Source of the DNA: Lentibacillus sp.
GTDB taxonomy: Bacteria > Bacillota > Bacilli > Bacillales > Amphibacillaceae
Length of the DNA: 64,000 nt
NCBI RefSeq assembly: GCF_035301675.1
Contig: NZ_DATGTT010000017.1
Span: 1,662-65,661, forward strand
Direction of reading: 5' to 3'
Every line of letters starts with the position of its first letter. The first letter of the stretch is position 1. Positions 1-64,000 of this stretch are shown here, piece by piece. The position numbers and the translations under genes are program-made. The notes under the pieces are model-generated. The model had not been told where the DNA came from, searched no databases, and saw only the letters and a list, made by a program, of their open reading frames with translations.

Positions 1-351
1 TCATTTGCGCTGATACTGATTTTTGTCGGGTTTGCTGTAATGTACGGCGGGATTTTGTCCAGAAAAATTGAGTGGCTCATGCTGACACTTTTTTTGCTCG
101 GTGTTGTGTTTATTCTGTTAAGCTGTGTGGTTTACTTCTGGATCGGGATGCTCTCAACGAAAGCTGTCCCGATTATTTGTCCAAGCTGTGAAAAACCGAC
201 AAAAATGCTTGGGAAAGTCGATGCCTGCATGCACTGCAAACAACCGCTGACACTTGATAAAGATTTGGAAGGCTTCGAATTTGATGAAAGATACAATAAA
301 CGCAAATTTCGGGATGAAGCAAAAACCAAAATAAAAAATAACCAACAGTAA
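1..351 (+). CDS. ygzB: YgzB (DUF2614) family membrane/zinc-ribbon protein, 5'-truncated by window edge
   Basis: Frame open from base 1; TM segments then CPSCEKPTKMLGKVDACMHCKQPLTLD; convergent with perR as in Bacillus. Confidence 0.85.
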   Translation, partial: SFALILIFVGFAVMYGGILSRKIEWLMLTLFLLGVVFILLSCVVYFWIGMLSTKAVPIICPSCEKPTKMLGKVDACMHCKQPLTLDKDLEGFEFDERYNKRKFRDEAKTKIKNNQQ

Positions 352-530
352 AGTGAAACTTCATTCAGTGGGGCGCTTTTTCCCACTGAATGTTAGTTGA
401 ACAGAATCGGGCATTTATGGGCAGTTAGCCGCCGGTTTTGGGCGGGTTACTGCCCATTAGATGCGGGGTAAAGTGAAACTTCATTCAGTGGGACGCTTCC
501 CCCCCTGAATGTAAGTAGAACGAATCGGAC
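349..530 (+). repeat. Family A palindromic interspersed repeat, about 1.5 tandem units
   Basis: TAAAGTGAAACTTCATTCAGTGGG at 349 and 468; hairpins CATTCAGTGGG/CCCACTGAATG and ATGGGCAGT/ACTGCCCAT; related pieces at 25630 and 57058. Confidence 0.85.
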
Positions 531-550
531 CTTAACAGAATAAATAGACA

Positions 551-586
551 TAAAAATCCAGCCTGTCTGAACAGGCTGGATTTTTA
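551..586. terminator. Bidirectional intrinsic terminator between ygzB and perR
   Basis: TAAAAATCCAGCCTGT-ctga-ACAGGCTGGATTTTTA. Confidence 0.85.
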
Positions 587-607
587 TGCCTTTTATGCCA
601 TGAATTA

Positions 608-1057
608 TTAATGCTTTTGCGTTTCCGGCTGCTGGCATTCCTCACATTCACCGTAAATCTCCATTCGGTGATGACTGACATCAAAACCGGTTACCTGTTC
701 AGCCAGCGATTCAACTTCATCCAGAGTCGGGTAATGGAAATCCTGAATTTTGCCGCATTTTTCGCAAATAATATGATAATGTTCACTTGAGTTATAATCA
801 AAACGGCTGGATGAGTCACCGTAAGTCAATTCCCGTACAAGTCCGATTTTCCGCAACACACGCAAATTGTTGTAAACCGTTGCAACACTCATGTTTGGGA
901 ATTTGCCTTCAAGGGCTTTATATATGTCATCGGCTGTCGGGTGAATCATTGAGTTAAGAAGGTACTCAAGAACCGCATGACGTTGTGGTGTTATACGTAC
1001 GCCAGAATCTCTGAGTGTATCGATTGCTTCCTGCAATTTATTATCAGACACCGTCAT
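608..1057 (-). CDS. perR: Peroxide-responsive repressor PerR (Fur family)
   Basis: [54 protein letters not shown], CxxC; start moved to ATG 1057 after RBS. Confidence 0.95.
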
Positions 1058-1103
1058 GCACCCCACTTTCAATATTTATTCGATTTAAAGCTATATTATT
1101 ATA

Positions 1104-1152
1104 TTATAATTCTTATAATTAAAGTCTACCCGCTAAACCTGCTTGCTGTCAA
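1104..1152 (-). promoter_or_regulatory. Per box (1104-1118) and sigma-A promoter of perR
   Basis: TTATAATTCTTATAA is one mismatch from TTATAATNATTATAA; TTGACA(1152-1147)-18 bp-TAGACT on minus strand. Confidence 0.75.
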
Positions 1153-1235
1153 TAAAAGTATATTACCAATTTGTCTATATTATTAATGAATCTTAAAAAG
1201 AGCGATACCATTTTTGGATAATCGCTCTTTCTTCG

Positions 1236-1796
1236 TTAAATATCTGCTTTCAGTGGTGTTTCTTTTCCCCCAAGGGCCTGATTAACATACCTTGCCGCCA
1301 CAAATAAAAAATCGGAAAGTCTGTTCAAGTAAGATATAACCAGCGGGTTAACCTCCTCCTGTTCATTCAGCGCTATCGCCGTTCGCTCCGCCCGCCTTGC
1401 AACCGTTCGCGCGGCATGGAGTGAACTTGAAGCGGAATGTCCCGATGGCAGAATAAAGTTATGCAGCATTTCCAGGTGCTTATCCCAGGCATCCATCTGC
1501 TTCTCAAGTTCATCGATATGTTCCTGCTTCAGTTTCCAGGCTACTTCCCTGTCTTTCGGAGTCGCAAGTTCCGCCCCCACGTGAAACAAAATCGTCTGAC
1601 TGCGATGCATTTGTTCCATAAACGGGACCTTAGCCGTCCATTCTTCCTTATCGAGAAAGCTGAGCGCAAGACCAATCATCGAATTAGCCTCATCACATGT
1701 GCCATACGCTTCCACACGCAGATCATTTTTAGGCACGCGTTCCCCATAGATTAAAGATGTCTTCCCTTTGTCACCTTTCCTCGTATAAATACGCAT
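1236..1796 (-). CDS. PduO-type ATP:cob(I)alamin adenosyltransferase
   Basis: IYTRKGDKGKTSL, RVEAYGTCDEANS, RTVARRAER, YLNRLSDFLFVAAR. Confidence 0.93.
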   Translation of the reverse strand: MRIYTRKGDKGKTSLIYGERVPKNDLRVEAYGTCDEANSMIGLALSFLDKEEWTAKVPFMEQMHRSQTILFHVGAELATPKDREVAWKLKQEHIDELEKQMDAWDKHLEMLHNFILPSGHSASSSLHAARTVARRAERTAIALNEQEEVNPLVISYLNRLSDFLFVAARYVNQALGGKETPLKADI

Positions 1797-1798
1797 CC

Positions 1799-2749
1799 TT
1801 AATACCCCCTTGTGACATCCATTTTATTCACGTAATCTGTTCCGCCGTTTAAATAAGTTTGCAGATTCTCCTCAAAAATCTCCAGCGCCCGCTTCTGGTA
1901 AAACGGAGAGACACCAGATAAATGCGGTGTTACGGTCACATTCTCTTCCTGCCAGAACGGATGATCTTCCAGAAGCGGCTCTTCTTCAAAAACATCCAAT
2001 ACCGCATGAGCCAGTTCACCTTCGCGCACCGCTTTTAAAATCGTTTTTTCCTGTACAACATCCCCGCGCCCCATGTTTAAAAAAACGGTATGGTCCGGCA
2101 TTATCCGGAAATGATCATAAGTGAAAAAGTGCTTTGTTTCCGATGTGCTCGGGAGAACCGAGACAACATAGTCCGTCCCCGGCAGTACACTTTCAAGTTC
2201 ATCCTGTTTGACGGTCCGGTCAAAATATTCCACGGAACGTCCGCTTCTGGACACGCCATTAACATTCATCCGAAATGCTCTGGCAAGGCGTGCCACCTCC
2301 TGTCCGATCGCCCCCGTACCGGCGATGAGCATCGTCTTCCCCGTCATTTCCTGCATACGTACCGAACGATCCCATTTATTCGCTTTTTCGTTTTCCATCA
2401 TTTGCTTCGCCTGACGGTTGACTTGCAGCAGCATGGAAATTGCATATTCCGCCATCGGATATTTATGGATGCCCCTTGCATTCGTCACCATAATATTCCG
2501 ATCATTGATTACTTTAAACGGCATTTTGTCAACGCCGGCAGATAGCACCATAATCCATTTCAGCCGAGAAGCCTCATCGATCAATTCATCGGTAAGGTCC
2601 TCACCGAACGTCATCAAAATTTGCGCATTATCTATATGCTGCCTGGCCTCATCCATATCTCTGCTAAAAATAAATGTTGAGTCAGGATAGCGTTCGCGAA
2701 GTCTGGTCCGATGTTTTTTTGAAATCTTTGCTGATGATAAGATATTCAA
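1799..2749 (-). CDS. D-2-hydroxyacid dehydrogenase family protein
   Basis: GTGAIG Rossmann motif, NMGRG, LDVFEEEPL, TPHLSG. Confidence 0.92.
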   Translation of the reverse strand: MNILSSAKISKKHRTRLRERYPDSTFIFSRDMDEARQHIDNAQILMTFGEDLTDELIDEASRLKWIMVLSAGVDKMPFKVINDRNIMVTNARGIHKYPMAEYAISMLLQVNRQAKQMMENEKANKWDRSVRMQEMTGKTMLIAGTGAIGQEVARLARAFRMNVNGVSRSGRSVEYFDRTVKQDELESVLPGTDYVVSVLPSTSETKHFFTYDHFRIMPDHTVFLNMGRGDVVQEKTILKAVREGELAHAVLDVFEEEPLLEDHPFWQEENVTVTPHLSGVSPFYQKRALEIFEENLQTYLNGGTDYVNKMDVTRGY

Positions 2750-2878
2750 GCAAATCCCCCCTGCTGTGTCTAATGTTTATCTTAACCATTTTCATGTGGA
2801 AGTTCCATTACTCGACAGCCTGCTTTAATGTATGAAAAAATAAATTTCAATTATCAGGAGATTGCAGCGGGATTACAT

Positions 2879-2916
2879 AAACGGGGCAGTTCGTTTAATA
2901 TGAACTGCCCCGCTTT
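2879..2916. terminator. Intrinsic terminator of bcp
   Basis: CGGGGCAGTTC-loop-GAACTGCCCCG with A/T flanks. Confidence 0.75.
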
Positions 2917-2918
2917 CA

Positions 2919-3359
2919 TTAACTCGCTTCCCGTAAGTATTCAAGTGCTTCTTCCACGTGACCTTCCACTTTCACTTTGCGGAATTCTTTCTGCAGATTG
3001 CCTTCTTTGTCGATGATGAAAGTGGAACGTTCAATCCCGCCATTCCATACACCGTAGTCTTCCGCTGTTTTGTGATCCTCATCCGCCAGAAGCATAAATG
3101 GCAAATCATGTTTGTCTATAAACTTCTGATGGCTTTCGACCGGATCCGGACTGACCCCGATGATAACTGCATCCAGATCACTGAATTTTTCCTTGTTATC
3201 CCGGAAGTCACACGCTTCATTTGTACAGCCTGGTGTCATATCTTTCGGATAAAAATAGAGGACAACATTCTGACCTTTATAGTCTGACAGGCTGACTTGC
3301 TTGCCGTACTGATTTTGCAATGTGAAATCCGGTGCTTGTTTACCTTCTTCTGCACGCAT
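2919..3359 (-). CDS. bcp: Thioredoxin-dependent thiol peroxidase BCP
   Basis: YFYPKDMTPGCTNEACDFRD, GVSPD, ERSTFIID. Confidence 0.95.
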   Translation of the reverse strand: MRAEEGKQAPDFTLQNQYGKQVSLSDYKGQNVVLYFYPKDMTPGCTNEACDFRDNKEKFSDLDAVIIGVSPDPVESHQKFIDKHDLPFMLLADEDHKTAEDYGVWNGGIERSTFIIDKEGNLQKEFRKVKVEGHVEEALEYLREAS

Positions 3360-3441
3360 CGATATTCCTCCTTAATAGAAATTGTCGATTGTGTGTTAAA
3401 TGAAAGGATATTCCGAACTTTTGAATATCCCAATATGTCCA

Positions 3442-3894
3442 CTATAGCATATCTTTTTTTCTGTCTCTATCATCCTGATTGTTCTGCACAAGTTTTAATA
3501 CAAAGGCTGTTGGCAAAACATACCCGATCAGCGCCTGAACAAGTGCGATCAGTCTGCCGATTCCAATCGGCGTAATATCACCATAGCCAATCGTCAGAAG
3601 CGTGACCCCGCTGAAGTAAAAGGAATGGATTAATGAACCGACTACGCTTACTTCGCGCAGTTCCCCACCTTCAACCAATAAAATATGATTCATCGACAGC
3701 ACAAAATAGATCAGGCCAAAACCAAAAATGACAATCAAATAAATCATCAGCAATGTATAAAAAAGTTCAGCAGAAAAACGGCTGTCGCGCATTTGCATAC
3801 GACCGCGCAGCCTGCCGCCTCTGATAAAATCAATAATGCTGATTGTTACAAGAGTAGTAATACCCAAAGTAACCATCCACGAAATGATATCCAT
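3442..3894 (-). CDS. Potassium channel family protein (pore-only, Ion_trans_2-like)
   Basis: YFSGVTLLTIGYGDITP selectivity filter between TM helices. Confidence 0.88.
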   Translation of the reverse strand: MDIISWMVTLGITTLVTISIIDFIRGGRLRGRMQMRDSRFSAELFYTLLMIYLIVIFGFGLIYFVLSMNHILLVEGGELREVSVVGSLIHSFYFSGVTLLTIGYGDITPIGIGRLIALVQALIGYVLPTAFVLKLVQNNQDDRDRKKDML

Positions 3895-4020
3895 AGTATC
3901 CCCGCCCTATTGTGAGCATATGCTCATCCACCTGCTGAATTGCCATTTATTTTTCGTGACCCATCCAATCGGGTATAATCAGAATTGGAATTAATGTAAT
4001 CATTTTGGGAGGCATTATCA

Positions 4021-5328
4021 ATGAATTTCTCAACATCGGAAGCATTGCACGAAGAAGCACTCGACCATATTGTCGGCGGAGTGAACTCACCGTCACGAGC
4101 CTATAAAGGAGTCGGAGGCGGCACACCGGTTTACATGGAACGGGGCAAAGGTGCCTATTTCTGGGATGTCGACGGCAACAAATATATTGATTATTTGGGG
4201 GCATACGGGCCGATTATCACCGGGCATGCCCACCCGCATATCGCCGAGGCAATTACATATGCAGCAAACAATGGCGTGTTGTACGGAACCCCGACAAAAC
4301 TTGAAAATAAGTTTGCCAAAAAGCTGAAAGAAGCTATACCTTCATTGGAAAAAGTGCGGTTCACGAATTCGGGAACGGAAGCGGTTATGACCACAGTCCG
4401 GATTGCCCGCGCTTATACCCGACGAAATAAAGTAATCAAATTTTCCGGCAGCTATCACGGCCATTTTGATTCGGTCCTGGTTGAAGCGGGTTCGGGCCCG
4501 GCAACATTAGGAACACCTGACTCGGCAGGGATTCCGGAATCAGTTGCTGAAGATGTGATTACCGTCCCATTTAATGACCTGGAAACATTCCACCAGGCAA
4601 TGGAACGCTGGGGTGATGAGGTTGCAGCCGTACTAGTCGAACCGATTGTCGGCAACTTCGGCATTGTTGAGCCGAATGATGGGTTCCTGCAGGGCGTGAA
4701 CGATGTATCACATGATGCCGGCGCACTTGTCATCTATGATGAAGTGATTACCGCATTTCGGTTCACATACGGCAGTTCACAGCAGATTCATGGCGTTGAG
4801 CCTGATATGACTGCCCTAGGCAAAATCATCGGCGGCGGACTGCCAATCGGGGCGTACGGCGGCCGTAAAGATATTATGGAACAAGTGGCACCGCTCGGTC
4901 CTGCATATCAGGCCGGAACGATGGCAGGAAACCCTGCCTCAATGGCATCAGGTATTGCTTGCCTGGAGGTACTCGGAGAAGACGGTGTTTATGAAAAACT
5001 GGATCAGCTTGGTGAGCGTCTCGAAAATGGCATTTTAGCTAAAGCATCCGAATCAGGAATACCTATTTCTCTAAACCGGGTTTGCGGTGCCCTTACTGTT
5101 TATTTTGGCAAAGACACCGTTGAGAATTACGAACAGGCTGATGCCAGCAATGGTGACGCATTTGCCCGGTTCTTCCACCTGATGCTTGAACAGGGCATTA
5201 ACCTGGCCCCATCCAAGTTTGAAGCATGGTTTTTGACGACCGAGCATTCTGAAGCAGACATCGATGTAACTATTGAAGCTGCCGGTAAAGCTTTTGCAGT
5301 TATGGCGAAAGATTCAGATCGAGCATAA
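4021..5328 (+). CDS. gsaB: Glutamate-1-semialdehyde 2,1-aminomutase 2
   Basis: [40 protein letters not shown]; yga-region synteny. Confidence 0.93.
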
Positions 5329-5391
5329 AAGTCTTTTCTTAAAGTCATAAAGACACTCGCGTTGGAGAAATCGGTTCCTGCCGAGGATAAA

Positions 5392-5684
5392 GAGGTTGAG
5401 ACATAAATAAAATGTTCAATACTAAAGACGAATAACGACCAGAAGATTTAAGTATAATGTTCGGATAAATCTTAACCATCGCTGTGGAAAAAGAACACTT
5501 CGTTTTCCGGGGCGGCTGATGAGCCTAAGCTCCCCCAGGTATATCAGCATTTTTCCTCCGCTGGTTTTGGTGGAAATCCATTATACTATAAAAAGAAAAA
5601 TCCAAACTGATTCGAAATCTAATTGATGAATTTTGAATCATAGTTCGGATTTTTCTTTAATTTAAAGACTTCTAGCCCAACCAC
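5392..5684 (-). mobile_element. Family B MITE-like element, degenerate
   Basis: Reverse-complement match to the 43573-43900 element; starts GAGGTTGAGACATAA; internal deletion of the central hairpin. Confidence 0.75.
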
Positions 5685-5698
5685 TTCACCAACAACTA

Positions 5699-7450
5699 TC
5701 ATGCTCCATCCAAATTTTGTACCTGATACAGATCGTAATAGTGACCTTTTCGTGCCATCAGTTCGTTGTGTGATCCAGCTTCTTTAATTTCGCCATCTTC
5801 AATATGAACAATCCGGTCTGCATGAGTGATTGTTGCAAGACGATGTGCGACAATGAATGTCGTTCGATCGGAAGCAAGCCGTTCCATCGCTTCCTGAATA
5901 ATATGCTCACTTTCCAGGTCGAGCGCTGAGGTTGCCTCATCAAAAATCAGGATAGGCGGATTTTTCAAAAACACCCTGGCAATGGCAACACGCTGCTTCT
6001 GACCGCCGGAAAGTTTGACACCACGCTCACCGACCATAGTATCGTAGCCTTCGTATAATTCTTGAATGAAATCATGGGCATTTGCCGCTTTAGCAGCTTC
6101 GACCACTTCCTCATCGGTTGCATCAGGATTACCCATTCGAATATTCATGGCGATTGACTCACTGAATAATATATTGTCCTGTAAAACCATGCCGATATTA
6201 TCACGCAATGAACGGGCTTTTACATCACGAATATCGGTTCCATCCACTTTGATCGATCCGCCCGTCACATCATAGAAGCGCGGGATCAGACTAATCAGTG
6301 TTGATTTGCCACCGCCGCTCATGCCGACGAACGCGATTGTTTCGCCGCTTTTAACATGAAGGGAGACGTCCCTCAGAACTTGCGCCTCCTCATCTTCATA
6401 CTTGAACGACACATGTTCAATATCAATTTTCCCGTCAACACGTCCCAGCGCTTTAGCATCCCCTTTATCAACGATATCGTACGTTTCATTCATCAATTCA
6501 AACACACGATCAATTGAGGCAATCGACTGAGTCAGCACTGTCGAAGAACTGATCAAACGACGCAGCGGGCTGTATACCCGTTCCATATAGCCGGAAAAAG
6601 CTACCATGGTACCGACTGTTACGTTGCCTTGAATCACCTGATAGCCGGCAAACCCAATGACCAATAATGGCGCCAGGTCCGTTACGGTGTTCATGACTGC
6701 AAACGTTTTGGCGTTCCAGTTGGTATGATTAAGCGCTTTGTGCAGAAAGTTGGCATTTCGTGAATCAAATTGTCCCTGCTCATAATCTTCAAGCGCGAAA
6801 CTTCTTGTCACCGGAATGCCCTGGACACGTTCATGCAAATGCCCCTGCACTTCAGCAAGTGATTGCGAACGCTCCCGTGTCAGCCTTCTGAGTCTTCCAT
6901 AGAAATACTTAACACAAAATCCGAATATCGGGAACAAGATGATGGCGACAATTGTCAGGCCGACATCCATTGTCAGCATAATGCAAATTGCGATTAAAAT
7001 GGTGATCATATCAAGCCATATATTCATGAGCCCTGTTACCACAAAGGTTTTCGTTTGTTCGACATCATGTATTACCCGGGAAATAATTTCCCCGGTTTTT
7101 GTCTGAGAATAGAATCTCAGGCTCAGTTTTTGGATGTGGTCAAACAGTTTATCCCTGACGTCATACAGGATGGTGTTTCCGACCCATTGCGCCAGGTATT
7201 GTCGAAAGTATTCAATCGGAGGACGCAAGAGAAGAAAGACGATAAACGCTCCCCCCATCAGCCAGAACAGCTGCTCAAGCCTGGCTGAATCCGTCATCCC
7301 CTCCGCATTGATGATATTGTCAATCACATATTTTAGAATCAATGGAATGAGGAGAGGAATGCCGAATTTCAGAATTCCGACAGAAACCGTTATAACGATT
7401 TTCCATTTATATGGTTTGACGAACTGTAAATACTGTTTAATACTGCTCAT
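5699..7450 (-). CDS. ygaD: Sav1866/YgaD-like fused ABC exporter (TMD+NBD)
   Basis: Six-TM domain, [24 protein letters not shown]; synteny. Confidence 0.9.
7070..7085. promoter_or_regulatory. Candidate Noc-binding site (NBS)
   Basis: TATTACCCGGGAAATA, one mismatch from TATTTCCCGGGAAATA. Confidence 0.45.
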
Positions 7451-7474
7451 AACTTCGCTTCCTTAATATATAAT

Positions 7475-7631
7475 AGTGCGTGTTCAAAAAGGTGAGTAAA
7501 AAGGACCAAAAAGTTCGAGACGGCGAAGCTTTGAGCAACGTAGTGTATGTACTTAAATACACGAGTAGCGAAAAGCAACCCAACGAAGAAATTCGAAGTG
7601 CCATTTTTACCGGGCTTTTTGAACAACCTCA
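7475..7631 (+). mobile_element. Family C MITE
   Basis: TIR cores TGTTCAAAAAG ... CTTTTTGAACA; homologous copies at 25538, 32132, 37407. Confidence 0.82.
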
Positions 7632-7741
7632 AATAGCTAACCAATGAAAAGCCCTTGCTACATTTGTAACAAGGATCGATCAATTTCACACTCATTAAAT
7701 TATAAGACGATTCGGTCGTGTTAATCAATTAATTGGATTTA

Positions 7742-8269
7742 TTATTGATACGTCAAATACCGTTCATACCATTGATCAATGAACCCCCCTGAAAAAGGTC
7801 CTTTCCGCTGTCTGATCCATCCTGTCAGATAATCAATATTCCGGTACAAAATACGGTCCATCGCACTCGGATAATTCATCTGAGCTTTATGCTCTTCATA
7901 CTCGTCCTCATCCAACAAATCAAATGTCATATCCGGATATACCTTGATATCGAGATCATAATCAATATATTTCAGTGCTTCGTGGTCAAAAATGAAGGGG
8001 GAGCTAATATTACAATAGTAATAAATGCCATCATTACGGAGCATGCCGATAATATTAAACCAATACTCTGAATGGAAATAGCAAATAGCGGGTTCTCTGG
8101 TTATCCAGGTCCTGCCGTCGCTTTCTTTCACCTTTGTTTTGTCATTTGCACCGATGACAACCATCTCAGTCCCCTTCAGCACAAGCGTGTTTTCCCATAT
8201 ACGATGCAGCCGCCCATTATGTTTAAAACTATGTATTTGTATGGTTGATCCTGATTTCGGACCGGGCAT
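7742..8269 (-). CDS. ntdP: Nucleoside tri/diphosphate phosphatase (YgaC, DUF402)
   Basis: [39 protein letters not shown]; start at ATG 8269. Confidence 0.93.
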
Positions 8270-8427
8270 CCTATCTCTCCTAACCAAACTTGTTTATGAT
8301 ATCCTCAGTGATTTTATTGAAAAACCTTTATTATTTCATTATAAGTTCAACCGTAAAAATTAACAAAAGAAAAAGAGCTCCCTAGGGAAGAGAGCTCTTT
8401 AACGTCTGAAATTCGGGGGTCGCTCAA

Positions 8428-8604
8428 TTATTTCTTTTTTTGCTTTGATTGTTGGTTCTGCTTTCTGACTTCCTGTGCGTTTGTTTCAGATGCAAATTCA
8501 GTGCCGTACTGACCTTGCCCTTGCTGTGCCTGTTGGTTTTGCTGTTTTACCTTTTGCACGTTGGTACCAGCAGATGTTTTGTTGGGCTGTTGTTTTTTAG
8601 CCAT
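8428..8604 (-). CDS. sspE: Gamma-type small acid-soluble spore protein
   Basis: Q/N-rich 58 aa with TEFASET GPR cleavage motif; GGAGGTGA RBS. Confidence 0.92.
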   Translation of the reverse strand: MAKKQQPNKTSAGTNVQKVKQQNQQAQQGQGQYGTEFASETNAQEVRKQNQQSKQKKK

Positions 8605-8727
8605 CAGTATCACCTCCGCAGTTATTACTTTTTCCATTTTGAACGCTGTTATCCACACTAACCAAAGTTAAAATCAGCATTTTCAGGCATAAAATGGAAA
8701 AAGCCATAATACCTGCGTCTGCGCAAT

Positions 8728-9795
8728 TCAGGTAATATACCGCATCATTTTTTGATGGGATACGGGAAAAGGGTACTCCTCCAATTCGTCGCGGCTTACG
8801 AATCGTACGCGCTTATCTTCTGTCTCTTTACTCGGTGTCGTTGCCGCTACAATTTCCAGCTGCCAGATAATATGGGAAAAAACGTGCTTGAGATCACCCT
8901 TTTTATCTGACAGTTCAACATCGATTCCATATTCCATTTCAAACCAGTTCACCATATGGTCTTTGCCAATTTCAGCAATAGGCACCATTGGAAACTGCCA
9001 TAAATTGGCCAACAGACCGTTTTCTGGTCGTTTTTCAATCAGATACTCGCCTCTTTCATTATGGATTAACAATACCGTATAAGGAATTTTTTTCTGTTTT
9101 TTCGCTTTTGACTTGATTGGCAGCTCCTGTTCCATCCCTTCCTGAAACGCTCTGCAATGTTTCTGAACCGGACAGAACATGCACATTGGTTCTTTAGGCG
9201 TACAAATCAGTGCCCCCAGTTCCATAATCCCCTGGTTAAACGAAGATGGATCATCATGTGATATAAGTTCACTCGCATAACCTTCAAATTGTTTTTTAAC
9301 CTTTGACTGGGCGATATCGTCTTCTATTTTTAAAACACGTGAAAGAACCCGCATGACATTTCCGTCTACGGCAGGCTCAGGCTGATTAAACGCAATCGAC
9401 AAAATCGCACCTTTTGTGTATGGTCCGATGCCTTTAAGTTTTCCTAATTGTTTTGGGTCATCAGGCACTTCACCGCCATATGCTGCTTCAACTTCCCGGA
9501 CTGCGGTTTGCAAGTTGCGTACACGGGAATAATATCCCAGACCTTCCCACGACTTTAAAACATCCTGCTCCTCTGCATATGCTAAATCATACAGGGTTGG
9601 ATATTTTGAAATAAACCGTTGAAAATAAGGGATAACAGTATCCACCCGGGTCTGCTGCAGCATAATTTCTGAAACCCAGACCTTATATGGATCCTGATCT
9701 TGCCGCCATGGCAGATCACGTTTGTTGGATTGATACCATTCAATTAACTTTTCCTGAAAACTGTAAATGTCGAAATTCTGTAATATTCCAGTCAT
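8728..9795 (-). CDS. mutY: A/G-specific adenine glycosylase
   Basis: WVSEIMLQQT, GLGYYSR, HhH LKGIGPYT, VDGNVMRV, CTPKEPMCMFCPVQKHC Fe-S motif. Confidence 0.97.
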   Translation of the reverse strand: MTGILQNFDIYSFQEKLIEWYQSNKRDLPWRQDQDPYKVWVSEIMLQQTRVDTVIPYFQRFISKYPTLYDLAYAEEQDVLKSWEGLGYYSRVRNLQTAVREVEAAYGGEVPDDPKQLGKLKGIGPYTKGAILSIAFNQPEPAVDGNVMRVLSRVLKIEDDIAQSKVKKQFEGYASELISHDDPSSFNQGIMELGALICTPKEPMCMFCPVQKHCRAFQEGMEQELPIKSKAKKQKKIPYTVLLIHNERGEYLIEKRPENGLLANLWQFPMVPIAEIGKDHMVNWFEMEYGIDVELSDKKGDLKHVFSHIIWQLEIVAATTPSKETEDKRVRFVSRDELEEYPFPVSHQKMMRYIT

Positions 9796-10011
9796 TTTGT
9801 TACACCCTTTATGTTACAATTAAAAAAGAACGGGAATGATTCCCATAAAAAAGCTTAAGTCGGATTTTTGACACTTTATACTTTTATAACGATAAGCGTA
9901 TGATTTGCTTAAAGCAATAATTTTTAATATAAGATGACATGTATGTTTTTCAATCACTCAAGTTAAACAAAAAATAAACATCATGAATCCTATTGAGGAG
10001 GAATTCACCTT

Positions 10012-10998
10012 ATGGACACAGGCACCCATATCGTTATGGGGGTTGCAATCGGTGGATTGGCGACGCTGGATCCCGCTGTACAAAATGACCCTGCTTTATT
10101 CAGCGCTGTACTGGCCGGGACTGTTATTGGTTCACATGCGCCGGATTTCGATACCGTTTTAAAATTGCGTAATAACGCTGAGTATATACGACATCACCGC
10201 GGGGCGACGCACTCCGTTCCCGCTGTGATCATGTGGGGACTCTTGTTGGCGGGCATCATTTATATGATTGTCCCAAGTGTCGATTTTTGGCACTTATATG
10301 TCTGGACAGCTCTGGCAGTTGTCATTCATGTGCTTGTGGATATTCCTAATGCATACGGAACACAAGCATATCGGCCCTTTTCCAATAAATGGGTCGCACA
10401 TGGGTTCATTAATACGTTCGATCCATATATATTTCTGCTTCATATTGGCGGAATTGTCGCTTGGCTACTTGGCGCGAATCCGGGATATACGTTTCTGGCC
10501 ATTTATGCGGTTATTGCACTCTATTACGTGAAGCGGTATATGGATAAACGGGAAATTGTCCGGGTGATCAAGGACTTTTACCCGAATACCGAACAAATTG
10601 CAACCTCCCCTACCATTAAACAAAATCAATGGCGTGTGGCCATTACGACAACAGATTATTTCTATGTAGGATCGGTAATTGACGGTCATATTGACATTGT
10701 CGATCAATTCGAGAAAATCCCTTTGCCGGACAATGAACTTTTTGATCTGGCTGTACAGGATAAAAACGTTGCTGCATTCTTATCGTTTTCCCCGGTTTAC
10801 CGCTGGGAAGTGCATGACTTCGATGACTTTACCGAAATTCGATTCATTGATCTGCGATACCGATCGAACGAACGCTACCCATTCGTGGCTGTTGTTCAAA
10901 TCGATGATAACATGCGCATTATGAACTCCTATACAGGTTGGATTTTTTCCGAGCAAAAACTACAAAACAAACTTGAAGTCGGCGACAACCCGGTCTGA
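10012..10998 (+). CDS. yfhP: YfhP-like membrane metal-dependent hydrolase
   Basis: MDTGTHIVMG, APDFD, HRGATHS; divergent from mutY as in Bacillus. Confidence 0.88.
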   Translation: MDTGTHIVMGVAIGGLATLDPAVQNDPALFSAVLAGTVIGSHAPDFDTVLKLRNNAEYIRHHRGATHSVPAVIMWGLLLAGIIYMIVPSVDFWHLYVWTALAVVIHVLVDIPNAYGTQAYRPFSNKWVAHGFINTFDPYIFLLHIGGIVAWLLGANPGYTFLAIYAVIALYYVKRYMDKREIVRVIKDFYPNTEQIATSPTIKQNQWRVAITTTDYFYVGSVIDGHIDIVDQFEKIPLPDNELFDLAVQDKNVAAFLSFSPVYRWEVHDFDDFTEIRFIDLRYRSNERYPFVAVVQIDDNMRIMNSYTGWIFSEQKLQNKLEVGDNPV

Positions 10999-11022
10999 GG
11001 GGATGAATGATTCTTATTTGCT

Positions 11023-11252
11023 GAGGCTCGGACAAAACTAAATAATCAATCCTAAAGATGATACTCCTTAAGCGGAGGAAATATACGGAGTCCCCTGCGG
11101 CAAAGGCCTATGTGAGACCCCGAAGAACGGAGTACGAGGAGGCTCACCAGCCGCCCTAAGGTGCGCCAGTATATTTCCGAAGGGGGGTATATGCACCAAC
11201 TATAATGACTAGTTAGTTCGGATTTTTTGATTCAATACTTTTGTCCAGCCTC
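11023..11252. mobile_element. Family B MITE-like element
   Basis: TIRs GAGGCTCGGACAAAA ... TTTTGTCCAGCCTC; core GAGACCCCG...GAGGAGGCTCACCAGCCGCCC. Confidence 0.8.
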
Positions 11253-11282
11253 TTTTTAAATTAACAAATGATTGCATTATTC

Positions 11283-11618
11283 CTAATCCTCGACCTTATC
11301 TCCCAGCAGTGAAATCGGAAGTGCCTCTTCCTTTTCGTGCACTTCATTCAGTAAATTGACACGATGCCCCCAGGCAAACACACCATTGATAAAATTGATT
11401 TTGAATTTGTAGCCCGGATCTCCCTTCAATTCATAGACTTCCTGCGGTGAGAAATCATCCGGGTTGATCATATAAGCAATCGCGACCTGCATTTTGCGTT
11501 CATTAATGGCCACTTCACTTATATTTCCCAGCTGTTCAGCTTTCTGCGCTTTTTCCTTCAGCTTGCCAACTTCCTCACGAAGCTGCTCAATTGTAAAATC
11601 ACTATATCGGTAATCCAT
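11283..11618 (-). CDS. yfhH: YfhH family protein
   Basis: RYSDFTIEQL, KEKAQKAEQLG, INGVFAWG. Confidence 0.88.
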   Translation of the reverse strand: MDYRYSDFTIEQLREEVGKLKEKAQKAEQLGNISEVAINERKMQVAIAYMINPDDFSPQEVYELKGDPGYKFKINFINGVFAWGHRVNLLNEVHEKEEALPISLLGDKVED

Positions 11619-11890
11619 TGTTTGATGCTCCCTTCTCTAACCAGTTTATATTTTATCAGTAGTTTAGGAAAATGAACACTCCCCAACACCTGCTCACGCT
11701 TAGAAAGCTTCTTTACAGTAAAAAAACCCGCTTACCTTTTCGCGAAAATGCGACATACAACAAAAAATCAAAACATAAAAGACCGCGGATATGATATCCT
11801 TGCCCTAAAGACATCTTACGAGAGAATACAATGCTAATGGGTTATTCCCGTCTGCAGGGTAAACACTTTATTATTTGGAGGAGATAAAGC

Positions 11891-12550
11891 ATGTCTACGG
11901 TTGCAATCACAGGAGCAGGAAGCGGTCTCGGCCGCGCGCTTGCGCTGAAATATGCCAATAACGATTATAAAATTTTTTTACTGGGACGGAATGATACGAA
12001 GCTTCAACTGGTTCAAAAAGAAATCCAGCGAATTAACGGACAGGCGGAAGTTATCCTATGTGATGTGCAGGAGCCTGCTTCAGTCAGTATCGCTTTTCAG
12101 CAAATCGGTGAACTCGATGTGTTTATCAATAACGCCGGCGTTGGAATCTTTGGTCCGCTGGAAGATTATTCTGTAAGTGATATCGACAAAACACTCCACA
12201 CAAATGTGAAAGGGACCATCCTGAGCGTCCAGTCCGCACTTCCGATGATCCGAAAAAATAATGGCCGAATTTTAACGATTATTTCCACTGCAGGACTGCG
12301 CGGAAAGGTGCATGAATCGATCTATTGTGCCAGCAAGTTTGCCGTAAAAGGTTTTACGGAAAGCATGCAAAAAGAATGTGAGAATGAGCCGATTGGGATA
12401 ACATCTGTTTACATGGGCGGCATGAACACACCTTTCTGGGATGATTCATCACATGTGGAGGACCCATCTGTTCTAAAAAGACCGGAAGATGTAGCCGAGC
12501 AGATTTTTAATGAGGATGACGGCCGAAGTGAAATCGTTATTGACCGGTAG
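11891..12550 (+). CDS. Short-chain dehydrogenase/reductase
   Basis: TGAGSGLG, NNAG, YCASK. Confidence 0.92.
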   Translation: MSTVAITGAGSGLGRALALKYANNDYKIFLLGRNDTKLQLVQKEIQRINGQAEVILCDVQEPASVSIAFQQIGELDVFINNAGVGIFGPLEDYSVSDIDKTLHTNVKGTILSVQSALPMIRKNNGRILTIISTAGLRGKVHESIYCASKFAVKGFTESMQKECENEPIGITSVYMGGMNTPFWDDSSHVEDPSVLKRPEDVAEQIFNEDDGRSEIVIDR

Positions 12551-12597
12551 TTTATGGATATATAGCGAAATCCATTGCTGGTCTATAAAACAAGACG

Positions 12598-13410
12598 TCA
12601 GTCCTCGCGTTTTTCATCTAAAAATGCATTAATCAGATCAATTGTGAAGCCTTTGCGATATAAGGCTTCTTTTATTTTCTGTTCAAGCTCAAAGCCGCTG
12701 TGTTTCTGCTCGTGTTTACGAAGCACTTTTTCACCTTGCTTTACAAGTGCTTCCCATTCGGCATTATCGTCTTTTTCATGCTCCAATTCTGCAGTGACTT
12801 CCTTTACGACATCACCGGAAAAGCCTTTTTGCATAAGTGTTCCCTGCAGTTGCTGGATCTGCTGCCGAAATGATTTTTTGCTGCTTGATCCGAGCTTTTT
12901 CCTAGCCAGCTTTGATGCTTTTTCAAATTGGACATCGAAGGTATACATGTCGATCGCTTCAGCGGCAAACACTTCATCGACTCCTTTTTGAAGCAGTTCC
13001 TTTCTGACGAGCATCGGGCCTTTGTTTGACGTCTGCATGCGTGTCCGGACGAAGCTTTGCGCAAATTGCCTATCATCTATCAGACGTTCGGCCGTCAGTT
13101 TGTCCATGATTTGAGCGATATGTTCTTCATCTACTTCTTTTTGAACAAGGTAGTCACGGATTTCCTTTTTCGTACGCATGCGGTAGCTTAAAAAATTAAT
13201 GGCAAGGGTATATGATTTATGTAACGTATCTTTCTGGATAAGTGCCGTTATGGTGGCATCATCAAGATCCAAATCTTTACGCAGCCGGTACTCAATCAAT
13301 ATCGCCTCATCGACACTGAACCCGTACTTTTCCCCGTTACCGTCATCCAAAAAAATATTATAGCGGTCTTTGTGCTTCTTTTGTGTAGTGATCCGGGTAA
13401 TTTTAGCCAT
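12598..13410 (-). CDS. recX: Recombination regulator RecX
   Basis: MAKITRITTQKKHKDRYNIF, LSYRMRT, KGP, LYRKGF; start at ATG 13410. Confidence 0.93.
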   Translation of the reverse strand: MAKITRITTQKKHKDRYNIFLDDGNGEKYGFSVDEAILIEYRLRKDLDLDDATITALIQKDTLHKSYTLAINFLSYRMRTKKEIRDYLVQKEVDEEHIAQIMDKLTAERLIDDRQFAQSFVRTRMQTSNKGPMLVRKELLQKGVDEVFAAEAIDMYTFDVQFEKASKLARKKLGSSSKKSFRQQIQQLQGTLMQKGFSGDVVKEVTAELEHEKDDNAEWEALVKQGEKVLRKHEQKHSGFELEQKIKEALYRKGFTIDLINAFLDEKRED

Positions 13411-13517
13411 TAAGCTCCCTCCTTCTGTCAAAAATATTATATCATGAAAATCACCAGGAAAAATCAGCATACTAAGAGAATTATTTAAAATAAACTATTA
13501 TGATTGGAGTGAACGAA

Positions 13518-14408
13518 ATGAATATCATGATTACCGGCGGAACCGGCTTTGTCGGTAAGAATCTGACACAGGCATTAACCGAAAAAGGGCATATTGTTTA
13601 CATATTGACACGCTCACCTGAGAAGTATACAAACACCAGTCATACCGCCTTCATTGGCTATGACCACCCGATTGAAGACTTACGGAGGATTCATGCGGTC
13701 ATCAATCTGGCCGGGGACTCGCTGTTCGGTTATTGGACAAAAAAGAAAAAGAAAGCCATCCGCACAAGCCGGATTGAAACAACGCAAAAGGTCATCAGGA
13801 TGATGAAACAAATGGACCGGAAACCGGATGTCTTCATTAGCGGCTCAGCAGTCGGTTTTTATGGGACTTCAGAGGATCTCATCTTCACGGAACAAACAGT
13901 AAAGCCCGGTGATGACTTCCTGGCAGATGTAGTTGCGGATTGGGAACAGACGGCCAAACAGGCGGAACAGCTTGGCATCCGAACCGTTTTCACACGATTT
14001 GGTGTCATTTTGGGACAGGAGGGTGCGCTGCCGCTGATGAAGCTGCCGGTTAAAATGTTTGCCGGGGGCAGAGTCGGAAACGGTGAACAATGGGTCTCAT
14101 GGGTTCATGTAGAGGATGTCGTCGGGCTGATACAATTTTGTATGTTTAACGAACATATCAATGGTCCCGTCAATCTGACCGCGCCAAATCCGAAACGGAA
14201 TAAAGATTTCACCCGTATACTTGCTGATGTGTTGAACCGTCCCTTTTGGCTTCCGGCTCCAGCTTTGATGGTCCGGACGGCTATTGGGGAGATGAGCCTG
14301 TTAATCGCAAAAGGACAATATGTTCTGCCGGAAAAAGCTCAGGAATACCGCTATTCATTTTCCTTTCCATACCTCAAAGAAGCTTTAAAGCAAACAGAGC
14401 GGCAGTGA
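13518..14408 (+). CDS. yfhF: TIGR01777 family NAD-dependent epimerase/oxidoreductase
   Basis: ITGGTGFVG, INLAG, SAVGFYG, GEQWVSWVH. Confidence 0.9.
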   Translation: MNIMITGGTGFVGKNLTQALTEKGHIVYILTRSPEKYTNTSHTAFIGYDHPIEDLRRIHAVINLAGDSLFGYWTKKKKKAIRTSRIETTQKVIRMMKQMDRKPDVFISGSAVGFYGTSEDLIFTEQTVKPGDDFLADVVADWEQTAKQAEQLGIRTVFTRFGVILGQEGALPLMKLPVKMFAGGRVGNGEQWVSWVHVEDVVGLIQFCMFNEHINGPVNLTAPNPKRNKDFTRILADVLNRPFWLPAPALMVRTAIGEMSLLIAKGQYVLPEKAQEYRYSFSFPYLKEALKQTERQ

Positions 14409-14473
14409 ATATGTTTTCCCGCGTATATTTCCATCGCTTTGAAACAGTCTATTATAAAAGTGAGGAATTGCTT

Positions 14474-14599
14474 ATGCCAAAAAAACCAATCGAACAGGAA
14501 AGATTTTTATCCAAAACACAGGAAGTTCTTTATCAAAAAGAATTCCGGAGGGCTGACCATGCTTACAACCGGATGTCCCAAAAAGGAAATCGCAGTTAA
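14474..14599 (+). CDS. yfhE: YfhE family small protein (41 aa)
   Basis: GAGGA RBS; MPKKPIEQERFLSKTQEVLYQKEFRRAD; synteny after yfhF. Confidence 0.8.
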   Translation: MPKKPIEQERFLSKTQEVLYQKEFRRADHAYNRMSQKGNRS

Positions 14600-14618
14600 T
14601 CCACGCGATTTCCTTTTT
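14580..14618 (+). terminator. Intrinsic terminator after yfhE
   Basis: AAAAAGGAAATCGC-loop-GCGATTTCCTTTTT. Confidence 0.75.
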
Positions 14619-14619
14619 G

Positions 14620-14791
14620 TTATCCACAGCATTGTTGATAAAGTTGTGGAATCCCAGCACAAATGGACCGCTTATACACACGTTTTCGGTGGATAACTTT
14701 TCAAATAAGTGTGGACAATGTGCATAAATCTGTTGATTACTTTCTGTCAGCTAATCAACCTGTTGATAATTCCGTGGATGGTTGTGTATAT
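14620..14791. promoter_or_regulatory. DnaA-box cluster
   Basis: Eight 9-mers within one mismatch of TTATNCACA on either strand (14620, 14633, 14672, 14688, 14710, 14719, 14761, 14783). Confidence 0.8.
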
Positions 14792-14864
14792 TCATGCTGG
14801 AAAACCTTATCCGGTATTTTGTCCGAGAAAATGAGGCAAATACCGGTTTTTTATGGATTTAAAC

Positions 14865-14890
14865 AGAACCTTTTTGTGGTATATTCCGTA
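14865..14890 (+). promoter_or_regulatory. Candidate ECF-sigma (SigW/SigY-like) promoter
   Basis: AGAACC-N16-CGTA upstream of the yxlEFG-like operon. Confidence 0.5.
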
Positions 14891-14923
14891 TGAGTACTAT
14901 ACTATTCGATTGAGGTGTACATA

Positions 14924-15133
14924 GTGGAAGAGCTTAATATTTTAAGTGAAATCAATTGGGCCGTCATCGCACCACTGGTCGTCATTCAATTGATTCTGCT
15001 GGCCGTTGCCGTCATTGATCTGGTTCGAATTGACCGAACCAACGGCCCAAAGTGGATGTGGGCGCTTATTGTTATCATTATCAATATCATCGGCCCGATT
15101 ATATATTTCATTTTTGGAAGGAGAAACGACTAA
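14924..15133 (+). CDS. PLDc N-terminal domain membrane protein (YxlE-like)
   Basis: Two TM helices, GPKWMWALIVIIINIIGPIIYFIFGR; GTG start after GAGGTG. Confidence 0.85.
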   Translation: MEELNILSEINWAVIAPLVVIQLILLAVAVIDLVRIDRTNGPKWMWALIVIIINIIGPIIYFIFGRRND

Positions 15134-16042
15134 ATGGCGCTGCTCACCGTTGAAAACCTAAGCAAACAGTATGACAACAGCCTGGTTGTCAATCAGACGA
15201 GTTTCCAATTTGAATCAGGGAAGTGTGTGGCGCTGATTGGCCCGAATGGTGCCGGAAAAACCACGACACTAAGAATGCTTTCCGGATTGCTGAAACCGAC
15301 AAGCGGCACCATTACATTCGATGATATGAAACAAAATGCCGATATCCGGGGAAATATCGGCTATTTGCCGCAGCATCCTGTTTTCTTTAAATGGATGACG
15401 GGACAGGAATTTCTCATTTATGTCGGGCGGCTGGCAAATCTGTCAAAGCAGGAAGCCGAAAGCCGGGCAGAAAGGCTTCTTGATTGCGTTGGTCTGACCG
15501 AATCTGCCAAGCGGCGAATCGGAAAGTACTCCGGCGGAATGAAGCAGCGGCTCGGGATTGCACAGGCTATGATCCATCAGCCGAAATTGCTGATACTTGA
15601 TGAGCCGGTATCTTCCTTGGACCCAATCGGCCGTCGTGACGTTCTGACTTTGATGGAAGAATTGAAAAAAGATATGACGATTCTATTCTCGACCCACATT
15701 TTAAGTGACGCAGATGAGGTCAGCGACGAATTGCTGCTTCTGCATGAAGGCAGAATCGTTGAATCAGGCTCAATGACTGAACTTCGCGATAAATATCAGA
15801 CCGCCAAAATTGAACTCGGTTTTGACGGGGATTTACATAAATATAAAGAACAGATAACAGACCTGCCTGCCGTCACTGACTGCTATATTGAACGGGACCT
15901 GCTGCATGTGAACATACAGGATATGGCAGCAGCGCGGCATAATATTCTGGCAATCGCCTCAGCTCAAGAATGGCCGCTGACGTCTTTTGCCATTAACCGT
16001 GCGTCACTGGAGGATATGTTCATGAAGGCGGTGAATGGCTGA
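15134..16042 (+). CDS. ABC transporter ATP-binding protein (YxlF-like)
   Basis: GPNGAGKTT, YSGGMKQR, LDEP. Confidence 0.92.
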   Translation: MALLTVENLSKQYDNSLVVNQTSFQFESGKCVALIGPNGAGKTTTLRMLSGLLKPTSGTITFDDMKQNADIRGNIGYLPQHPVFFKWMTGQEFLIYVGRLANLSKQEAESRAERLLDCVGLTESAKRRIGKYSGGMKQRLGIAQAMIHQPKLLILDEPVSSLDPIGRRDVLTLMEELKKDMTILFSTHILSDADEVSDELLLLHEGRIVESGSMTELRDKYQTAKIELGFDGDLHKYKEQITDLPAVTDCYIERDLLHVNIQDMAAARHNILAIASAQEWPLTSFAINRASLEDMFMKAVNG

Positions 16043-16818
16043 TGCAATGGTGGACACTTTTTCAAAAAGAACTTATCGAAAACATGCGTAACGTAAAATG
16101 GATTTGGGTGCCACTGATCATGATACTGATAGCGATTATGGATCCGCTCACCAATTACTACCTGCCGCAAATTATTGAGGCCACCGGCGGAATGCCTGAG
16201 GGTGCCAAAATTCAGCTGCCGGACTACCAGCCAAGCGATGTCGTCATGATGAGCCTAGGGCAGTTCAATACAATCGGAGTCCTGATCATTGCGTTAATTT
16301 CAATGGGGACGATTGCCGGTGAGCGTAAAAATGGCGTCTCGGAACTGATTCTGGTTAAACCTGTTTCCTATCTGAACTACATTACCGCCAAATGGGCATC
16401 ATTTGTACTCTTGACACTGGTCAGTTTCTCGATGGGGATGCTTGCCAGCTGGTACTATATCAATTTACTATTCGGTGAATTATCATTGGTAGCACTGCTT
16501 CATATATTATTCTTTTACGGCTTGTGGCTGATGCTTGTCGTATCGTTATCGATTTTTTATAATACCTTATTCAAGACACCTGGTCTTGTCGCATTTTTGA
16601 CCATTTCAACGATTGTATTGATGGGTGCGGTGACAACGGTATTTTCCCATATACTCGAATGGAGTCCCAGCCGTATTACCAACTATATTCAGAAAATGAT
16701 TGTCACCGGAAATGTCCCGTCCGATTTAGCCGGTGCGGCCATTGTCACACTCAGCACGATTGTATTACTGATAGCGGCTTCAGTTGTAGCATTCAGAAAA
16801 AAAGAATTAGCAAGTTAA
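16042..16818 (+). CDS. ABC-2 type permease (YxlG-like)
   Basis: Six TM segments; MQWWTLFQKE; coupled to the ATPase gene. Confidence 0.88.
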   Translation: MQWWTLFQKELIENMRNVKWIWVPLIMILIAIMDPLTNYYLPQIIEATGGMPEGAKIQLPDYQPSDVVMMSLGQFNTIGVLIIALISMGTIAGERKNGVSELILVKPVSYLNYITAKWASFVLLTLVSFSMGMLASWYYINLLFGELSLVALLHILFFYGLWLMLVVSLSIFYNTLFKTPGLVAFLTISTIVLMGAVTTVFSHILEWSPSRITNYIQKMIVTGNVPSDLAGAAIVTLSTIVLLIAASVVAFRKKELAS

Positions 16819-16845
16819 AAGGGGCTGGGAGCACCAGCCCTTTTC
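16817..16845. terminator. Bidirectional terminator between convergent ABC operons
   Basis: AAAAGGGGCTGG-gagca-CCAGCCCTTTT. Confidence 0.75.
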
Positions 16846-17552
16846 TATCTTACTTTAACCGTTGTAATCCTGCGTAAAAACAGATAAGAGGTCCCATAAA
16901 TCATGGTTCCGACACCCAGCAGTTGATAAAAGAAACCAAGATCGATTCCCGAAAAGACATCAACAACAAAATCAAGGAGCCATCCCTGTGCTATTCCTAA
17001 CAGACTGATAATCAGCAGCGCGCCAAGAAAACTGCCGCCGCCTGCCAGACCATATTTATAGAACAGCAGACCAATGATAAACAAGACTGCCATAAGGAAA
17101 AACATGATGGACGTATCAATTAAAATACGCGTGTACCAAGTATCATCCAGAAAATAAGCGGGATGGAGAAATGAGAACAGGTCAGTCCCCGTTGCGTTCA
17201 TTAATGCCATGACAATCTCCTGCAGAATCGTCGCGGCAAGTGCCATTACAACGGATAAAACAAGAAAAAATATCCCAGTGCCGACAAATATATTTTTCCG
17301 TGTAGCACCCATCTTAATGGAAAACGGCAGAGACTCCTTTACGGTCAAAAATCCCAAAATCGCACAATATACATATATTGGTCCGGTTAGGCTGAACGTA
17401 AAAAATGTATCCTCATTATCCAAGCCTGCCAGGAAGTACGTGAAGGCCAGTGAAACAACCAATATAGCCAGTATAATCGTCCAAAAAATCATTAGTGAGT
17501 AACGAAGATCCGATACGTAGAAGTACAGCAACCCTTTAATCTGTCTGCCCAT
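16845..17552 (-). CDS. ABC transporter permease
   Basis: Six TM segments, SIKMGATRK loop; downstream of ABC ATPase. Confidence 0.8.
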   Translation of the reverse strand: MGRQIKGLLYFYVSDLRYSLMIFWTIILAILVVSLAFTYFLAGLDNEDTFFTFSLTGPIYVYCAILGFLTVKESLPFSIKMGATRKNIFVGTGIFFLVLSVVMALAATILQEIVMALMNATGTDLFSFLHPAYFLDDTWYTRILIDTSIMFFLMAVLFIIGLLFYKYGLAGGGSFLGALLIISLLGIAQGWLLDFVVDVFSGIDLGFFYQLLGVGTMIYGTSYLFLRRITTVKVR

Positions 17553-17555
17553 TTG

Positions 17556-18413
17556 TTATGCCCCCTTATTTTCTGTTAAATAAATCATCAGTTCCTGAAT
17601 TGGTATGCCTTCAGCTGTCAGCCCGGCTGACTTTGCCTGATCCATATTTCCATAGATATATGCAGTCATCATCCCAGCAAGCTGTTTGCTCTGAATAACT
17701 TCTTTGTCTTCGATAAACACTTCAACATCCTGAACCGGTCCGGAAACCGCGTATGCATGGTCACGCAGCGCGTCAGCTTCTTGCTGCAGGACAAGTTTTC
17801 CATCTTGTAAAATAAGCACTTCCTCAAACATCAGACTGACTTCATCGATCAGGTGCGTGGAAAAGATAATCATTCGTTTTTCCGCTTCATATTCTTCCAG
17901 TAAAATATCATAAAACTTTTTCCGTGCGGCTGCGTCAAGCCCAATATATGGTTCATCAAAAATCGTGATCGGCGCCTTGCTTGCCAGCCCGACGATAATG
18001 CCGAGTGCTGATGCCATCCCCTTTGATAATGTTTTTACTTTCGCATTTAAATTAAGATTATACTCCTTGATTAATTCATCAGCCAGCTCCTGGTCCCATG
18101 TCGGATAAAAATAAGCGTAAATTTTAAGGACATTTTTGACTTTTAAATCTTTTTTAAAGTTATCGCCCTCTTTAATCAGACAAATTGATTCCGTCAGGTG
18201 CTGATTATCAAACGGATTTTCGCCATCAATCAGAATCTCGCCCTTGGAGGCTAAAATGTGCCCCGATAAAATATCCATAAATGTTGTCTTCCCCGCTCCA
18301 TTTCTTCCCAGAAGCCCGTAAATTTTTGGCTCTGATAACATAAACGAAACATTGTCCAGTGCTTTCGCATCTTTATATGTTTTCGATACATTTTTGACCT
18401 CAATTTTCATCAT
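17556..18413 (-). CDS. ABC transporter ATP-binding protein
   Basis: GRNGAGKTT, LSKGM, FDEPYIGLD. Confidence 0.92.
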   Translation of the reverse strand: MMKIEVKNVSKTYKDAKALDNVSFMLSEPKIYGLLGRNGAGKTTFMDILSGHILASKGEILIDGENPFDNQHLTESICLIKEGDNFKKDLKVKNVLKIYAYFYPTWDQELADELIKEYNLNLNAKVKTLSKGMASALGIIVGLASKAPITIFDEPYIGLDAAARKKFYDILLEEYEAEKRMIIFSTHLIDEVSLMFEEVLILQDGKLVLQQEADALRDHAYAVSGPVQDVEVFIEDKEVIQSKQLAGMMTAYIYGNMDQAKSAGLTAEGIPIQELMIYLTENKGA

Positions 18414-18777
18414 GGTTCTCCTCCCTGTTCACCATTTCCAGCAGTTCGCTTTTATTAATTTTTAATTTGGCTGCTTCATCCTTTAATGGCAGTACAAAAT
18501 GTTCATAAAACGTCTGTTTGCGCTTCCCGATTAAAATCGTTTCGGCATCTTCGGTTACAAACATTCCAACACCCCTCCGTTTCACTAAGATACCTTCATC
18601 CACCAGCTCATTGGTCCCTTTCGCAGCCGTTGCCGGGTTGATTTGGTAGTGTTTGGCAAATTCATTTGTGGACGGAACACGCTCCCCCGGGTTGATTGTT
18701 CCATTGATAATCGCGTCTTCCAGATGTTCTTTGATCTGCATAAAAATCGGCTTATTTTCATCCAATTGCAATTTCAT
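18400..18777 (-). CDS. GntR (YtrA subfamily) regulator
   Basis: PIFMQI, INPATAAKG, KRRGVGMFV; short C-terminus; upstream of ABC genes. Confidence 0.92.
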   Translation of the reverse strand: MKLQLDENKPIFMQIKEHLEDAIINGTINPGERVPSTNEFAKHYQINPATAAKGTNELVDEGILVKRRGVGMFVTEDAETILIGKRKQTFYEHFVLPLKDEAAKLKINKSELLEMVNREENHDEN

Positions 18778-18798
18778 AATGAGGCTCCTTAGGTGATT

Positions 18799-18848
18799 GG
18801 TTAATTACTTATGTAACTAACCGTATAACTAATCCATGATTTTGTCAA
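18799..18848 (-). promoter_or_regulatory. Candidate YtrA-type operator overlapping sigma-A promoter
   Basis: GGTTAATTAC-TTAT-GTAACTAACC inverted repeat (18799-18822); TTGACA-N17-TACGGT. Confidence 0.6.
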
Positions 18849-18971
18849 TAACTTTCTGAAAAACATATGAAAATGCTAAAGTTCACAATTAAAGTCCAAA
18901 ATTCACAGAAATCGTAAAGCAATCTGACTTCATTAAAAAGCCCCGCACCTTAACCAAAGTGCGGAGCCTAT

Positions 18972-19151
18972 CTAGTCTTCCCCTATTTTTTTATCCTGTG
19001 ATTTAGGGAGACGGCCTGCTTTTTTTGCCGATTCACGGAGCAAAAATTCCACGTGACTATTGACGCTTCGAAATTCATCTTTAGCCCAGACTTGAAGGAT
19101 CTCATACAATTTCGGATCGATCCTTAATGGGAAATTCTTTTTTTTAGCCAT
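18972..19151 (-). CDS. Arc-like ribbon-helix-helix DNA-binding protein
   Basis: MAKKKNFPLRIDPKLYE...WAKDEFRSVNSHVEFLL; ATG 19151 after AAGGGA. Confidence 0.85.
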   Translation of the reverse strand: MAKKKNFPLRIDPKLYEILQVWAKDEFRSVNSHVEFLLRESAKKAGRLPKSQDKKIGED

Positions 19152-19164
19152 CGAATCCCTTCTT

Positions 19165-20025
19165 TTATTGATAAAGTGATCCAGTGTTGACAACCGGCTG
19201 TGTACCATTGTCGGAAACAATCGACACCATCAGATTATTAACCATGGTAGCACGCCGCTCTTCATCCAAATCGACGATGCCATCTTTCTCCAGCTGGGAA
19301 ATTGCATCCTCAACCATCCCGACAGCGCCTTCCACAATTTGCTTGCGAGCTGCGATTATTGCACTAGCCTGCTGGCGCTGAAGCATCGCCTGGGCAACTT
19401 CAGTGGAATAAGCGAGATGTGTCAGCCGTGTTTCCAGCACTTCCACCCCGGCTACCGTCAGCCGCTCCTGAAGATCCTTTGCCAACTCCTTCGATACTTC
19501 TTCCGCATTTCCGCGCAGTGTCATTTCATTATCCGTAAAGGTGTCGTACGGATATTGAGTAGCGACAGCACGAATGGCTGTTTCACTTTGGATTTCCACA
19601 TATTTTTCGTAGCGGTCCACTTCAAAAACCGCTTTTGCTGCATCCACTACCCTGAACACAATAACAGCAGCAATTTCAATCGGATTCCCGTTGACATCGT
19701 TTACTTTCAGCTGGCTGCTGTTAAAGTTGCGGACACGCAGGGAAACCATCCTTCTCATTGAAAATGGAACGGTAACAGCAATTCCTTCTTTGCGGATGCT
19801 TCCCATATATTTTCCGAGAAAAATCACAACCGCTGCCTGGTTCGGCTGAACAACCGTAGTGCCGCTTCCAAGCGCGATTGCAATAACCAGGGCAATACCA
19901 CCAATAATAAACTGTGCTTCAAGAAAGCTCATCACCGTCACGGCCACCAGTATGGCAATGGCCAGAATACCGACATACCCATTCATCATCCACGCGTCTT
20001 TTTCACGTATCACCTGGATACTCAC
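19165..20025 (-). CDS. SPFH/band-7 domain membrane protein
   Basis: Two [37 protein letters not shown]. Confidence 0.92.
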
Positions 20026-20086
20026 ACCTTCCCCGATTTTATTTGATACTAATATGATATCATAATTGTTTATTTTTGTAAATTAT

Positions 20087-20962
20087 TTATCCAACCTGTA
20101 AACTGCTTACCGGACTTCTCTCATTAAAAATGACGAACCCTTTTCCATCCGTCCGAATGGTTATATCACCGAATGTTGCCGTGGGGTAAACTGCTGTATT
20201 GACTTTGCGAAGATTTTCCATGACCCGGTCAACCGGGTGGCCATAATCATTTTTTTTGCCATATGTCAGTATGGCAGCGTTTGGACTTACCGCATGCAGA
20301 AATTTCAATGATGTACTCGTATTTGATCCGTGATGGGCCACTTTTAATATTTCTGAATCCAGATTATGCTGTTCCATCAATCGTTTTTCTTGTTCTTTTT
20401 CAACATCACTCATCAGCAGGAAATCCATCTTTTTAAACGTGATTTTCAGAACAATGGAAGATTCATTATTCGTTCGGGAGCCGTTATGGGTATTCAAAAT
20501 GCGCACATTTAATAAAGGGTCAATTTTCAACTGATCATTACGCTCGGCTATTTCAATCGGAATCTGCCGTTTCAGGATCTGACTGATGTACCTGGCATAT
20601 GTTCTGGTTGAATGAATCTTGCCTGTATCTACAATTCTGTCCACTTCAACAGATTTCATAACCTCAATCAGTCCGCCTATATGATCGATATCCGGGTGGG
20701 TCGCAATCAATAAATCCAGCTTATCCACATTTTGCTTTTCAAGAAATGCGACAACCTTTTCCCCTGCTCCAGGCGGACCGCCATCAATCAGAATATTTTT
20801 ATCAGAAGGGGTTTGGACAAGAATACTGTCCCCCTGCCCGACATCGATGAAATGAACATCCATATCCGCCTGCTGTTCTGCGTACACGGCTGATGTACTT
20901 ATAAAGACGGAAATGATGACGGATATAATACAAATACTGATGTAACGCTGCATAAAAAACAT
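20087..20962 (-). CDS. ComEC/Rec2-like metallo-beta-lactamase fold hydrolase, exported
   Basis: Signal peptide; FIDVGQGDS, THPDIDHIGG, LKVAHHGS, YGHP. Confidence 0.88.
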   Translation of the reverse strand: MFFMQRYISICIISVIISVFISTSAVYAEQQADMDVHFIDVGQGDSILVQTPSDKNILIDGGPPGAGEKVVAFLEKQNVDKLDLLIATHPDIDHIGGLIEVMKSVEVDRIVDTGKIHSTRTYARYISQILKRQIPIEIAERNDQLKIDPLLNVRILNTHNGSRTNNESSIVLKITFKKMDFLLMSDVEKEQEKRLMEQHNLDSEILKVAHHGSNTSTSLKFLHAVSPNAAILTYGKKNDYGHPVDRVMENLRKVNTAVYPTATFGDITIRTDGKGFVIFNERSPVSSLQVG

Positions 20963-21050
20963 CCTTTTATTCTTGAGTGCTTATAGTTTTGCAAATTAGA
21001 GTACCTATTATGTGATAGGAGTGGTGAAAATATGACATTTGGAATTGTGT

Positions 21051-21110
21051 AAAGAGTCGGTTCCGGCTTTCGGGAACAAGTTTTGGCTTTCCCGCCCAGA
21101 TTAAAGTTTT
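21051..21110 (+). repeat. Degenerate 20-bp tandem array
   Basis: 20-bp period with TCGGGAACAAGTTTT unit resembling the 28131 and 38711 arrays. Confidence 0.4.
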
Positions 21111-21120
21111 AAAGAACAAA

Positions 21121-21429
21121 GGGCTCGGGGCGCCCGTTTAGCGACGTACGGACTGCGCTCAGCGCTGCAGGTGGGTCGCGCATTGCGGCGGTTTTAGCCG
21201 ATCTGCTCCACTGGCCGCAGGAGATAAAGGAAACATGCCCCCTTATAGGGGGTATGCCGACGTTGGGCGCAAAGCCCGGGTTTAGTCGGCCTTCCTTAGA
21301 CTTCTGGAATCGCTGTTGACTTATCGGACGGAGGTGAAGGAAGTCACGCTGCAGCTTTAGCGCTGGAACCGGACGTGGCAATTTTTGTTGATAAAGCATT
21401 CGTAGAGCCAAAAATTTATACTTTCTTAT
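21121..21429. repeat. GC-rich multi-hairpin interspersed element (family D)
   Basis: Nested hairpins; GCAGGAGATAAAGGAAAC and GTTGACTTATCG cores; ends AAAATTTATACTTTCTTAT; much GC-richer than flanks. Confidence 0.55.
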
Positions 21430-21437
21430 ATCACAAA

Positions 21438-21470
21438 GAAAAAGCCGCTGAGCAGCGTCAGCGGCTTTTC
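21438..21470 (-). terminator. Terminator of clpE
   Basis: GAAAAAGCCGCTGA-loop-TCAGCGGCTTTTC. Confidence 0.8.
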
Positions 21471-21477
21471 TCTATAT

Positions 21478-23607
21478 TTATTTTGTTTTTCCCACAACAA
21501 TTGCGCCATCTTTGACATCTACATTGACAGTTTCGATCGATTCTTCTTCCAAAATCAGATCTGTCAGCTGATCCTCAATTTTGTCCTGGATGACGCGGCG
21601 CAATGGCCGTGCACCAAAACGCGGATCATATCCAAGCTGGACAAGCTCATGTTTCGCTTCATCCGTAACTGAAATGGAGATGTCATTTTCTTCAATTGTT
21701 TCTTCAAGTTCTGCAAGCATCAGGTCAACAATTTGCAGCAGGCTTTCTTCAGCCAGTTCATTGAATGTGATGATGCTGTCAAAACGGTTCAGAAACTCAG
21801 GTTTGAAATAGGCACTTAAGTTTTCCAGGGTTTGAACCGATTCATGTTCATTCCGGTTGAAACCGACGTTAATTTGTTTTTCCCCGGTTCCGGCGTTACT
21901 TGTCATGATAATAACCGTATCTTTAAAGCTTACAGTACGGCCGTGTGAGTCGGTCAGCTGCCCATCTTCCATAATTTGCAGGAACATGTTCTGCACATCA
22001 GGATGTGCTTTTTCAATTTCATCCAGCAACAGGATGGAGTAAGGATTACGGCGCACTTTCTCAGTCAGCTGTCCTGCTTCTTCATGGCCGACATATCCCG
22101 GTGGTGAACCGATAATTTTGGAAACGGCGTGTTTTTCCATATATTCACTCATATCAAGACGGATCAGACTGTCGCGTGAACCGAACAGTTCTTCGGCAAG
22201 TGCTTTTGTCAATTCTGTTTTACCGACACCGGTCGGTCCGACAAACAGGAATGAACCGATTGGACGGTATTTCGATTTCAGTCCTGCGCGGCTGCGGCGG
22301 ACGGCTTTGGCAACTTTTTGTACCGCTTCGTCCTGACCAATGACCTTTTCACCGAGGTTTTTGTCAAGATCACGCATTTTTTCCTGCTCATCCGTTTGCA
22401 GTTTGGTAACAGGGATGCCGGTTTTTTCTTCAACAATCAATTGGATATCGGAAATGTCCACATCGGTAACCTGCTCTTCATTTTTTGCTTTGTCCAGTTG
22501 TTTTTGCAGCTGGATTTCCTGATAGCGCAGGTGTGCCGCTTGTTCATAATCTTCTTTTTCAGCGGCTGCTTCTTTTTCACGGACAATTTCATCCAAACGG
22601 CTTTGGATCGAATCCGAATCCTTTTCCGCATTATCGAGATTCAGGCGTGAACCGACCTCATCCATAAGATCAATCGCTTTGTCCGGCAAAAAGCGGTCCT
22701 GAATATAGCGTTGCGACAATGTGACAAACGCGCTAATCGCTTCGTCGGAATAGCGGACTTCATGGAATTTTTCGTAACGGTCCTTGATGCCGTCCAAGAT
22801 CTTAACAGCATCTTCCAGTGACGGCTCCTGAACCAAAATTGGCTGAAGACGACGCTCAAGTGCTGCATCTTTTTCAATTTGGCGATACTCTTTCAGTGTT
22901 GTGGCACCGATCAATTGCAGCTCACCGCGTGCCAGTGCTGGTTTCAAAATGTTGCCGGCGTCCATTTGTGAACTTTCGGCGGTACCTGCACCAACCAGCA
23001 GATGGATTTCGTCAACGAACAGGATGACGTTTTGACGTTCCTGCAGTTCTTGTACCAGCTGTTTCATGCGTTCTTCAAACTGACCGCGCATGCTTGTATT
23101 GGCAACGAGTGATGCGACATCCAGCAGATAAATTTCTTTATCCATCAGTTTCGCCGGCACTTTGCCTTCTGTAATTCTCAGAGCCAGCCCTTCTGCAATG
23201 GCTGTTTTACCGACACCAGGTTCACCGATCAAGACCGGATTGTTTTTATTCCGGCGGTTCAGCGTTTCAATGGTGCGTTTCACTTCATTGTCACGTCCAA
23301 TTACCGGATCAACCAATCCGGCACGTGCAGCATTTGTCACGTTTTTGCCGAGCTCATCAAGCAATCCATTATTGCCGGCACCCTGCTGTGTTTTTGTGCC
23401 TGTGAAACCTTGCCCTTGCTGACCATTGCCCTGGAAGAATTTATTGGCAAAATCTCCTTGCTGACCTTGACCATAGTCACCATTCATCATATTTCCCTGA
23501 ATCTCACGGAAGCATTGATTACATAGATGCATATTCATACGTTCATTGTTTATTTGCATTGCGACGTTAATTGATGCGGGACGAATACCACAATTTTGAC
23601 ATTGCAT
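21478..23607 (-). CDS. clpE: ATP-dependent Clp protease ATPase ClpE
   Basis: N-terminal CxxC...CxxC zinc finger, two AAA+ modules ([16 protein letters not shown]), UVR middle domain. Confidence 0.93.
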
Positions 23608-23650
23608 AATGTGATTCCTCCTTGATTGATTTCAAATTTATTTTAAAAGG

Positions 23651-23712
23651 TTTGACTTTGACTATCTTTGACCTTTGATTCTTATTATACTCTGACCTTC
23701 TTTGACTTTCAA
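23651..23712 (-). promoter_or_regulatory. CtsR boxes and sigma-A promoter of clpE
   Basis: GGTCAAAGATAGTCAAA and AGTCAAAGAAGGTCAGA heptad repeats; TTGAAA-N17-TATAAT; weaker third site near 23818-23834. Confidence 0.88.
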
Positions 23713-23880
23713 GTCTTTTTGCCCAATTTTTTTTGAAAAAATTATTTATCCCGCAAAACATTGTGTCTGCGGGAGATTGCGCTTTTTTATCAAAGGGTTT
23801 CCACCGCTGAAAAGTCAATTAACTATCTTTGATCAAACATTATGCCAATCTATAAAAGCTTCACTGTTACTATTAACGTC

Positions 23881-23913
23881 AAAAGGGCTGCTCTAAACAT
23901 CGAGCAGCCCTTT
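23881..23913 (-). terminator. Terminator of acyl-CoA synthetase gene
   Basis: AAAAGGGCTGCTC-loop-GAGCAGCCCTTT. Confidence 0.8.
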
Positions 23914-23928
23914 CCTATGAATACATTT

Positions 23929-25509
23929 TTAGTTTTTGACCTTTTCCTTTTGCCGCAATTCAATGCGTCTGATTTTTCCTGATGTTGTTTTCGGCAATTC
24001 ATCAATAAATTCAATTTTTCTCGGATATTTATAAGGGGCGGTCAATTCTTTAACCTGGTCCTGCAGGTTTCTGACTAAATCCGGATCATCAGGATTGACG
24101 CCATCCTGAAGCACGATAAATGCCTTGACGACATTGCCGCGGACTTCATCAGGACTTGCCACAACGGCACATTCCTGAACAAATGGATGTTTAACCAATG
24201 CATCCTCTACCTCGAACGGCCCAATTGTATAACCGGAACTGATAATAATATCGTCACTGCGTCCCTCAAACCAGAAATAGCCGTCTTCATCTTTATATGC
24301 CTGGTCACCCGTTACATAATACTCACCGCGCTGGGACATTTTCGTGCGTTCAGAATCCTTATAATACTCACGGAACAGTGCCGGGCTGTCCAGGTTCACC
24401 GCAATATCCCCGATTTCATTTGCCGGTACAGCCTTGCCGTCTTCATCAATGATTTCCACCTCATTACCCGGCGTCGGCTTGCCCATCGAACCCGGTTTCA
24501 CCTTCGTGTCTTTCATAAAACCGAGCAGCAGCGTATTCTCGGTTTGACCATAGCCATCCCGGACCGTCACATCAAAATATTTCCGGAATGTATCAATGAC
24601 TTCACGGTTAAGCGGTTCACCGGCTGAAACGGCACTGTGCAGCTTGGTGAGCTGATAGTCGTCCAGATTATCGACTTTGGCCATCAGTCTATACTCAGTC
24701 GGTGTGCAGCATAAGACATTAACATCCTCATCCTGCAGCAGACCGAGATATGTCTTTGGATCAAACTTGCCCTGGTAAACGAACCCGGTTGCGCCTGAGC
24801 CAAGCACCGATAAGAACGGGCTCCAGATCCATTTTTGCCAGCCCGGACCGGCTGTAGCCCATACTTTGTCACCTTCATTAATAGAAAGCCAATTCCGCGG
24901 CGCTGTATTCAGGTGTGCATAACCCCATCCATGTGTATGAACAACCGCTTTAGGATTACCGGTTGTACCGGATGTATAGGAAAAGAAGGCGACATCGTCT
25001 TTAGTCGTGTCAGCCATATCAAACTTGTCCAATGCACTTTCCTTCAGCTCATCCAGGTTGTGCCATCCATCGACCGGTTTGCCGACTGAGAAAAGAGTCA
25101 GCTGATCAAATTCCTTCACACCGGTAAATTGATCAACGTACGGATGATAGCTGACGATTGCACTGACCTCACCATGGCTGATCCGGTATTGCAAATCCTT
25201 TGTCTTCAGCATTTCGGAGCCCGGAATAACAATGATTCCAGATTTTAATGCAGCCAGATAGGTTTCATATGCTTCGATTAACCGCGGAATCATTATAAGG
25301 ACTTTATCGCCCTTTTTCAGTCCTTTCTCCTTGAAAGCGTTGCCAATTTTGTTTACATTTTTCATCAGCTGTTCGTATGTAATCTCTTTTGATCCGCCCT
25401 CTTCACTGCGCCAGACCAGCGCGTTTCTTGCCGGGCTTTTTGATGCAAAATGTTCCATTTCCATGACGATATTATAGTCTTGCGGAGCAATTAAATCCTG
25501 TTTGTTCAT
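23929..25509 (-). CDS. mbcS: Short/branched-chain acyl-CoA synthetase (MbcS/YtcI-like)
   Basis: YTSGTTGNPK, WATAGPGWQKWIWSP, DGYGQTE, PKTTSGKI. Confidence 0.8.
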   Translation of the reverse strand: MNKQDLIAPQDYNIVMEMEHFASKSPARNALVWRSEEGGSKEITYEQLMKNVNKIGNAFKEKGLKKGDKVLIMIPRLIEAYETYLAALKSGIIVIPGSEMLKTKDLQYRISHGEVSAIVSYHPYVDQFTGVKEFDQLTLFSVGKPVDGWHNLDELKESALDKFDMADTTKDDVAFFSYTSGTTGNPKAVVHTHGWGYAHLNTAPRNWLSINEGDKVWATAGPGWQKWIWSPFLSVLGSGATGFVYQGKFDPKTYLGLLQDEDVNVLCCTPTEYRLMAKVDNLDDYQLTKLHSAVSAGEPLNREVIDTFRKYFDVTVRDGYGQTENTLLLGFMKDTKVKPGSMGKPTPGNEVEIIDEDGKAVPANEIGDIAVNLDSPALFREYYKDSERTKMSQRGEYYVTGDQAYKDEDGYFWFEGRSDDIIISSGYTIGPFEVEDALVKHPFVQECAVVASPDEVRGNVVKAFIVLQDGVNPDDPDLVRNLQDQVKELTAPYKYPRKIEFIDELPKTTSGKIRRIELRQKEKVKN

Positions 25510-25537
25510 GAAATCAACTCCAGTTTAGATTTCTTAA

Positions 25538-25671
25538 AGAGATTGTTCAAAAAGTCCGGTAAAATGACACATCGAATTTCGTCTTGGCTTGCTTCTCCGC
25601 GGCTCATCTATCTAAAAGCATACATTCTGCTGAATGAAGTTTCACTTTATCCTCCTTTTTGAACACGCACT
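25538..25671 (-). mobile_element. Family C MITE, chimeric with a family A terminus
   Basis: TGTTCAAAAAG...CTTTTTGAACA flanked by TTAA on both sides; CTGAATGAAGTTTCACTTTA inside at 25630-25649. Confidence 0.8.
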
Positions 25672-25783
25672 TTAAGCATATCAGAATTTATGTAAAATTT
25701 AAATTAATAATTGTTAAGATATTGCCCCATAACAAAAGCTGTCTCTCATTCTAAAGACAGCTTTTTCATGGCAAAGGGCGACA

Positions 25784-26584
25784 TCAATAACCGTAAATAG
25801 GTCTGGGAAGTTTATTTTTCATGACAAGATGGTCCAGACTTTTGAATTGATAACCCTGTTTTTTCAGCTCCGTTATCATTTTGTCGAGTGCCCTGGCATT
25901 ATCGGACGATACGGTATGAAGCAAAATAATCGCGCCTGGGTGGATATGATCCATAATATTTTCATATGCATGACGCCAGCCTTTCTGTTCACTTGTTTCC
26001 CAGTCAACGAATGCCGACGACCAGAATATATGGATATAGCCGAGCTCCTTTGCCCAACTCAATGTTTTTTCACTGAACATTCCTCGCGGCGGACGCAAAT
26101 ACTTAATCTTTTCTTGTTCGGAAACTTCTGCAACCGCATCTTCCAAAGATTCCAGCTCTTCCTTCATTTTTTCCTTCTTGACGATTGTCAAATCAGGATG
26201 ATGGTATGAGTGATTCCCGATAATATGACCTTCATCAGCCATTCGCTTAACAAGCTCAGGCTCACTTTTCACGTAATGACCCGTCAGGAAAAACGCTGCC
26301 GGTACGTTATGATCTTTCAAAACATCAAGAACCTCGTCGGTATATCCTTCCTCATAGCCATTATCAAATGTCAAATACACCACTTTCTCTCCAGAATCAT
26401 CAGCATAGTAGGCATTATACTTTTCAAGAATCTCTTTGTACTTGCCAACGTCCGGAATTTGATGGTTCTCGTTTTTTTTAAATCCCCAGCCATAACCGCC
26501 GGCAGCATGAGAAATGTGCTCAGATGGTAAAAAGGCAAGAAAAAACAGGGTGACCGTCACTGCCACAGCAATGTATTTTCGCAT
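25784..26584 (-). CDS. pdaA: Spore cortex muramic delta-lactam N-deacetylase
   Basis: YLTFDNGYE, GNHSYHHPD, LRPPRG, HPGAIILLHTVS; signal peptide. Confidence 0.92.
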   Translation of the reverse strand: MRKYIAVAVTVTLFFLAFLPSEHISHAAGGYGWGFKKNENHQIPDVGKYKEILEKYNAYYADDSGEKVVYLTFDNGYEEGYTDEVLDVLKDHNVPAAFFLTGHYVKSEPELVKRMADEGHIIGNHSYHHPDLTIVKKEKMKEELESLEDAVAEVSEQEKIKYLRPPRGMFSEKTLSWAKELGYIHIFWSSAFVDWETSEQKGWRHAYENIMDHIHPGAIILLHTVSSDNARALDKMITELKKQGYQFKSLDHLVMKNKLPRPIYGY

Positions 26585-26608
26585 AGCGTACCCCACCTAT
26601 TTTTTCCT

Positions 26609-26638
26609 TACTTTGTCCATAATTATTTTAAATTATTC
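26609..26638 (-). promoter_or_regulatory. Candidate sigma-G promoter of pdaA
   Basis: GAATA-N18-CAAAGTA. Confidence 0.5.
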
Positions 26639-26662
26639 ATAACGGACCTTTTTAAAACTGCT

Positions 26663-27973
26663 TTAAAGTACCATTGCCGCAATCCACCCGAACAAAATAA
26701 GCGGAATATTAAAATGGAGGAATGTCGGCACGCACGTATCCCAAATGTGATGATGCTTGCCATCAGCATTCAGTCCGGATGTCGGCCCGAGTGTGCTGTC
26801 CGATGCCGGTGAACCCGCATCGCCCAATGCTCCGGCAGTTCCGATCAGCGAAGCGGTTGCCAGTGTTGAAAAATCTGCGGCCAGACAAATCGGTACAAAA
26901 AGGGCAGCCAGGATCGGAATCGTTCCAAACGATGAACCAATGCCAATCGTGACAACCAGCCCGACAAGCAACAATATTAGCGCGATAAGTGCCTGGTTAT
27001 CGCCAAGGAAACTGGATGACATTTCGACAAGTGAACTGACTGCACCTGTATCTTCGAGGACTTTTCCAAACCCCGATGCAACCAGCATGACAAATGCGAT
27101 TTGCCCCATCATCGCGATACCATCGGCCATGACCTGGTCACCTTTTCGAAATGGAACAACCACAAGGCCAAACATCAGAACCAGTCCAGTCAGCGCCCCA
27201 ATGATCAGATTTTGCGTGAATATCTGAACGATTAAAGCACCGGCTATTGCAACCAGAGTTAATGCGTGTTTCTGGTTAAACGTAACGTTTTCCGCTGGCG
27301 GCGCAGTGAAATTCGCCTCACTTCCACCGGCACCGGAAATCGATTCGCGGTCTTTACGATACGTGAAAAAGATAGCAATCAACAGACCTACAACCATCCC
27401 CGCACCGGGAATAAGCATGGCAAGCGTTGTCTGCCCTATTGTGATATCCGAGCCGTTTTCAACCATACCGTTCTGGATGGTTTCGTGAAAAATCAGACCA
27501 AATCCGGCCGGGATTGTGACATACGGTGCTTTTAATCCGAACGTCAATGCTGCAGCCACGCCACGGCGATCAACTTTCATTTCATCAAACAGTTTTAATA
27601 ATGGTGGTATTAATATAGGTATAAATGCAATATGAACCGGCACAAGGTTTTGTGATAAACATGCTACACCGGCGATCGCCAACACCATCATCATTTTCTT
27701 CCCGGTCAGCACTTTAATTAAAAAATTAACAAGAATAGCAGTTATGCCTGTGTAACTGATCGCTACAGCAAAAGCACCAAGCAAAATATAACTTAATGCA
27801 GTGCTTGCCTGGCCGCCCATACCGCTGACCATCATTTCAATTGATTCGACAATGGACAGCCCGGACATCAGTCCCGCTGTCAGTGCTGCCGCGATAATTG
27901 CAATGATGACATTGATTCTTAACAGACTAAGCACAGTCAATACTAATACAGATATGACAACAACCCATTCCAT
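26663..27973 (-). CDS. yuiF: YuiF-like amino acid transporter (Na+/H+ antiporter superfamily)
   Basis: SQNLVPVHIAFIPILIPP, GSSFGTIP, GDAGSPASDSTLGPT, HIWDTCVPTF. Confidence 0.8.
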   Translation of the reverse strand: MEWVVVISVLVLTVLSLLRINVIIAIIAAALTAGLMSGLSIVESIEMMVSGMGGQASTALSYILLGAFAVAISYTGITAILVNFLIKVLTGKKMMMVLAIAGVACLSQNLVPVHIAFIPILIPPLLKLFDEMKVDRRGVAAALTFGLKAPYVTIPAGFGLIFHETIQNGMVENGSDITIGQTTLAMLIPGAGMVVGLLIAIFFTYRKDRESISGAGGSEANFTAPPAENVTFNQKHALTLVAIAGALIVQIFTQNLIIGALTGLVLMFGLVVVPFRKGDQVMADGIAMMGQIAFVMLVASGFGKVLEDTGAVSSLVEMSSSFLGDNQALIALILLLVGLVVTIGIGSSFGTIPILAALFVPICLAADFSTLATASLIGTAGALGDAGSPASDSTLGPTSGLNADGKHHHIWDTCVPTFLHFNIPLILFGWIAAMVL

Positions 27974-28007
27974 TTCGTTTCCCCTCTCCAATGTTTCTCT
28001 CTAACAT

Positions 28008-28035
28008 TACTTTATTATGATAAAGCATTAAAGTG
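28008..28035. promoter_or_regulatory. Candidate HisR (YerC/TrpR-like) operator
   Basis: ACTTTA-TTATGA-TAAAG plus an overlapping TAAAGT half-site upstream of the yuiF-like gene. Confidence 0.45.
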
Positions 28036-28130
28036 AGAATATCAACCCTGTTGGAGAAATTTTATAATGGAATACCGCTGTAGATGGTGGGGGAAGTAAT
28101 GTGACGGGAAGCTGAGTTGTCATCGCAGGT

Positions 28131-28240
28131 CGGGTCCATGTTTCGTGTCTCGATCCCTTGTTTCGCGGTTCGCGCATATGTTTAACTTTTGGGGCTGAAG
28201 TTTTGCTTTTGGGGCTGAAGTTTTGCTTTTGGGGCTGAAG
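28131..28240 (+). repeat. 20-bp tandem array, about 5.5 units
   Basis: GGGGCTGAAGTTTTGCTTTT x2.5 preceded by three degenerate units in register. Confidence 0.85.
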
Positions 28241-28280
28241 AACCCCCGCTGGAAAAATTCCAGGGGGTTCTTCAGCCACA

Positions 28281-29072
28281 TTATTTAAGATTAAAGGAAA
28301 AGGAAACGTGGTCCTGGATTGGTATCCATGCACCGATTCCCTGTTTTGTGACATTTTTGACCACAAGGGATTTATCGTTCCCCTTCAATTGAAAATATAC
28401 TTCACCAAAGGTCACTTGTCCTTTTTCATTGACTGCCGGTGCGTATGCCTGAAGCTCGCCGTATTTTTTCGCCGGTACACTGTAAGAGTTTTCTTTTTTC
28501 GTATTTTGACCGATGACCGTCGAGTACGCGAGTGGCAGTTCAATCTTATCTTTTGCTTGGAGAAGCATCATTTTTTTAATGTCGTCGGGATTGGCAATCT
28601 TGTTCGTCAGTGCACCTTTAACTTCCTTCTCTTTCTGTTGATTATAATTCATTTTTTTCTCAGAATCACCGCCGATATTATTGAGCTCATTTAAATTAAT
28701 TTTCTGGTACTCCCAATTAATGTTTGTTTCACTCGAATTATAACTCAGCGGCCATCTGCCGATATAGACCATCCCACGATAGCCGAAAGCAATCGGAGAC
28801 GGGTTAATGGACGTTTCGTTGAGCATTTTAATCAGATCCGGATTTTCAACCGGAACTTCAACATTTTCAATTAGTTCCTGAGTGAGTTCACTTGGTTCTA
28901 CCACTTCCTGATCCTGGGTTGAGTTAGGATAAGTGTTTTCCTTGGATATGTTCAAAACATGGTTTGGTATCTCAAATTCATCTTTTGACTCTTTCTTTTC
29001 CTCAGCCATGCCGTTAACAGGAATTAATAAAACCAATAGCATAATTACCATAATGTAATAGCGCTTATTCAT
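28281..29072 (-). CDS. yfkD: YfkD family exported protein
   Basis: Signal peptide; VLNISKENTYPN, GRWPLSY, QGIGAWIPIQD. Confidence 0.85.
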   Translation of the reverse strand: MNKRYYIMVIMLLVLLIPVNGMAEEKKESKDEFEIPNHVLNISKENTYPNSTQDQEVVEPSELTQELIENVEVPVENPDLIKMLNETSINPSPIAFGYRGMVYIGRWPLSYNSSETNINWEYQKINLNELNNIGGDSEKKMNYNQQKEKEVKGALTNKIANPDDIKKMMLLQAKDKIELPLAYSTVIGQNTKKENSYSVPAKKYGELQAYAPAVNEKGQVTFGEVYFQLKGNDKSLVVKNVTKQGIGAWIPIQDHVSFSFNLK

Positions 29073-29217
29073 GTGTCCCATTCCTTTCAAGAAATCCGCT
29101 TTTAATCTGTTCAGCTTCAGCTCTGTGTCGGAAATTTACATCTCGTGCACCGCTCACAGTTGCTTCTGCGTTTAAGGTTAGTTTTTTCGGACACATGAAT
29201 ATTATACCCGGTAATAT

Positions 29218-29622
29218 TTAACGGCTTAATTCGACTGATTCAAGTGTTTCTTCAATTGTAATACTATCCTCTACTGACCGGATCATTGAGCAGTTTTTCC
29301 GGGCCACTGCGAGGTTTTTATATAGTTTGTCATCATCAAGATGATAGCCTTTAATCACATAATGCAAATCAATCCGCTCAATTCGGTTTGCCTCGTCCGG
29401 GTTTCGTTCAACATTTGCCGTTATTTTCATATCAGCGATTTCGGTCCGCTGCTTTTGTAAAATTTTCCTGAACACAGAGGCGCTGCAGCCCGCGATCGAT
29501 GCGACCATCAATTGGAACGGGCGGAAACCAAATGTTTCATCCCCTGAAATATCCAGTTCTCCATAATCTAAATCAATTCGTACCCCTTCTTCTTTCAAAT
29601 GAAAATCCATTGTTATTTTCAT
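29218..29622 (-). CDS. OsmC family protein
   Basis: GFRPFQLMVASIAGCS and KNCS cysteines. Confidence 0.88.
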   Translation of the reverse strand: MKITMDFHLKEEGVRIDLDYGELDISGDETFGFRPFQLMVASIAGCSASVFRKILQKQRTEIADMKITANVERNPDEANRIERIDLHYVIKGYHLDDDKLYKNLAVARKNCSMIRSVEDSITIEETLESVELSR

Positions 29623-29730
29623 CTCCTTGTTTTAAAATGACTCTTGTTATCATCTACCCAAAATGTTAAATCATAACGCTTTTTAAATGAAATATTTTGT
29701 TTGGACTTATGTTTAGGGGGAGTGTGACAA

Positions 29731-30906
29731 ATGATGGTATCGGTACAGACAAGGTTTTGGATATTAATCGCACTCGTTTTTATATCAGGTTTTTCGCAGG
29801 GAATGATTCTCCCGTTGTTATCCATTATCCTGGAACAAAATGGTGTCCCCTCCTCTGTCAATGGCCTGCATGCGACCGGACTCTACATTGGTGTCCTGAT
29901 CGCATCGCCTTTCATGGAAAAACCGATGCGCAAAATTGGCTTTAAACCGATGATTGTGATCGGCGGCATGCTTGTCTTCATTTCGCTGGCGCTGTTCCCT
30001 GTCTGGCAGACGCTGTGGTTCTGGTTTATTTTGCGAATTATGATCGGTATCGGGGACAATATGCTCCATTTCAGCACCCAGACCTGGATTACAACCACAA
30101 GCCCCAAAGGATCACGCGGAAAAAATATTTCGTTTTATGGGCTGTCATTCGCGCTGGGGTTCACAATAGGTCCGCTCATGACACGCCTGCTCGAAATCCA
30201 TCAGGCATTACCGTTTCTGATATCCGCAGCTTTAAGCATGCTTGTATGGTCGACGATGTTCTTTGTCCGAAACAGCATACCTGAGGACGAAGATGTTCAT
30301 AATGTCAGCAGTTCGAGCTCTATAAACAGGTTTATTCAAACCGGAAAAGTTGCCTGGGTGGCGCTGCTGCCCGCGTTTGGATATGGATTTTTGGAAGCAA
30401 CACTACATGGTATTTTCCCTGTGTATGGTCTGCGTATCGGTCATGACGTAAGTATTTTATCACTAATCATTCCGTTTTTTGCCGGTGCAAGCATTATTAC
30501 ACAAATCCCTTTAGGTATATTAAGCGACCGTTTGGGAAGACGAAAAATCCTGCTGTCCGTCATATCAGGAAGCATTATCGCCTTTTTATTCGCGGCCCTA
30601 TTTGAAACGTCTGCCATCGCATTATTCGTCTCTTTTGCACTTTCGGGTATGCTCGTTGGCTCACTTTATTCATTAAGCATCGCCTATATGACCGACTTGC
30701 TCCCTACATCGCTTCTTCCGGCGGGCAATTTGATGACAGGGATATCATTCAGTATCGGAAGCCTTGTCGGGCCGTACCTTGGAGGCTTGTTTATTGGATT
30801 TTTTCCCGGTGTTTCGTTTTTCTATATTATTATTTTTATGCTTATCCTTATGCTGGCAACGATTTTTTTCAAAAAAGAGACCACCCTGCAGCAAGCCAAT
30901 AATTAA
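29731..30906 (+). CDS. yfkF: MFS transporter (YfkF-like)
   Basis: About 12 TM; ISGFSQGM, LSDRLGRRK; synteny. Confidence 0.8.
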   Translation: MMVSVQTRFWILIALVFISGFSQGMILPLLSIILEQNGVPSSVNGLHATGLYIGVLIASPFMEKPMRKIGFKPMIVIGGMLVFISLALFPVWQTLWFWFILRIMIGIGDNMLHFSTQTWITTTSPKGSRGKNISFYGLSFALGFTIGPLMTRLLEIHQALPFLISAALSMLVWSTMFFVRNSIPEDEDVHNVSSSSSINRFIQTGKVAWVALLPAFGYGFLEATLHGIFPVYGLRIGHDVSILSLIIPFFAGASIITQIPLGILSDRLGRRKILLSVISGSIIAFLFAALFETSAIALFVSFALSGMLVGSLYSLSIAYMTDLLPTSLLPAGNLMTGISFSIGSLVGPYLGGLFIGFFPGVSFFYIIIFMLILMLATIFFKKETTLQQANN

Positions 30907-30953
30907 GGGGCACTCTGCCAACGAGTGCCCCTTCTTAAATAAACTGAGGTTAA

Positions 30954-31778
30954 TCAATCCGATATCATTTTTTCCCTGAAAATGGCGTTTATCGCGCCCC
31001 CGATCATAATGATGATACCCGTTAGGTAGAACCAGATCATTAATACAATAATCGTTCCAAGGCTGCCGTATGTGGCGGAGTAATTGCCCATCGAATTGAC
31101 ATAAAAGGAAAATGCCAGCGAGACCAATTGCCAGCCGATTGTCGCAAATAATGCACCCCATATGACATTCTTAAAATAAATCCGTTTATTCGGAGCCATT
31201 TTATACAGCGCCACCAAAACGATAAAAATGACCGCGGATGACACGATCCAGCGCAGTGTGTCCCATACGTTCAGAAAACCTTCAGACAGCCCAAAGAAAG
31301 CGAAAAGATATTTACCGATTATTTTACCGAAGACGGGCAGCAAAAAGGCCATGCAAATGACAAGTACCATTGCAATCGTTAAAACAATGGCAATTAACCG
31401 CATCACAATAAAAGAACGGTCCTCCTCAACATTATAGGCACGGTTGAATCCTTTCATGATCGCGTTAATTCCATTTGAAGCTGCCCACAGTGTACCAATA
31501 ATCCCGATTGACAATAATGACCCGCTCTGGTTATCGACGAGCTCGGACACGTTCTCATTGATCAGCTGAGAGATATCCCCCGGCGCATACCGTTGAATAA
31601 ATTCAGTGATGTTTTGTGAATCGAGGGGCAAATATCCGAGCAGTGTCATTAAAAAAAGCAGGAACGGAAACAGGGAGAGCAATAAAAAATAGGCAAGCTG
31701 AGCTCCGAGTCCAAAAATATCATCATCCGTTATACGTTGAAATAACTTTTTACCGAAATCAACAGTTTTCTGCCACAT
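30954..31778 (-). CDS. yfkH: YihY/BrkB family membrane protein
   Basis: AQLAYFLLLSLFP, YSATYGSLG. Confidence 0.88.
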   Translation of the reverse strand: MWQKTVDFGKKLFQRITDDDIFGLGAQLAYFLLLSLFPFLLFLMTLLGYLPLDSQNITEFIQRYAPGDISQLINENVSELVDNQSGSLLSIGIIGTLWAASNGINAIMKGFNRAYNVEEDRSFIVMRLIAIVLTIAMVLVICMAFLLPVFGKIIGKYLFAFFGLSEGFLNVWDTLRWIVSSAVIFIVLVALYKMAPNKRIYFKNVIWGALFATIGWQLVSLAFSFYVNSMGNYSATYGSLGTIIVLMIWFYLTGIIIMIGGAINAIFREKMISD

Positions 31779-31801
31779 TTTATCGCCCTCACAGTAGTCA
31801 A

Positions 31802-32107
31802 TTACAAATTGTTATTCAACTCTTCCCCATCGCTCTTATTTGTAAACTGCTCCAATGTGCCTTCAACCTGCTCCAGTGCGTTGATGGCATTATCCGCACC
31901 TTTAGTGAATGTTGTATTAAAACGGTCAAACGCATCCTTCGCTCCTTTAACCGCCTCGGACGGACGCTTCATATAATAAGATGAACCGCTTTTGACATCG
32001 GTCATTTTACTTTTTGCATAGTTCCTTGCATCACGGTCCAGCAAAGATAGAATCCCCCCTGCGATCGTGCCGATTAATAATCCTAAGCATAATTTTCGTT
32101 TACCCAT
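31802..32107 (-). CDS. yfkI: YfkI/YtxH-like small membrane-anchored protein
   Basis: N-terminal GLLIGTIAGGILSLLD; located between yfkJ and yfkH. Confidence 0.7.
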   Translation of the reverse strand: MGKRKLCLGLLIGTIAGGILSLLDRDARNYAKSKMTDVKSGSSYYMKRPSEAVKGAKDAFDRFNTTFTKGADNAINALEQVEGTLEQFTNKSDGEELNNNL

Positions 32108-32131
32108 CTGAAATCGCTCCTTTTACGTTAT

Positions 32132-32250
32132 AGTGGGTTCAAAAAGGAGGATAACAATGACCGAGAAGTGGTGCGGTTTCGAGCAGCGGAGAAGCAAGCC
32201 AACTAGAAACACCGATGTGTCATTGTTACCGGACTTTTTTGAACATCCTT
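32132..32250 (+). mobile_element. Family C MITE, internally deleted
   Basis: GTTCAAAAAGG...TTTTTGAACA; TTAT on both flanks. Confidence 0.78.
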
Positions 32251-32721
32251 TTATAAGTCATTTTCATTCCTGATATAATGAAATAATTCATGGCATCCTT
32301 TTGCCACTAATTCATAAGTATAATCAAAGTTACCTGTAAAGAACGGATCCGGGACATCAGCCTCTCCGGCCTCATCAACAAAATCCATCAGCTTGGCCAC
32401 CATAGTGTCATCATTATTGGCGCCAATTTCCTGCAGCCCGCTGATGTTCTGGTCATCCATCGCAATAAGATAATTCAAATCGCTGAAATCACGTGCGTCA
32501 AACTGTCGTGCTTCCATGCCTTCATGGGAAATGTTCTGTTTTTCCAGCATTTCCCTTGTGCCTTTATGCGGCGCTTCCCCAACATGCCAATGACCCAGCC
32601 CCGCTGAATCCACCTCGATTTTATCAGAAAGTCCTTCTTCTTTCACCAAACCCCGAAAAATTGCCTCAGCCATCGGTGACCGGCAAATATTCCCGAGACA
32701 TAAAAATAGTACACGTATCAC
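32251..32721 (-). CDS. yfkJ: Low molecular weight protein-tyrosine phosphatase
   Basis: CLGNICRS P-loop, DSAG, VPDPFF; GTG start 32721. Confidence 0.92.
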   Translation of the reverse strand: MIRVLFLCLGNICRSPMAEAIFRGLVKEEGLSDKIEVDSAGLGHWHVGEAPHKGTREMLEKQNISHEGMEARQFDARDFSDLNYLIAMDDQNISGLQEIGANNDDTMVAKLMDFVDEAGEADVPDPFFTGNFDYTYELVAKGCHELFHYIRNENDL

Positions 32722-32922
32722 GCGGTCAGCTCCCCCGATTAATTTTCGAATCGTTATCCAGTTGTCATTATAATGGGAACTGTTCTTAAATGCCACTATT
32801 GCTGCTCGACTGATCAACTCTATTCGTTAATGCTTTTAACCCGCAGCTGGCGGCAGTCTCCCACTGGACTCCCGCAATATCTTCTTCTGCCGTATTTATT
32901 CACTTCCACGTCAAAAACAACT

Positions 32923-33588
32923 TTATACCAGGGGTGCAATACACCCTTCATCATTATTTTTTGCCGAATTGACATAGTTCGCAACATCATAGGCTTTTAA
33001 ATCTTCTGTTCCCAGCGACTCCAGGAATTGGTGGGCCTCTTGTGGTGTCTGATCGCCCGTTTCAATCCACGCATCTTCCTTGCCTTTTGGTAGAATGACC
33101 GGCATCCGGTGATGGATATCCTGCATGAATCCATTTGCCTCTTCTGTCAGGATGGTACATGTAAAAAGTTTCTTATCATCCCGCTCCCATTTATCCCAGA
33201 GCCCGGCAAATGCAAACAGCTCCCTGTCTTCCACTTGTATCCGTTTAGGTTGTTTTACGCTGCCGTCACGTTTCCACTCATAAAAACTGTCCGCAATGAT
33301 TAAGCAGCGTTTTCGGGACATAAGACGCTTGAAACTTGGTTTTTCATGCGCCGTTTCACTGCGCGCGTTGATCATCTTATACCCGATCTTTTCATCATTT
33401 GCCCATGAAGGTACAAGCCCCCAGCGCAAATAGCCGGCACGTTTCTTCTTTCCATCATAAATGATTGCCAGCACATTTTGTCCAGGTGCCACATTATAGC
33501 TCGGCTGATAGTCCTCAATTGGCTGATCAATCCCGAATTCCCGCAAAATCTCAAGTTCATCGGCAAGCAATGTATAGCGCCCACACAT
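32923..33588 (-). CDS. SOS response-associated peptidase (SRAP/HMCES-like)
   Basis: N-terminal MCGRY, INARSET, FYEW, HHRMPVIL. Confidence 0.93.
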   Translation of the reverse strand: MCGRYTLLADELEILREFGIDQPIEDYQPSYNVAPGQNVLAIIYDGKKKRAGYLRWGLVPSWANDEKIGYKMINARSETAHEKPSFKRLMSRKRCLIIADSFYEWKRDGSVKQPKRIQVEDRELFAFAGLWDKWERDDKKLFTCTILTEEANGFMQDIHHRMPVILPKGKEDAWIETGDQTPQEAHQFLESLGTEDLKAYDVANYVNSAKNNDEGCIAPLV

Positions 33589-33620
33589 GGTTTCACCCCT
33601 CCTGTTCAGCAAAGACCAGA

Positions 33621-34616
33621 TTAGAAAATACTTAAATCCCACTGTGTTGCAATGTGCCTTAGTAGACGGATTCCGGCAATACTGTTGCCTTCATCTCCCA
33701 GAGCAGGTCCGTAAACGCCAATCCCGCAGCCGTCTATAAATGGCATTGATTCTTCCCGCACCCTTGGTGGAACAGCTGCGATGATGCCGCCGGACACACC
33801 GCTTTTTGCCGGAATTCCGACATAGGTGGCGAATTTGCCTGAAGCATCATACATCCCGCATGTGAGCATCAGCACCTTGGTTATCCGGGCAATCTGTCTC
33901 GGGATAATTTCCACGCCATTTTTAGGGTCCATGCCATCATTGGCAAGGATCATTCCCATCCGGGCGAGATCGTCGATTGTCACATCAATTGAGCACTGTT
34001 TGAAATAAGTTTCCAGTGTGACATCCAAATCCGATTCTAAAAATCCGACTTCCAATAAATAATAGCCAATCGCCTTGTTTCGTGTTGATGAATCCCGCTC
34101 AGACTTGAATACGTCAACATTTAATTCAGGGCGGTACCCGAGCATATCCTCAAGCAGCTGAAATACGGGCTCAAGACGCTCTTTTGATGTATCCCCCGGC
34201 AGAGTCGACGTCACCGTAATCGCTCCGGCATTATTAAACGGATTTAGCGGTTTTTTGACCTGTTTCATTTCCAGGTGCATGATCGAGTTAAACGCTTCAC
34301 CGGTCGGCTCCACATCAACTTGCTGCAGCATATACGAAACGCCGCGCTCCATGCAGGCCACGATAAACGTGATGGCTTTTGATATACTTTGCAGTGTAAA
34401 CGGAATTTCTGTATCACCCGACTTCACTGACATCCCGTCTTTTCCAATGATTACAATGCCCAAATCATCAGGGTCGGCTTTTTTTAATTCCGGGATATAT
34501 GATGCCACATGTCCGTCATCCGTATGTTTCCGGTAAAAAGCGACCCAGTCATCAACATACTGCTGCAGCCACTCCTGTGTCTCTTCGGTATTCCAGTTTG
34601 CTATTCCCTGTACCAT
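33621..34616 (-). CDS. glsA: Glutaminase A
   Basis: GHVASYIPEL, TLQSISK, GMYDASG, PAKSGVSGG. Confidence 0.93.
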   Translation of the reverse strand: MVQGIANWNTEETQEWLQQYVDDWVAFYRKHTDDGHVASYIPELKKADPDDLGIVIIGKDGMSVKSGDTEIPFTLQSISKAITFIVACMERGVSYMLQQVDVEPTGEAFNSIMHLEMKQVKKPLNPFNNAGAITVTSTLPGDTSKERLEPVFQLLEDMLGYRPELNVDVFKSERDSSTRNKAIGYYLLEVGFLESDLDVTLETYFKQCSIDVTIDDLARMGMILANDGMDPKNGVEIIPRQIARITKVLMLTCGMYDASGKFATYVGIPAKSGVSGGIIAAVPPRVREESMPFIDGCGIGVYGPALGDEGNSIAGIRLLRHIATQWDLSIF

Positions 34617-34945
34617 CCAATCACCTCTCATCATAGTATGCCTATCTGATGAACGCTTCATGATTTTCGTCAATAATCATGCAGAATGATTCCGCCAAAA
34701 TCATGACGTTGATAGAATAGATAATACCTATTCCGTAGTCGACATGGTTTCATTAGCAGCCCCGGCTCGTTTCCCGGATCCATTAAAAACGCAGTGTAGC
34801 AGTTCCATCCAGCTGCTATCATTATACCGTTCAAAAGCGTGTATGAAAAGAAACAACGCTGCTGACTGAGCAGTATATTCACTTGTTTTTTAAACCAAAT
34901 AGGAGTACCATTGTTTTTTGAGCAAATAAAGAAAGGCGTTATAAC

Positions 34946-36106
34946 ATGGATAAACGTGTCTACTTTTTAATGATTGTCGCATTTGTTGTCGGAATGGTTG
35001 AATTGATCATCGGCGGGATACTGGATCTGATAGCAGCGGATTTGAATGTCAGTCTAGGCCAGGTCGGTTTTTTGATTACGATTTTTTCACTGATTTTTGC
35101 TATTGGAGCCCCAATTTTACTGATTCTGACTTCCAATATTGAGCGCAGGCGGCTGACACTTATCTCACTAGCTGTATTTCTTGCGGGAAATCTGGTTACA
35201 GTGTTTAGTCCGACGTATACTGTTGTATTTATAGGCAGAGTTATATCAGCCTTAAGCGGGGCATTGCTGATTATATTGTGTCTGACCATTGCACCTTCCA
35301 TTGTTCACCCGAAATACCGCGGACGGGCAATCGGAATTGTCTCCATGGGTGTCAGTGCCTCAATTGTACTTGGTCTTCCGGTCGGATTGCTGCTGGGGAA
35401 TGCTTTTGGATGGCGCGCTCCATTTATTTTGGTTTCATTGTTGACCGTCCTGTCAATGGCCGGCGTTTTTTTCCTGATGGGGCGTGTTGAACCGAAACCT
35501 TCCAGTTCAATCAAGCAGCAGCTGGCAACGCTGAAAAATCGGGGAGTTCTTTTTGGACAGGCTGTTACCTTTTTGTTTTTGGGCGGTCACACAATCCTTT
35601 ATGCATATTTGACACCCTTTGCCAAAACAATGCTGGATGTGGACGGCACATGGGTCAGTGTCATTTATATGGTTTTCGGAATTGCAGCAGTAAGTGGCGG
35701 TGCTATTGGCGGCACGCTTTCAGACACATGGGGATCAAAGAACACCATTATAGCAACCACCATTTTGTTTGCCATGGTGATGTTTACGATACCTTATACG
35801 ACGTTTGCGCTGCCGGTGTTTTTGATTATTCTGGTCATCTGGGGAATGCTGAGCTGGACATTGGCCCCTGCTACACAAAGTTATTTGATCGGTTTGTCCC
35901 CCGATACTTCAGACATACAGCAGAGCCTGAATAATTCGGCACTTCACCTTGGTATCGCATTTGGTTCACTGATTGGCGGATTGGTGATTGAGCATGCCTC
36001 TGTAGAGCAGAACGCGACAGTTGGCGGATTGTTTGTCATTCTTTCGATAGGAGCTGCCCTGATCTCGATGTACGGGCAGCAAAAAGAAAAGGGACTTAGC
36101 CAATGA
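34946..36106 (+). CDS. MFS efflux transporter (PbuE/YbcL-like, DHA1)
   Basis: About 12 TM; RGRAIG, GWRAPF, LNNSALHLGIAFG. Confidence 0.85.
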   Translation: MDKRVYFLMIVAFVVGMVELIIGGILDLIAADLNVSLGQVGFLITIFSLIFAIGAPILLILTSNIERRRLTLISLAVFLAGNLVTVFSPTYTVVFIGRVISALSGALLIILCLTIAPSIVHPKYRGRAIGIVSMGVSASIVLGLPVGLLLGNAFGWRAPFILVSLLTVLSMAGVFFLMGRVEPKPSSSIKQQLATLKNRGVLFGQAVTFLFLGGHTILYAYLTPFAKTMLDVDGTWVSVIYMVFGIAAVSGGAIGGTLSDTWGSKNTIIATTILFAMVMFTIPYTTFALPVFLIILVIWGMLSWTLAPATQSYLIGLSPDTSDIQQSLNNSALHLGIAFGSLIGGLVIEHASVEQNATVGGLFVILSIGAALISMYGQQKEKGLSQ

Positions 36107-36128
36107 AGCCAGTCCCTTTCGTTTGTTT

Positions 36129-36956
36129 TTATTTGCCGATGAATTGCTGTGTCCAGTGGTTGCCTTGCTCGACATAGCCAACACCAATATGGGTGAAGTC
36201 CGGGTTCATGATATTTTCACGATGGCCTTCACTGTTCATCCAGCCGTTCACAACTTGTTCCGGTGTGCGCTGTCCTTTGGCAATGTTTTCACCGGCTGTC
36301 TGATATGAAATGCCGTATTGTTTCATCATATCAAATGGTGACCCGTAATTAGGGCTGTTATGGGAGAAATAGTTATTTTCTGCCATATCACGGGATTTCT
36401 CGCGGGCTACCTTGCTAAGTTCTGTATCAACTTTCAGTGGTTCCAGCCCTTGTGCTTGACGCTCCTGATTTGTCAATTCAACTACTTGCTGTTCGAATTC
36501 ATTCAACTGTTGTGATTGAGATTGATTTTGCTCGTTCTGCTTGTCAGCTTGCTGTTGCGGTGCTTGAGCTTTCGATTGTTCAGTTTGCTGTTCTTTCTGC
36601 TTATCAGCTTGTTGTTTTGATTTATCTTGCTGCTGATCTGACTTATCTTGCTGCTGATCAGATTTGTCATTTTTATCAGGCTGTGCTTGTTTTTGTTCTG
36701 ATTTATCCTGTTCAGACTGTTCGTTATTATTCTGCTGCTTGCTCCGGTTCCAATTGATTTGCGGGAAGTTTTCATTTAAATGATTGCTGAACTTCTCAGG
36801 TGAAGACTCAGTCCAGTCGCTCCCGTTAATAGAATAATAGACTTTATGCTGAACCGATTGATTCTCAGTTTTATCTGTGTTTGCAGAAGCAGTTTGAATT
36901 GCTCCGCCAAATAACAATGCTGCGGTCAGTGAACCGACCATTAGTTTGTTAAACAT
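36129..36956 (-). CDS. Secreted CAP/SCP-domain protein (YkwD-like) with Q-rich linker
   Basis: Signal peptide; YFSHNSPNYGSPFDMM, AGENIA, WMNSEGHRENI. Confidence 0.9.
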   Translation of the reverse strand: MFNKLMVGSLTAALLFGGAIQTASANTDKTENQSVQHKVYYSINGSDWTESSPEKFSNHLNENFPQINWNRSKQQNNNEQSEQDKSEQKQAQPDKNDKSDQQQDKSDQQQDKSKQQADKQKEQQTEQSKAQAPQQQADKQNEQNQSQSQQLNEFEQQVVELTNQERQAQGLEPLKVDTELSKVAREKSRDMAENNYFSHNSPNYGSPFDMMKQYGISYQTAGENIAKGQRTPEQVVNGWMNSEGHRENIMNPDFTHIGVGYVEQGNHWTQQFIGK

Positions 36957-37223
36957 TTATGTCACCTCTCCTGTGTTTTTTGTGCAAGATCTGTTTTGAT
37001 TTGCAAAATCATCATACCATGCATTTTTTGTAATATAATTGGCACCGATTACCAAATTCGTATGCTTTCTATAGATTTTTCAGATATCGGCTTAATAACA
37101 GGGATTGATGTTCTTAAATCGGCGGATCTTCAGGAAAAGGTTTTATGCGGTGGTAAAATTTACAACGAAATCGCTATTGACACGTGCCCGAAACGGGTCA
37201 GTATATTACAAACAGCCATTAAA

Positions 37224-37343
37224 TGTAAACAAAATGTTACTTGATTTTTTTAATAATTTCATTTGAAATAGATAGAGAATGTAATATTTTCGTAACGAAC
37301 GAGGATTTACACCTATTTACCTGCCTCTAAAAAGTGATAGAAT
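37224..37343 (+). promoter_or_regulatory. Two WalR boxes and extended -10 promoter upstream of mreBH
   Basis: TGTAAA-N5-TGTTAC (37224), TGTAAT-N5-CGTAAC (37280); TG-N-TAGAAT at 37335-37343. Confidence 0.65.
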
Positions 37344-37406
37344 ATAGAGTGTGAAAAGACATATGTCCTTTTGCATATCTGAGTTTATGATTCTTATCCT
37401 TATTTA

Positions 37407-37588
37407 GATACGTGTTCAAAAAGGGAATAAAAGACCGGGAAGTTCGAGGCGGCATAGTTTCAAGCATAAGTAAAGCTACCCTGAAATGTATTGCACGCGT
37501 GCATTAGTGCTTTTCTTTCCGGGAGCGGAGAAACAAACCAACAAAGAAACCCGATGTATCATTTTTCCAGACTTTTTGAACAACCTCT
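37407..37588 (+). mobile_element. Family C MITE in the mreBH upstream region
   Basis: CGTGTTCAAAAAGG...CTTTTTGAACAACCTC; AAGTTCGAG-CGGC shared with the 7475 copy. Confidence 0.8.
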
Positions 37589-37624
37589 TTAATAGATTAA
37601 ACACACCATTGGAGGAGCATAACC

Positions 37625-38632
37625 ATGTTATCAACCGCAGAAATCGGAATTGATTTAGGTACGGCGAACATACTTATTTATTCAAAATCAAAAGGAATTG
37701 TTTTAAATGAACCAGCTGTTGTTGCGATAGATTTAAATACGAAAAATGTTGTAGCAGTTGGATCAGAAGCGAAAGAAATGGTCGGCAAAACCCCGCAGAA
37801 CATTGTCCCAATCCGGCCATTGAAAGACGGTGTCATTGCTGACTATGATGTGACGGCACAAATGCTGAAGGAATTTTTGAAAAAAGTGAGCAAGAAAATG
37901 GGCTTATCCATGCGCAAACCAACAGTCGTCGTATGCACGCCATCAGGAAGCACAACCGTGGAACGCCGCGCAATCCATAATGCCGTTTCCAGCTATGGTG
38001 CCAAACATGTGCATTTGATAGAAGAGCCCGTCGCAGCTGCTATCGGTGCGGACTTGCCTGTCGATGAGCCAATCGCCAACGTGATCGTTGATATTGGCGG
38101 CGGAACCTCTGAAGTTGGCATCATCTCATTCGGTGGCGTTGTCTCCTGCAATTCCATTCGTACGGGCGGCGACAAAATGGATGAAGAAATCATTAATTAT
38201 ATCCGGAAGAAATATAATATTATGATTGGTGAACGTACTGCAGAGAACATTAAGATGGAGATCGGGTATGCCGATGAAAATCATAGAGAGGAATCCATGG
38301 ATGTCCGCGGACGTGACATGGTGACCGGCTTGCCAAAAACGGTGTCGGTTTCTTCCAAGGAAGTATACTCTGCACTGAAAGAATCACTGGAACAAATTCT
38401 GGAAACCATCCGGTCAACACTGGAAAATTGCCCGCCTGAATTGAGCGGTGATATCGTTGACCGCGGAATTGTACTGACCGGCGGCGGTTCCATGCTGAAC
38501 GGAATTCAGGATTGGTTGTCAGATGTAATCATCGTGCCTGTCCATATCGCGCCAACCCCCCTCGAATCTGTAGCCATTGGTACCGGACGTTCATTGAAGA
38601 TGATTTCAAAACTGCAGAAAGCTGCTAAATAA
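37625..38632 (+). CDS. mreBH: Actin-like rod shape protein MreBH
   Basis: [28 protein letters not shown]; monocistronic, no mreC. Confidence 0.88.
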
Positions 38633-38651
38633 CAATTTCATACTGTCACGG

Positions 38652-38689
38652 GAAACCGCGCTTGCCATTGTTGGCATGCGCGGTTTTTT
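38652..38689 (+). terminator. Terminator of mreBH
   Basis: AAACCGCGC-TGCCA-loop-TGGCA-GCGCGGTTTTTT. Confidence 0.8.
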
Positions 38690-38710
38690 CGTGGTTTAAT
38701 GTTGTGTTAA

Positions 38711-38790
38711 TCTCGGGCTGAAGTTTGTGCACTCGGGCTGAAGTTTTCATTCTCGGGCTGAAGTTTGCATTTTCGGGCTGAAGTTTGCCG
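38711..38790 (+). repeat. 20-bp tandem array, 4 units
   Basis: TCGGGCTGAAGTTT at 38713, 38733, 38753, 38773 with variable 6-bp linkers. Confidence 0.9.
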
Positions 38791-38880
38791 CTTCCACCCG
38801 CTCTTCTTTTAAATTTATTACACACCATAAAAAGGGTTTTTGACATTTTTATGGAATAATACGTATGAAGAGGTGATCAA

Positions 38881-39234
38881 ATGTATACAGTAATTTATCT
38901 TTATCGCGTTAATCGGAAACATGCCCAGGAATTTATCGACATCAAAAAACAGGCGGGTGAAATCTGTCTGTCACATGGTGCACTGGAAGATAACACTTAT
39001 TTGCCTGAAAATCTTCATGGAAATTATGGCTGCAAAGGGTTGGTTGATGTGATTCAAAAAGAAGAAAATGAAGAGATCTTTTTAGGACAATCAGTATTCC
39101 GGAATAAATCACACCATGATGATGTTATAAAACAAGTAGATGAAAATCCCGAGTTTAACAAGCTTTTTAATGAAATCACGTCAATGATTAATCTCTCAAA
39201 AGTTATCAGCGCCACCTTTTCAACAGATAATTAA
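38881..39234 (+). CDS. DUF1428-like dimeric alpha/beta barrel protein
   Basis: GAGGTGA RBS; SHGALE, FRNKSHHDDVIKQV pattern. Confidence 0.55.
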   Translation: MYTVIYLYRVNRKHAQEFIDIKKQAGEICLSHGALEDNTYLPENLHGNYGCKGLVDVIQKEENEEIFLGQSVFRNKSHHDDVIKQVDENPEFNKLFNEITSMINLSKVISATFSTDN

Positions 39235-39244
39235 TGATCACCTG

Positions 39245-39300
39245 TTTACATATTTTTCAGAATACTATATAATAAGATTAATCATGTTAAAGCGCTTCCA
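39245..39300 (+). promoter_or_regulatory. Sigma-A promoter and candidate cre site for the CoA-transferase operon
   Basis: TTTACA-N17-TATAAT (39245-39273); TTAAAGCGCTTCCA (39287-39300) resembles the CcpA cre consensus. Confidence 0.6.
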
Positions 39301-39467
39301 CGCTACTGCGCATGATGCATACTTTCGCAAACCCAAAACTGCCTAGTCTGTTTACAGTTCAATGCCAGTTCTGAACCAACAGATAAAAGCCAGTTCAAAT
39401 TGACCTCGCAGAATACTGTGGGCTTTTTGAAGTGGCTCATTTTATTGTTACAGGAAGGAGTGATGAA

Positions 39468-40628
39468 GTGGCTGGAGCACTTGAGAATGTTAAGATTCTT
39501 GATTTATCACGTGTGCTTGCCGGACCATATTGTACGATGATCCTCGGTGACCTTGGTGCTGAAGTCATCAAAGTAGAAGCACCGGGCGGTAGTGATGAAA
39601 CACGCAAATGGGGCCCGCCTTTTCAAAATGATGTCAGCGCCTATTACCTCTGTGCCAACCGGAACAAAAAAAGCATTACGCTTGATCTAAAGTCTTCGGA
39701 AGGCAATGCGGCAATCAAGGAACTCGTACGCGAGAGTGACGTCATCATTAATAATTTTAAAGCCGGAACCATGCAGCGGCTTGGACTCGATTATGACACA
39801 CTCGCGGAAATTAACCCGGGAGTCGTTTATTGCTCAATCACCGGCTTTGGTGAAACAGGACCATATAAAGATATGCCAGGCTATGACTTTATCATTCAGG
39901 CGATGAGTGGACTAATGAGTATTACGGGCGACAGCGAATCCGGTCCGCAAAAGGTTGGTGTCGCCATCACGGATATTCTCACCGGACTTTACGCATGCAT
40001 CGGCATTCAAGGTGCACTGCTTGAACGCACACAATCAGGCAAAGGACAAAAGCTCGACCTTTCCCTGTATGATTCAGCAGTCAGTTCGCTTGTCAATATC
40101 GGCAGCAACTATTTGATGGCCGGCAAAAAACCGTCTGCACTGGGAAATCAGCACGCGAACATTGTCCCGTACCAGACATTTTCAACAAAGGACGGCGAGA
40201 TGGTGATTGCTGTCGGAAACGATAACCAGTTCAAACGATTATGCGATATTTTGGAAATACCCGAATATGCATCAGACGAACGCTATCGAACAAATCCTGA
40301 CCGTGTGACAAATCGGGAAACCCTGATCCCGCTGCTTCAGGAAGTATTTTCGACCCAACGGACTGCTTATTGGCAGGAAAAATGTCAGGAAAACAGTATA
40401 CCATGCGGGCCGATTCAAACAATCGATGAGGTTGCCAATGATCCGCAGCTGAATGAGCGTGATATGTTCATTAACGCTGACCACCCGACAGCAGGTGACA
40501 TCCGGATGATCGGCAGCCCGCTGAAACTGTCGCGCACACCAGTAACCACACGGCACCACCCGCCGAATGCCGGTGAACATACGGATGCAATATTGGAACA
40601 ATACGGAATTTCAAAACTAAAAAATTAG
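39468..40628 (+). CDS. Family III (CaiB/BaiF) CoA transferase, succinyl-CoA:glutarate CoA-transferase-like
   Basis: ILDLSRVLAGPY, LGDLGAEVIKVE, TRKWGPPF, NRNKKS, PGYD; GTG start after GGAAGGAG. Confidence 0.88.
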   Translation: MAGALENVKILDLSRVLAGPYCTMILGDLGAEVIKVEAPGGSDETRKWGPPFQNDVSAYYLCANRNKKSITLDLKSSEGNAAIKELVRESDVIINNFKAGTMQRLGLDYDTLAEINPGVVYCSITGFGETGPYKDMPGYDFIIQAMSGLMSITGDSESGPQKVGVAITDILTGLYACIGIQGALLERTQSGKGQKLDLSLYDSAVSSLVNIGSNYLMAGKKPSALGNQHANIVPYQTFSTKDGEMVIAVGNDNQFKRLCDILEIPEYASDERYRTNPDRVTNRETLIPLLQEVFSTQRTAYWQEKCQENSIPCGPIQTIDEVANDPQLNERDMFINADHPTAGDIRMIGSPLKLSRTPVTTRHHPPNAGEHTDAILEQYGISKLKN

Positions 40629-40639
40629 GGGATGATCAA

Positions 40640-41842
40640 ATGGATTTTAATTTTTCAGAAGAACAAAATATGCTGCGCAGTACAGTGAAAAGCTTTGTCG
40701 ATAAAGAAATCATGCCATACATCGCCGAGTGGGACCGGGAAGGACAATTCGATCCGGCTATCATGCAGCGTCTCGCAGATCTTGGTCTGATGGGCGTCTG
40801 CATCCCGGAAAAATACGGTGGCAGCGGTATGGATTACAATTCGCTTGCTATTGTTTGCGAAGAACTCGAACGTGGAGACACCGCATTCCGTACAGCAGTT
40901 TCCGTTCATACCGGCCTGAACAGCATGACCCTGCTGCAATGGGGCACTGAAGAGCAAAAACAAAAATACCTCGTGCCTCAGGCCAAAGGTAAAAAAGTCG
41001 GTGCTTATGGTCTGACAGAGCCCGGTGCCGGGTCAGACGTTGCCTCGCTTCAGTCGACTGCCGTCAAAGACGGTGATCATTACATCCTGAACGGATCGAA
41101 ATCATGGATTTCCTTATGTGACACAGCCGATCATTTTCTTGTATTTGCCTATACCGATAAAGAAAAACGGCATAAAGGCATTTCGGCCTTCATTGTCGAA
41201 CGAAATTGGGAAGGGTTTGACTCAAAAGCGACGAAAGGCAAACTTGGCATCCGCTCCGGCAACACCGGTGAAATCTTTTTCGATCATGTTAAAGTACCGA
41301 AAGAAAATCTTCTTGGTGAGGAAGGTGAAGGATTCAAAATAGCCATGGCAGCGCTTGATAACGGGCGATTCACCGTGGCTGCGGGGGCTGTCGGTCAAAT
41401 CCGTGCCTGCCTTGAAGCAAGTGTCAAATATGCCAATGAACGTGAAACATTCGGCAAACCCATCGGTCAGCACCAGCTTGTCCAGCAAATGATCGCCAAC
41501 ATGAAGGCAGGACTGGAAATGAGCAGTCTGCTCGTCTACCGTGCCGGCGAATTGAAAAATGAAGGGAAGCGTAATACAGAAGAAACCTCCATGGCCAAAT
41601 GGCAGGCGTGTGATTTTGCCAACAAAGCTGCAGATGATGCTGTCCAGGTGCATGGCGCATATGGCTATTCGGATGAATACCCGGTTGAGCGTTATTTGCG
41701 CAACTCAAAAGCACCGGTCATATACGAAGGAACGCGTGAAGTGCACACACTTATGCAGGCCGGCTATGCATTAGGCTACCGGGAAGATAAACCATTAAAC
41801 AAAATGCTCCCGGCATGGGATGGCAACAAAGCAAAGATATAG
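40640..41842 (+). CDS. Acyl-CoA dehydrogenase, probable glutaryl-CoA dehydrogenase
   Basis: LTEPGAGSD, IYEGT; ELERGDTAFRTAVSV aligns with GCDH ELERVDSGYRSAMSV including the carboxylate-binding Arg. Confidence 0.8.
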   Translation: MDFNFSEEQNMLRSTVKSFVDKEIMPYIAEWDREGQFDPAIMQRLADLGLMGVCIPEKYGGSGMDYNSLAIVCEELERGDTAFRTAVSVHTGLNSMTLLQWGTEEQKQKYLVPQAKGKKVGAYGLTEPGAGSDVASLQSTAVKDGDHYILNGSKSWISLCDTADHFLVFAYTDKEKRHKGISAFIVERNWEGFDSKATKGKLGIRSGNTGEIFFDHVKVPKENLLGEEGEGFKIAMAALDNGRFTVAAGAVGQIRACLEASVKYANERETFGKPIGQHQLVQQMIANMKAGLEMSSLLVYRAGELKNEGKRNTEETSMAKWQACDFANKAADDAVQVHGAYGYSDEYPVERYLRNSKAPVIYEGTREVHTLMQAGYALGYREDKPLNKMLPAWDGNKAKI

Positions 41843-41956
41843 GCCGATCACAAAAGTATTGCTCATCAGCAGAGGGAAAGTGCGAGACTTCTGTGTCCCC
41901 CCCTCTGCATTCTTCATGTAAGACATCATTATCTATTTAATTAAGGAGGTCTTCAA

Positions 41957-43408
41957 GTGAAGCTCAAAAGCAAAACAAACAGCATTTTTATTGATGGGAT
42001 TTGGCAAGATATGAACGGACAGGAAACCGAAACCGTCTATAATCCGGCAACTTTGGAGGCGATTACGGAGGTCGCATATGGCGGAAAGACTGAAACCAAA
42101 GCTGCCATTCAAGCTGCATCACGTGCTTTTAAAACGTGGGGAGAAATGACAGGCCGGCAGCGTTCGCGGATTTTATATAAAGCGCATGAATTAATGCTCG
42201 AGGATGCCGAGCGGCTCGGCGAAATTTTAACTGCTGAACAGGGGAAGCCGCTGAAGGAAGCAGTCGGTGAAGTGAAAGGCGCCGCCAACTTTTTGCTCTG
42301 GTATGCCGAGGAAGCAAGCCGGGCTTATGGTGAATGGATTCCATCATCCATTAAAACCAAGCGCCTGCTTGTCATCCCGCAGCCTGTTGGTGTCGTTGGT
42401 GCGATTACACCATGGAACTTCCCATCATCTATGATCACCCGAAAAATCGGTCCGGCTCTGGCAGCAGGCTGTACGGTCATTTTAAAACCAGCCCCGGAAA
42501 CACCGCTTTCGGCGATTGAAATTGTGAAGATCATGGAAAAAGCCGGCATGCCGGATGGTGTTGTGAATTTAGTGACCGGTGATGCGGAGGCAATCGGCAA
42601 TACCATGCTTGAAAGCAAAGATGTCCGTCTGATGACATTCACTGGATCCACTGAAGTCGGGAAATATCTCATGCGGGAAAGTGCCGACCATGTCAAAAAA
42701 TTATCGCTTGAACTAGGCGGACACGCCCCAATTATCGTGTTTGACGATGCGTCTATCGATAAAGCGGTCTCGCTGGCATTAGCAAGCAAATTCCGGAATA
42801 ATGGCCAGACGTGTATCTGCGCCAACCGGATTTATGTCCATGAATCGGTTAAAGACGCTTTCAATAAAAAACTTACCGAAAAAGTTGCCAAACTTAAAGT
42901 GGGTGAGGGCACCGAGGAAGGAACAGATCTCGGACCGCTGATCAATGAGCAGGCATCTCAAAAAGTGCAGAAACACCTTGATGATGCGGTGTCCAAAGGT
43001 GCAGAAATCGTTTGCGGCGGTGACAAATGGAACGGCGGCCTGGATGGCTATTTCTATCGGCCTACCGTTCTATCAGGCGTGACCGATGAGATGATCGTTA
43101 TGAACGAAGAAACATTCGGCCCGCTTATGCCGGTGCAAACTTTCAGCGATGAGGATGCCGTGATCAAGAAAGCAAATGATACCGACTATGGCCTTGCAGC
43201 CTACATTTTCACCGAAACAACGAGCCGAGCCATCCGGGTATCGGAAAAACTTGATTATGGCATTGTCGGCGTGAATGACGTCTTCCCGGCCGTAGCTGAA
43301 GCACCGTTCGGCGGCATCAAGCAGTCTGGCGTCGGTAAAGAAGGCGGTCATCACGGTATGGAAGAATTTTTGGAGAAAAAGTATGTATCGATGGGGATCG
43401 ATGGCTGA
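41957..43408 (+). CDS. gabD: NAD(P)-dependent succinate/glutarate-semialdehyde dehydrogenase
   Basis: ITPWNFPSSMITRK, LELGGHAP, KFRNNGQTCICANR, EETFGP. Confidence 0.85.
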   Translation: MKLKSKTNSIFIDGIWQDMNGQETETVYNPATLEAITEVAYGGKTETKAAIQAASRAFKTWGEMTGRQRSRILYKAHELMLEDAERLGEILTAEQGKPLKEAVGEVKGAANFLLWYAEEASRAYGEWIPSSIKTKRLLVIPQPVGVVGAITPWNFPSSMITRKIGPALAAGCTVILKPAPETPLSAIEIVKIMEKAGMPDGVVNLVTGDAEAIGNTMLESKDVRLMTFTGSTEVGKYLMRESADHVKKLSLELGGHAPIIVFDDASIDKAVSLALASKFRNNGQTCICANRIYVHESVKDAFNKKLTEKVAKLKVGEGTEEGTDLGPLINEQASQKVQKHLDDAVSKGAEIVCGGDKWNGGLDGYFYRPTVLSGVTDEMIVMNEETFGPLMPVQTFSDEDAVIKKANDTDYGLAAYIFTETTSRAIRVSEKLDYGIVGVNDVFPAVAEAPFGGIKQSGVGKEGGHHGMEEFLEKKYVSMGIDG

Positions 43409-43572
43409 TTCAGTTTTTAATTTGGAATTATTTTGAAATCAGCGCTATAGGTGAGGCGAGAGTCGCTGCAGATTTGCATTGCATCTCTGCTAATTGAGCA
43501 GGAATCGCTATAGATATATTAATAACTGCTGATAAAAAGTCATCTATCATGTCACTTTCTAAGCAGATAAAA

Positions 43573-43900
43573 GAGGCTGAGACAAAAGTAATGAATCAAA
43601 GAAAAAATCCGAACGATGATTTGAAATTCTTCAGTTAGATTTTAAATCAGTTCGGATTTTTCTTTTTATAGTATAATTCGTTTTCACTTAAACCAGCGTA
43701 GGAAAAATGCGGAGACCCCTGGGGGAGCATAGGCCTGGATGAGACCCCGCAGTGCGACAGCGCGAAAAGGCTCGTCAGCCGCCCCCGGAAAGCGAAGCAT
43801 TTTTCCGCAGCGATGGTTAAGATTTATCCATACATTCCACTTAAATATTCCGGTTATCATTCGTCTTTTATGTTAAACGTTTTAGTTATGTCCCAGCCCC
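43573..43900 (+). mobile_element. Family B MITE-like element, most complete copy
   Basis: TIRs GAGGCTGAGACAAAA ... TTATGTCCCAGCCCC; AAAAATCCGAAC/GTTCGGATTTTT sub-palindrome; structured GAGACCCCGC core. Confidence 0.82.
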
Positions 43901-43905
43901 TTCTT

Positions 43906-44226
43906 CTAATGATGATCCCCCCGATAATGCTCGTACTGCCGGTACAAATCATGCAATGCAGAGACAAGCGCATTTCCGGCTTTTCCCAAATAGTGTTCTT
44001 TCATCGTTTCAGCAGGCTGATCAATGCCGTCCTGCAGACTGTGCCCTCTTAAAAGATGATGGACAAAATGCCTGCCGTGCTCAGTTGCAAGGGTGCAGTT
44101 GGCGGCTACAATCACCCCATATTTTTTATCGATTTCCGCTGTTATCGTGAGCGTTTCATAAATGCTTTTTGCTGCCATTCCGGATGGCAGCCTGGCATGG
44201 CCGGCGATAAATACCGTATTCATCAT
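43906..44226 (-). CDS. DUF3870-like protein
   Basis: TVFIAGHARLPSGMAAKSIYETL, CTLATE pattern; downstream of IclR. Confidence 0.7.
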   Translation of the reverse strand: MMNTVFIAGHARLPSGMAAKSIYETLTITAEIDKKYGVIVAANCTLATEHGRHFVHHLLRGHSLQDGIDQPAETMKEHYLGKAGNALVSALHDLYRQYEHYRGDHH

Positions 44227-44238
44227 ATCTCATTCCCT

Positions 44239-45012
44239 TCAGTTAAAATCCGGTCCACGGTAACCGAGTTTTCTGGAAATTGCCTCAGCTGATGTTTTTG
44301 TTTTCTTCTTCAGGCATTCCAGGTTCTCCCCTTCGAAGCGACGGGACAACCCGCTGACCGCCAGTGCGGCGATAACCTGATTACTATAATCATAGATAGG
44401 AGACGATATTCCTGTCGTATCAGCGTCCTGTTCTCCGATACTATAGGCATACTCATTTTCATAAATCGTCTGAAGTTCCTGAAGCAACTCTTTCCTATTA
44501 ATCGTACCGCTATCGCCAGGCCGATGCAATTCCGATTCTGTTAAAATTTCTTCCTGCCTTGCCCTGGACATGTTTGCCAGCAGCATTTTCGGGCCGGACC
44601 CCAAATAAAGGGGTGAGCTTTTGCCGACTCTGGTATTTAGTCTCAGTGCTCTTGAACTGTCTACCTTTTCAATATAGGTCGCTTCGCCCTGATTGGCAAT
44701 AACCAGGTGAATTACCTCATTAATATCACCGGCAAGCTTTTGCATATCCGGCAAGGCGATTGACCGAATTTCCAGCTGATCGGAAACAATTTGTCCAAGC
44801 TCGAGCAGCTTCAGTCCAAGCTGATATTTGCTGTCATGCTCATTCTCTTTCGTTTTATATAAGAAATTGCCTGACTCCAGAGCTGATAACAGCCGGTAAG
44901 CAGTTGGCTTTGGAATCCCGGCTTTCCCGGCAATTTCCTTTAAAGTCAGTTCCGGTGTATCTGGTGAGAAATAATTTAACAAATTCATTGCTTTGATGAC
45001 ACTCTGATTCAT
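44239..45012 (-). CDS. IclR family transcriptional regulator
   Basis: NQSVIKAMNLL, PKPTAYRLLSAL HTH, YQLGLKLLELG, C-terminal effector domain. Confidence 0.93.
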   Translation of the reverse strand: MNQSVIKAMNLLNYFSPDTPELTLKEIAGKAGIPKPTAYRLLSALESGNFLYKTKENEHDSKYQLGLKLLELGQIVSDQLEIRSIALPDMQKLAGDINEVIHLVIANQGEATYIEKVDSSRALRLNTRVGKSSPLYLGSGPKMLLANMSRARQEEILTESELHRPGDSGTINRKELLQELQTIYENEYAYSIGEQDADTTGISSPIYDYSNQVIAALAVSGLSRRFEGENLECLKKKTKTSAEAISRKLGYRGPDFN

Positions 45013-45132
45013 AGAGAAAACTCCTTGCAGTTATAATGACAACAATCTTTAAGACAAGAAACCATGCTCCAATCAGCAGTCCGTAAAGAAAAAAGCTGCC
45101 GCAAAAAGCAGAGCAGCCCTTTCAATAAAGGA

Positions 45133-46305
45133 TTAATTTGTTACATGTGCTTTCTTCGCACTGTTTGTTTCATGGATATTCACACCACGTTTAGCCATTT
45201 CCTCAATATAAGTATCCCCTGGAACAATCTGCTCAGGCGGATAAACACCACGTTTTGTAATCGTTCCGTTTGCAATCATCTGGGCAACAACAGAAATCGT
45301 GTTGGCGGTCGCGCGGGCCATAGCTGTTACGTTATGTTCTCTGTCTTTGTATGTTGTCATTTCAAATACATGTGTTTCGGGCTGGGCATCTTTTGTACCA
45401 TTCACTTTAACCCGAAGCAATACAACATCATCCTTTTCCCCAAGGTCAACAATCGGATCAAGCACTTTGAGCAATACTTCCCTTGGATTAATCTCCTGGC
45501 CATTGACATCAACCGAATAATCCATCCGTGTCAGATTCAAGTCAACGAGCAGCTTAAATTTCTCAGCGTGGCCCGGGTAGCGAATCGTTTTATATTCCAG
45601 CGCCTTCAATTGCGGGTACGAAATGGACAGTGTTGATGTGCCGCCTGATGTATGGAAAGCTTCAAGCGGACCGAACTTCTCAAAATGGACACGCTCAACT
45701 TCAGTCAAAGATTCAATTTCCTGTTTGACACCGTCACGGATGATCAATGCCGGATCAGTATAATGATCAAAAACCCCTTCCATTGAAAAAACATGATTGT
45801 ATTCAAACGGCGGCTCAGGATTGACCGGAATTCCGCCAACATACAGTTTAATCTCTTCCAATCCGTCAAGCTTGCTTTCGCCGTGACCGGATAAAATATT
45901 GATCATGCCCGGTGCCACACCCAAGTCAGGGATTAATGTAACCCCGGCGGCTTTAGCGTCCTCCTTCATCCCAAGGACCTTATCGGTCACATGGCCGATG
46001 TGCCCGCCTAAATCCACCGAATTGACGCCGACCTCAATTGCGGTCTCAGCAACGATCTCATTAAAGGAGTAAAATAATGCATTGATAACGACATCAAACT
46101 GCCGCATGTAATTGCCAAGTTCCTGTTTATCCTTTGCGTTAACCTGATAGGCTGTCAGTTTTGGAGAATTTAATTGATCGATAACACTCTGTGCGATTTT
46201 AATGTCGATATCAGCCAGGCCAACCGCTGTAACACCTTCACTTGACGCCAAATCACGAGCGGCCTCTTTTCCCATAAGTCCAGATCCGAGTACACCAATT
46301 TTCAT
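45133..46305 (-). CDS. lysDH: L-lysine 6-dehydrogenase (saccharopine dehydrogenase family)
   Basis: [57 protein letters not shown] closely recall Geobacillus stearothermophilus LysDH. Confidence 0.82.
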
Positions 46306-46511
46306 ACTTTCTTCACTCCCGATAAAATACTTCTATTTTTCTCCCCCTTAGGGAAGGCTGTCTCCCATTTACTTCGGATTTCCCCTGATTCCAGCAATCT
46401 CTTTCCCGTATTCAAGTTGTTGTCTCCCGAATTGATAGACTCCTGCCAGATAGGGTCTCTACCTTCCAGTATACTCCCCCGTTTTAGAAACTTATTCCAC
46501 CGGCTTATTGC

Positions 46512-48008
46512 TTACTCTGTATCAATCTGTGCACGCTGCAGCTTGCCGCTATAATCAATGTAAACTGCTTTCCATTCGGTGAACACATCGAGTGCCTGTA
46601 CGCCGGAGTCGCGATGTCCGTTCCCGGTTCCTTTTGTGCCGCCGAACGGTAAGTGAATTTCGGCACCTGTTGTACCGGCGTTCACGTAAACAATTCCGGT
46701 GTCAAGGTCCCGCTGTGCTTTGAACACACGGTTGGCATCTGTTGTGAAAATTGAGCTTGAAAGACCATACGAGACGCCATTGTTCACTTCGATGGCTTCT
46801 TCAAAACTCTTCACCGGAATGAGAGAGATAACAGGCCCAAAGATTTCTTCCTGAGAAATGCGCATATCTGCTGTGCAGTCCGTAAACAGGGTTGGTGCGA
46901 AATAATGCCCGTTTATATATTTGCCGCCATCAAGCACATAACCGCCGGCAACGAGCTTGGCCCCTTCTTCCTTGCCGATCTGAATATATTTTTCGATTTT
47001 TTCAAGACCAGCCTTGTTGATAATCGGCCCGACTGTATTTGACTCATCCAAGCCGTCGCCGATGGTCAATTTTTCGATTTCAACGAGCAGCCGCTCCTCG
47101 AGCTGTTCTTTCACGTCTTCATGAACAATTACCCTGCTTGCCGCTGTACAGCGCTGGCCGCTTGTGCCATAAGCGCTCCAGAGAATGCCTTCCACTGCCA
47201 GATCAAGATCGGCATCGTCCATGACCGTAATCGCATTTTTACCACCCATTTCAAGTGAAACTTTTTTCAACTGCTTGCCGCATTCGCTTGCAATATTGCG
47301 GCCGGTGTCATTGGATCCGGTAAATGAAATGACCCTGATATCATCATGGTGCACCATCGCATCACCGACCTGTGAGCCTTTACCATATACCACATTCATG
47401 ATGCCTTTGGGCAGTCCTGCTTCCTCAAGAATCTTCGCCAGTTCAAAGGCCATGATTGGCGTTTCAGTCGCAGGCTTCCAGATAACCGCATTGCCCGCAA
47501 CGATGGCCGGGAATGACTTCCAGGTAGCAATCGCAATCGGGAAATTCCACGGTGTGATGATGCCGACAACGCCAACCGGTGCACGCTGGCTCATCGAAAA
47601 CTTATTCGGAAGCTCCGCCGGCGTGGTATGACCAAACAGGCGGCGCCCCTCTCCTGCCATGTAAAACGCCATATCAATGCCTTCCTGCACTTCACCGCGT
47701 GCCTCTTCCAGCACTTTTCCGTTTTCCATCGTCAGCAGCTGCGAAAGCCGTTCCTTCCGCTCTTTCATTAACTGGCCGACTTTAAACAATACCTCTGCCC
47801 TTTGTGGCGCAGGTACCAGTGCCCATTCCTTTTGCGCTTTTTTCGCAGCTTCCACTGCATTATTGACAGCCCCGCCATCTGAGAGGGGAACATTTACGAC
47901 TGTTTCACCGTTCGCCGGATTGATCACCTCAGCGGATTGACTGGTTTCCTCCCATTTTCCGTTAATAAAATTGTTCAGTTTTTTTGTCTCAAGCAAACTT
48001 TGAGCCAT
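46512..48008 (-). CDS. Aldehyde dehydrogenase, ALDH7/aminoadipate-semialdehyde dehydrogenase-like
   Basis: GEVQEGID, LEMGGKN, GTSGQRCT, GTTGAEIHLPFGG. Confidence 0.85.
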   Translation of the reverse strand: MAQSLLETKKLNNFINGKWEETSQSAEVINPANGETVVNVPLSDGGAVNNAVEAAKKAQKEWALVPAPQRAEVLFKVGQLMKERKERLSQLLTMENGKVLEEARGEVQEGIDMAFYMAGEGRRLFGHTTPAELPNKFSMSQRAPVGVVGIITPWNFPIAIATWKSFPAIVAGNAVIWKPATETPIMAFELAKILEEAGLPKGIMNVVYGKGSQVGDAMVHHDDIRVISFTGSNDTGRNIASECGKQLKKVSLEMGGKNAITVMDDADLDLAVEGILWSAYGTSGQRCTAASRVIVHEDVKEQLEERLLVEIEKLTIGDGLDESNTVGPIINKAGLEKIEKYIQIGKEEGAKLVAGGYVLDGGKYINGHYFAPTLFTDCTADMRISQEEIFGPVISLIPVKSFEEAIEVNNGVSYGLSSSIFTTDANRVFKAQRDLDTGIVYVNAGTTGAEIHLPFGGTKGTGNGHRDSGVQALDVFTEWKAVYIDYSGKLQRAQIDTE

Positions 48009-48039
48009 ATGTTATACCTCCTAAAATTGATGATAAATA

Positions 48040-49713
48040 CTATTTTTTAGCACGATTACGGATTTGTGCAATCGTGGATGAAACGGAAATATGCTCCTTT
48101 TCAGCCATAATTTCAATGACTGCCGGCATATTTTTTTGCAGTGCTGCATCAAACACTTCAGCAAATTGATCGGCTGTTTTCACCAAATACCCATCAGCCC
48201 CGACACTTTCAGCCAAATCTTTGAATGAAACACTTCCTAAATCAGTACCGATGACTTTTTCAGGATAGTGCATTTCCTGATGCATCCGGATTGTCCCGTA
48301 CATTTGATTGTTAAACACGAGACTGATGACCGGAATCTGGTATCTGACTGCGGTTTCCAGCTCTTGCATGGTCATCATGAATCCGCCGTCACCAGCCAAA
48401 GCGATGACCGGTTTATCCGGCAGGGCAAGTTTTGCCCCGAGTGCCCCCGGAAGACCATACCCCATAGCACCTGAAGTCGGTCCCACATACGTATGTTTCT
48501 CCTTAAACGGATAAAAAGCGTGCAGCCAGCCTGCAAAGTTACCGGCATCATTGGTGAGCAGTGCGTTATCAGGCAATAAGCCCGCCATCATTGCCACTAT
48601 ATGTTTGTTGATCACATCTTTATGCGAAACATCCAGACTGCTGACTTCCTCAAAAGCACACCGGCGTTCGTTCACCCAATTTTTCCAGCCCACCTGGATA
48701 TCCATGCCTTCCAACGCCTTTAGCGCTTTTTCTCCATCCGCGACTATCCCGGCATCAGGACTGTAAACCTTGCCAATGATGTCATAACTGATATCGATGT
48801 GAATCAGTTTTTTCTCTGGCGTCAGGATCTGATAATCCTGTGTGGTCACCTCTGATAGCCGTGTGCCGATTGCCATGACAACATCCGCTTCCTTCACGGT
48901 CTGCAGGATATTTGGGCTGGTTCCCAGTCCAAGGTGTCCCGCATATAATGGATGATTGTTTGGAAACACGTCCTGTCTGCGAAATGCTGCAATAACAGGC
49001 AGATGGTATTTTTCAGCAAAAGACAAAAGAGCATCTTCAGCTTCTGAAGCTTTCACACCCCCGCCGGCAATGATCAGCGGTTTTTCTGCTGCATCAAGCA
49101 GCTCTTTAACTTGTGTGATTTCTTCTTCGGCTGGAACAGGCTTCGGTTTCACAGCGGGCGGCCCAAACGTCATCTCCGCCTCAGCTGGCAGGATGTCCTC
49201 CGGCAATGACAGGACAACCGGGCCCGGTCGTCCTGTCCGGGCTATGCGGAATGCCCGCTGCACAATCTCTGCCATGCGTTCCGGGTCTTTCACTTCAACA
49301 GCCCACTTGGCGGTATGCTGAAAATACTGGTCCAGATCAATTTCCTGAAAGCCTTCCCTGCCGCGGAACTTGCTGTGCACCTGCCCCAGAAAAACAACCA
49401 TTGGCGTGGAGTCCTGATAAGCGGTATGAACACCGATGGAAAGGTTTGACGCACCCACACCGCGTGTGGCCATAACAACACCGGGTTTTAGGGATGACTT
49501 GGCATACCCTTCTGCCATAAATGCTGCACCGCTTTCATGCCTTGTCGATATCAATCTGATGGAGGCTTCATCGTGCAGTGCATCCATTAAAGGCAGGTAA
49601 CTTTCGCCGGGAACACAGAACGCATCACTTATCCCCTCTATTTTCATACACTCCACAATTGCCTGTGCTGCGGTCATCGTTTTGGTTTTTCTGGGTTTCA
49701 CTGTCGTTTTCAT
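48040..49713 (-). CDS. ThDP-dependent enzyme (acetolactate synthase-like decarboxylase superfamily)
   Basis: CVPGESYL, TRHESGAAFMA, GDGGFMM...FNN ThDP motif; no ilvH small subunit nearby. Confidence 0.9.
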   Translation of the reverse strand: MKTTVKPRKTKTMTAAQAIVECMKIEGISDAFCVPGESYLPLMDALHDEASIRLISTRHESGAAFMAEGYAKSSLKPGVVMATRGVGASNLSIGVHTAYQDSTPMVVFLGQVHSKFRGREGFQEIDLDQYFQHTAKWAVEVKDPERMAEIVQRAFRIARTGRPGPVVLSLPEDILPAEAEMTFGPPAVKPKPVPAEEEITQVKELLDAAEKPLIIAGGGVKASEAEDALLSFAEKYHLPVIAAFRRQDVFPNNHPLYAGHLGLGTSPNILQTVKEADVVMAIGTRLSEVTTQDYQILTPEKKLIHIDISYDIIGKVYSPDAGIVADGEKALKALEGMDIQVGWKNWVNERRCAFEEVSSLDVSHKDVINKHIVAMMAGLLPDNALLTNDAGNFAGWLHAFYPFKEKHTYVGPTSGAMGYGLPGALGAKLALPDKPVIALAGDGGFMMTMQELETAVRYQIPVISLVFNNQMYGTIRMHQEMHYPEKVIGTDLGSVSFKDLAESVGADGYLVKTADQFAEVFDAALQKNMPAVIEIMAEKEHISVSSTIAQIRNRAKK

Positions 49714-50892
49714 CTAACTGGTCACCTCCTTTAAATTCAACTGGCTCATACGGTCGATGACGTCATCCAATCGTTCAGTTGTAACCGTAAGCGCCACCCT
49801 GAAGTACCCTTCCCCCCGTGAACCAAACGCATTTCCGGGGGTGACAATCACACCCGCTTCGTGCAGCAATTTATTTGCAAACGACATCGACGTAAAGCCG
49901 TCCGGCACTTTTGCCCAAAGAAAAATTGTGCCATTCGGTTTATCAGCCTTGATACCAAGCTTTTCGAACGCTTTATAAAGTTTCTCCATGCGTTGCTGAT
50001 AAACAGTGTTATGTTTTTGAACTTCCGAAAAATCACTTCGCAGTGCAGCAGCGGCAGCTTTTTGAATCGGCAAAAACTGGCTTGAATCAATATTGCTTTT
50101 AAATGCTGCCAATGCATTAATGACTTCTTTGTTACCGACAAGATAGCCTATCCGCCAGCCTGTCATGTTAAAGCTCTTCGACAGGGAACCAAACTCCACT
50201 GCGCATTCTTTAGCATCAGGAATTTGCATCACACTAGGTGCTTTATAACCATTAAATGTAATCATGTCATACGCTGCATCATGCACAAGCAGCATTTGAT
50301 TTTCCCGGGAAAATGCAATCGCTTTCAAAAATGTGTCATAACTAATCGTAGCTGCTGTCGGGTTGCCCGGATAGTTTAATAGCATTAATTTTGCCTGATT
50401 GATAGATTCTTGGTCCACATAATCATATAGCGGCACATAACCATTTGCGTCATCCAGCGGCAGTGCCGTACTCTTCCCGCCGGCTAAATGTACAGCCGTT
50501 CCATAAACTGGATATCCGGGATCTGGAATCAGCACAGTATCCCCGGGGTTGATGGTTGCATGCATCAGATTGGCAATCCCTTCTTTTGATCCGATCACAG
50601 CGAGCACTTCCGTCTCCGGGTCCAAGTCGACATCATACTGTTTTTTATAAAAGTGGGCAACCGCTTCTTTGAATTCTTTAGCACCGCTATATGTGGAATA
50701 GCGATGATTGGCAGGAATTTTTGATTCCTCGGCCAGCCGGTCAACAATAAAATCAGGTGTCGGCAAATCCGGTGCGCCAATTCCCAAATCAATCACATCA
50801 ACACCGTCCGCCTGAAGTTCCTTTTTCTTCTTCTGAAATTCGGAAAATAAATATGGCGGTAAATTGCTCACTTTATCAGAAACAAAAGACAT
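49714..50892 (-). CDS. Class I/II PLP aminotransferase (DapL/MtnE-like)
   Basis: IDLGIGAPD, GSKEG, LNYPGNPT, HDAAY, SLSKSFNMTGWRIG. Confidence 0.92.
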   Translation of the reverse strand: MSFVSDKVSNLPPYLFSEFQKKKKELQADGVDVIDLGIGAPDLPTPDFIVDRLAEESKIPANHRYSTYSGAKEFKEAVAHFYKKQYDVDLDPETEVLAVIGSKEGIANLMHATINPGDTVLIPDPGYPVYGTAVHLAGGKSTALPLDDANGYVPLYDYVDQESINQAKLMLLNYPGNPTAATISYDTFLKAIAFSRENQMLLVHDAAYDMITFNGYKAPSVMQIPDAKECAVEFGSLSKSFNMTGWRIGYLVGNKEVINALAAFKSNIDSSQFLPIQKAAAAALRSDFSEVQKHNTVYQQRMEKLYKAFEKLGIKADKPNGTIFLWAKVPDGFTSMSFANKLLHEAGVIVTPGNAFGSRGEGYFRVALTVTTERLDDVIDRMSQLNLKEVTS

Positions 50893-50905
50893 CCCATATC
50901 CCCCT

Positions 50906-50973
50906 ATTTCATTTTGTGAAATGCCATTTCATTAATCTGATGTAAGTGTAAATCACCGTCTGAAAAATTGCAA
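50906..50973 (-). promoter_or_regulatory. Sigma-A promoter with downstream operator-like inverted repeats
   Basis: TTGCAA-N17-TACACT; ATTTCA-N5-TGAAAT-N3-ATTTCA at 50906-50931. Confidence 0.65.
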
Positions 50974-51015
50974 CTGTCGCTAAATATTTTCTTTTATATA
51001 ATTCAAGCTTTTAGA

Positions 51016-51075
51016 AGCCCGCTCAAGGTCCTGTGCTCGCGCCCATGTTTTCATTCTGGCGCCCATACTAATACT
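51016..51075 (+). repeat. Degenerate 20-bp tandem array
   Basis: CTCGCGCCCATGTTTTCATT resembles CTCGGGCTGAAGTTTTCATT of the 38711 array; GCGCCCAT recurs 20 bp later. Confidence 0.5.
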
Positions 51076-51188
51076 CGATGCCAGTGTTAAAATTCTTTTT
51101 TTCTGCCAGTAAAATGATTAAACATTCCAAACATCTCAGTTGACTGTTATGATTAAGGAAATCCATCAATTCTTTTAAACGGGGTGCT

Positions 51189-52463
51189 ATGATGAATACC
51201 GAAAAAGCGTATGCGGCTTATTTGGACCAGCAGGATGAGCTGGCAAATTTCCGGGATGAATTTTATATACCTGAAAATACCATTTATATGGACGGCAATT
51301 CACTTGGACTGTTGTCAAAACGGGCGGAGCAGGCCGTTGATGACATGATGGCTTCGTGGAAAACATATGCCATTGACGGATGGACAAATGGCAATGAACC
51401 GTGGTATTACCTGTCCGAAAAGCTGGGCGCGGTGACGGCTCCGTTAATCGGTGCCAGTCCTGAGGAAGTCGTTGTTACCGGATCGACGACCACTAACCTG
51501 CATCAGCTCACCGCCAGTTTTTATCAACCTGAGGGAAAGAAAACTAAAATACTTGCAGATACATTGAACTTTCCGTCTGATATTTATGCGCTGAAAAGTC
51601 AATTGAAGCTGAAAGGCTATAATCCGGATGAACACCTTATACAAGTCGAAAGCAATGATGGCAATATGCTCGACACAAAGGACATTATCGATGCGATGGC
51701 CGACGATGTTGCCCTCATCGTCCTTCCCGGTGTCTTGTACCGGAGCGGCCAAGTGCTCGATATGAAAACATTGACGGATGAAGCACATAGACGCGGGATT
51801 CCAATCGGCTTCGATCTTTGCCACTCTATCGGATCGGTTCCGCACCAATTATCAAAATGGGGTGTCGACTTTGCATTTTGGTGCACGTATAAACATTTGA
51901 ATGCAGGCCCCGGAAGTGTCGCGGGACTATATGTGAACCGGAAACATTTTGGCCGCGAACCCGGGCTTGCCGGATGGTTCAGTTCATCAAAGGAGAAACA
52001 ATTTGATATGGAGCATACACTCACACCCGCTCAAGATGCAGGCACTTATCAGATCGGCACACCGCATCTGTTAAGTGCTGCACCACTGCTTGGTTCGTTA
52101 GAGATGTTCGCACAGGCTGGAATTGACAACATCCGCCAGAAATCACTCCAGCTCACGCAATATTTTATAGAACTGCTGGAAACTGAGCTGACCGATTACG
52201 GATTTACAATCGCCAACCCAAGAAAAACTGAAGAACGCGGCGGACATATCTACCTTGAACACCCGGATGCTGCACGCATTTGCAAGGCTTTAAAAGCAGA
52301 CGGGGTCGTACCTGATTTTCGCAAGCCGAACGGTATCCGCCTGGCGCCTGTCGCACTGTATAACAGCTTTACAGAGGTATGGAAGACCATTCAAATACTG
52401 AAAACAATCATGAACGAGGAGCGTTATAAACAATATGAAAACGAAAGGGGTATCATTGCCTGA
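51189..52463 (+). CDS. kynU: Kynureninase
   Basis: [36 protein letters not shown]. Confidence 0.96.
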
Positions 52464-53110
52464 TGGGACATGTAAAATGGATCGATATTTCACAGCCGCT
52501 CACAAATGATATGGCCCACTTCCCCGGTGACACGCCATTTAACTACGAGCTGACGTTTACAAAACAACACACCGGATCAGTGAACGTCGGACAAATTACC
52601 GGCAGTGTCCACACCGGCACACACATTGACGCGCCGTACCACTATGATTCCGGCGGTAAGACAGTTGATCAATTGGATATTAATCTGTACATCGGCGAGG
52701 CTGTCGTCATTGATGTCAGCCACACCAAGAAAATAACGGCCGAAACACTAAAACCGTTTAACCTGGATGGCGCAACACGTGTTTTGCTGCATACGTCACT
52801 GCCGAATAACCCGAAACATTTTCCCGATCAAATGCCAGAGCTTGACCCCAGTGTTGCGGCATTTCTTCACGAACATGACGTCAATCTGATCGGTGTTGAT
52901 TTGCCTTCTGTCGATCCGCCTGAAAGTAAGGATCTTGCTGCACACCATGCACTCTATGACAAGAACATTTTCATTCTGGAAAACCTGATGCTTGATCACG
53001 TCAAGCCTGGACGCTATGAACTTGTTGCACTGCCGCTCGCGATTGATGGTGCTGACGGCAGCCCGGTCCGTGCTGTGCTGAGGTCAATTAAAAAACAGGA
53101 GGCGAACTGA
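52463..53110 (+). CDS. kynB: Kynurenine formamidase
   Basis: [27 protein letters not shown]. Confidence 0.95.
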
Positions 53111-53111
53111 C

Positions 53112-53948
53112 ATGAGCAATAATCCATTCGAACAGGAAAAAGGAATTCATACCGACTTCAAGGAAAAAATGACCTATGGGGATTACTTGCAGCTCGACAA
53201 CCTTTTGGACAGCCAAAAACGGCTTTCCAGCCATCATGATGAAATGCTGTTTATCATCATTCATCAAGTAAGCGAACTTTGGATGAAACTGATTATCCAC
53301 GAAACGAGAGGCGCTATTCAGGCGATCGAACAGGATAATCTGAGAGCTTCGTTTAAAATGCTTGCGCGCGTCTCAAAAATACAGTCGCAAATCATTCATG
53401 CCTGGGATGTGCTGGCAACCCTGACACCTGCCGAGTTTCTGGAGTTCCGCGATAAACTCGGAAATGCGTCAGGATTCCAGTCATACCAGTACCGTCTGGT
53501 TGAATTTGTTTTAGGCTATAAAACACCGCATATTTTAAAAATTTATGTAAAGAATCCGGAAGTTTATGCGATTTTGGAGGAAGCTTACTACAAACCGGGA
53601 CTTTATGATGTTGCCATCCAGGCTTTGGCCCGGCATGGATTTGACATTGATCGGGAAATCCTCGATCGTGATTTTTCCAAAACATACGAAAAGAATGCTT
53701 CAGTCGAGAAAGCTTGGATGGACGTGTACCGTGATGTATCAGTATATTGGGAACTATATGAGCTGGCGGAAAAGCTGGTCGATATTGAAGACTGGTTCCA
53801 GCAGTGGCGTTTCCGGCATATGAAAACGGTGGAACGGATCATCGGACATAAAATAGGCACCGGCGGCTCATCAGGTGTCGGTTATTTGAAACAGGTGCTC
53901 AATCACTATTTCTTCCCGGAATTATGGGAGCTTCGGACCAAAATATAA
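53112..53948 (+). CDS. kynA: Tryptophan 2,3-dioxygenase
   Basis: [47 protein letters not shown]. Confidence 0.97.
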
Positions 53949-54030
53949 TCCAGTTCAGTATGTGATTGTGGCCGATGCCAAAAATGGTATATAATATTGG
54001 TTACATTTTTAAAGTGGAGAGGAGTCAATT

Positions 54031-55365
54031 ATGCGTGATCATTGGTCTTCCAGAATTGGTTTTATTTTATCATCAGCAGGAGCGGCAATTGGGCTAGGGG
54101 CTATATGGAAGTTCCCATACATGACCGGGATGAATGGGGGCGGTGCCTTTTTCCTGCTTTTTATTGCATTTACGTTAATCATCGGTCTCCCCTTGCTGAT
54201 CACCGAATTTGTCATCGGCCGCGGAGCCCAAAAGGAAGCCGTCAGTGCCTTCAAAAAGCTCGCTCCCGGCAGCGGCTGGTCAATCATCGGCTATTGGGGC
54301 GTCGCCGGCTCGTTTATCCTATTGTCATTTTACAGTGTTGTCGGTGGCTGGGTACTCATTTATAGTATGATGTCACTGTTTGGCTCCATCATTTCCGACA
54401 ATACCAATTATGAACAGTTATTCGGCACGATTACCGGCAATCCGCTTATCGCCATTTCCGGACATGCCCTGTTTTTAATCCTCGCTGTCATTATTGTTTC
54501 ATTTGGGATTAAAGAGGGGATTGAAAAAGCCAGCAAAGTGATGATGCCATTATTATTTATTTTCTTTATTATACTGGTTGCTCGGTCCGTTACCTTTGAA
54601 GGCGCGGCTGAAGGTTTAAAATTCTTCCTGCAGCCGGACTTTTCCAAAATGACAGCTGAAGGTATCTTGTATGCACTCGGCCAGTCCTTCTTTGCCCTGG
54701 CAGTCGGTTTTTCAGTGATGGTAACATACAGTTCTTACCTTAAAAAAGATGTGAGCCTGCCCTTTTCAGCGGCTTCTGTTTCAATTATGAACATTTTTGT
54801 TTCACTTTTAGCCGGGCTGGCCATTTTTCCTGTCGTCTTTTCATTTGGACTGGAGCCGACGGAGGGACCCGGACTGCTATTCATGGTGCTGCCAGCCGCA
54901 TTTGCACAAATGCCGCTCGGTGAAGTGTTTCTTAGTTTATTCCTGCTATTATTTTTGTTTGCCATATTTACATCGGCATTCAGCATGCTCGAGATTATGA
55001 CATCCGCTGTCACTGCCAGAAAGAACTATTCTCGGACCAAAGTCGCCTGGGTTTCCGGTCTGATTGTTTTCATTGCGGGGATTCCTGCTGCATTGTCTTC
55101 CAGTACGCTGGCAAACTTTAAGATTTTTGGGAAGACCGTTTTTGACGCCAGTGACTTTCTTGTCAGTAATATAATGCTCCCGGGCGGATGTTTGCTGATG
55201 GCGTTATTCGTCGGGATCAGGATGGATCGTACGTTGATGAAACAGGAATTTTCCTATGGCAATAATCTGTCATCCGGAGCATACCAGCTCTGGTTTCAAA
55301 TTATGCGCTGGCTCGTGCCGCTCACGATTGTTATCGTATTTTTAAATTCATTAGGGATCATTTAG
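54031..55365 (+). CDS. Sodium-dependent SNF/NSS family transporter
   Basis: WSSRIGFILSSAGAAIGLGAIWKFPY, GQSFFAL, GPGLLF. Confidence 0.92.
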   Translation: MRDHWSSRIGFILSSAGAAIGLGAIWKFPYMTGMNGGGAFFLLFIAFTLIIGLPLLITEFVIGRGAQKEAVSAFKKLAPGSGWSIIGYWGVAGSFILLSFYSVVGGWVLIYSMMSLFGSIISDNTNYEQLFGTITGNPLIAISGHALFLILAVIIVSFGIKEGIEKASKVMMPLLFIFFIILVARSVTFEGAAEGLKFFLQPDFSKMTAEGILYALGQSFFALAVGFSVMVTYSSYLKKDVSLPFSAASVSIMNIFVSLLAGLAIFPVVFSFGLEPTEGPGLLFMVLPAAFAQMPLGEVFLSLFLLLFLFAIFTSAFSMLEIMTSAVTARKNYSRTKVAWVSGLIVFIAGIPAALSSSTLANFKIFGKTVFDASDFLVSNIMLPGGCLLMALFVGIRMDRTLMKQEFSYGNNLSSGAYQLWFQIMRWLVPLTIVIVFLNSLGII

Positions 55366-55512
55366 GTGCCGGAAGTCTGCATTGCAGGCTTCCTTTTATC
55401 TCGGCTGCTGAAACCAAAGCAAAATGATTGGGCCTTTAATTGTGAACTTTAGCATTTGGGGTTAATCCTTTTCAAAACAGGGAATTTTACTATGTAAAGG
55501 AGGTTATTACAT

Positions 55513-56856
55513 ATGGCTGATAAAATTGTTATTGTCGGGGGTGTTGCGGGCGGAGCCAATGTTGCAGCCCAAATCCGCAGAAATGATAACGAATCGGGTA
55601 TAACGTTGTTTGATAAAGGTGAACAGGTGGCTTTCTCAACATGCGGCATGCCGTATTATATCGGCGGTGTTGTTGATAAACGAGAGCATCTGCTTGTCAG
55701 CAGTGATAAAATCGCAGGCAAATTTGACATTAACCTGCAGACCAATACCGAGGTCATCGCCATCGACCGGGAACACAAACAGCTTACTTACCAGGATTCC
55801 ACGGGGGAGCACCAGACTTCCTATGATAAACTGATCCTTTCGCCTGGCGCTTCCGCCAAAAAACCCGAACTTGAAGGAATGAATGACAAACGGACATTCA
55901 CCTTGCATAGTATACCGGACATGGATGCGATTGAACATTATATTGAAACGGATAAACCTCAGAATTGCGCCATTGTCGGTGCCGGTTTTATCGGTCTGGA
56001 AATGGTGGAAAATATGCAGGCACGCGGGATTGACTGTACAATCATCGACCGCAATGAACAGGTTATGAAGCTGGTTGATGCAGATCAGGCTTGCATTATC
56101 GAAGACCATCTGAAAGCGAAAAATGTTCGGCTTTTGCTGGATGATGGGCTCGAATCATTTTCCAGCAACGGTGCTACACTCAACTTAACAAGCGGGAAAA
56201 GTGTTCAGGCTGACATGACCATCATGGCAGTCGGCATTAAGCCGAATACGAAGCTTGCCGGTGAAAGCGGACTGGAGATTGGCGAAACAGGTGCCATTAA
56301 GGTAAATGACTATATGCAGACGAACGATCCTGATATTTACGCTCTGGGTGATGCGATTCAGACAAACGATCTGCTGACGGGGGAACCAAGACATGTTGCG
56401 CTCGCGGGTCCGGCACACCGCCAGGCTTTTATTCTTGTTAACCACCTTCAGGGAGACTGCACTCCATATGCAGGTATTCAAGGCACAGCTATTTTCAAAG
56501 TGTTTGATTTGAGTGCAGGCGCTGCAGGGCTTAATAAAGCCGTCTTAAATCATTTGGGCATCAACTACAAAGAAGCGGCTCATGAAGCTCTGTCACATGC
56601 CGGATATTATCCCGGAGCGGAAAAAATCAGCTTAAAAGTCTTGTTTGATGCTGAAAATGGGCGCATATACGGTGCTCAGGCTGTTGGCAGAGAAGGCGTG
56701 GATAAACGTCTGGCGGTATTGGCAACAGCTATGAAAGCAAAAATGACCGTCTATGATCTTTCGGAGCTGGAACTGGGCTATGCTCCGCCATATTCATCGC
56801 CAAAGGACCCGATTAACATCCTTGGTTATAAAGCAGCAGGCATGCTAGAAGCATAA
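55513..56856 (+). CDS. cdr: CoA-disulfide reductase
   Basis: GGVAGG, AFSTCGMPY redox Cys, GAGFIGLE, YAPPYS. Confidence 0.88.
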   Translation: MADKIVIVGGVAGGANVAAQIRRNDNESGITLFDKGEQVAFSTCGMPYYIGGVVDKREHLLVSSDKIAGKFDINLQTNTEVIAIDREHKQLTYQDSTGEHQTSYDKLILSPGASAKKPELEGMNDKRTFTLHSIPDMDAIEHYIETDKPQNCAIVGAGFIGLEMVENMQARGIDCTIIDRNEQVMKLVDADQACIIEDHLKAKNVRLLLDDGLESFSSNGATLNLTSGKSVQADMTIMAVGIKPNTKLAGESGLEIGETGAIKVNDYMQTNDPDIYALGDAIQTNDLLTGEPRHVALAGPAHRQAFILVNHLQGDCTPYAGIQGTAIFKVFDLSAGAAGLNKAVLNHLGINYKEAAHEALSHAGYYPGAEKISLKVLFDAENGRIYGAQAVGREGVDKRLAVLATAMKAKMTVYDLSELELGYAPPYSSPKDPINILGYKAAGMLEA

Positions 56857-56897
56857 CTTAAGATTAGTTGCCCTCTGCTCCAATCAACGCCATGATG

Positions 56898-57013
56898 GCG
56901 CAGGAAATACACGAAGATTCCAGCGGGAGGAAAGGCCTCGGTGAGACCCCGCGGAACAGAGTTCGAGGAGGCTCATCAGCCGCCCGCGGAAAGCGAAGTT
57001 TATTTTCGGAGCG
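56898..57013 (+). repeat. Free-standing structured core of the family B element, without TIRs
   Basis: GGTGAGACCCCGC...GAGGAGGCTCATCAGCCGCCCGCGGAAAGCGAAG. Confidence 0.8.
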
Positions 57014-57057
57014 GTGTCTTTTCACTTTAAACTAATGGTCAGTAACCCTTCAAAATA

Positions 57058-57105
57058 CGGCGGCTAACTGTCCCTAAATGTCCGAAGCTGTTCAACTAAC
57101 ATTCA
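57058..57105 (-). repeat. Family A repeat fragment
   Basis: Reverse complement TGAATGTTAGTTGAACAG...CAGTTAGCCGCCG matches 387-435. Confidence 0.8.
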
Positions 57106-57166
57106 TCATGGAAAAGAGCCCAACGTAAAGAAGCACCGGCGAACGGCGCTTCTTTTTAAACAACTA

Positions 57167-57835
57167 TTAAAATCCTTCATCAAAACGGTAGATTAATCGG
57201 AATTTGTCTTCGTCCGACAGAGCCGATACATGGACTCTGACATCATGTCCAAAAAACACTTCATCATCTGTCATCGCAACAACCATTGCCTTTGTCTCGT
57301 TTTTAATATCATAATAAATATCTCCAACAACCGGAGAATCTCCCCCGTCATCACCGGAAATCTGTGGCGATTCATCTTCGGCGAGCTGCACTTCTGAAAC
57401 AAGTGTTTTGTCGTAATAAGCTATATCTTCACTATCTTCCGTCTTTCCAGGAACCAATACAACATATTCACTGTGTTTCACACCGTTATCCCGTGTTGTG
57501 ACAACATTTCCATCTTCCACATTGTCGACCTTTTCAATTTCGTTTAGTGAATAATGATCGAGAAAATCCGGTGCCGGCTTGATAATTAAGATATAATCGC
57601 CTTGCTCAGGTATCTTGTTTTTATCAATTGTGTAGCGTTTCCCGTAAAAAATAAATGAATCATTATGTTTTGGCTTGCATGGTTCAATGTTGCTGGCCCT
57701 TGTTATGTCCTGCTGCATATCCTTTAAACGGTAAAGGTGTACAGATTGCTTGAACATAGGTTTCACGGAATACACCTTATGCAGCTCATTCTTATAATAG
57801 ACAAATTGTCCCTTTCTGACTTGAAACAGCTTCAT
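57167..57835 (-). CDS. Hypothetical protein
   Basis: AAGGAGGT RBS before ATG 57835; 222 aa; followed by a terminator hairpin near 57127-57156. Confidence 0.75.
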   Translation of the reverse strand: MKLFQVRKGQFVYYKNELHKVYSVKPMFKQSVHLYRLKDMQQDITRASNIEPCKPKHNDSFIFYGKRYTIDKNKIPEQGDYILIIKPAPDFLDHYSLNEIEKVDNVEDGNVVTTRDNGVKHSEYVVLVPGKTEDSEDIAYYDKTLVSEVQLAEDESPQISGDDGGDSPVVGDIYYDIKNETKAMVVAMTDDEVFFGHDVRVHVSALSDEDKFRLIYRFDEGF

Positions 57836-57961
57836 TCTCTTACCTCCTTCGATATTATAGATTATAACACTTTTATTTTCCGCAATACGATACAAATTAA
57901 ACATAAAATTGATGAATATACAAATTTATACATTAATTTTTAAAAATTAGTGCTTAAACGA

Positions 57962-59839
57962 TTAGCTTTTCAACTCCTCTGCCAGAAGTGAAAGCTCTTC
58001 CCAGCGTTCCATTTTCGCTTCCAGTTTCTCCTCGATTGCCTGCTGTTCCTTATAAAGCTCCTGTACTTTTCCGGCATCGCTTCCGGCACCGGCTATCCGC
58101 TCCTGAAGATTTTCAAGCGCGGTCTCCAGTTCTGTTATATCATCTTCAATTGTTTCCCATTCCAGTTTCTCATTATAGGACATTTTCTTTTTTCGGGCCA
58201 GTTTTTGTTCAGGCTTTCTTGACGGTTTTCGTTCGTGCTGTTTTTGCTCTTCTTTTTCCCGGTCCAAAAATTCGCTGTAGTTGCCGTAGAAATGTTCAAT
58301 CGGTTTATGTTCTTTAAAAACAAGCATATGATCAACGACCCGATCGAGGAAATATCGGTCGTGCGATACTGTGATGACAACGCCCGGAAATTGATCCAAA
58401 TATTCTTCAAGGACGCCCAGCGTCTGTGTATCCAGGTCATTGGTTGGCTCATCCAGCAGCAGAACGTTTGGTTCCGACATAAGAACCTTCAGCAAATAAA
58501 GACGGCGCCGTTCCCCGCCGGACAATTTCCGGATATAATTCCATTGTTCACGGCGCGAGAATAAAAATCGCTCCAGCATTTGTTCCGCCGTAATGACATC
58601 ACCATTCTTTGTATGGACAACCTCGGCAACTTCCCGGATATACTCGATAAGCCGCTTATCCCCATCAAGTTCTTCAGCACCCTGCGTATAGTAGCCGATT
58701 TTGACAGTTGGCCCGACTTCAATTTCGCCTTTATCAGGTGTGGTCCGTCCGGCTATGATATTCAAAAGCGTTGTTTTTCCCGAGCCGTTCGGCCCCACAA
58801 TCCCGAGACGATCTCCCGGGACGACCAGAAAATCAAAATCCTCTATCAGCTGTCCGGAACCGTAACTTTTTTCAATCCCCTCAAGCTCGATCACTTTTTT
58901 GCCAAGCCGTGTGGCTCCTGCCTCAAAAGACACATCCCGGGATTCAGTATCAAATGTTTGCTTTTGCATTTCCTGAACCCGTTCAACGCGTGCTTTTTGC
59001 TTGGTCCCGCGTGCTTTCGGTCCCCGCTTCAGCCAGGCAAGTTCACGGCGCAATGTATTCCGTTGCTTTTCTTCATAGCTTCTTTCCAGTGCTTCCCGTT
59101 CCGCTTTTTTCTCCAAAAACAATTCATAGTTGCCGTCATAAGTATAAAGATTGCCTTTATCCAACTCGAAAATCTGATTAGTGACCCGGTTCAAAAAGTA
59201 ACGGTCGTGCGTTACAAGCATCAGTGCACCCTTGTATGATGCCAAATGCTTCTCCAGCCAGTCGACCGTCTCATTATCAAGATGGTTAGTCGGTTCATCA
59301 AGTATCAGCAAATCCGCGGGCTGAATCAGTGCTTTTGCCAGGGCCACACGCTTTTTCTGACCGCCTGACAGCTCCTCCGTACTTTTATGAAATTCCGTTA
59401 TTCCCAGTTTGGTAAGGATTGTTTTAGCGGCTGTATTGGCTTCCCACGCTTCATGTTCGTCCATTTGCTGCTGTTTCTCCAGCAGCTGCTCCTGAACTTT
59501 TTCATTTTCGGGATCATGCTGCAGCTTAAGCAGCACCTGCTCATATTCGCGCATAACTTTCATGATGGCCGCTTCCCCGTAATAAATTTGCTCGATCACA
59601 TTCAGTCCGGGTTCCAGTTCAGGCTCCTGGGCTAAATATTCAATGTGATAGTGTTTTGCATGATTAATGGTGCCTTTTTCCACTGTATCAATTCCAGCTA
59701 TCACTTTCAGTAATGTTGATTTACCGGTTCCGTTAACACCTATCAGGCCGATCCGGTCATTTGGTTTAATGATACACGAAATATCATTCAGTAATGTTTT
59801 GTCGCCATAAGATTTATATAAATTTTCAACCGTGAGCAT
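57962..59839 (-). CDS. yfmR: ABC-F ATPase (Uup/YfmR-like)
   Basis: Two NBDs (GVNGTGKS, GPNGSGKT), LSGG twice, no TMD, C-terminal coiled coil. Confidence 0.88.
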   Translation of the reverse strand: MLTVENLYKSYGDKTLLNDISCIIKPNDRIGLIGVNGTGKSTLLKVIAGIDTVEKGTINHAKHYHIEYLAQEPELEPGLNVIEQIYYGEAAIMKVMREYEQVLLKLQHDPENEKVQEQLLEKQQQMDEHEAWEANTAAKTILTKLGITEFHKSTEELSGGQKKRVALAKALIQPADLLILDEPTNHLDNETVDWLEKHLASYKGALMLVTHDRYFLNRVTNQIFELDKGNLYTYDGNYELFLEKKAEREALERSYEEKQRNTLRRELAWLKRGPKARGTKQKARVERVQEMQKQTFDTESRDVSFEAGATRLGKKVIELEGIEKSYGSGQLIEDFDFLVVPGDRLGIVGPNGSGKTTLLNIIAGRTTPDKGEIEVGPTVKIGYYTQGAEELDGDKRLIEYIREVAEVVHTKNGDVITAEQMLERFLFSRREQWNYIRKLSGGERRRLYLLKVLMSEPNVLLLDEPTNDLDTQTLGVLEEYLDQFPGVVITVSHDRYFLDRVVDHMLVFKEHKPIEHFYGNYSEFLDREKEEQKQHERKPSRKPEQKLARKKKMSYNEKLEWETIEDDITELETALENLQERIAGAGSDAGKVQELYKEQQAIEEKLEAKMERWEELSLLAEELKS

Positions 59840-59843
59840 GATA

Positions 59844-60041
59844 TTACCTTCCTATTGTTGAATCTTCATCGTTACTCTGTTTCTTAATCAGCTGCTTGAT
59901 TAAAATGACAATTAAGAATAAGAGCCAGGATGTGGCAGCATAAAAAATAAGCTTACTTAACTGATTCATTTCCTGAAAAATGACCGCCATCCCTGTCCAG
60001 ATAAGACCTACTACGACGATTTGATAGACTAATCCCTTAAT
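59844..60041 (-). CDS. Small two-TM membrane protein (65 aa), apparent AUU start
   Basis: GGAGG-8 nt-ATT; two hydrophobic helices; stop adjoins the ABC-F RBS. Confidence 0.55.
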   Translation of the reverse strand: MKGLVYQIVVVGLIWTGMAVIFQEMNQLSKLIFYAATSWLLFLIVILIKQLIKKQSNDEDSTIGR

Positions 60042-60237
60042 TGTAATTGCCTCCAGACATCATATCTTCTACTCCCAGTGTATCTTATTGAGGGCGACTA
60101 TGCCATTACGAAAGCTTGGTAGCCTAACAGCGGTAAACTGCTGATAAACTTAGTGGAATACACCGATAAAAGACTATTTCGGTCCGATAGCGAACGGACA
60201 CGCTTGTTGCCCAGCCAGGTCATGCTAACATGCCCGA

Positions 60238-60717
60238 TCAGCCATTCAACTCCCTGACAACATTAGCTGTTTCAATCGCCGCAGCAGCTGCTTCCGATCC
60301 TTTGTTGCCGGCTTTAGTCCCAGCGCGTTCAATCGCCTGCTCAATCGTTTCAGTCGTCAGCACACCAAAGATAACCGGTTTACCGGATTGCATCGCGGCA
60401 TTGGATATCCCTTTGGCGGCTTCACTGCATACATAGTTGAAATGCGGCGTTGAACCGCGGATAACCGCCCCGAGTGTCACAACAGCATCATATTCGTTCC
60501 TGGCCGCCATTTTCCCGGCAGCCACAGGAATCTCAAATGCGCCCGGCACCCAAGCAATATCAATATTTTCTTCTTTGACGTCATGCCGTTTCAGGGTATC
60601 AACCGCACCTCCCAGCAACTTGCTCGTAATGAAATCATTAAACCGTGCTGCAACAATGCCGATTTTCAAGTCTGAACCGACAAGGCTTCCTTCAAATGTT
60701 TTACCCAAATTGATCAT
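60238..60717 (-). CDS. ribH: 6,7-dimethyl-8-ribityllumazine synthase
   Basis: [34 protein letters not shown]. Confidence 0.97.
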
Positions 60718-60761
60718 CTCCTATATTGATTATTAAGCATTCTGGCTAAATATGAAGGGGC

Positions 60762-61964
60762 TTAGTCATTATGAAAACTGAATAAATGTCCCATTTTTTG
60801 ATATTTCGTGTGCATGTAGTGTTCATTTTCCGTGGTTGAACCCATCTCAATCGGTACACGTGCGTCGATTTGAATGCCGTGAGACTGAAGCCCCCGCATT
60901 TTTTCTGGATTATTGGTCAAAAGGTTTACTTTTGCTGCACCTAAATCCTTCAAGATCTGAGCACTGATATCATATTCACGCATATCCGGAGCAAACCCCA
61001 GCTGTTCATTCGCTTCAACTGTATCCATTCCTGAATCTTGCAGCTGATAGGCACGCAATTTGTTAATCAGCCCGATTCCGCGACCTTCCTGACGCATGTA
61101 CACGAATACACCGGTACCTGCTTCATTAATTTTATTTAAGGCTTCATGTAGCTGCGACCCGCAATCACAGCGATGGGAACCAAACACATCACCGGTCAGG
61201 CACTCTGAATGCACTCTGGCCAAAACGGACTCTTTCGCATGAACATCACCCTTCACGAGTGCGATATGTTCCTTATCATCCAAATCATTCGTGTAACCAT
61301 ACACGTTAAACGTGCCAAACTCAGTCGGAAGCGTCGTTTCCACAGCCCGTCTGATATGCACTTCATGCTGTTTGCGGTAAGCCATCAGATCAGCTATCGA
61401 GATCAGCTTCAGATCAAATTCATCGGCCATTTTACGTAAATCCGGTACCCGCGCCATTGTGCCGTCGTCTTTGATAACTTCACAAATGACACCTGACGGG
61501 AAGGCATCGCTCAATTCTGCCAGATCAACAGAAGCCTCTGTATGGCCCTGACGCGTTAAAACACCGCCGTCTTTGGCAATCAACGGGAAAACATGACCGG
61601 GCTGCTTAAAATCATCTTCATTAACTTCCGAATCAAGCAGCGCCCGGATTGTTTCAGATCGATCATCAGCACTTATCCCCGTTGTTGTATCTTTGTGATC
61701 TATACTGACAGTAAACGCTGTTCCAAAGGGATCGCTGCTTTGACTTGTCATCATCGGCAGTTTTAGTCTTTCGGCTAAATCCGATTTAATCGATGTACAT
61801 ACAAGTCCCTTTCCATGCGTGATCATAAAATTGATAACATCCGGTGTCGCTTTTTCCGACAGTGCCACCAGGTCACCTTCATTCTCCCTGTCCTCATCAT
61901 CAACGACAATCACCGGTTTTCCTGCTTTCAAATCGTTTACAGCTTCATTGATATTATGAAACAC
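60762..61964 (-). CDS. ribA: Bifunctional DHBP synthase / GTP cyclohydrolase II
   Basis: [41 protein letters not shown]; GTG start 61964 preferred. Confidence 0.96.
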
Positions 61965-61990
61965 CTTGTCCACTTCCTTCGCTCTTAAAG

Positions 61991-62596
61991 TCAATTGTCA
62001 TAATGCTGCTGACTAAGCATGTTTTTCACATGTTTGGCCAGCATGTCACATTCAATATTCACGATGTCGTTTTTACCTTTATCACCCAAAATCGTCTCGG
62101 ATACTGTATGGGGAATGAGCGATAACGTGAACGTGCTGCCGCTGATGCCGAACACCGTCAGGCTGACGCCATCGACTGCGACGGAGCCTTTCATGATGAA
62201 ATAAATCGCCAGTTCGTCCGGCATTTCGACATCATAATATATTGCATTTTCCTTTTTTTCTTTACGGACAATCGTGCCGACACCATCGACATGGCCAGAA
62301 ACAAAATGGCCACCAAACCTGCCATTTGCAGACATCGAACGTTCAAGATTCACATTCGATCCTTCCGCCAGCATCTGAAGGGAAGTTGCTTTCATTGTTT
62401 CCGGCATGACATCCACCTCAAAGCTTGTATCCGAAAAGGCCGTCACGGTCAGGCAGATACCGTTAATCGAAATGCTGTCACCGACTTGGACGTCTTCCAG
62501 CACGTTTGCCGATTCGATTGTCATCTGAATTGATTTTTCGGAAACCTGTTTTATTTGTTTGATGGTTCCTTTTTCTTCAATAATTCCTGTAAACAT
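61991..62596 (-). CDS. ribE: Riboflavin synthase alpha subunit
   Basis: [22 protein letters not shown]. Confidence 0.97.
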
Positions 62597-63686
62597 CTGT
62601 ATTGTCCTTTCGCGGTTCCGCTATGATTTTAATGTCCCTGCCAATCATTTCCACATTTGTTATATCCAGCGGCACTGTTTCTGTCATACGCTTAAAGCCG
62701 TTGCCTGCAATCGATGACGGGGCATCTTTTCCACCAATCAATTTTGGGGCCACGTATTGCACAAGCTGATTGATTTTCCCGCTTTCCAGAAAAGAACCAT
62801 TCACTGCAGCACCGCCTTCCACGAATAATGACATGATCTTTTGATTCCCCAAATAATTGAGCACAGTGCCGGGATCCAATGACTCAAGCGGAATAATGCT
62901 CACACCGCTCTTTTCTCGAAAAGGCTCCACTTGCTCTTCTGTGATATTTTGCTCAGTGAAAATCCATGTAACAGCTTGTTGATCATTGACGACATACGCA
63001 TCCATTGGCGTACGGAGACCATTGTCAAGAATGATGCGCAGCGGGTTCTTTCCGCCATTCGGGGTACGTGCTGTCAGGCTCGGATTGTCAGCGATGACTG
63101 TATTCACGCCCGCCAGAATCGCATCGTGGGTATGACGATACTGATGGACATCGCTCCTTGCCTCTTCACTGGTCACCCATTTGCTGTCACCCGTATGTGT
63201 TGCCGTTTTCCCGTCCAGGCTGACAGCAGACTTCATCGTGACGTAAGGTGTTTTTGTTCGGGCGAAATGGAAAAAATACTTGTTTACTGCCGCTGCTTCT
63301 TTTTGCAGCACACCCAATTCAACATGGACACCTGCTGTTTTCAATTTTTCAATCCCGCGTCCGGCGACTTTTTCATTCGGATCCTTTATGGCAATGACCG
63401 CCCGGCTTATCCCCTTTTCAATGATCAAATCAGCACAAGGCGGTGTTTTTCCGTGATGGCTGCATGGTTCCAGTGTGACATATATAGTGGCACCTTTTGC
63501 TCGTTCTCCAGCCATTTGGAGCGAATGAACTTCTGCATGCATCGCCCCCGCCTTTAAATGTGCGCCTAAGCCCAGGACCTCCCCATTTTTGACAACCACT
63601 GCACCTACCGGAGGATTCGGACTTGTTTGTCCTGAAACAGATCTGGCCAGGTTAAGTGCCATTTGCATATAATGTTCGTCGTTCAT
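62577..63686 (-). CDS. ribD: Bifunctional riboflavin deaminase/reductase
   Basis: PNPPVG, HAEV, TLEPCSHHGKTPPC, SLDGK, VEGG. Confidence 0.97.
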   Translation of the reverse strand: MNDEHYMQMALNLARSVSGQTSPNPPVGAVVVKNGEVLGLGAHLKAGAMHAEVHSLQMAGERAKGATIYVTLEPCSHHGKTPPCADLIIEKGISRAVIAIKDPNEKVAGRGIEKLKTAGVHVELGVLQKEAAAVNKYFFHFARTKTPYVTMKSAVSLDGKTATHTGDSKWVTSEEARSDVHQYRHTHDAILAGVNTVIADNPSLTARTPNGGKNPLRIILDNGLRTPMDAYVVNDQQAVTWIFTEQNITEEQVEPFREKSGVSIIPLESLDPGTVLNYLGNQKIMSLFVEGGAAVNGSFLESGKINQLVQYVAPKLIGGKDAPSSIAGNGFKRMTETVPLDITNVEMIGRDIKIIAEPRKDNTDVYRNY

Positions 63687-63749
63687 AGCTGTTTCCTCCT
63701 TGTAAAAAACCGCCGGGATTTAAGCAAAAACCCTTCAATTTAGGTATTA

Positions 63750-63780
63750 AAAAAGCCCCTGAATTCGCTTCAGAGGCATA
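63750..63780 (-). terminator. Expression-platform terminator of the FMN riboswitch
   Basis: GCCTCTGAA-gcga-ATTCAGGGGC-TTTTT on the minus strand upstream of ribD. Confidence 0.75.
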
Positions 63781-63890
63781 AGGACAGAATTTTAATCATA
63801 TCGTTTGTTGTTCGAACAGACCAAGCATATTGCAACGGAAAAAGAAGCCAGCTGCATACACTTGTCCCTGTATTAAACGATTTGAAAAAA

Positions 63891-64000
63891 TCCCTTCTCC
63901 CATCCAGACTGTCACTGTCGGTTCCGGAGTTTCACCGGATCCACCGCTTGGCTAAAAACCGCACGGGTAGCGGACTCGGAAGCTATGCCTCATCACCGCC
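63891..64000 (-). ncRNA. FMN riboswitch (RFN element), 5' part beyond the window
   Basis: GGCGGT...AGTCCGC...GATCCGGTGAAACTCCGGAACCGACAGT...AGTCTGGATGGGAGAAGG upstream of the rib operon. Confidence 0.95.

What the first reader, a model, noticed from the sequence alone, without database searches (positions are those of the whole stretch)
39468..50892. Apparently complete lysine-to-crotonyl-CoA catabolic cluster that bypasses 2-oxoadipate dehydrogenase
Seen: two convergent gene sets, CoA transferase-ACAD-GabD on + and aminotransferase-ThDP enzyme-ALDH-LysDH then IclR-DUF3870 on -. Knowledge: LysDH gives aminoadipate semialdehyde/P6C; ALDH7-type enzymes give 2-aminoadipate; class I aminotransferases give 2-oxoadipate; GabD/DavD oxidise glutarate semialdehyde; SUGCT-type family III transferases make glutaryl-CoA; GCDH gives crotonyl-CoA. 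Inference: the seven enzymes form one gap-free route if the ThDP enzyme decarboxylates 2-oxoadipate to glutarate semialdehyde. That joins the aminoadipate upper half to the glutarate lower half normally fed by the aminovalerate pathway. It also explains why a semialdehyde dehydrogenase and a CoA transferase are present, which a 2-oxoadipate dehydrogenase complex route would not need. I do not recall this route being described in Bacillaceae; a literature check is needed.
Basis: partly seen in the sequence, partly recalled or inferred. Interest (0 to 1): 0.9.

Follow-up and report, generated by a model that had tools for sequence, protein, structure and literature searches.

The report
Lysine route through free glutarate
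This conserved gene cluster in Bacillus relatives likely breaks lysine down by a route not found in the papers searched, in which an uncharacterised thiamine-dependent enzyme is predicted to cut the intermediate 2-oxoadipate so that free glutarate forms, and the same enzyme family may fill an open step in how rhizobia feed biotin synthesis.

Summary
All nine genes are present as described, and the cluster is conserved across Bacillales. The thiamine (ThDP) enzyme belongs to the uncharacterised family PRK08199.

Support for 2-oxoadipate as its substrate, with free glutarate downstream:
- Of 40 sampled genomes with lysine dehydrogenase and glutaryl-CoA dehydrogenase, the CoA transferase is intact in 31 of 32 with the ThDP gene and 1 of 8 without; six of those lacking both fall in four separate tree positions.
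- Outside Bacillota the family sits between a LysDH-like gene and a piperideine-6-carboxylate dehydrogenase, or directly behind a glutarate CoA transferase (10 of 60 loci).

- GabD is in only 13 of 35 clusters.
- The two gene sets are regulated separately.
- The transferase-dehydrogenase pair also occurs without the upper genes.
- The host keeps its 2-oxoglutarate dehydrogenase.

Also found: a likely IclR operator (50906-50922), and a leader (39337-39447) with overlapping antiterminator and terminator that matches no Rfam family and was found only in genomes with DUF3870.

No enzyme activity has been shown. Ten literature searches found no description, and the scan had not reported this cluster before. 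Verdict: new variant of a known kind.

The parts
39245..39273 (+). sigma-70-type promoter-like site ahead of the CoA transferase operon
   Evidence: 11 of 12 consensus match, best site (26 sites found against 21.4 in shuffles, so the scan alone is weak); similar spacing visible in same-genus loci
39337..39395 (+). predicted antiterminator hairpin of a conserved leader RNA; its 3' arm is the 5' arm of the terminator
   Evidence: folds; 21-sequence alignment, 89% of cells paired, 14 cells with both-side changes, 0 of 500 shuffles as high; no Rfam family
39388..39447 (+). predicted intrinsic terminator in the same leader, mutually exclusive with the antiterminator
   Evidence: -24.3 kcal/mol hairpin plus U-rich tail; pattern found upstream of the transferase in 20 of 35 loci and in 8 of 369 upstream regions of the other genes
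39468..40628 (+). family III CoA transferase, likely succinyl-CoA:glutarate CoA transferase (CaiB/GcdG/SUGCT-like)
   Evidence: PF02515; best NCBIfam hit NF052585 at 445.8 bits, below its 750 cut-off; SUGCT 9br6 E 4e-107; 46% identical to a rhizobial protein that passes the cut-off
40640..41842 (+). acyl-CoA dehydrogenase, likely decarboxylating glutaryl-CoA dehydrogenase
   Evidence: 3mpi glutaryl-CoA dehydrogenase E 5e-99, second-best PDB hit; Arg84 aligns with its Arg and Tyr362-Glu363 replaces its Val-Glu; both invariant in 43 of 43 orthologues; below the NF045552 cut-off
41957..43408 (+). GabD/SSADH-family semialdehyde dehydrogenase; accessory member
   Evidence: TIGR01780 646.9 bits against cut-off 646.35; in 13 of 35 clusters
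43906..44226 (-). DUF3870 protein; travels with the transferase-dehydrogenase pair; candidate trans-acting factor for the leader
   Evidence: PF12986; often next to the dehydrogenase gene in the order draw; leader in 26 of 43 transferase genomes with DUF3870 and 0 of 10 without; weak IscU-like fold matches only
44239..45012 (-). IclR-family regulator, likely of the upper operon
   Evidence: PF09339 and PF01614; presence tracks the operator
45133..46305 (-). L-lysine 6-dehydrogenase (LysDH) orthologue
   Evidence: 67% identical over 384 residues to a Geobacillus stearothermophilus protein named L-lysine dehydrogenase by its source; best PDB hit PH1688 3abi
46512..48008 (-). ALDH7-like aldehyde dehydrogenase, likely piperideine-6-carboxylate / aminoadipate semialdehyde dehydrogenase
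   Evidence: Glu109 region and Arg286-Cys287 align with a protein that passes NF050084 and are invariant in 58 of 58 orthologues; itself below the NF050084 cut-off, 429.6 against 730; stays beside LysDH when the ThDP gene is absent
48040..49713 (-). ThDP-dependent enzyme of family PRK08199, predicted 2-oxoadipate decarboxylase
   Evidence: NF006052 747 bits against cut-off 539; catalytic Glu60 and the GDG...NN motif present; acetolactate-synthase-like fold, pLDDT 92; profile and neighbourhood evidence
49714..50892 (-). class I aminotransferase (PRK09276 DapL-like subfamily), likely 2-aminoadipate aminotransferase
   Evidence: NF006756 516.5 against cut-off 507; below the DapL equivalog TIGR03540; kept in genomes whose DapF is in fragments
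50906..50922 (.). palindromic operator RTTTCA-N5-TGAAAY, likely the IclR site
   Evidence: at most 2 mismatches upstream of the aminotransferase in 27 of 27 loci with IclR and 1 of 20 without; shuffled rate 0.047; 0 of 20 upstream of the transferase in IclR loci

Best explanation
The cluster likely degrades L-lysine through 2-aminoadipate and 2-oxoadipate, and its PRK08199 thiamine enzyme is predicted to decarboxylate 2-oxoadipate to glutarate semialdehyde, so that free glutarate would form and be activated by the CoA transferase rather than arising as glutaryl-CoA from a dehydrogenase complex. Steps: (1) LysDH gives piperideine-6-carboxylate (strong orthology); (2) the ALDH7-like enzyme gives 2-aminoadipate (residues and gene order); (3) the class I aminotransferase gives 2-oxoadipate (inferred); (4) the ThDP enzyme gives glutarate semialdehyde and CO2 (inferred, the key step); (5) GabD where present, or another semialdehyde dehydrogenase, gives glutarate (inferred, not fixed to one gene); (6) the transferase gives glutaryl-CoA; (7) the dehydrogenase gives crotonyl-CoA and CO2 (homology and residues). 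The upper operon is likely under IclR control. The lower operon is likely under a separate terminator/antiterminator leader and probably also serves omega-amine (5-aminovalerate-type) catabolism.
For: Joint presence: among 40 of 251 Bacillales genomes with LysDH and the dehydrogenase, the transferase orthologue is intact in 31 of 32 with the ThDP gene and 1 of 8 without; by genus 19 of 20 against 1 of 5. The six genomes lacking both fall in four separate places on a LysDH tree, keep the dehydrogenase beside the upper genes, and all six have OGDH E1, as expected if they use the complex. A seventh (G383) has the transferase in pieces. None of the 10 LysDH-positive, ThDP-negative genomes has a PRK08199 member over cut-off. 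Outside Bacillota: LysDH-like > PRK08199 > ALDH in 6 of 60 loci, with 4 of 4 such ALDHs tested passing the piperideine-6-carboxylate dehydrogenase cut-off, as does the Azospirillum neighbour; CaiB directly upstream in 4 of those 60 loci and in 11 of 63 genomes holding both in the order of G572 (my count from the coordinates). Hu and Cronan 2020 (PMC7645780): an Agrobacterium caiB mutant needs biotin, and 2-oxoadipate feeds biotin synthesis in resting cells, which implies a 2-oxoadipate to glutarate step that the passages read do not assign. HglS was not found in the host genome (88% complete), and Thompson et al. note its absence from Firmicutes.
Against: No enzyme assay and no solved close relative (best 34% identity), so the substrate rests on context alone. 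GabD is missing from 22 of 35 clusters and was not found genome-wide in 5 of 31 LysDH/ThDP/dehydrogenase genomes tested. The transferase-dehydrogenase pair occurs without LysDH or the ThDP gene in 18 genomes, and 11 of 29 dehydrogenase-only genomes lack the transferase anyway, so its loss is not rare. Five of the six double-negative genomes hold other family III transferases. Six genomes with LysDH and the ThDP gene lack the dehydrogenase orthologue, four ThDP genomes lack LysDH, and G464 lacks the transferase orthologue. 50 of 60 distant loci show no lysine or glutarate neighbour, and the family is near-core in the order of G572 (95 of 121), which would also fit a central-metabolic role. Kin are not independent in any of these counts. 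The transferase, ALDH and dehydrogenase each score below the cut-off of the specific curated model.
Confidence: 0.6

Rival explanations
1. Same pathway, but the ThDP enzyme is a flavin-linked oxidase in the manner of pyruvate oxidase and turns 2-oxoadipate straight into glutarate, so no semialdehyde dehydrogenase is needed.
For: GabD is dispensable in the cluster (13 of 35) and was not found in 5 of 31 genomes tested, while the transferase is nearly always kept. The adenine-nucleotide half of the FAD site seen in acetolactate synthases appears retained (Gly217-219, Arg285, Asp307, Asp326; site roles recalled).
Against: Acetolactate synthase and glyoxylate carboligase keep the same site without doing redox chemistry (recalled). 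Two GabD-less genomes carry a GucD-like semialdehyde dehydrogenase inside the cluster. An invariant acidic residue, Glu37, stands where non-oxidative decarboxylases have their proton-donating Asp (equivalence recalled, not aligned here).
Confidence: 0.15
2. The ThDP enzyme is a 2-oxoglutarate decarboxylase feeding a succinate shunt with GabD; lysine carbon goes through the 2-oxoglutarate dehydrogenase complex, and the transferase serves glutarate from 5-aminovalerate, cadaverine or the medium.
For: GabD passes the SSADH cut-off; OGDH E1 is present in the host and in 42 of 44 genomes tested; acetolactate-synthase-like 2-oxoglutarate decarboxylases exist in cyanobacteria, and the activity is cited for Bradyrhizobium (PMC10418658); the lower operon's leader also heads class III aminotransferase and permease genes; the family is near-core in the order of G572.
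Against: It does not explain the joint absence with the transferase, the position beside piperideine-6-carboxylate dehydrogenase and CaiB in a second phylum, or the tight link to the aminotransferase under the IclR operator. GabD does not track the ThDP gene.
Confidence: 0.15
3. An Ehrlich-type order: the aminotransferase removes lysine's alpha-amino group, the ThDP enzyme decarboxylates 6-amino-2-oxohexanoate to 5-aminopentanal, the ALDH gives 5-aminovalerate, and omega-transaminases lead on to glutarate.
For: The order aminotransferase-ThDP-ALDH resembles the AruH-AruI-KauB route for arginine (recalled). Class III aminotransferases and permeases join the cluster in some genomes (L013, L035, L053, L055).
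Against: The ALDH and aminotransferase stay with LysDH and the dehydrogenase when the ThDP gene is absent (L076, L077, L088), the ALDH keeps the ALDH7 Glu and Arg, and LysDH would have no role.
Confidence: 0.05

Closest known systems
Aminoadipate route of lysine catabolism ending in 2-oxoadipate/2-oxoglutarate dehydrogenase complex (DHTKD1/OGDH-E2-E3) and glutaryl-CoA dehydrogenase
   Same: LysDH or equivalent entry, ALDH7-type step, aminoadipate transamination, glutaryl-CoA dehydrogenase exit. ThDP-negative Bacillales clusters (L075, L076, L077, L080, L088) look like exactly this.
   Different: Here a stand-alone ThDP enzyme and a family III CoA transferase are added and are usually present or absent together, implying free glutarate.
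Pseudomonas putida HglS/YdcJ route (Thompson et al. 2019, bioRxiv 10.1101/450254; passages read)
   Same: 2-aminoadipate to 2-oxoadipate, then a single enzyme removes CO2 without a dehydrogenase complex. The authors first looked for a ThDP decarboxylase and expected glutarate or its semialdehyde.
   Different: HglS is an Fe(II) oxygenase giving D-2-hydroxyglutarate; it was not found in this genome. The enzyme here is ThDP-dependent and points to glutarate.
5-aminovalerate route lower half: DavT, DavD/GabD, GcdG/CaiB, GcdH (CaiB activity shown in Agrobacterium, PMC7645780)
   Same: Semialdehyde dehydrogenase, succinyl-CoA:glutarate CoA transferase and glutaryl-CoA dehydrogenase.
   Different: The glutarate semialdehyde would come from 2-oxoadipate, not from 5-aminovalerate; no class III (DavT-like) aminotransferase lies in this cluster.
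Cyanobacterial 2-oxoglutarate decarboxylase plus SSADH (PMC10418658; passages and two sections read)
   Same: ThDP enzyme decarboxylating a 2-oxo diacid to its semialdehyde, paired with a semialdehyde dehydrogenase.
   Different: One carbon shorter, TCA role; 2-oxoadipate was not among the substrates tested there. The window protein passes PRK08199; the cyanobacterial enzymes' family (PRK08322, recalled) scores below cut-off here.
Engineered KivD plus GabD glutarate pathway in E. coli (Wang et al. 2017; recalled, not read)
   Same: The same chemistry, 2-oxoadipate to glutarate semialdehyde to glutarate, so the step is feasible for a ThDP enzyme.
   Different: Uses a broad-range Lactococcus enzyme in a synthetic route; not a native catabolic pathway.
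Protein-dependent antiterminator leaders of Firmicutes (BglG/LicT RAT, GlpP; recalled)
   Same: A hairpin with conserved basal sequence overlapping the 5' arm of an intrinsic terminator.
   Different: About 60 nt three-tier hairpin, no Rfam match, and no such regulator in the cluster; DUF3870 is the only candidate seen.

Membership tests
PRK08199 thiamine pyrophosphate protein | score over the NF006052 cut-off | tested here: met
   747.4 against 539
ThDP-dependent enzymes | catalytic Glu and GDG-X-NN cofactor motif, three-domain fold | tested here: met
   Glu60; Gly441-Asp442-Gly443 to Asn468-Asn469; model pLDDT 92, TM 0.85-0.89 to acetolactate-synthase-like chains
Acetohydroxyacid synthase | curated score and the carboligation Lys and Arg | tested here: not met
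   TIGR00118 423 against 538; Glu172 replaces the Lys of the PKD motif and the second Arg of RFDDR is absent (alignments; residue roles recalled)
2-oxoadipate decarboxylase (proposed) | converts 2-oxoadipate to glutarate semialdehyde and CO2 | not testable with these tools
   context evidence only
Pyruvate-oxidase-like flavoenzymes | redox-active FAD | tested here: inconclusive
   nucleotide-site residues kept; PRK08611 316 against 742; binding and redox role not testable
L-lysine 6-dehydrogenase | orthology to the Geobacillus enzyme | tested here: met
   67% identity over 384 residues to a G. stearothermophilus protein so named by its source; the paper that characterised the enzyme was not held
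ALDH7 / piperideine-6-carboxylate dehydrogenase | Glu120 and Arg300 equivalents (PMC12041015, section read) | tested here: met
   aligned through a cut-off-passing member, not to 2JG7 directly; invariant in 58 of 58
ALDH7 / piperideine-6-carboxylate dehydrogenase | score over the NF050084 cut-off | tested here: not met
   429.6 against 730; filed as ALDH7-like only
Decarboxylating glutaryl-CoA dehydrogenase | carboxylate-binding Arg, catalytic Glu, Tyr rather than Val before the Glu (rule recalled from Wischgoll et al. 2010) | tested here: met
   Arg84, Tyr362, Glu363 against 3mpi; invariant in 43 of 43
Succinate-glutarate CoA transferase CaiB (NF052585) | score over cut-off | tested here: not met
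   445.8 against 750, still the best model; SUGCT E 4e-107; 71 of 73 alphaproteobacterial genomes with a hit also fall below this cut-off
Biosynthetic LL-diaminopimelate aminotransferase (DapL) | equivalog score, and need for DapF downstream | tested here: not met
   TIGR03540 508 against 593; host has Ddh; gene kept in G013 and G024, where DapF is in sub-cut-off fragments, and in G002 and G019, which have DapH
SSADH / GabD | score over TIGR01780 cut-off | tested here: met
   646.9 against 646.35, marginal; preference for the C5 over the C4 semialdehyde not testable
Known Rfam cis-regulatory RNAs | match to a curated covariance model | tested here: not met
   none at gathering score in 38000-56000; only Alpha_RBS at E 1.3 in 39230-39480

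The most novel reading that the evidence does not exclude
PRK08199, thousands of proteins now labelled acetolactate synthase or 'thiamine pyrophosphate-binding protein', contains the native 2-oxoadipate decarboxylase: a third bacterial fate for 2-oxoadipate beside the dehydrogenase complex and HglS. It defines the lysine pathway of many Bacillales and, in rhizobia, supplies the free glutarate that CaiB needs for BioZ-dependent biotin synthesis. The lower operon is controlled by an undescribed attenuator RNA read by DUF3870.
Probability: 0.5. Interest if true: 0.85.

Novelty: new variant of a known kind. Interest (0 to 1): 0.72.

Why it matters
If right, it gives a function to a large mis-annotated enzyme family and names the enzyme that work on Pseudomonas looked for and did not find. 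It fills the lysine pathway of Bacillales, a group reported to lack HglS, and offers a specific candidate for the unassigned 2-oxoadipate to glutarate step behind the CaiB requirement in Agrobacterium biotin synthesis. One purified protein and one substrate test it. A dedicated 2-oxoadipate decarboxylase would also be useful for bio-based glutarate. The leader RNA and DUF3870 add a second, independent and testable lead.

Tried and rejected
Rejected: the aminotransferase as biosynthetic DapL; the ThDP enzyme as acetohydroxyacid synthase; one IclR regulon over both gene sets (operator absent upstream of the transferase); CcpA or sigma-54 sites upstream of the transferase (1 of 35 and 0 of 35, at shuffle level). 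Tryptophan as the source of 2-oxoadipate through the neighbouring kyn genes is not supported but not excluded: no 3-hydroxyanthranilate dioxygenase was found, but that search rang in none of the 14 controls; the kyn genes are missing or partial beside 6 of 16 same-genus loci.

Led nowhere: a phylum-wide draw (3 of 301 hits); structure search for a substrate clue (nearest solved relatives 34% identical or less); DUF3870 against PDB by sequence (0 hits) and by fold (no match at E 0.001, weak IscU-like rows); the protein atlas did not answer; no RNA holder listed for expression; the scan's earlier findings held nothing on this cluster by place or sequence.

Literature: ten searches found no description of this cluster, of a PRK08199 function or of a native ThDP 2-oxoadipate decarboxylase. 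The library lacks most subscription papers. The Geobacillus LysDH paper, the Neshich 2013 survey and Green 2000 were not held and may bear on novelty. Price 2022 and PMC12855168 passages had nothing relevant. No supplementary files were opened, and the GapMind lysine pathway definitions were not seen. Whether Agrobacterium C58 Atu2127 itself lies beside a PRK08199 gene was not checked.

Full report
Observation. The nine ORFs are intact at the stated coordinates and carry the stated families. The nearest named relatives of the ThDP protein are from Lentibacillus and Virgibacillus. The upper genes are tightly spaced (0 and 31 bases between aminotransferase, ThDP enzyme and ALDH), and the transferase and dehydrogenase are 11 bases apart. 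All 24 same-genus genomes drawn have the ThDP orthologue. I fetched 16 of them; 15 show both gene sets within 19.9 kb and 8 show GabD.

Identity of the parts. LysDH is 67% identical to a Geobacillus stearothermophilus protein named L-lysine dehydrogenase by its source, and the Geobacillus gene that led to it lies in the same aminotransferase-ThDP-ALDH-LysDH order. The ALDH misses the curated piperideine-6-carboxylate dehydrogenase cut-off but keeps the Glu and Arg that a 2025 review calls diagnostic for ALDH7 (PMC12041015, section 21). The dehydrogenase has the Arg of glutaryl-CoA dehydrogenases, and Tyr where the non-decarboxylating 3mpi enzyme has Val (the meaning of that exchange is recalled). 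The transferase is closest to succinate-glutarate transferases but below that model's cut-off. The aminotransferase is DapL-like, but it is kept whichever diaminopimelate route a genome uses, including two genomes with DapF in fragments, so it is unlikely to be biosynthetic. The ThDP protein is a clear PRK08199 member with an intact catalytic Glu and cofactor motif; it lacks the carboligation residues of acetohydroxyacid synthase, and no solved relative is closer than 34%.

The profile test. One draw of 251 genomes of the order (own genome included) was searched with the ThDP enzyme (42 positive), LysDH (50 at E 1e-40, of which I kept the 48 at E 1e-100), the transferase (67 at E 1e-100, of which I kept the 53 at 53% identity or more, above a gap in the scores) and the dehydrogenase (72). 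ThDP and LysDH coincide in 38. Among the 40 with LysDH and the dehydrogenase, the transferase is intact in 31 of 32 ThDP-positive and 1 of 8 ThDP-negative genomes; by genus, 19 of 20 against 1 of 5. Family-level searches confirm that 0 of the 10 LysDH-positive, ThDP-negative genomes has a PRK08199 member over cut-off. Of the seven without an intact transferase, G383 has it in two pieces beside the dehydrogenase, and five of the other six hold unrelated family III transferases elsewhere. On a 46-row LysDH tree (most same-genus rows left out; the background label mixes all other genomes) those six fall in four places forced by supported branches; one pair is sister to genomes with both genes. 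All six have OGDH E1. This is the pattern expected if the ThDP enzyme creates the need for the transferase. The caution is the background: 11 of 29 genomes with the dehydrogenase alone also lack the transferase, and 18 have the pair without the upper genes.

A second phylum. A scan of named genomes with the ThDP alignment gave 75 loci, 60 outside Bacillota. In 6 the gene lies between a LysDH-like gene and an ALDH; all 4 such ALDHs tested pass the piperideine-6-carboxylate dehydrogenase cut-off, as does the neighbour in Azospirillum. In 4 more it directly follows a CaiB gene, one of two tested passing the succinate-glutarate transferase cut-off; an annotated Rhizobium leguminosarum record shows the same pair. 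In 121 genomes of the order of G572 (an Allorhizobium record, L160), 95 have PRK08199 over cut-off, 73 have a CaiB-like gene, 63 have both, and in 11 CaiB lies directly upstream on the same strand (my count). So the family touches the upstream enzymes in some lineages and the downstream one in others. The other 50 loci show no such neighbour, and plasmid copies sit with transporters, flavin oxidoreductases or hydantoinase-like genes, so the family may hold several substrates.

GabD is in 13 of 35 clusters, was not found at E 1e-160 in 5 of 31 LysDH/ThDP/dehydrogenase genomes tested, and appears in a ThDP-negative cluster (L077). Two of the five carry a GucD-like ALDH and a GabT-like aminotransferase in the cluster instead and lack OGDH E1. 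The host itself has OGDH E1 and no HglS was found. The semialdehyde step is therefore either shared among ALDHs or skipped by an oxidative enzyme.

Regulation. A palindrome at 50906-50922 lies upstream of the aminotransferase in 27 of 27 loci with IclR and 1 of 20 without, and not upstream of the transferase (the pattern was taken from the window, and many loci are close kin). The transferase has its own leader: a hairpin at 39337-39395 whose 3' arm is the 5' arm of a terminator at 39388-39447. In 21 sequences picked by pattern, 89% of cells pair and 14 show both-side changes (0 of 500 shuffles), though the basal helix barely varies and the structure was derived from these sequences. Rfam has no match. 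A model built from them hits upstream of the transferase in 26 of the 53 transferase genomes at E below 0.1: 26 of 43 with DUF3870 and 0 of 10 without (my tally; most positives were in or near the training set). Further copies head a class III aminotransferase-permease operon in the host genome, an ABC transporter in G510, and the ThDP-LysDH operon in G452 and G481, where both divergent operons carry it. The lower module thus belongs to a wider omega-amine and glutarate regulon, which in two genomes also covers the upper genes.

Literature. Thompson et al. (10.1101/450254, passages) searched for a ThDP decarboxylase for 2-oxoadipate, found HglS instead, and note Firmicutes as lacking it. Hu and Cronan (PMC7645780, passages and Discussion) show that CaiB makes glutaryl-CoA from glutarate, that its loss causes biotin auxotrophy, and that 2-oxoadipate supports biotin synthesis; the text read names no enzyme for the step between. 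A cyanobacterial 2-oxoglutarate decarboxylase paper (PMC10418658, passages and two sections) gives the chemical precedent one carbon shorter. Ten searches found no account of this cluster or family; three relevant papers were not held.

Verdict. Lysine catabolism through aminoadipate: about 0.9. ThDP enzyme acting on 2-oxoadipate with free glutarate downstream: about 0.75, split 0.6 for decarboxylation to the semialdehyde and 0.15 for direct oxidation. Every step is inferred from homology, residues and genome context; none is shown by experiment. The parts are of known kinds, but the junction and the family function appear undescribed: new variant of a known kind, interest 0.72.

Noticed in passing
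own genome G000:C22:1274-1390 (L220): Second copy of the leader (model E 0.007, with a strong terminator) upstream of a class III aminotransferase and an amino acid permease, a few kb from a gabT-gabD-like pair.
   Followed up: partly
window 51189-55365 (+): kynU-kynB-kynA and a sodium-dependent transporter, divergent from the aminotransferase; the three Kyn proteins pass their cut-offs. Adjacent in most same-genus loci but lost or partial in 6 of 16; no link to the lysine genes shown.
   Followed up: partly
window about 43690-43830: GC-rich repeated element between gabD and DUF3870; 39 blastn hits in the own genome; no Rfam match at gathering score.
   Followed up: partly
L014, L034, L065, L076, L077: A four-gene set beside the cluster in several families: ornithine-cyclodeaminase/pyrroline-2-carboxylate-reductase-like protein, FAD-dependent oxidase, CdaR-like regulator, PutP-like symporter. 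It could feed D-lysine or pipecolate into the same pathway.
   Followed up: partly
L082, L026, L028: Hydantoinase/oxoprolinase genes follow LysDH in G039 and precede an aminotransferase and the ThDP gene on Rhizobium plasmids; a candidate for opening the lactam of 2-aminoadipate.
   Followed up: no
L053, L055 (G452, G481): Rearranged cluster with GabT-like aminotransferase, GucD-like ALDH, permease and ETF genes; both genomes lack OGDH E1 and SSADH in these searches.
   Followed up: partly
L212, L213 (G502, G445): The leader's terminator remains upstream of the dehydrogenase where the transferase is missing, which looks like the footprint of a deletion.
   Followed up: partly
L012, L019: Damaged copies in the genus: the ThDP gene is in two frames in G024, and LysDH is reduced to a short remnant in G014.
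   Followed up: no
G000, G002, G013, G016, G019, G024: Diaminopimelate routes differ within one genus: Ddh in four of five tested, DapH in two of five, DapF fragmented in two of five.
   Followed up: partly
L027, L031: On Sulfitobacter-group plasmids the PRK08199 gene lies with a TRAP transporter, an FAD oxidoreductase, a 2-hydroxyacid dehydrogenase and larB, suggesting a 2-hydroxy diacid entry.
   Followed up: no
window 38881-39234 (+): DUF1428 gene upstream of the transferase, present in some same-genus loci.
   Followed up: no
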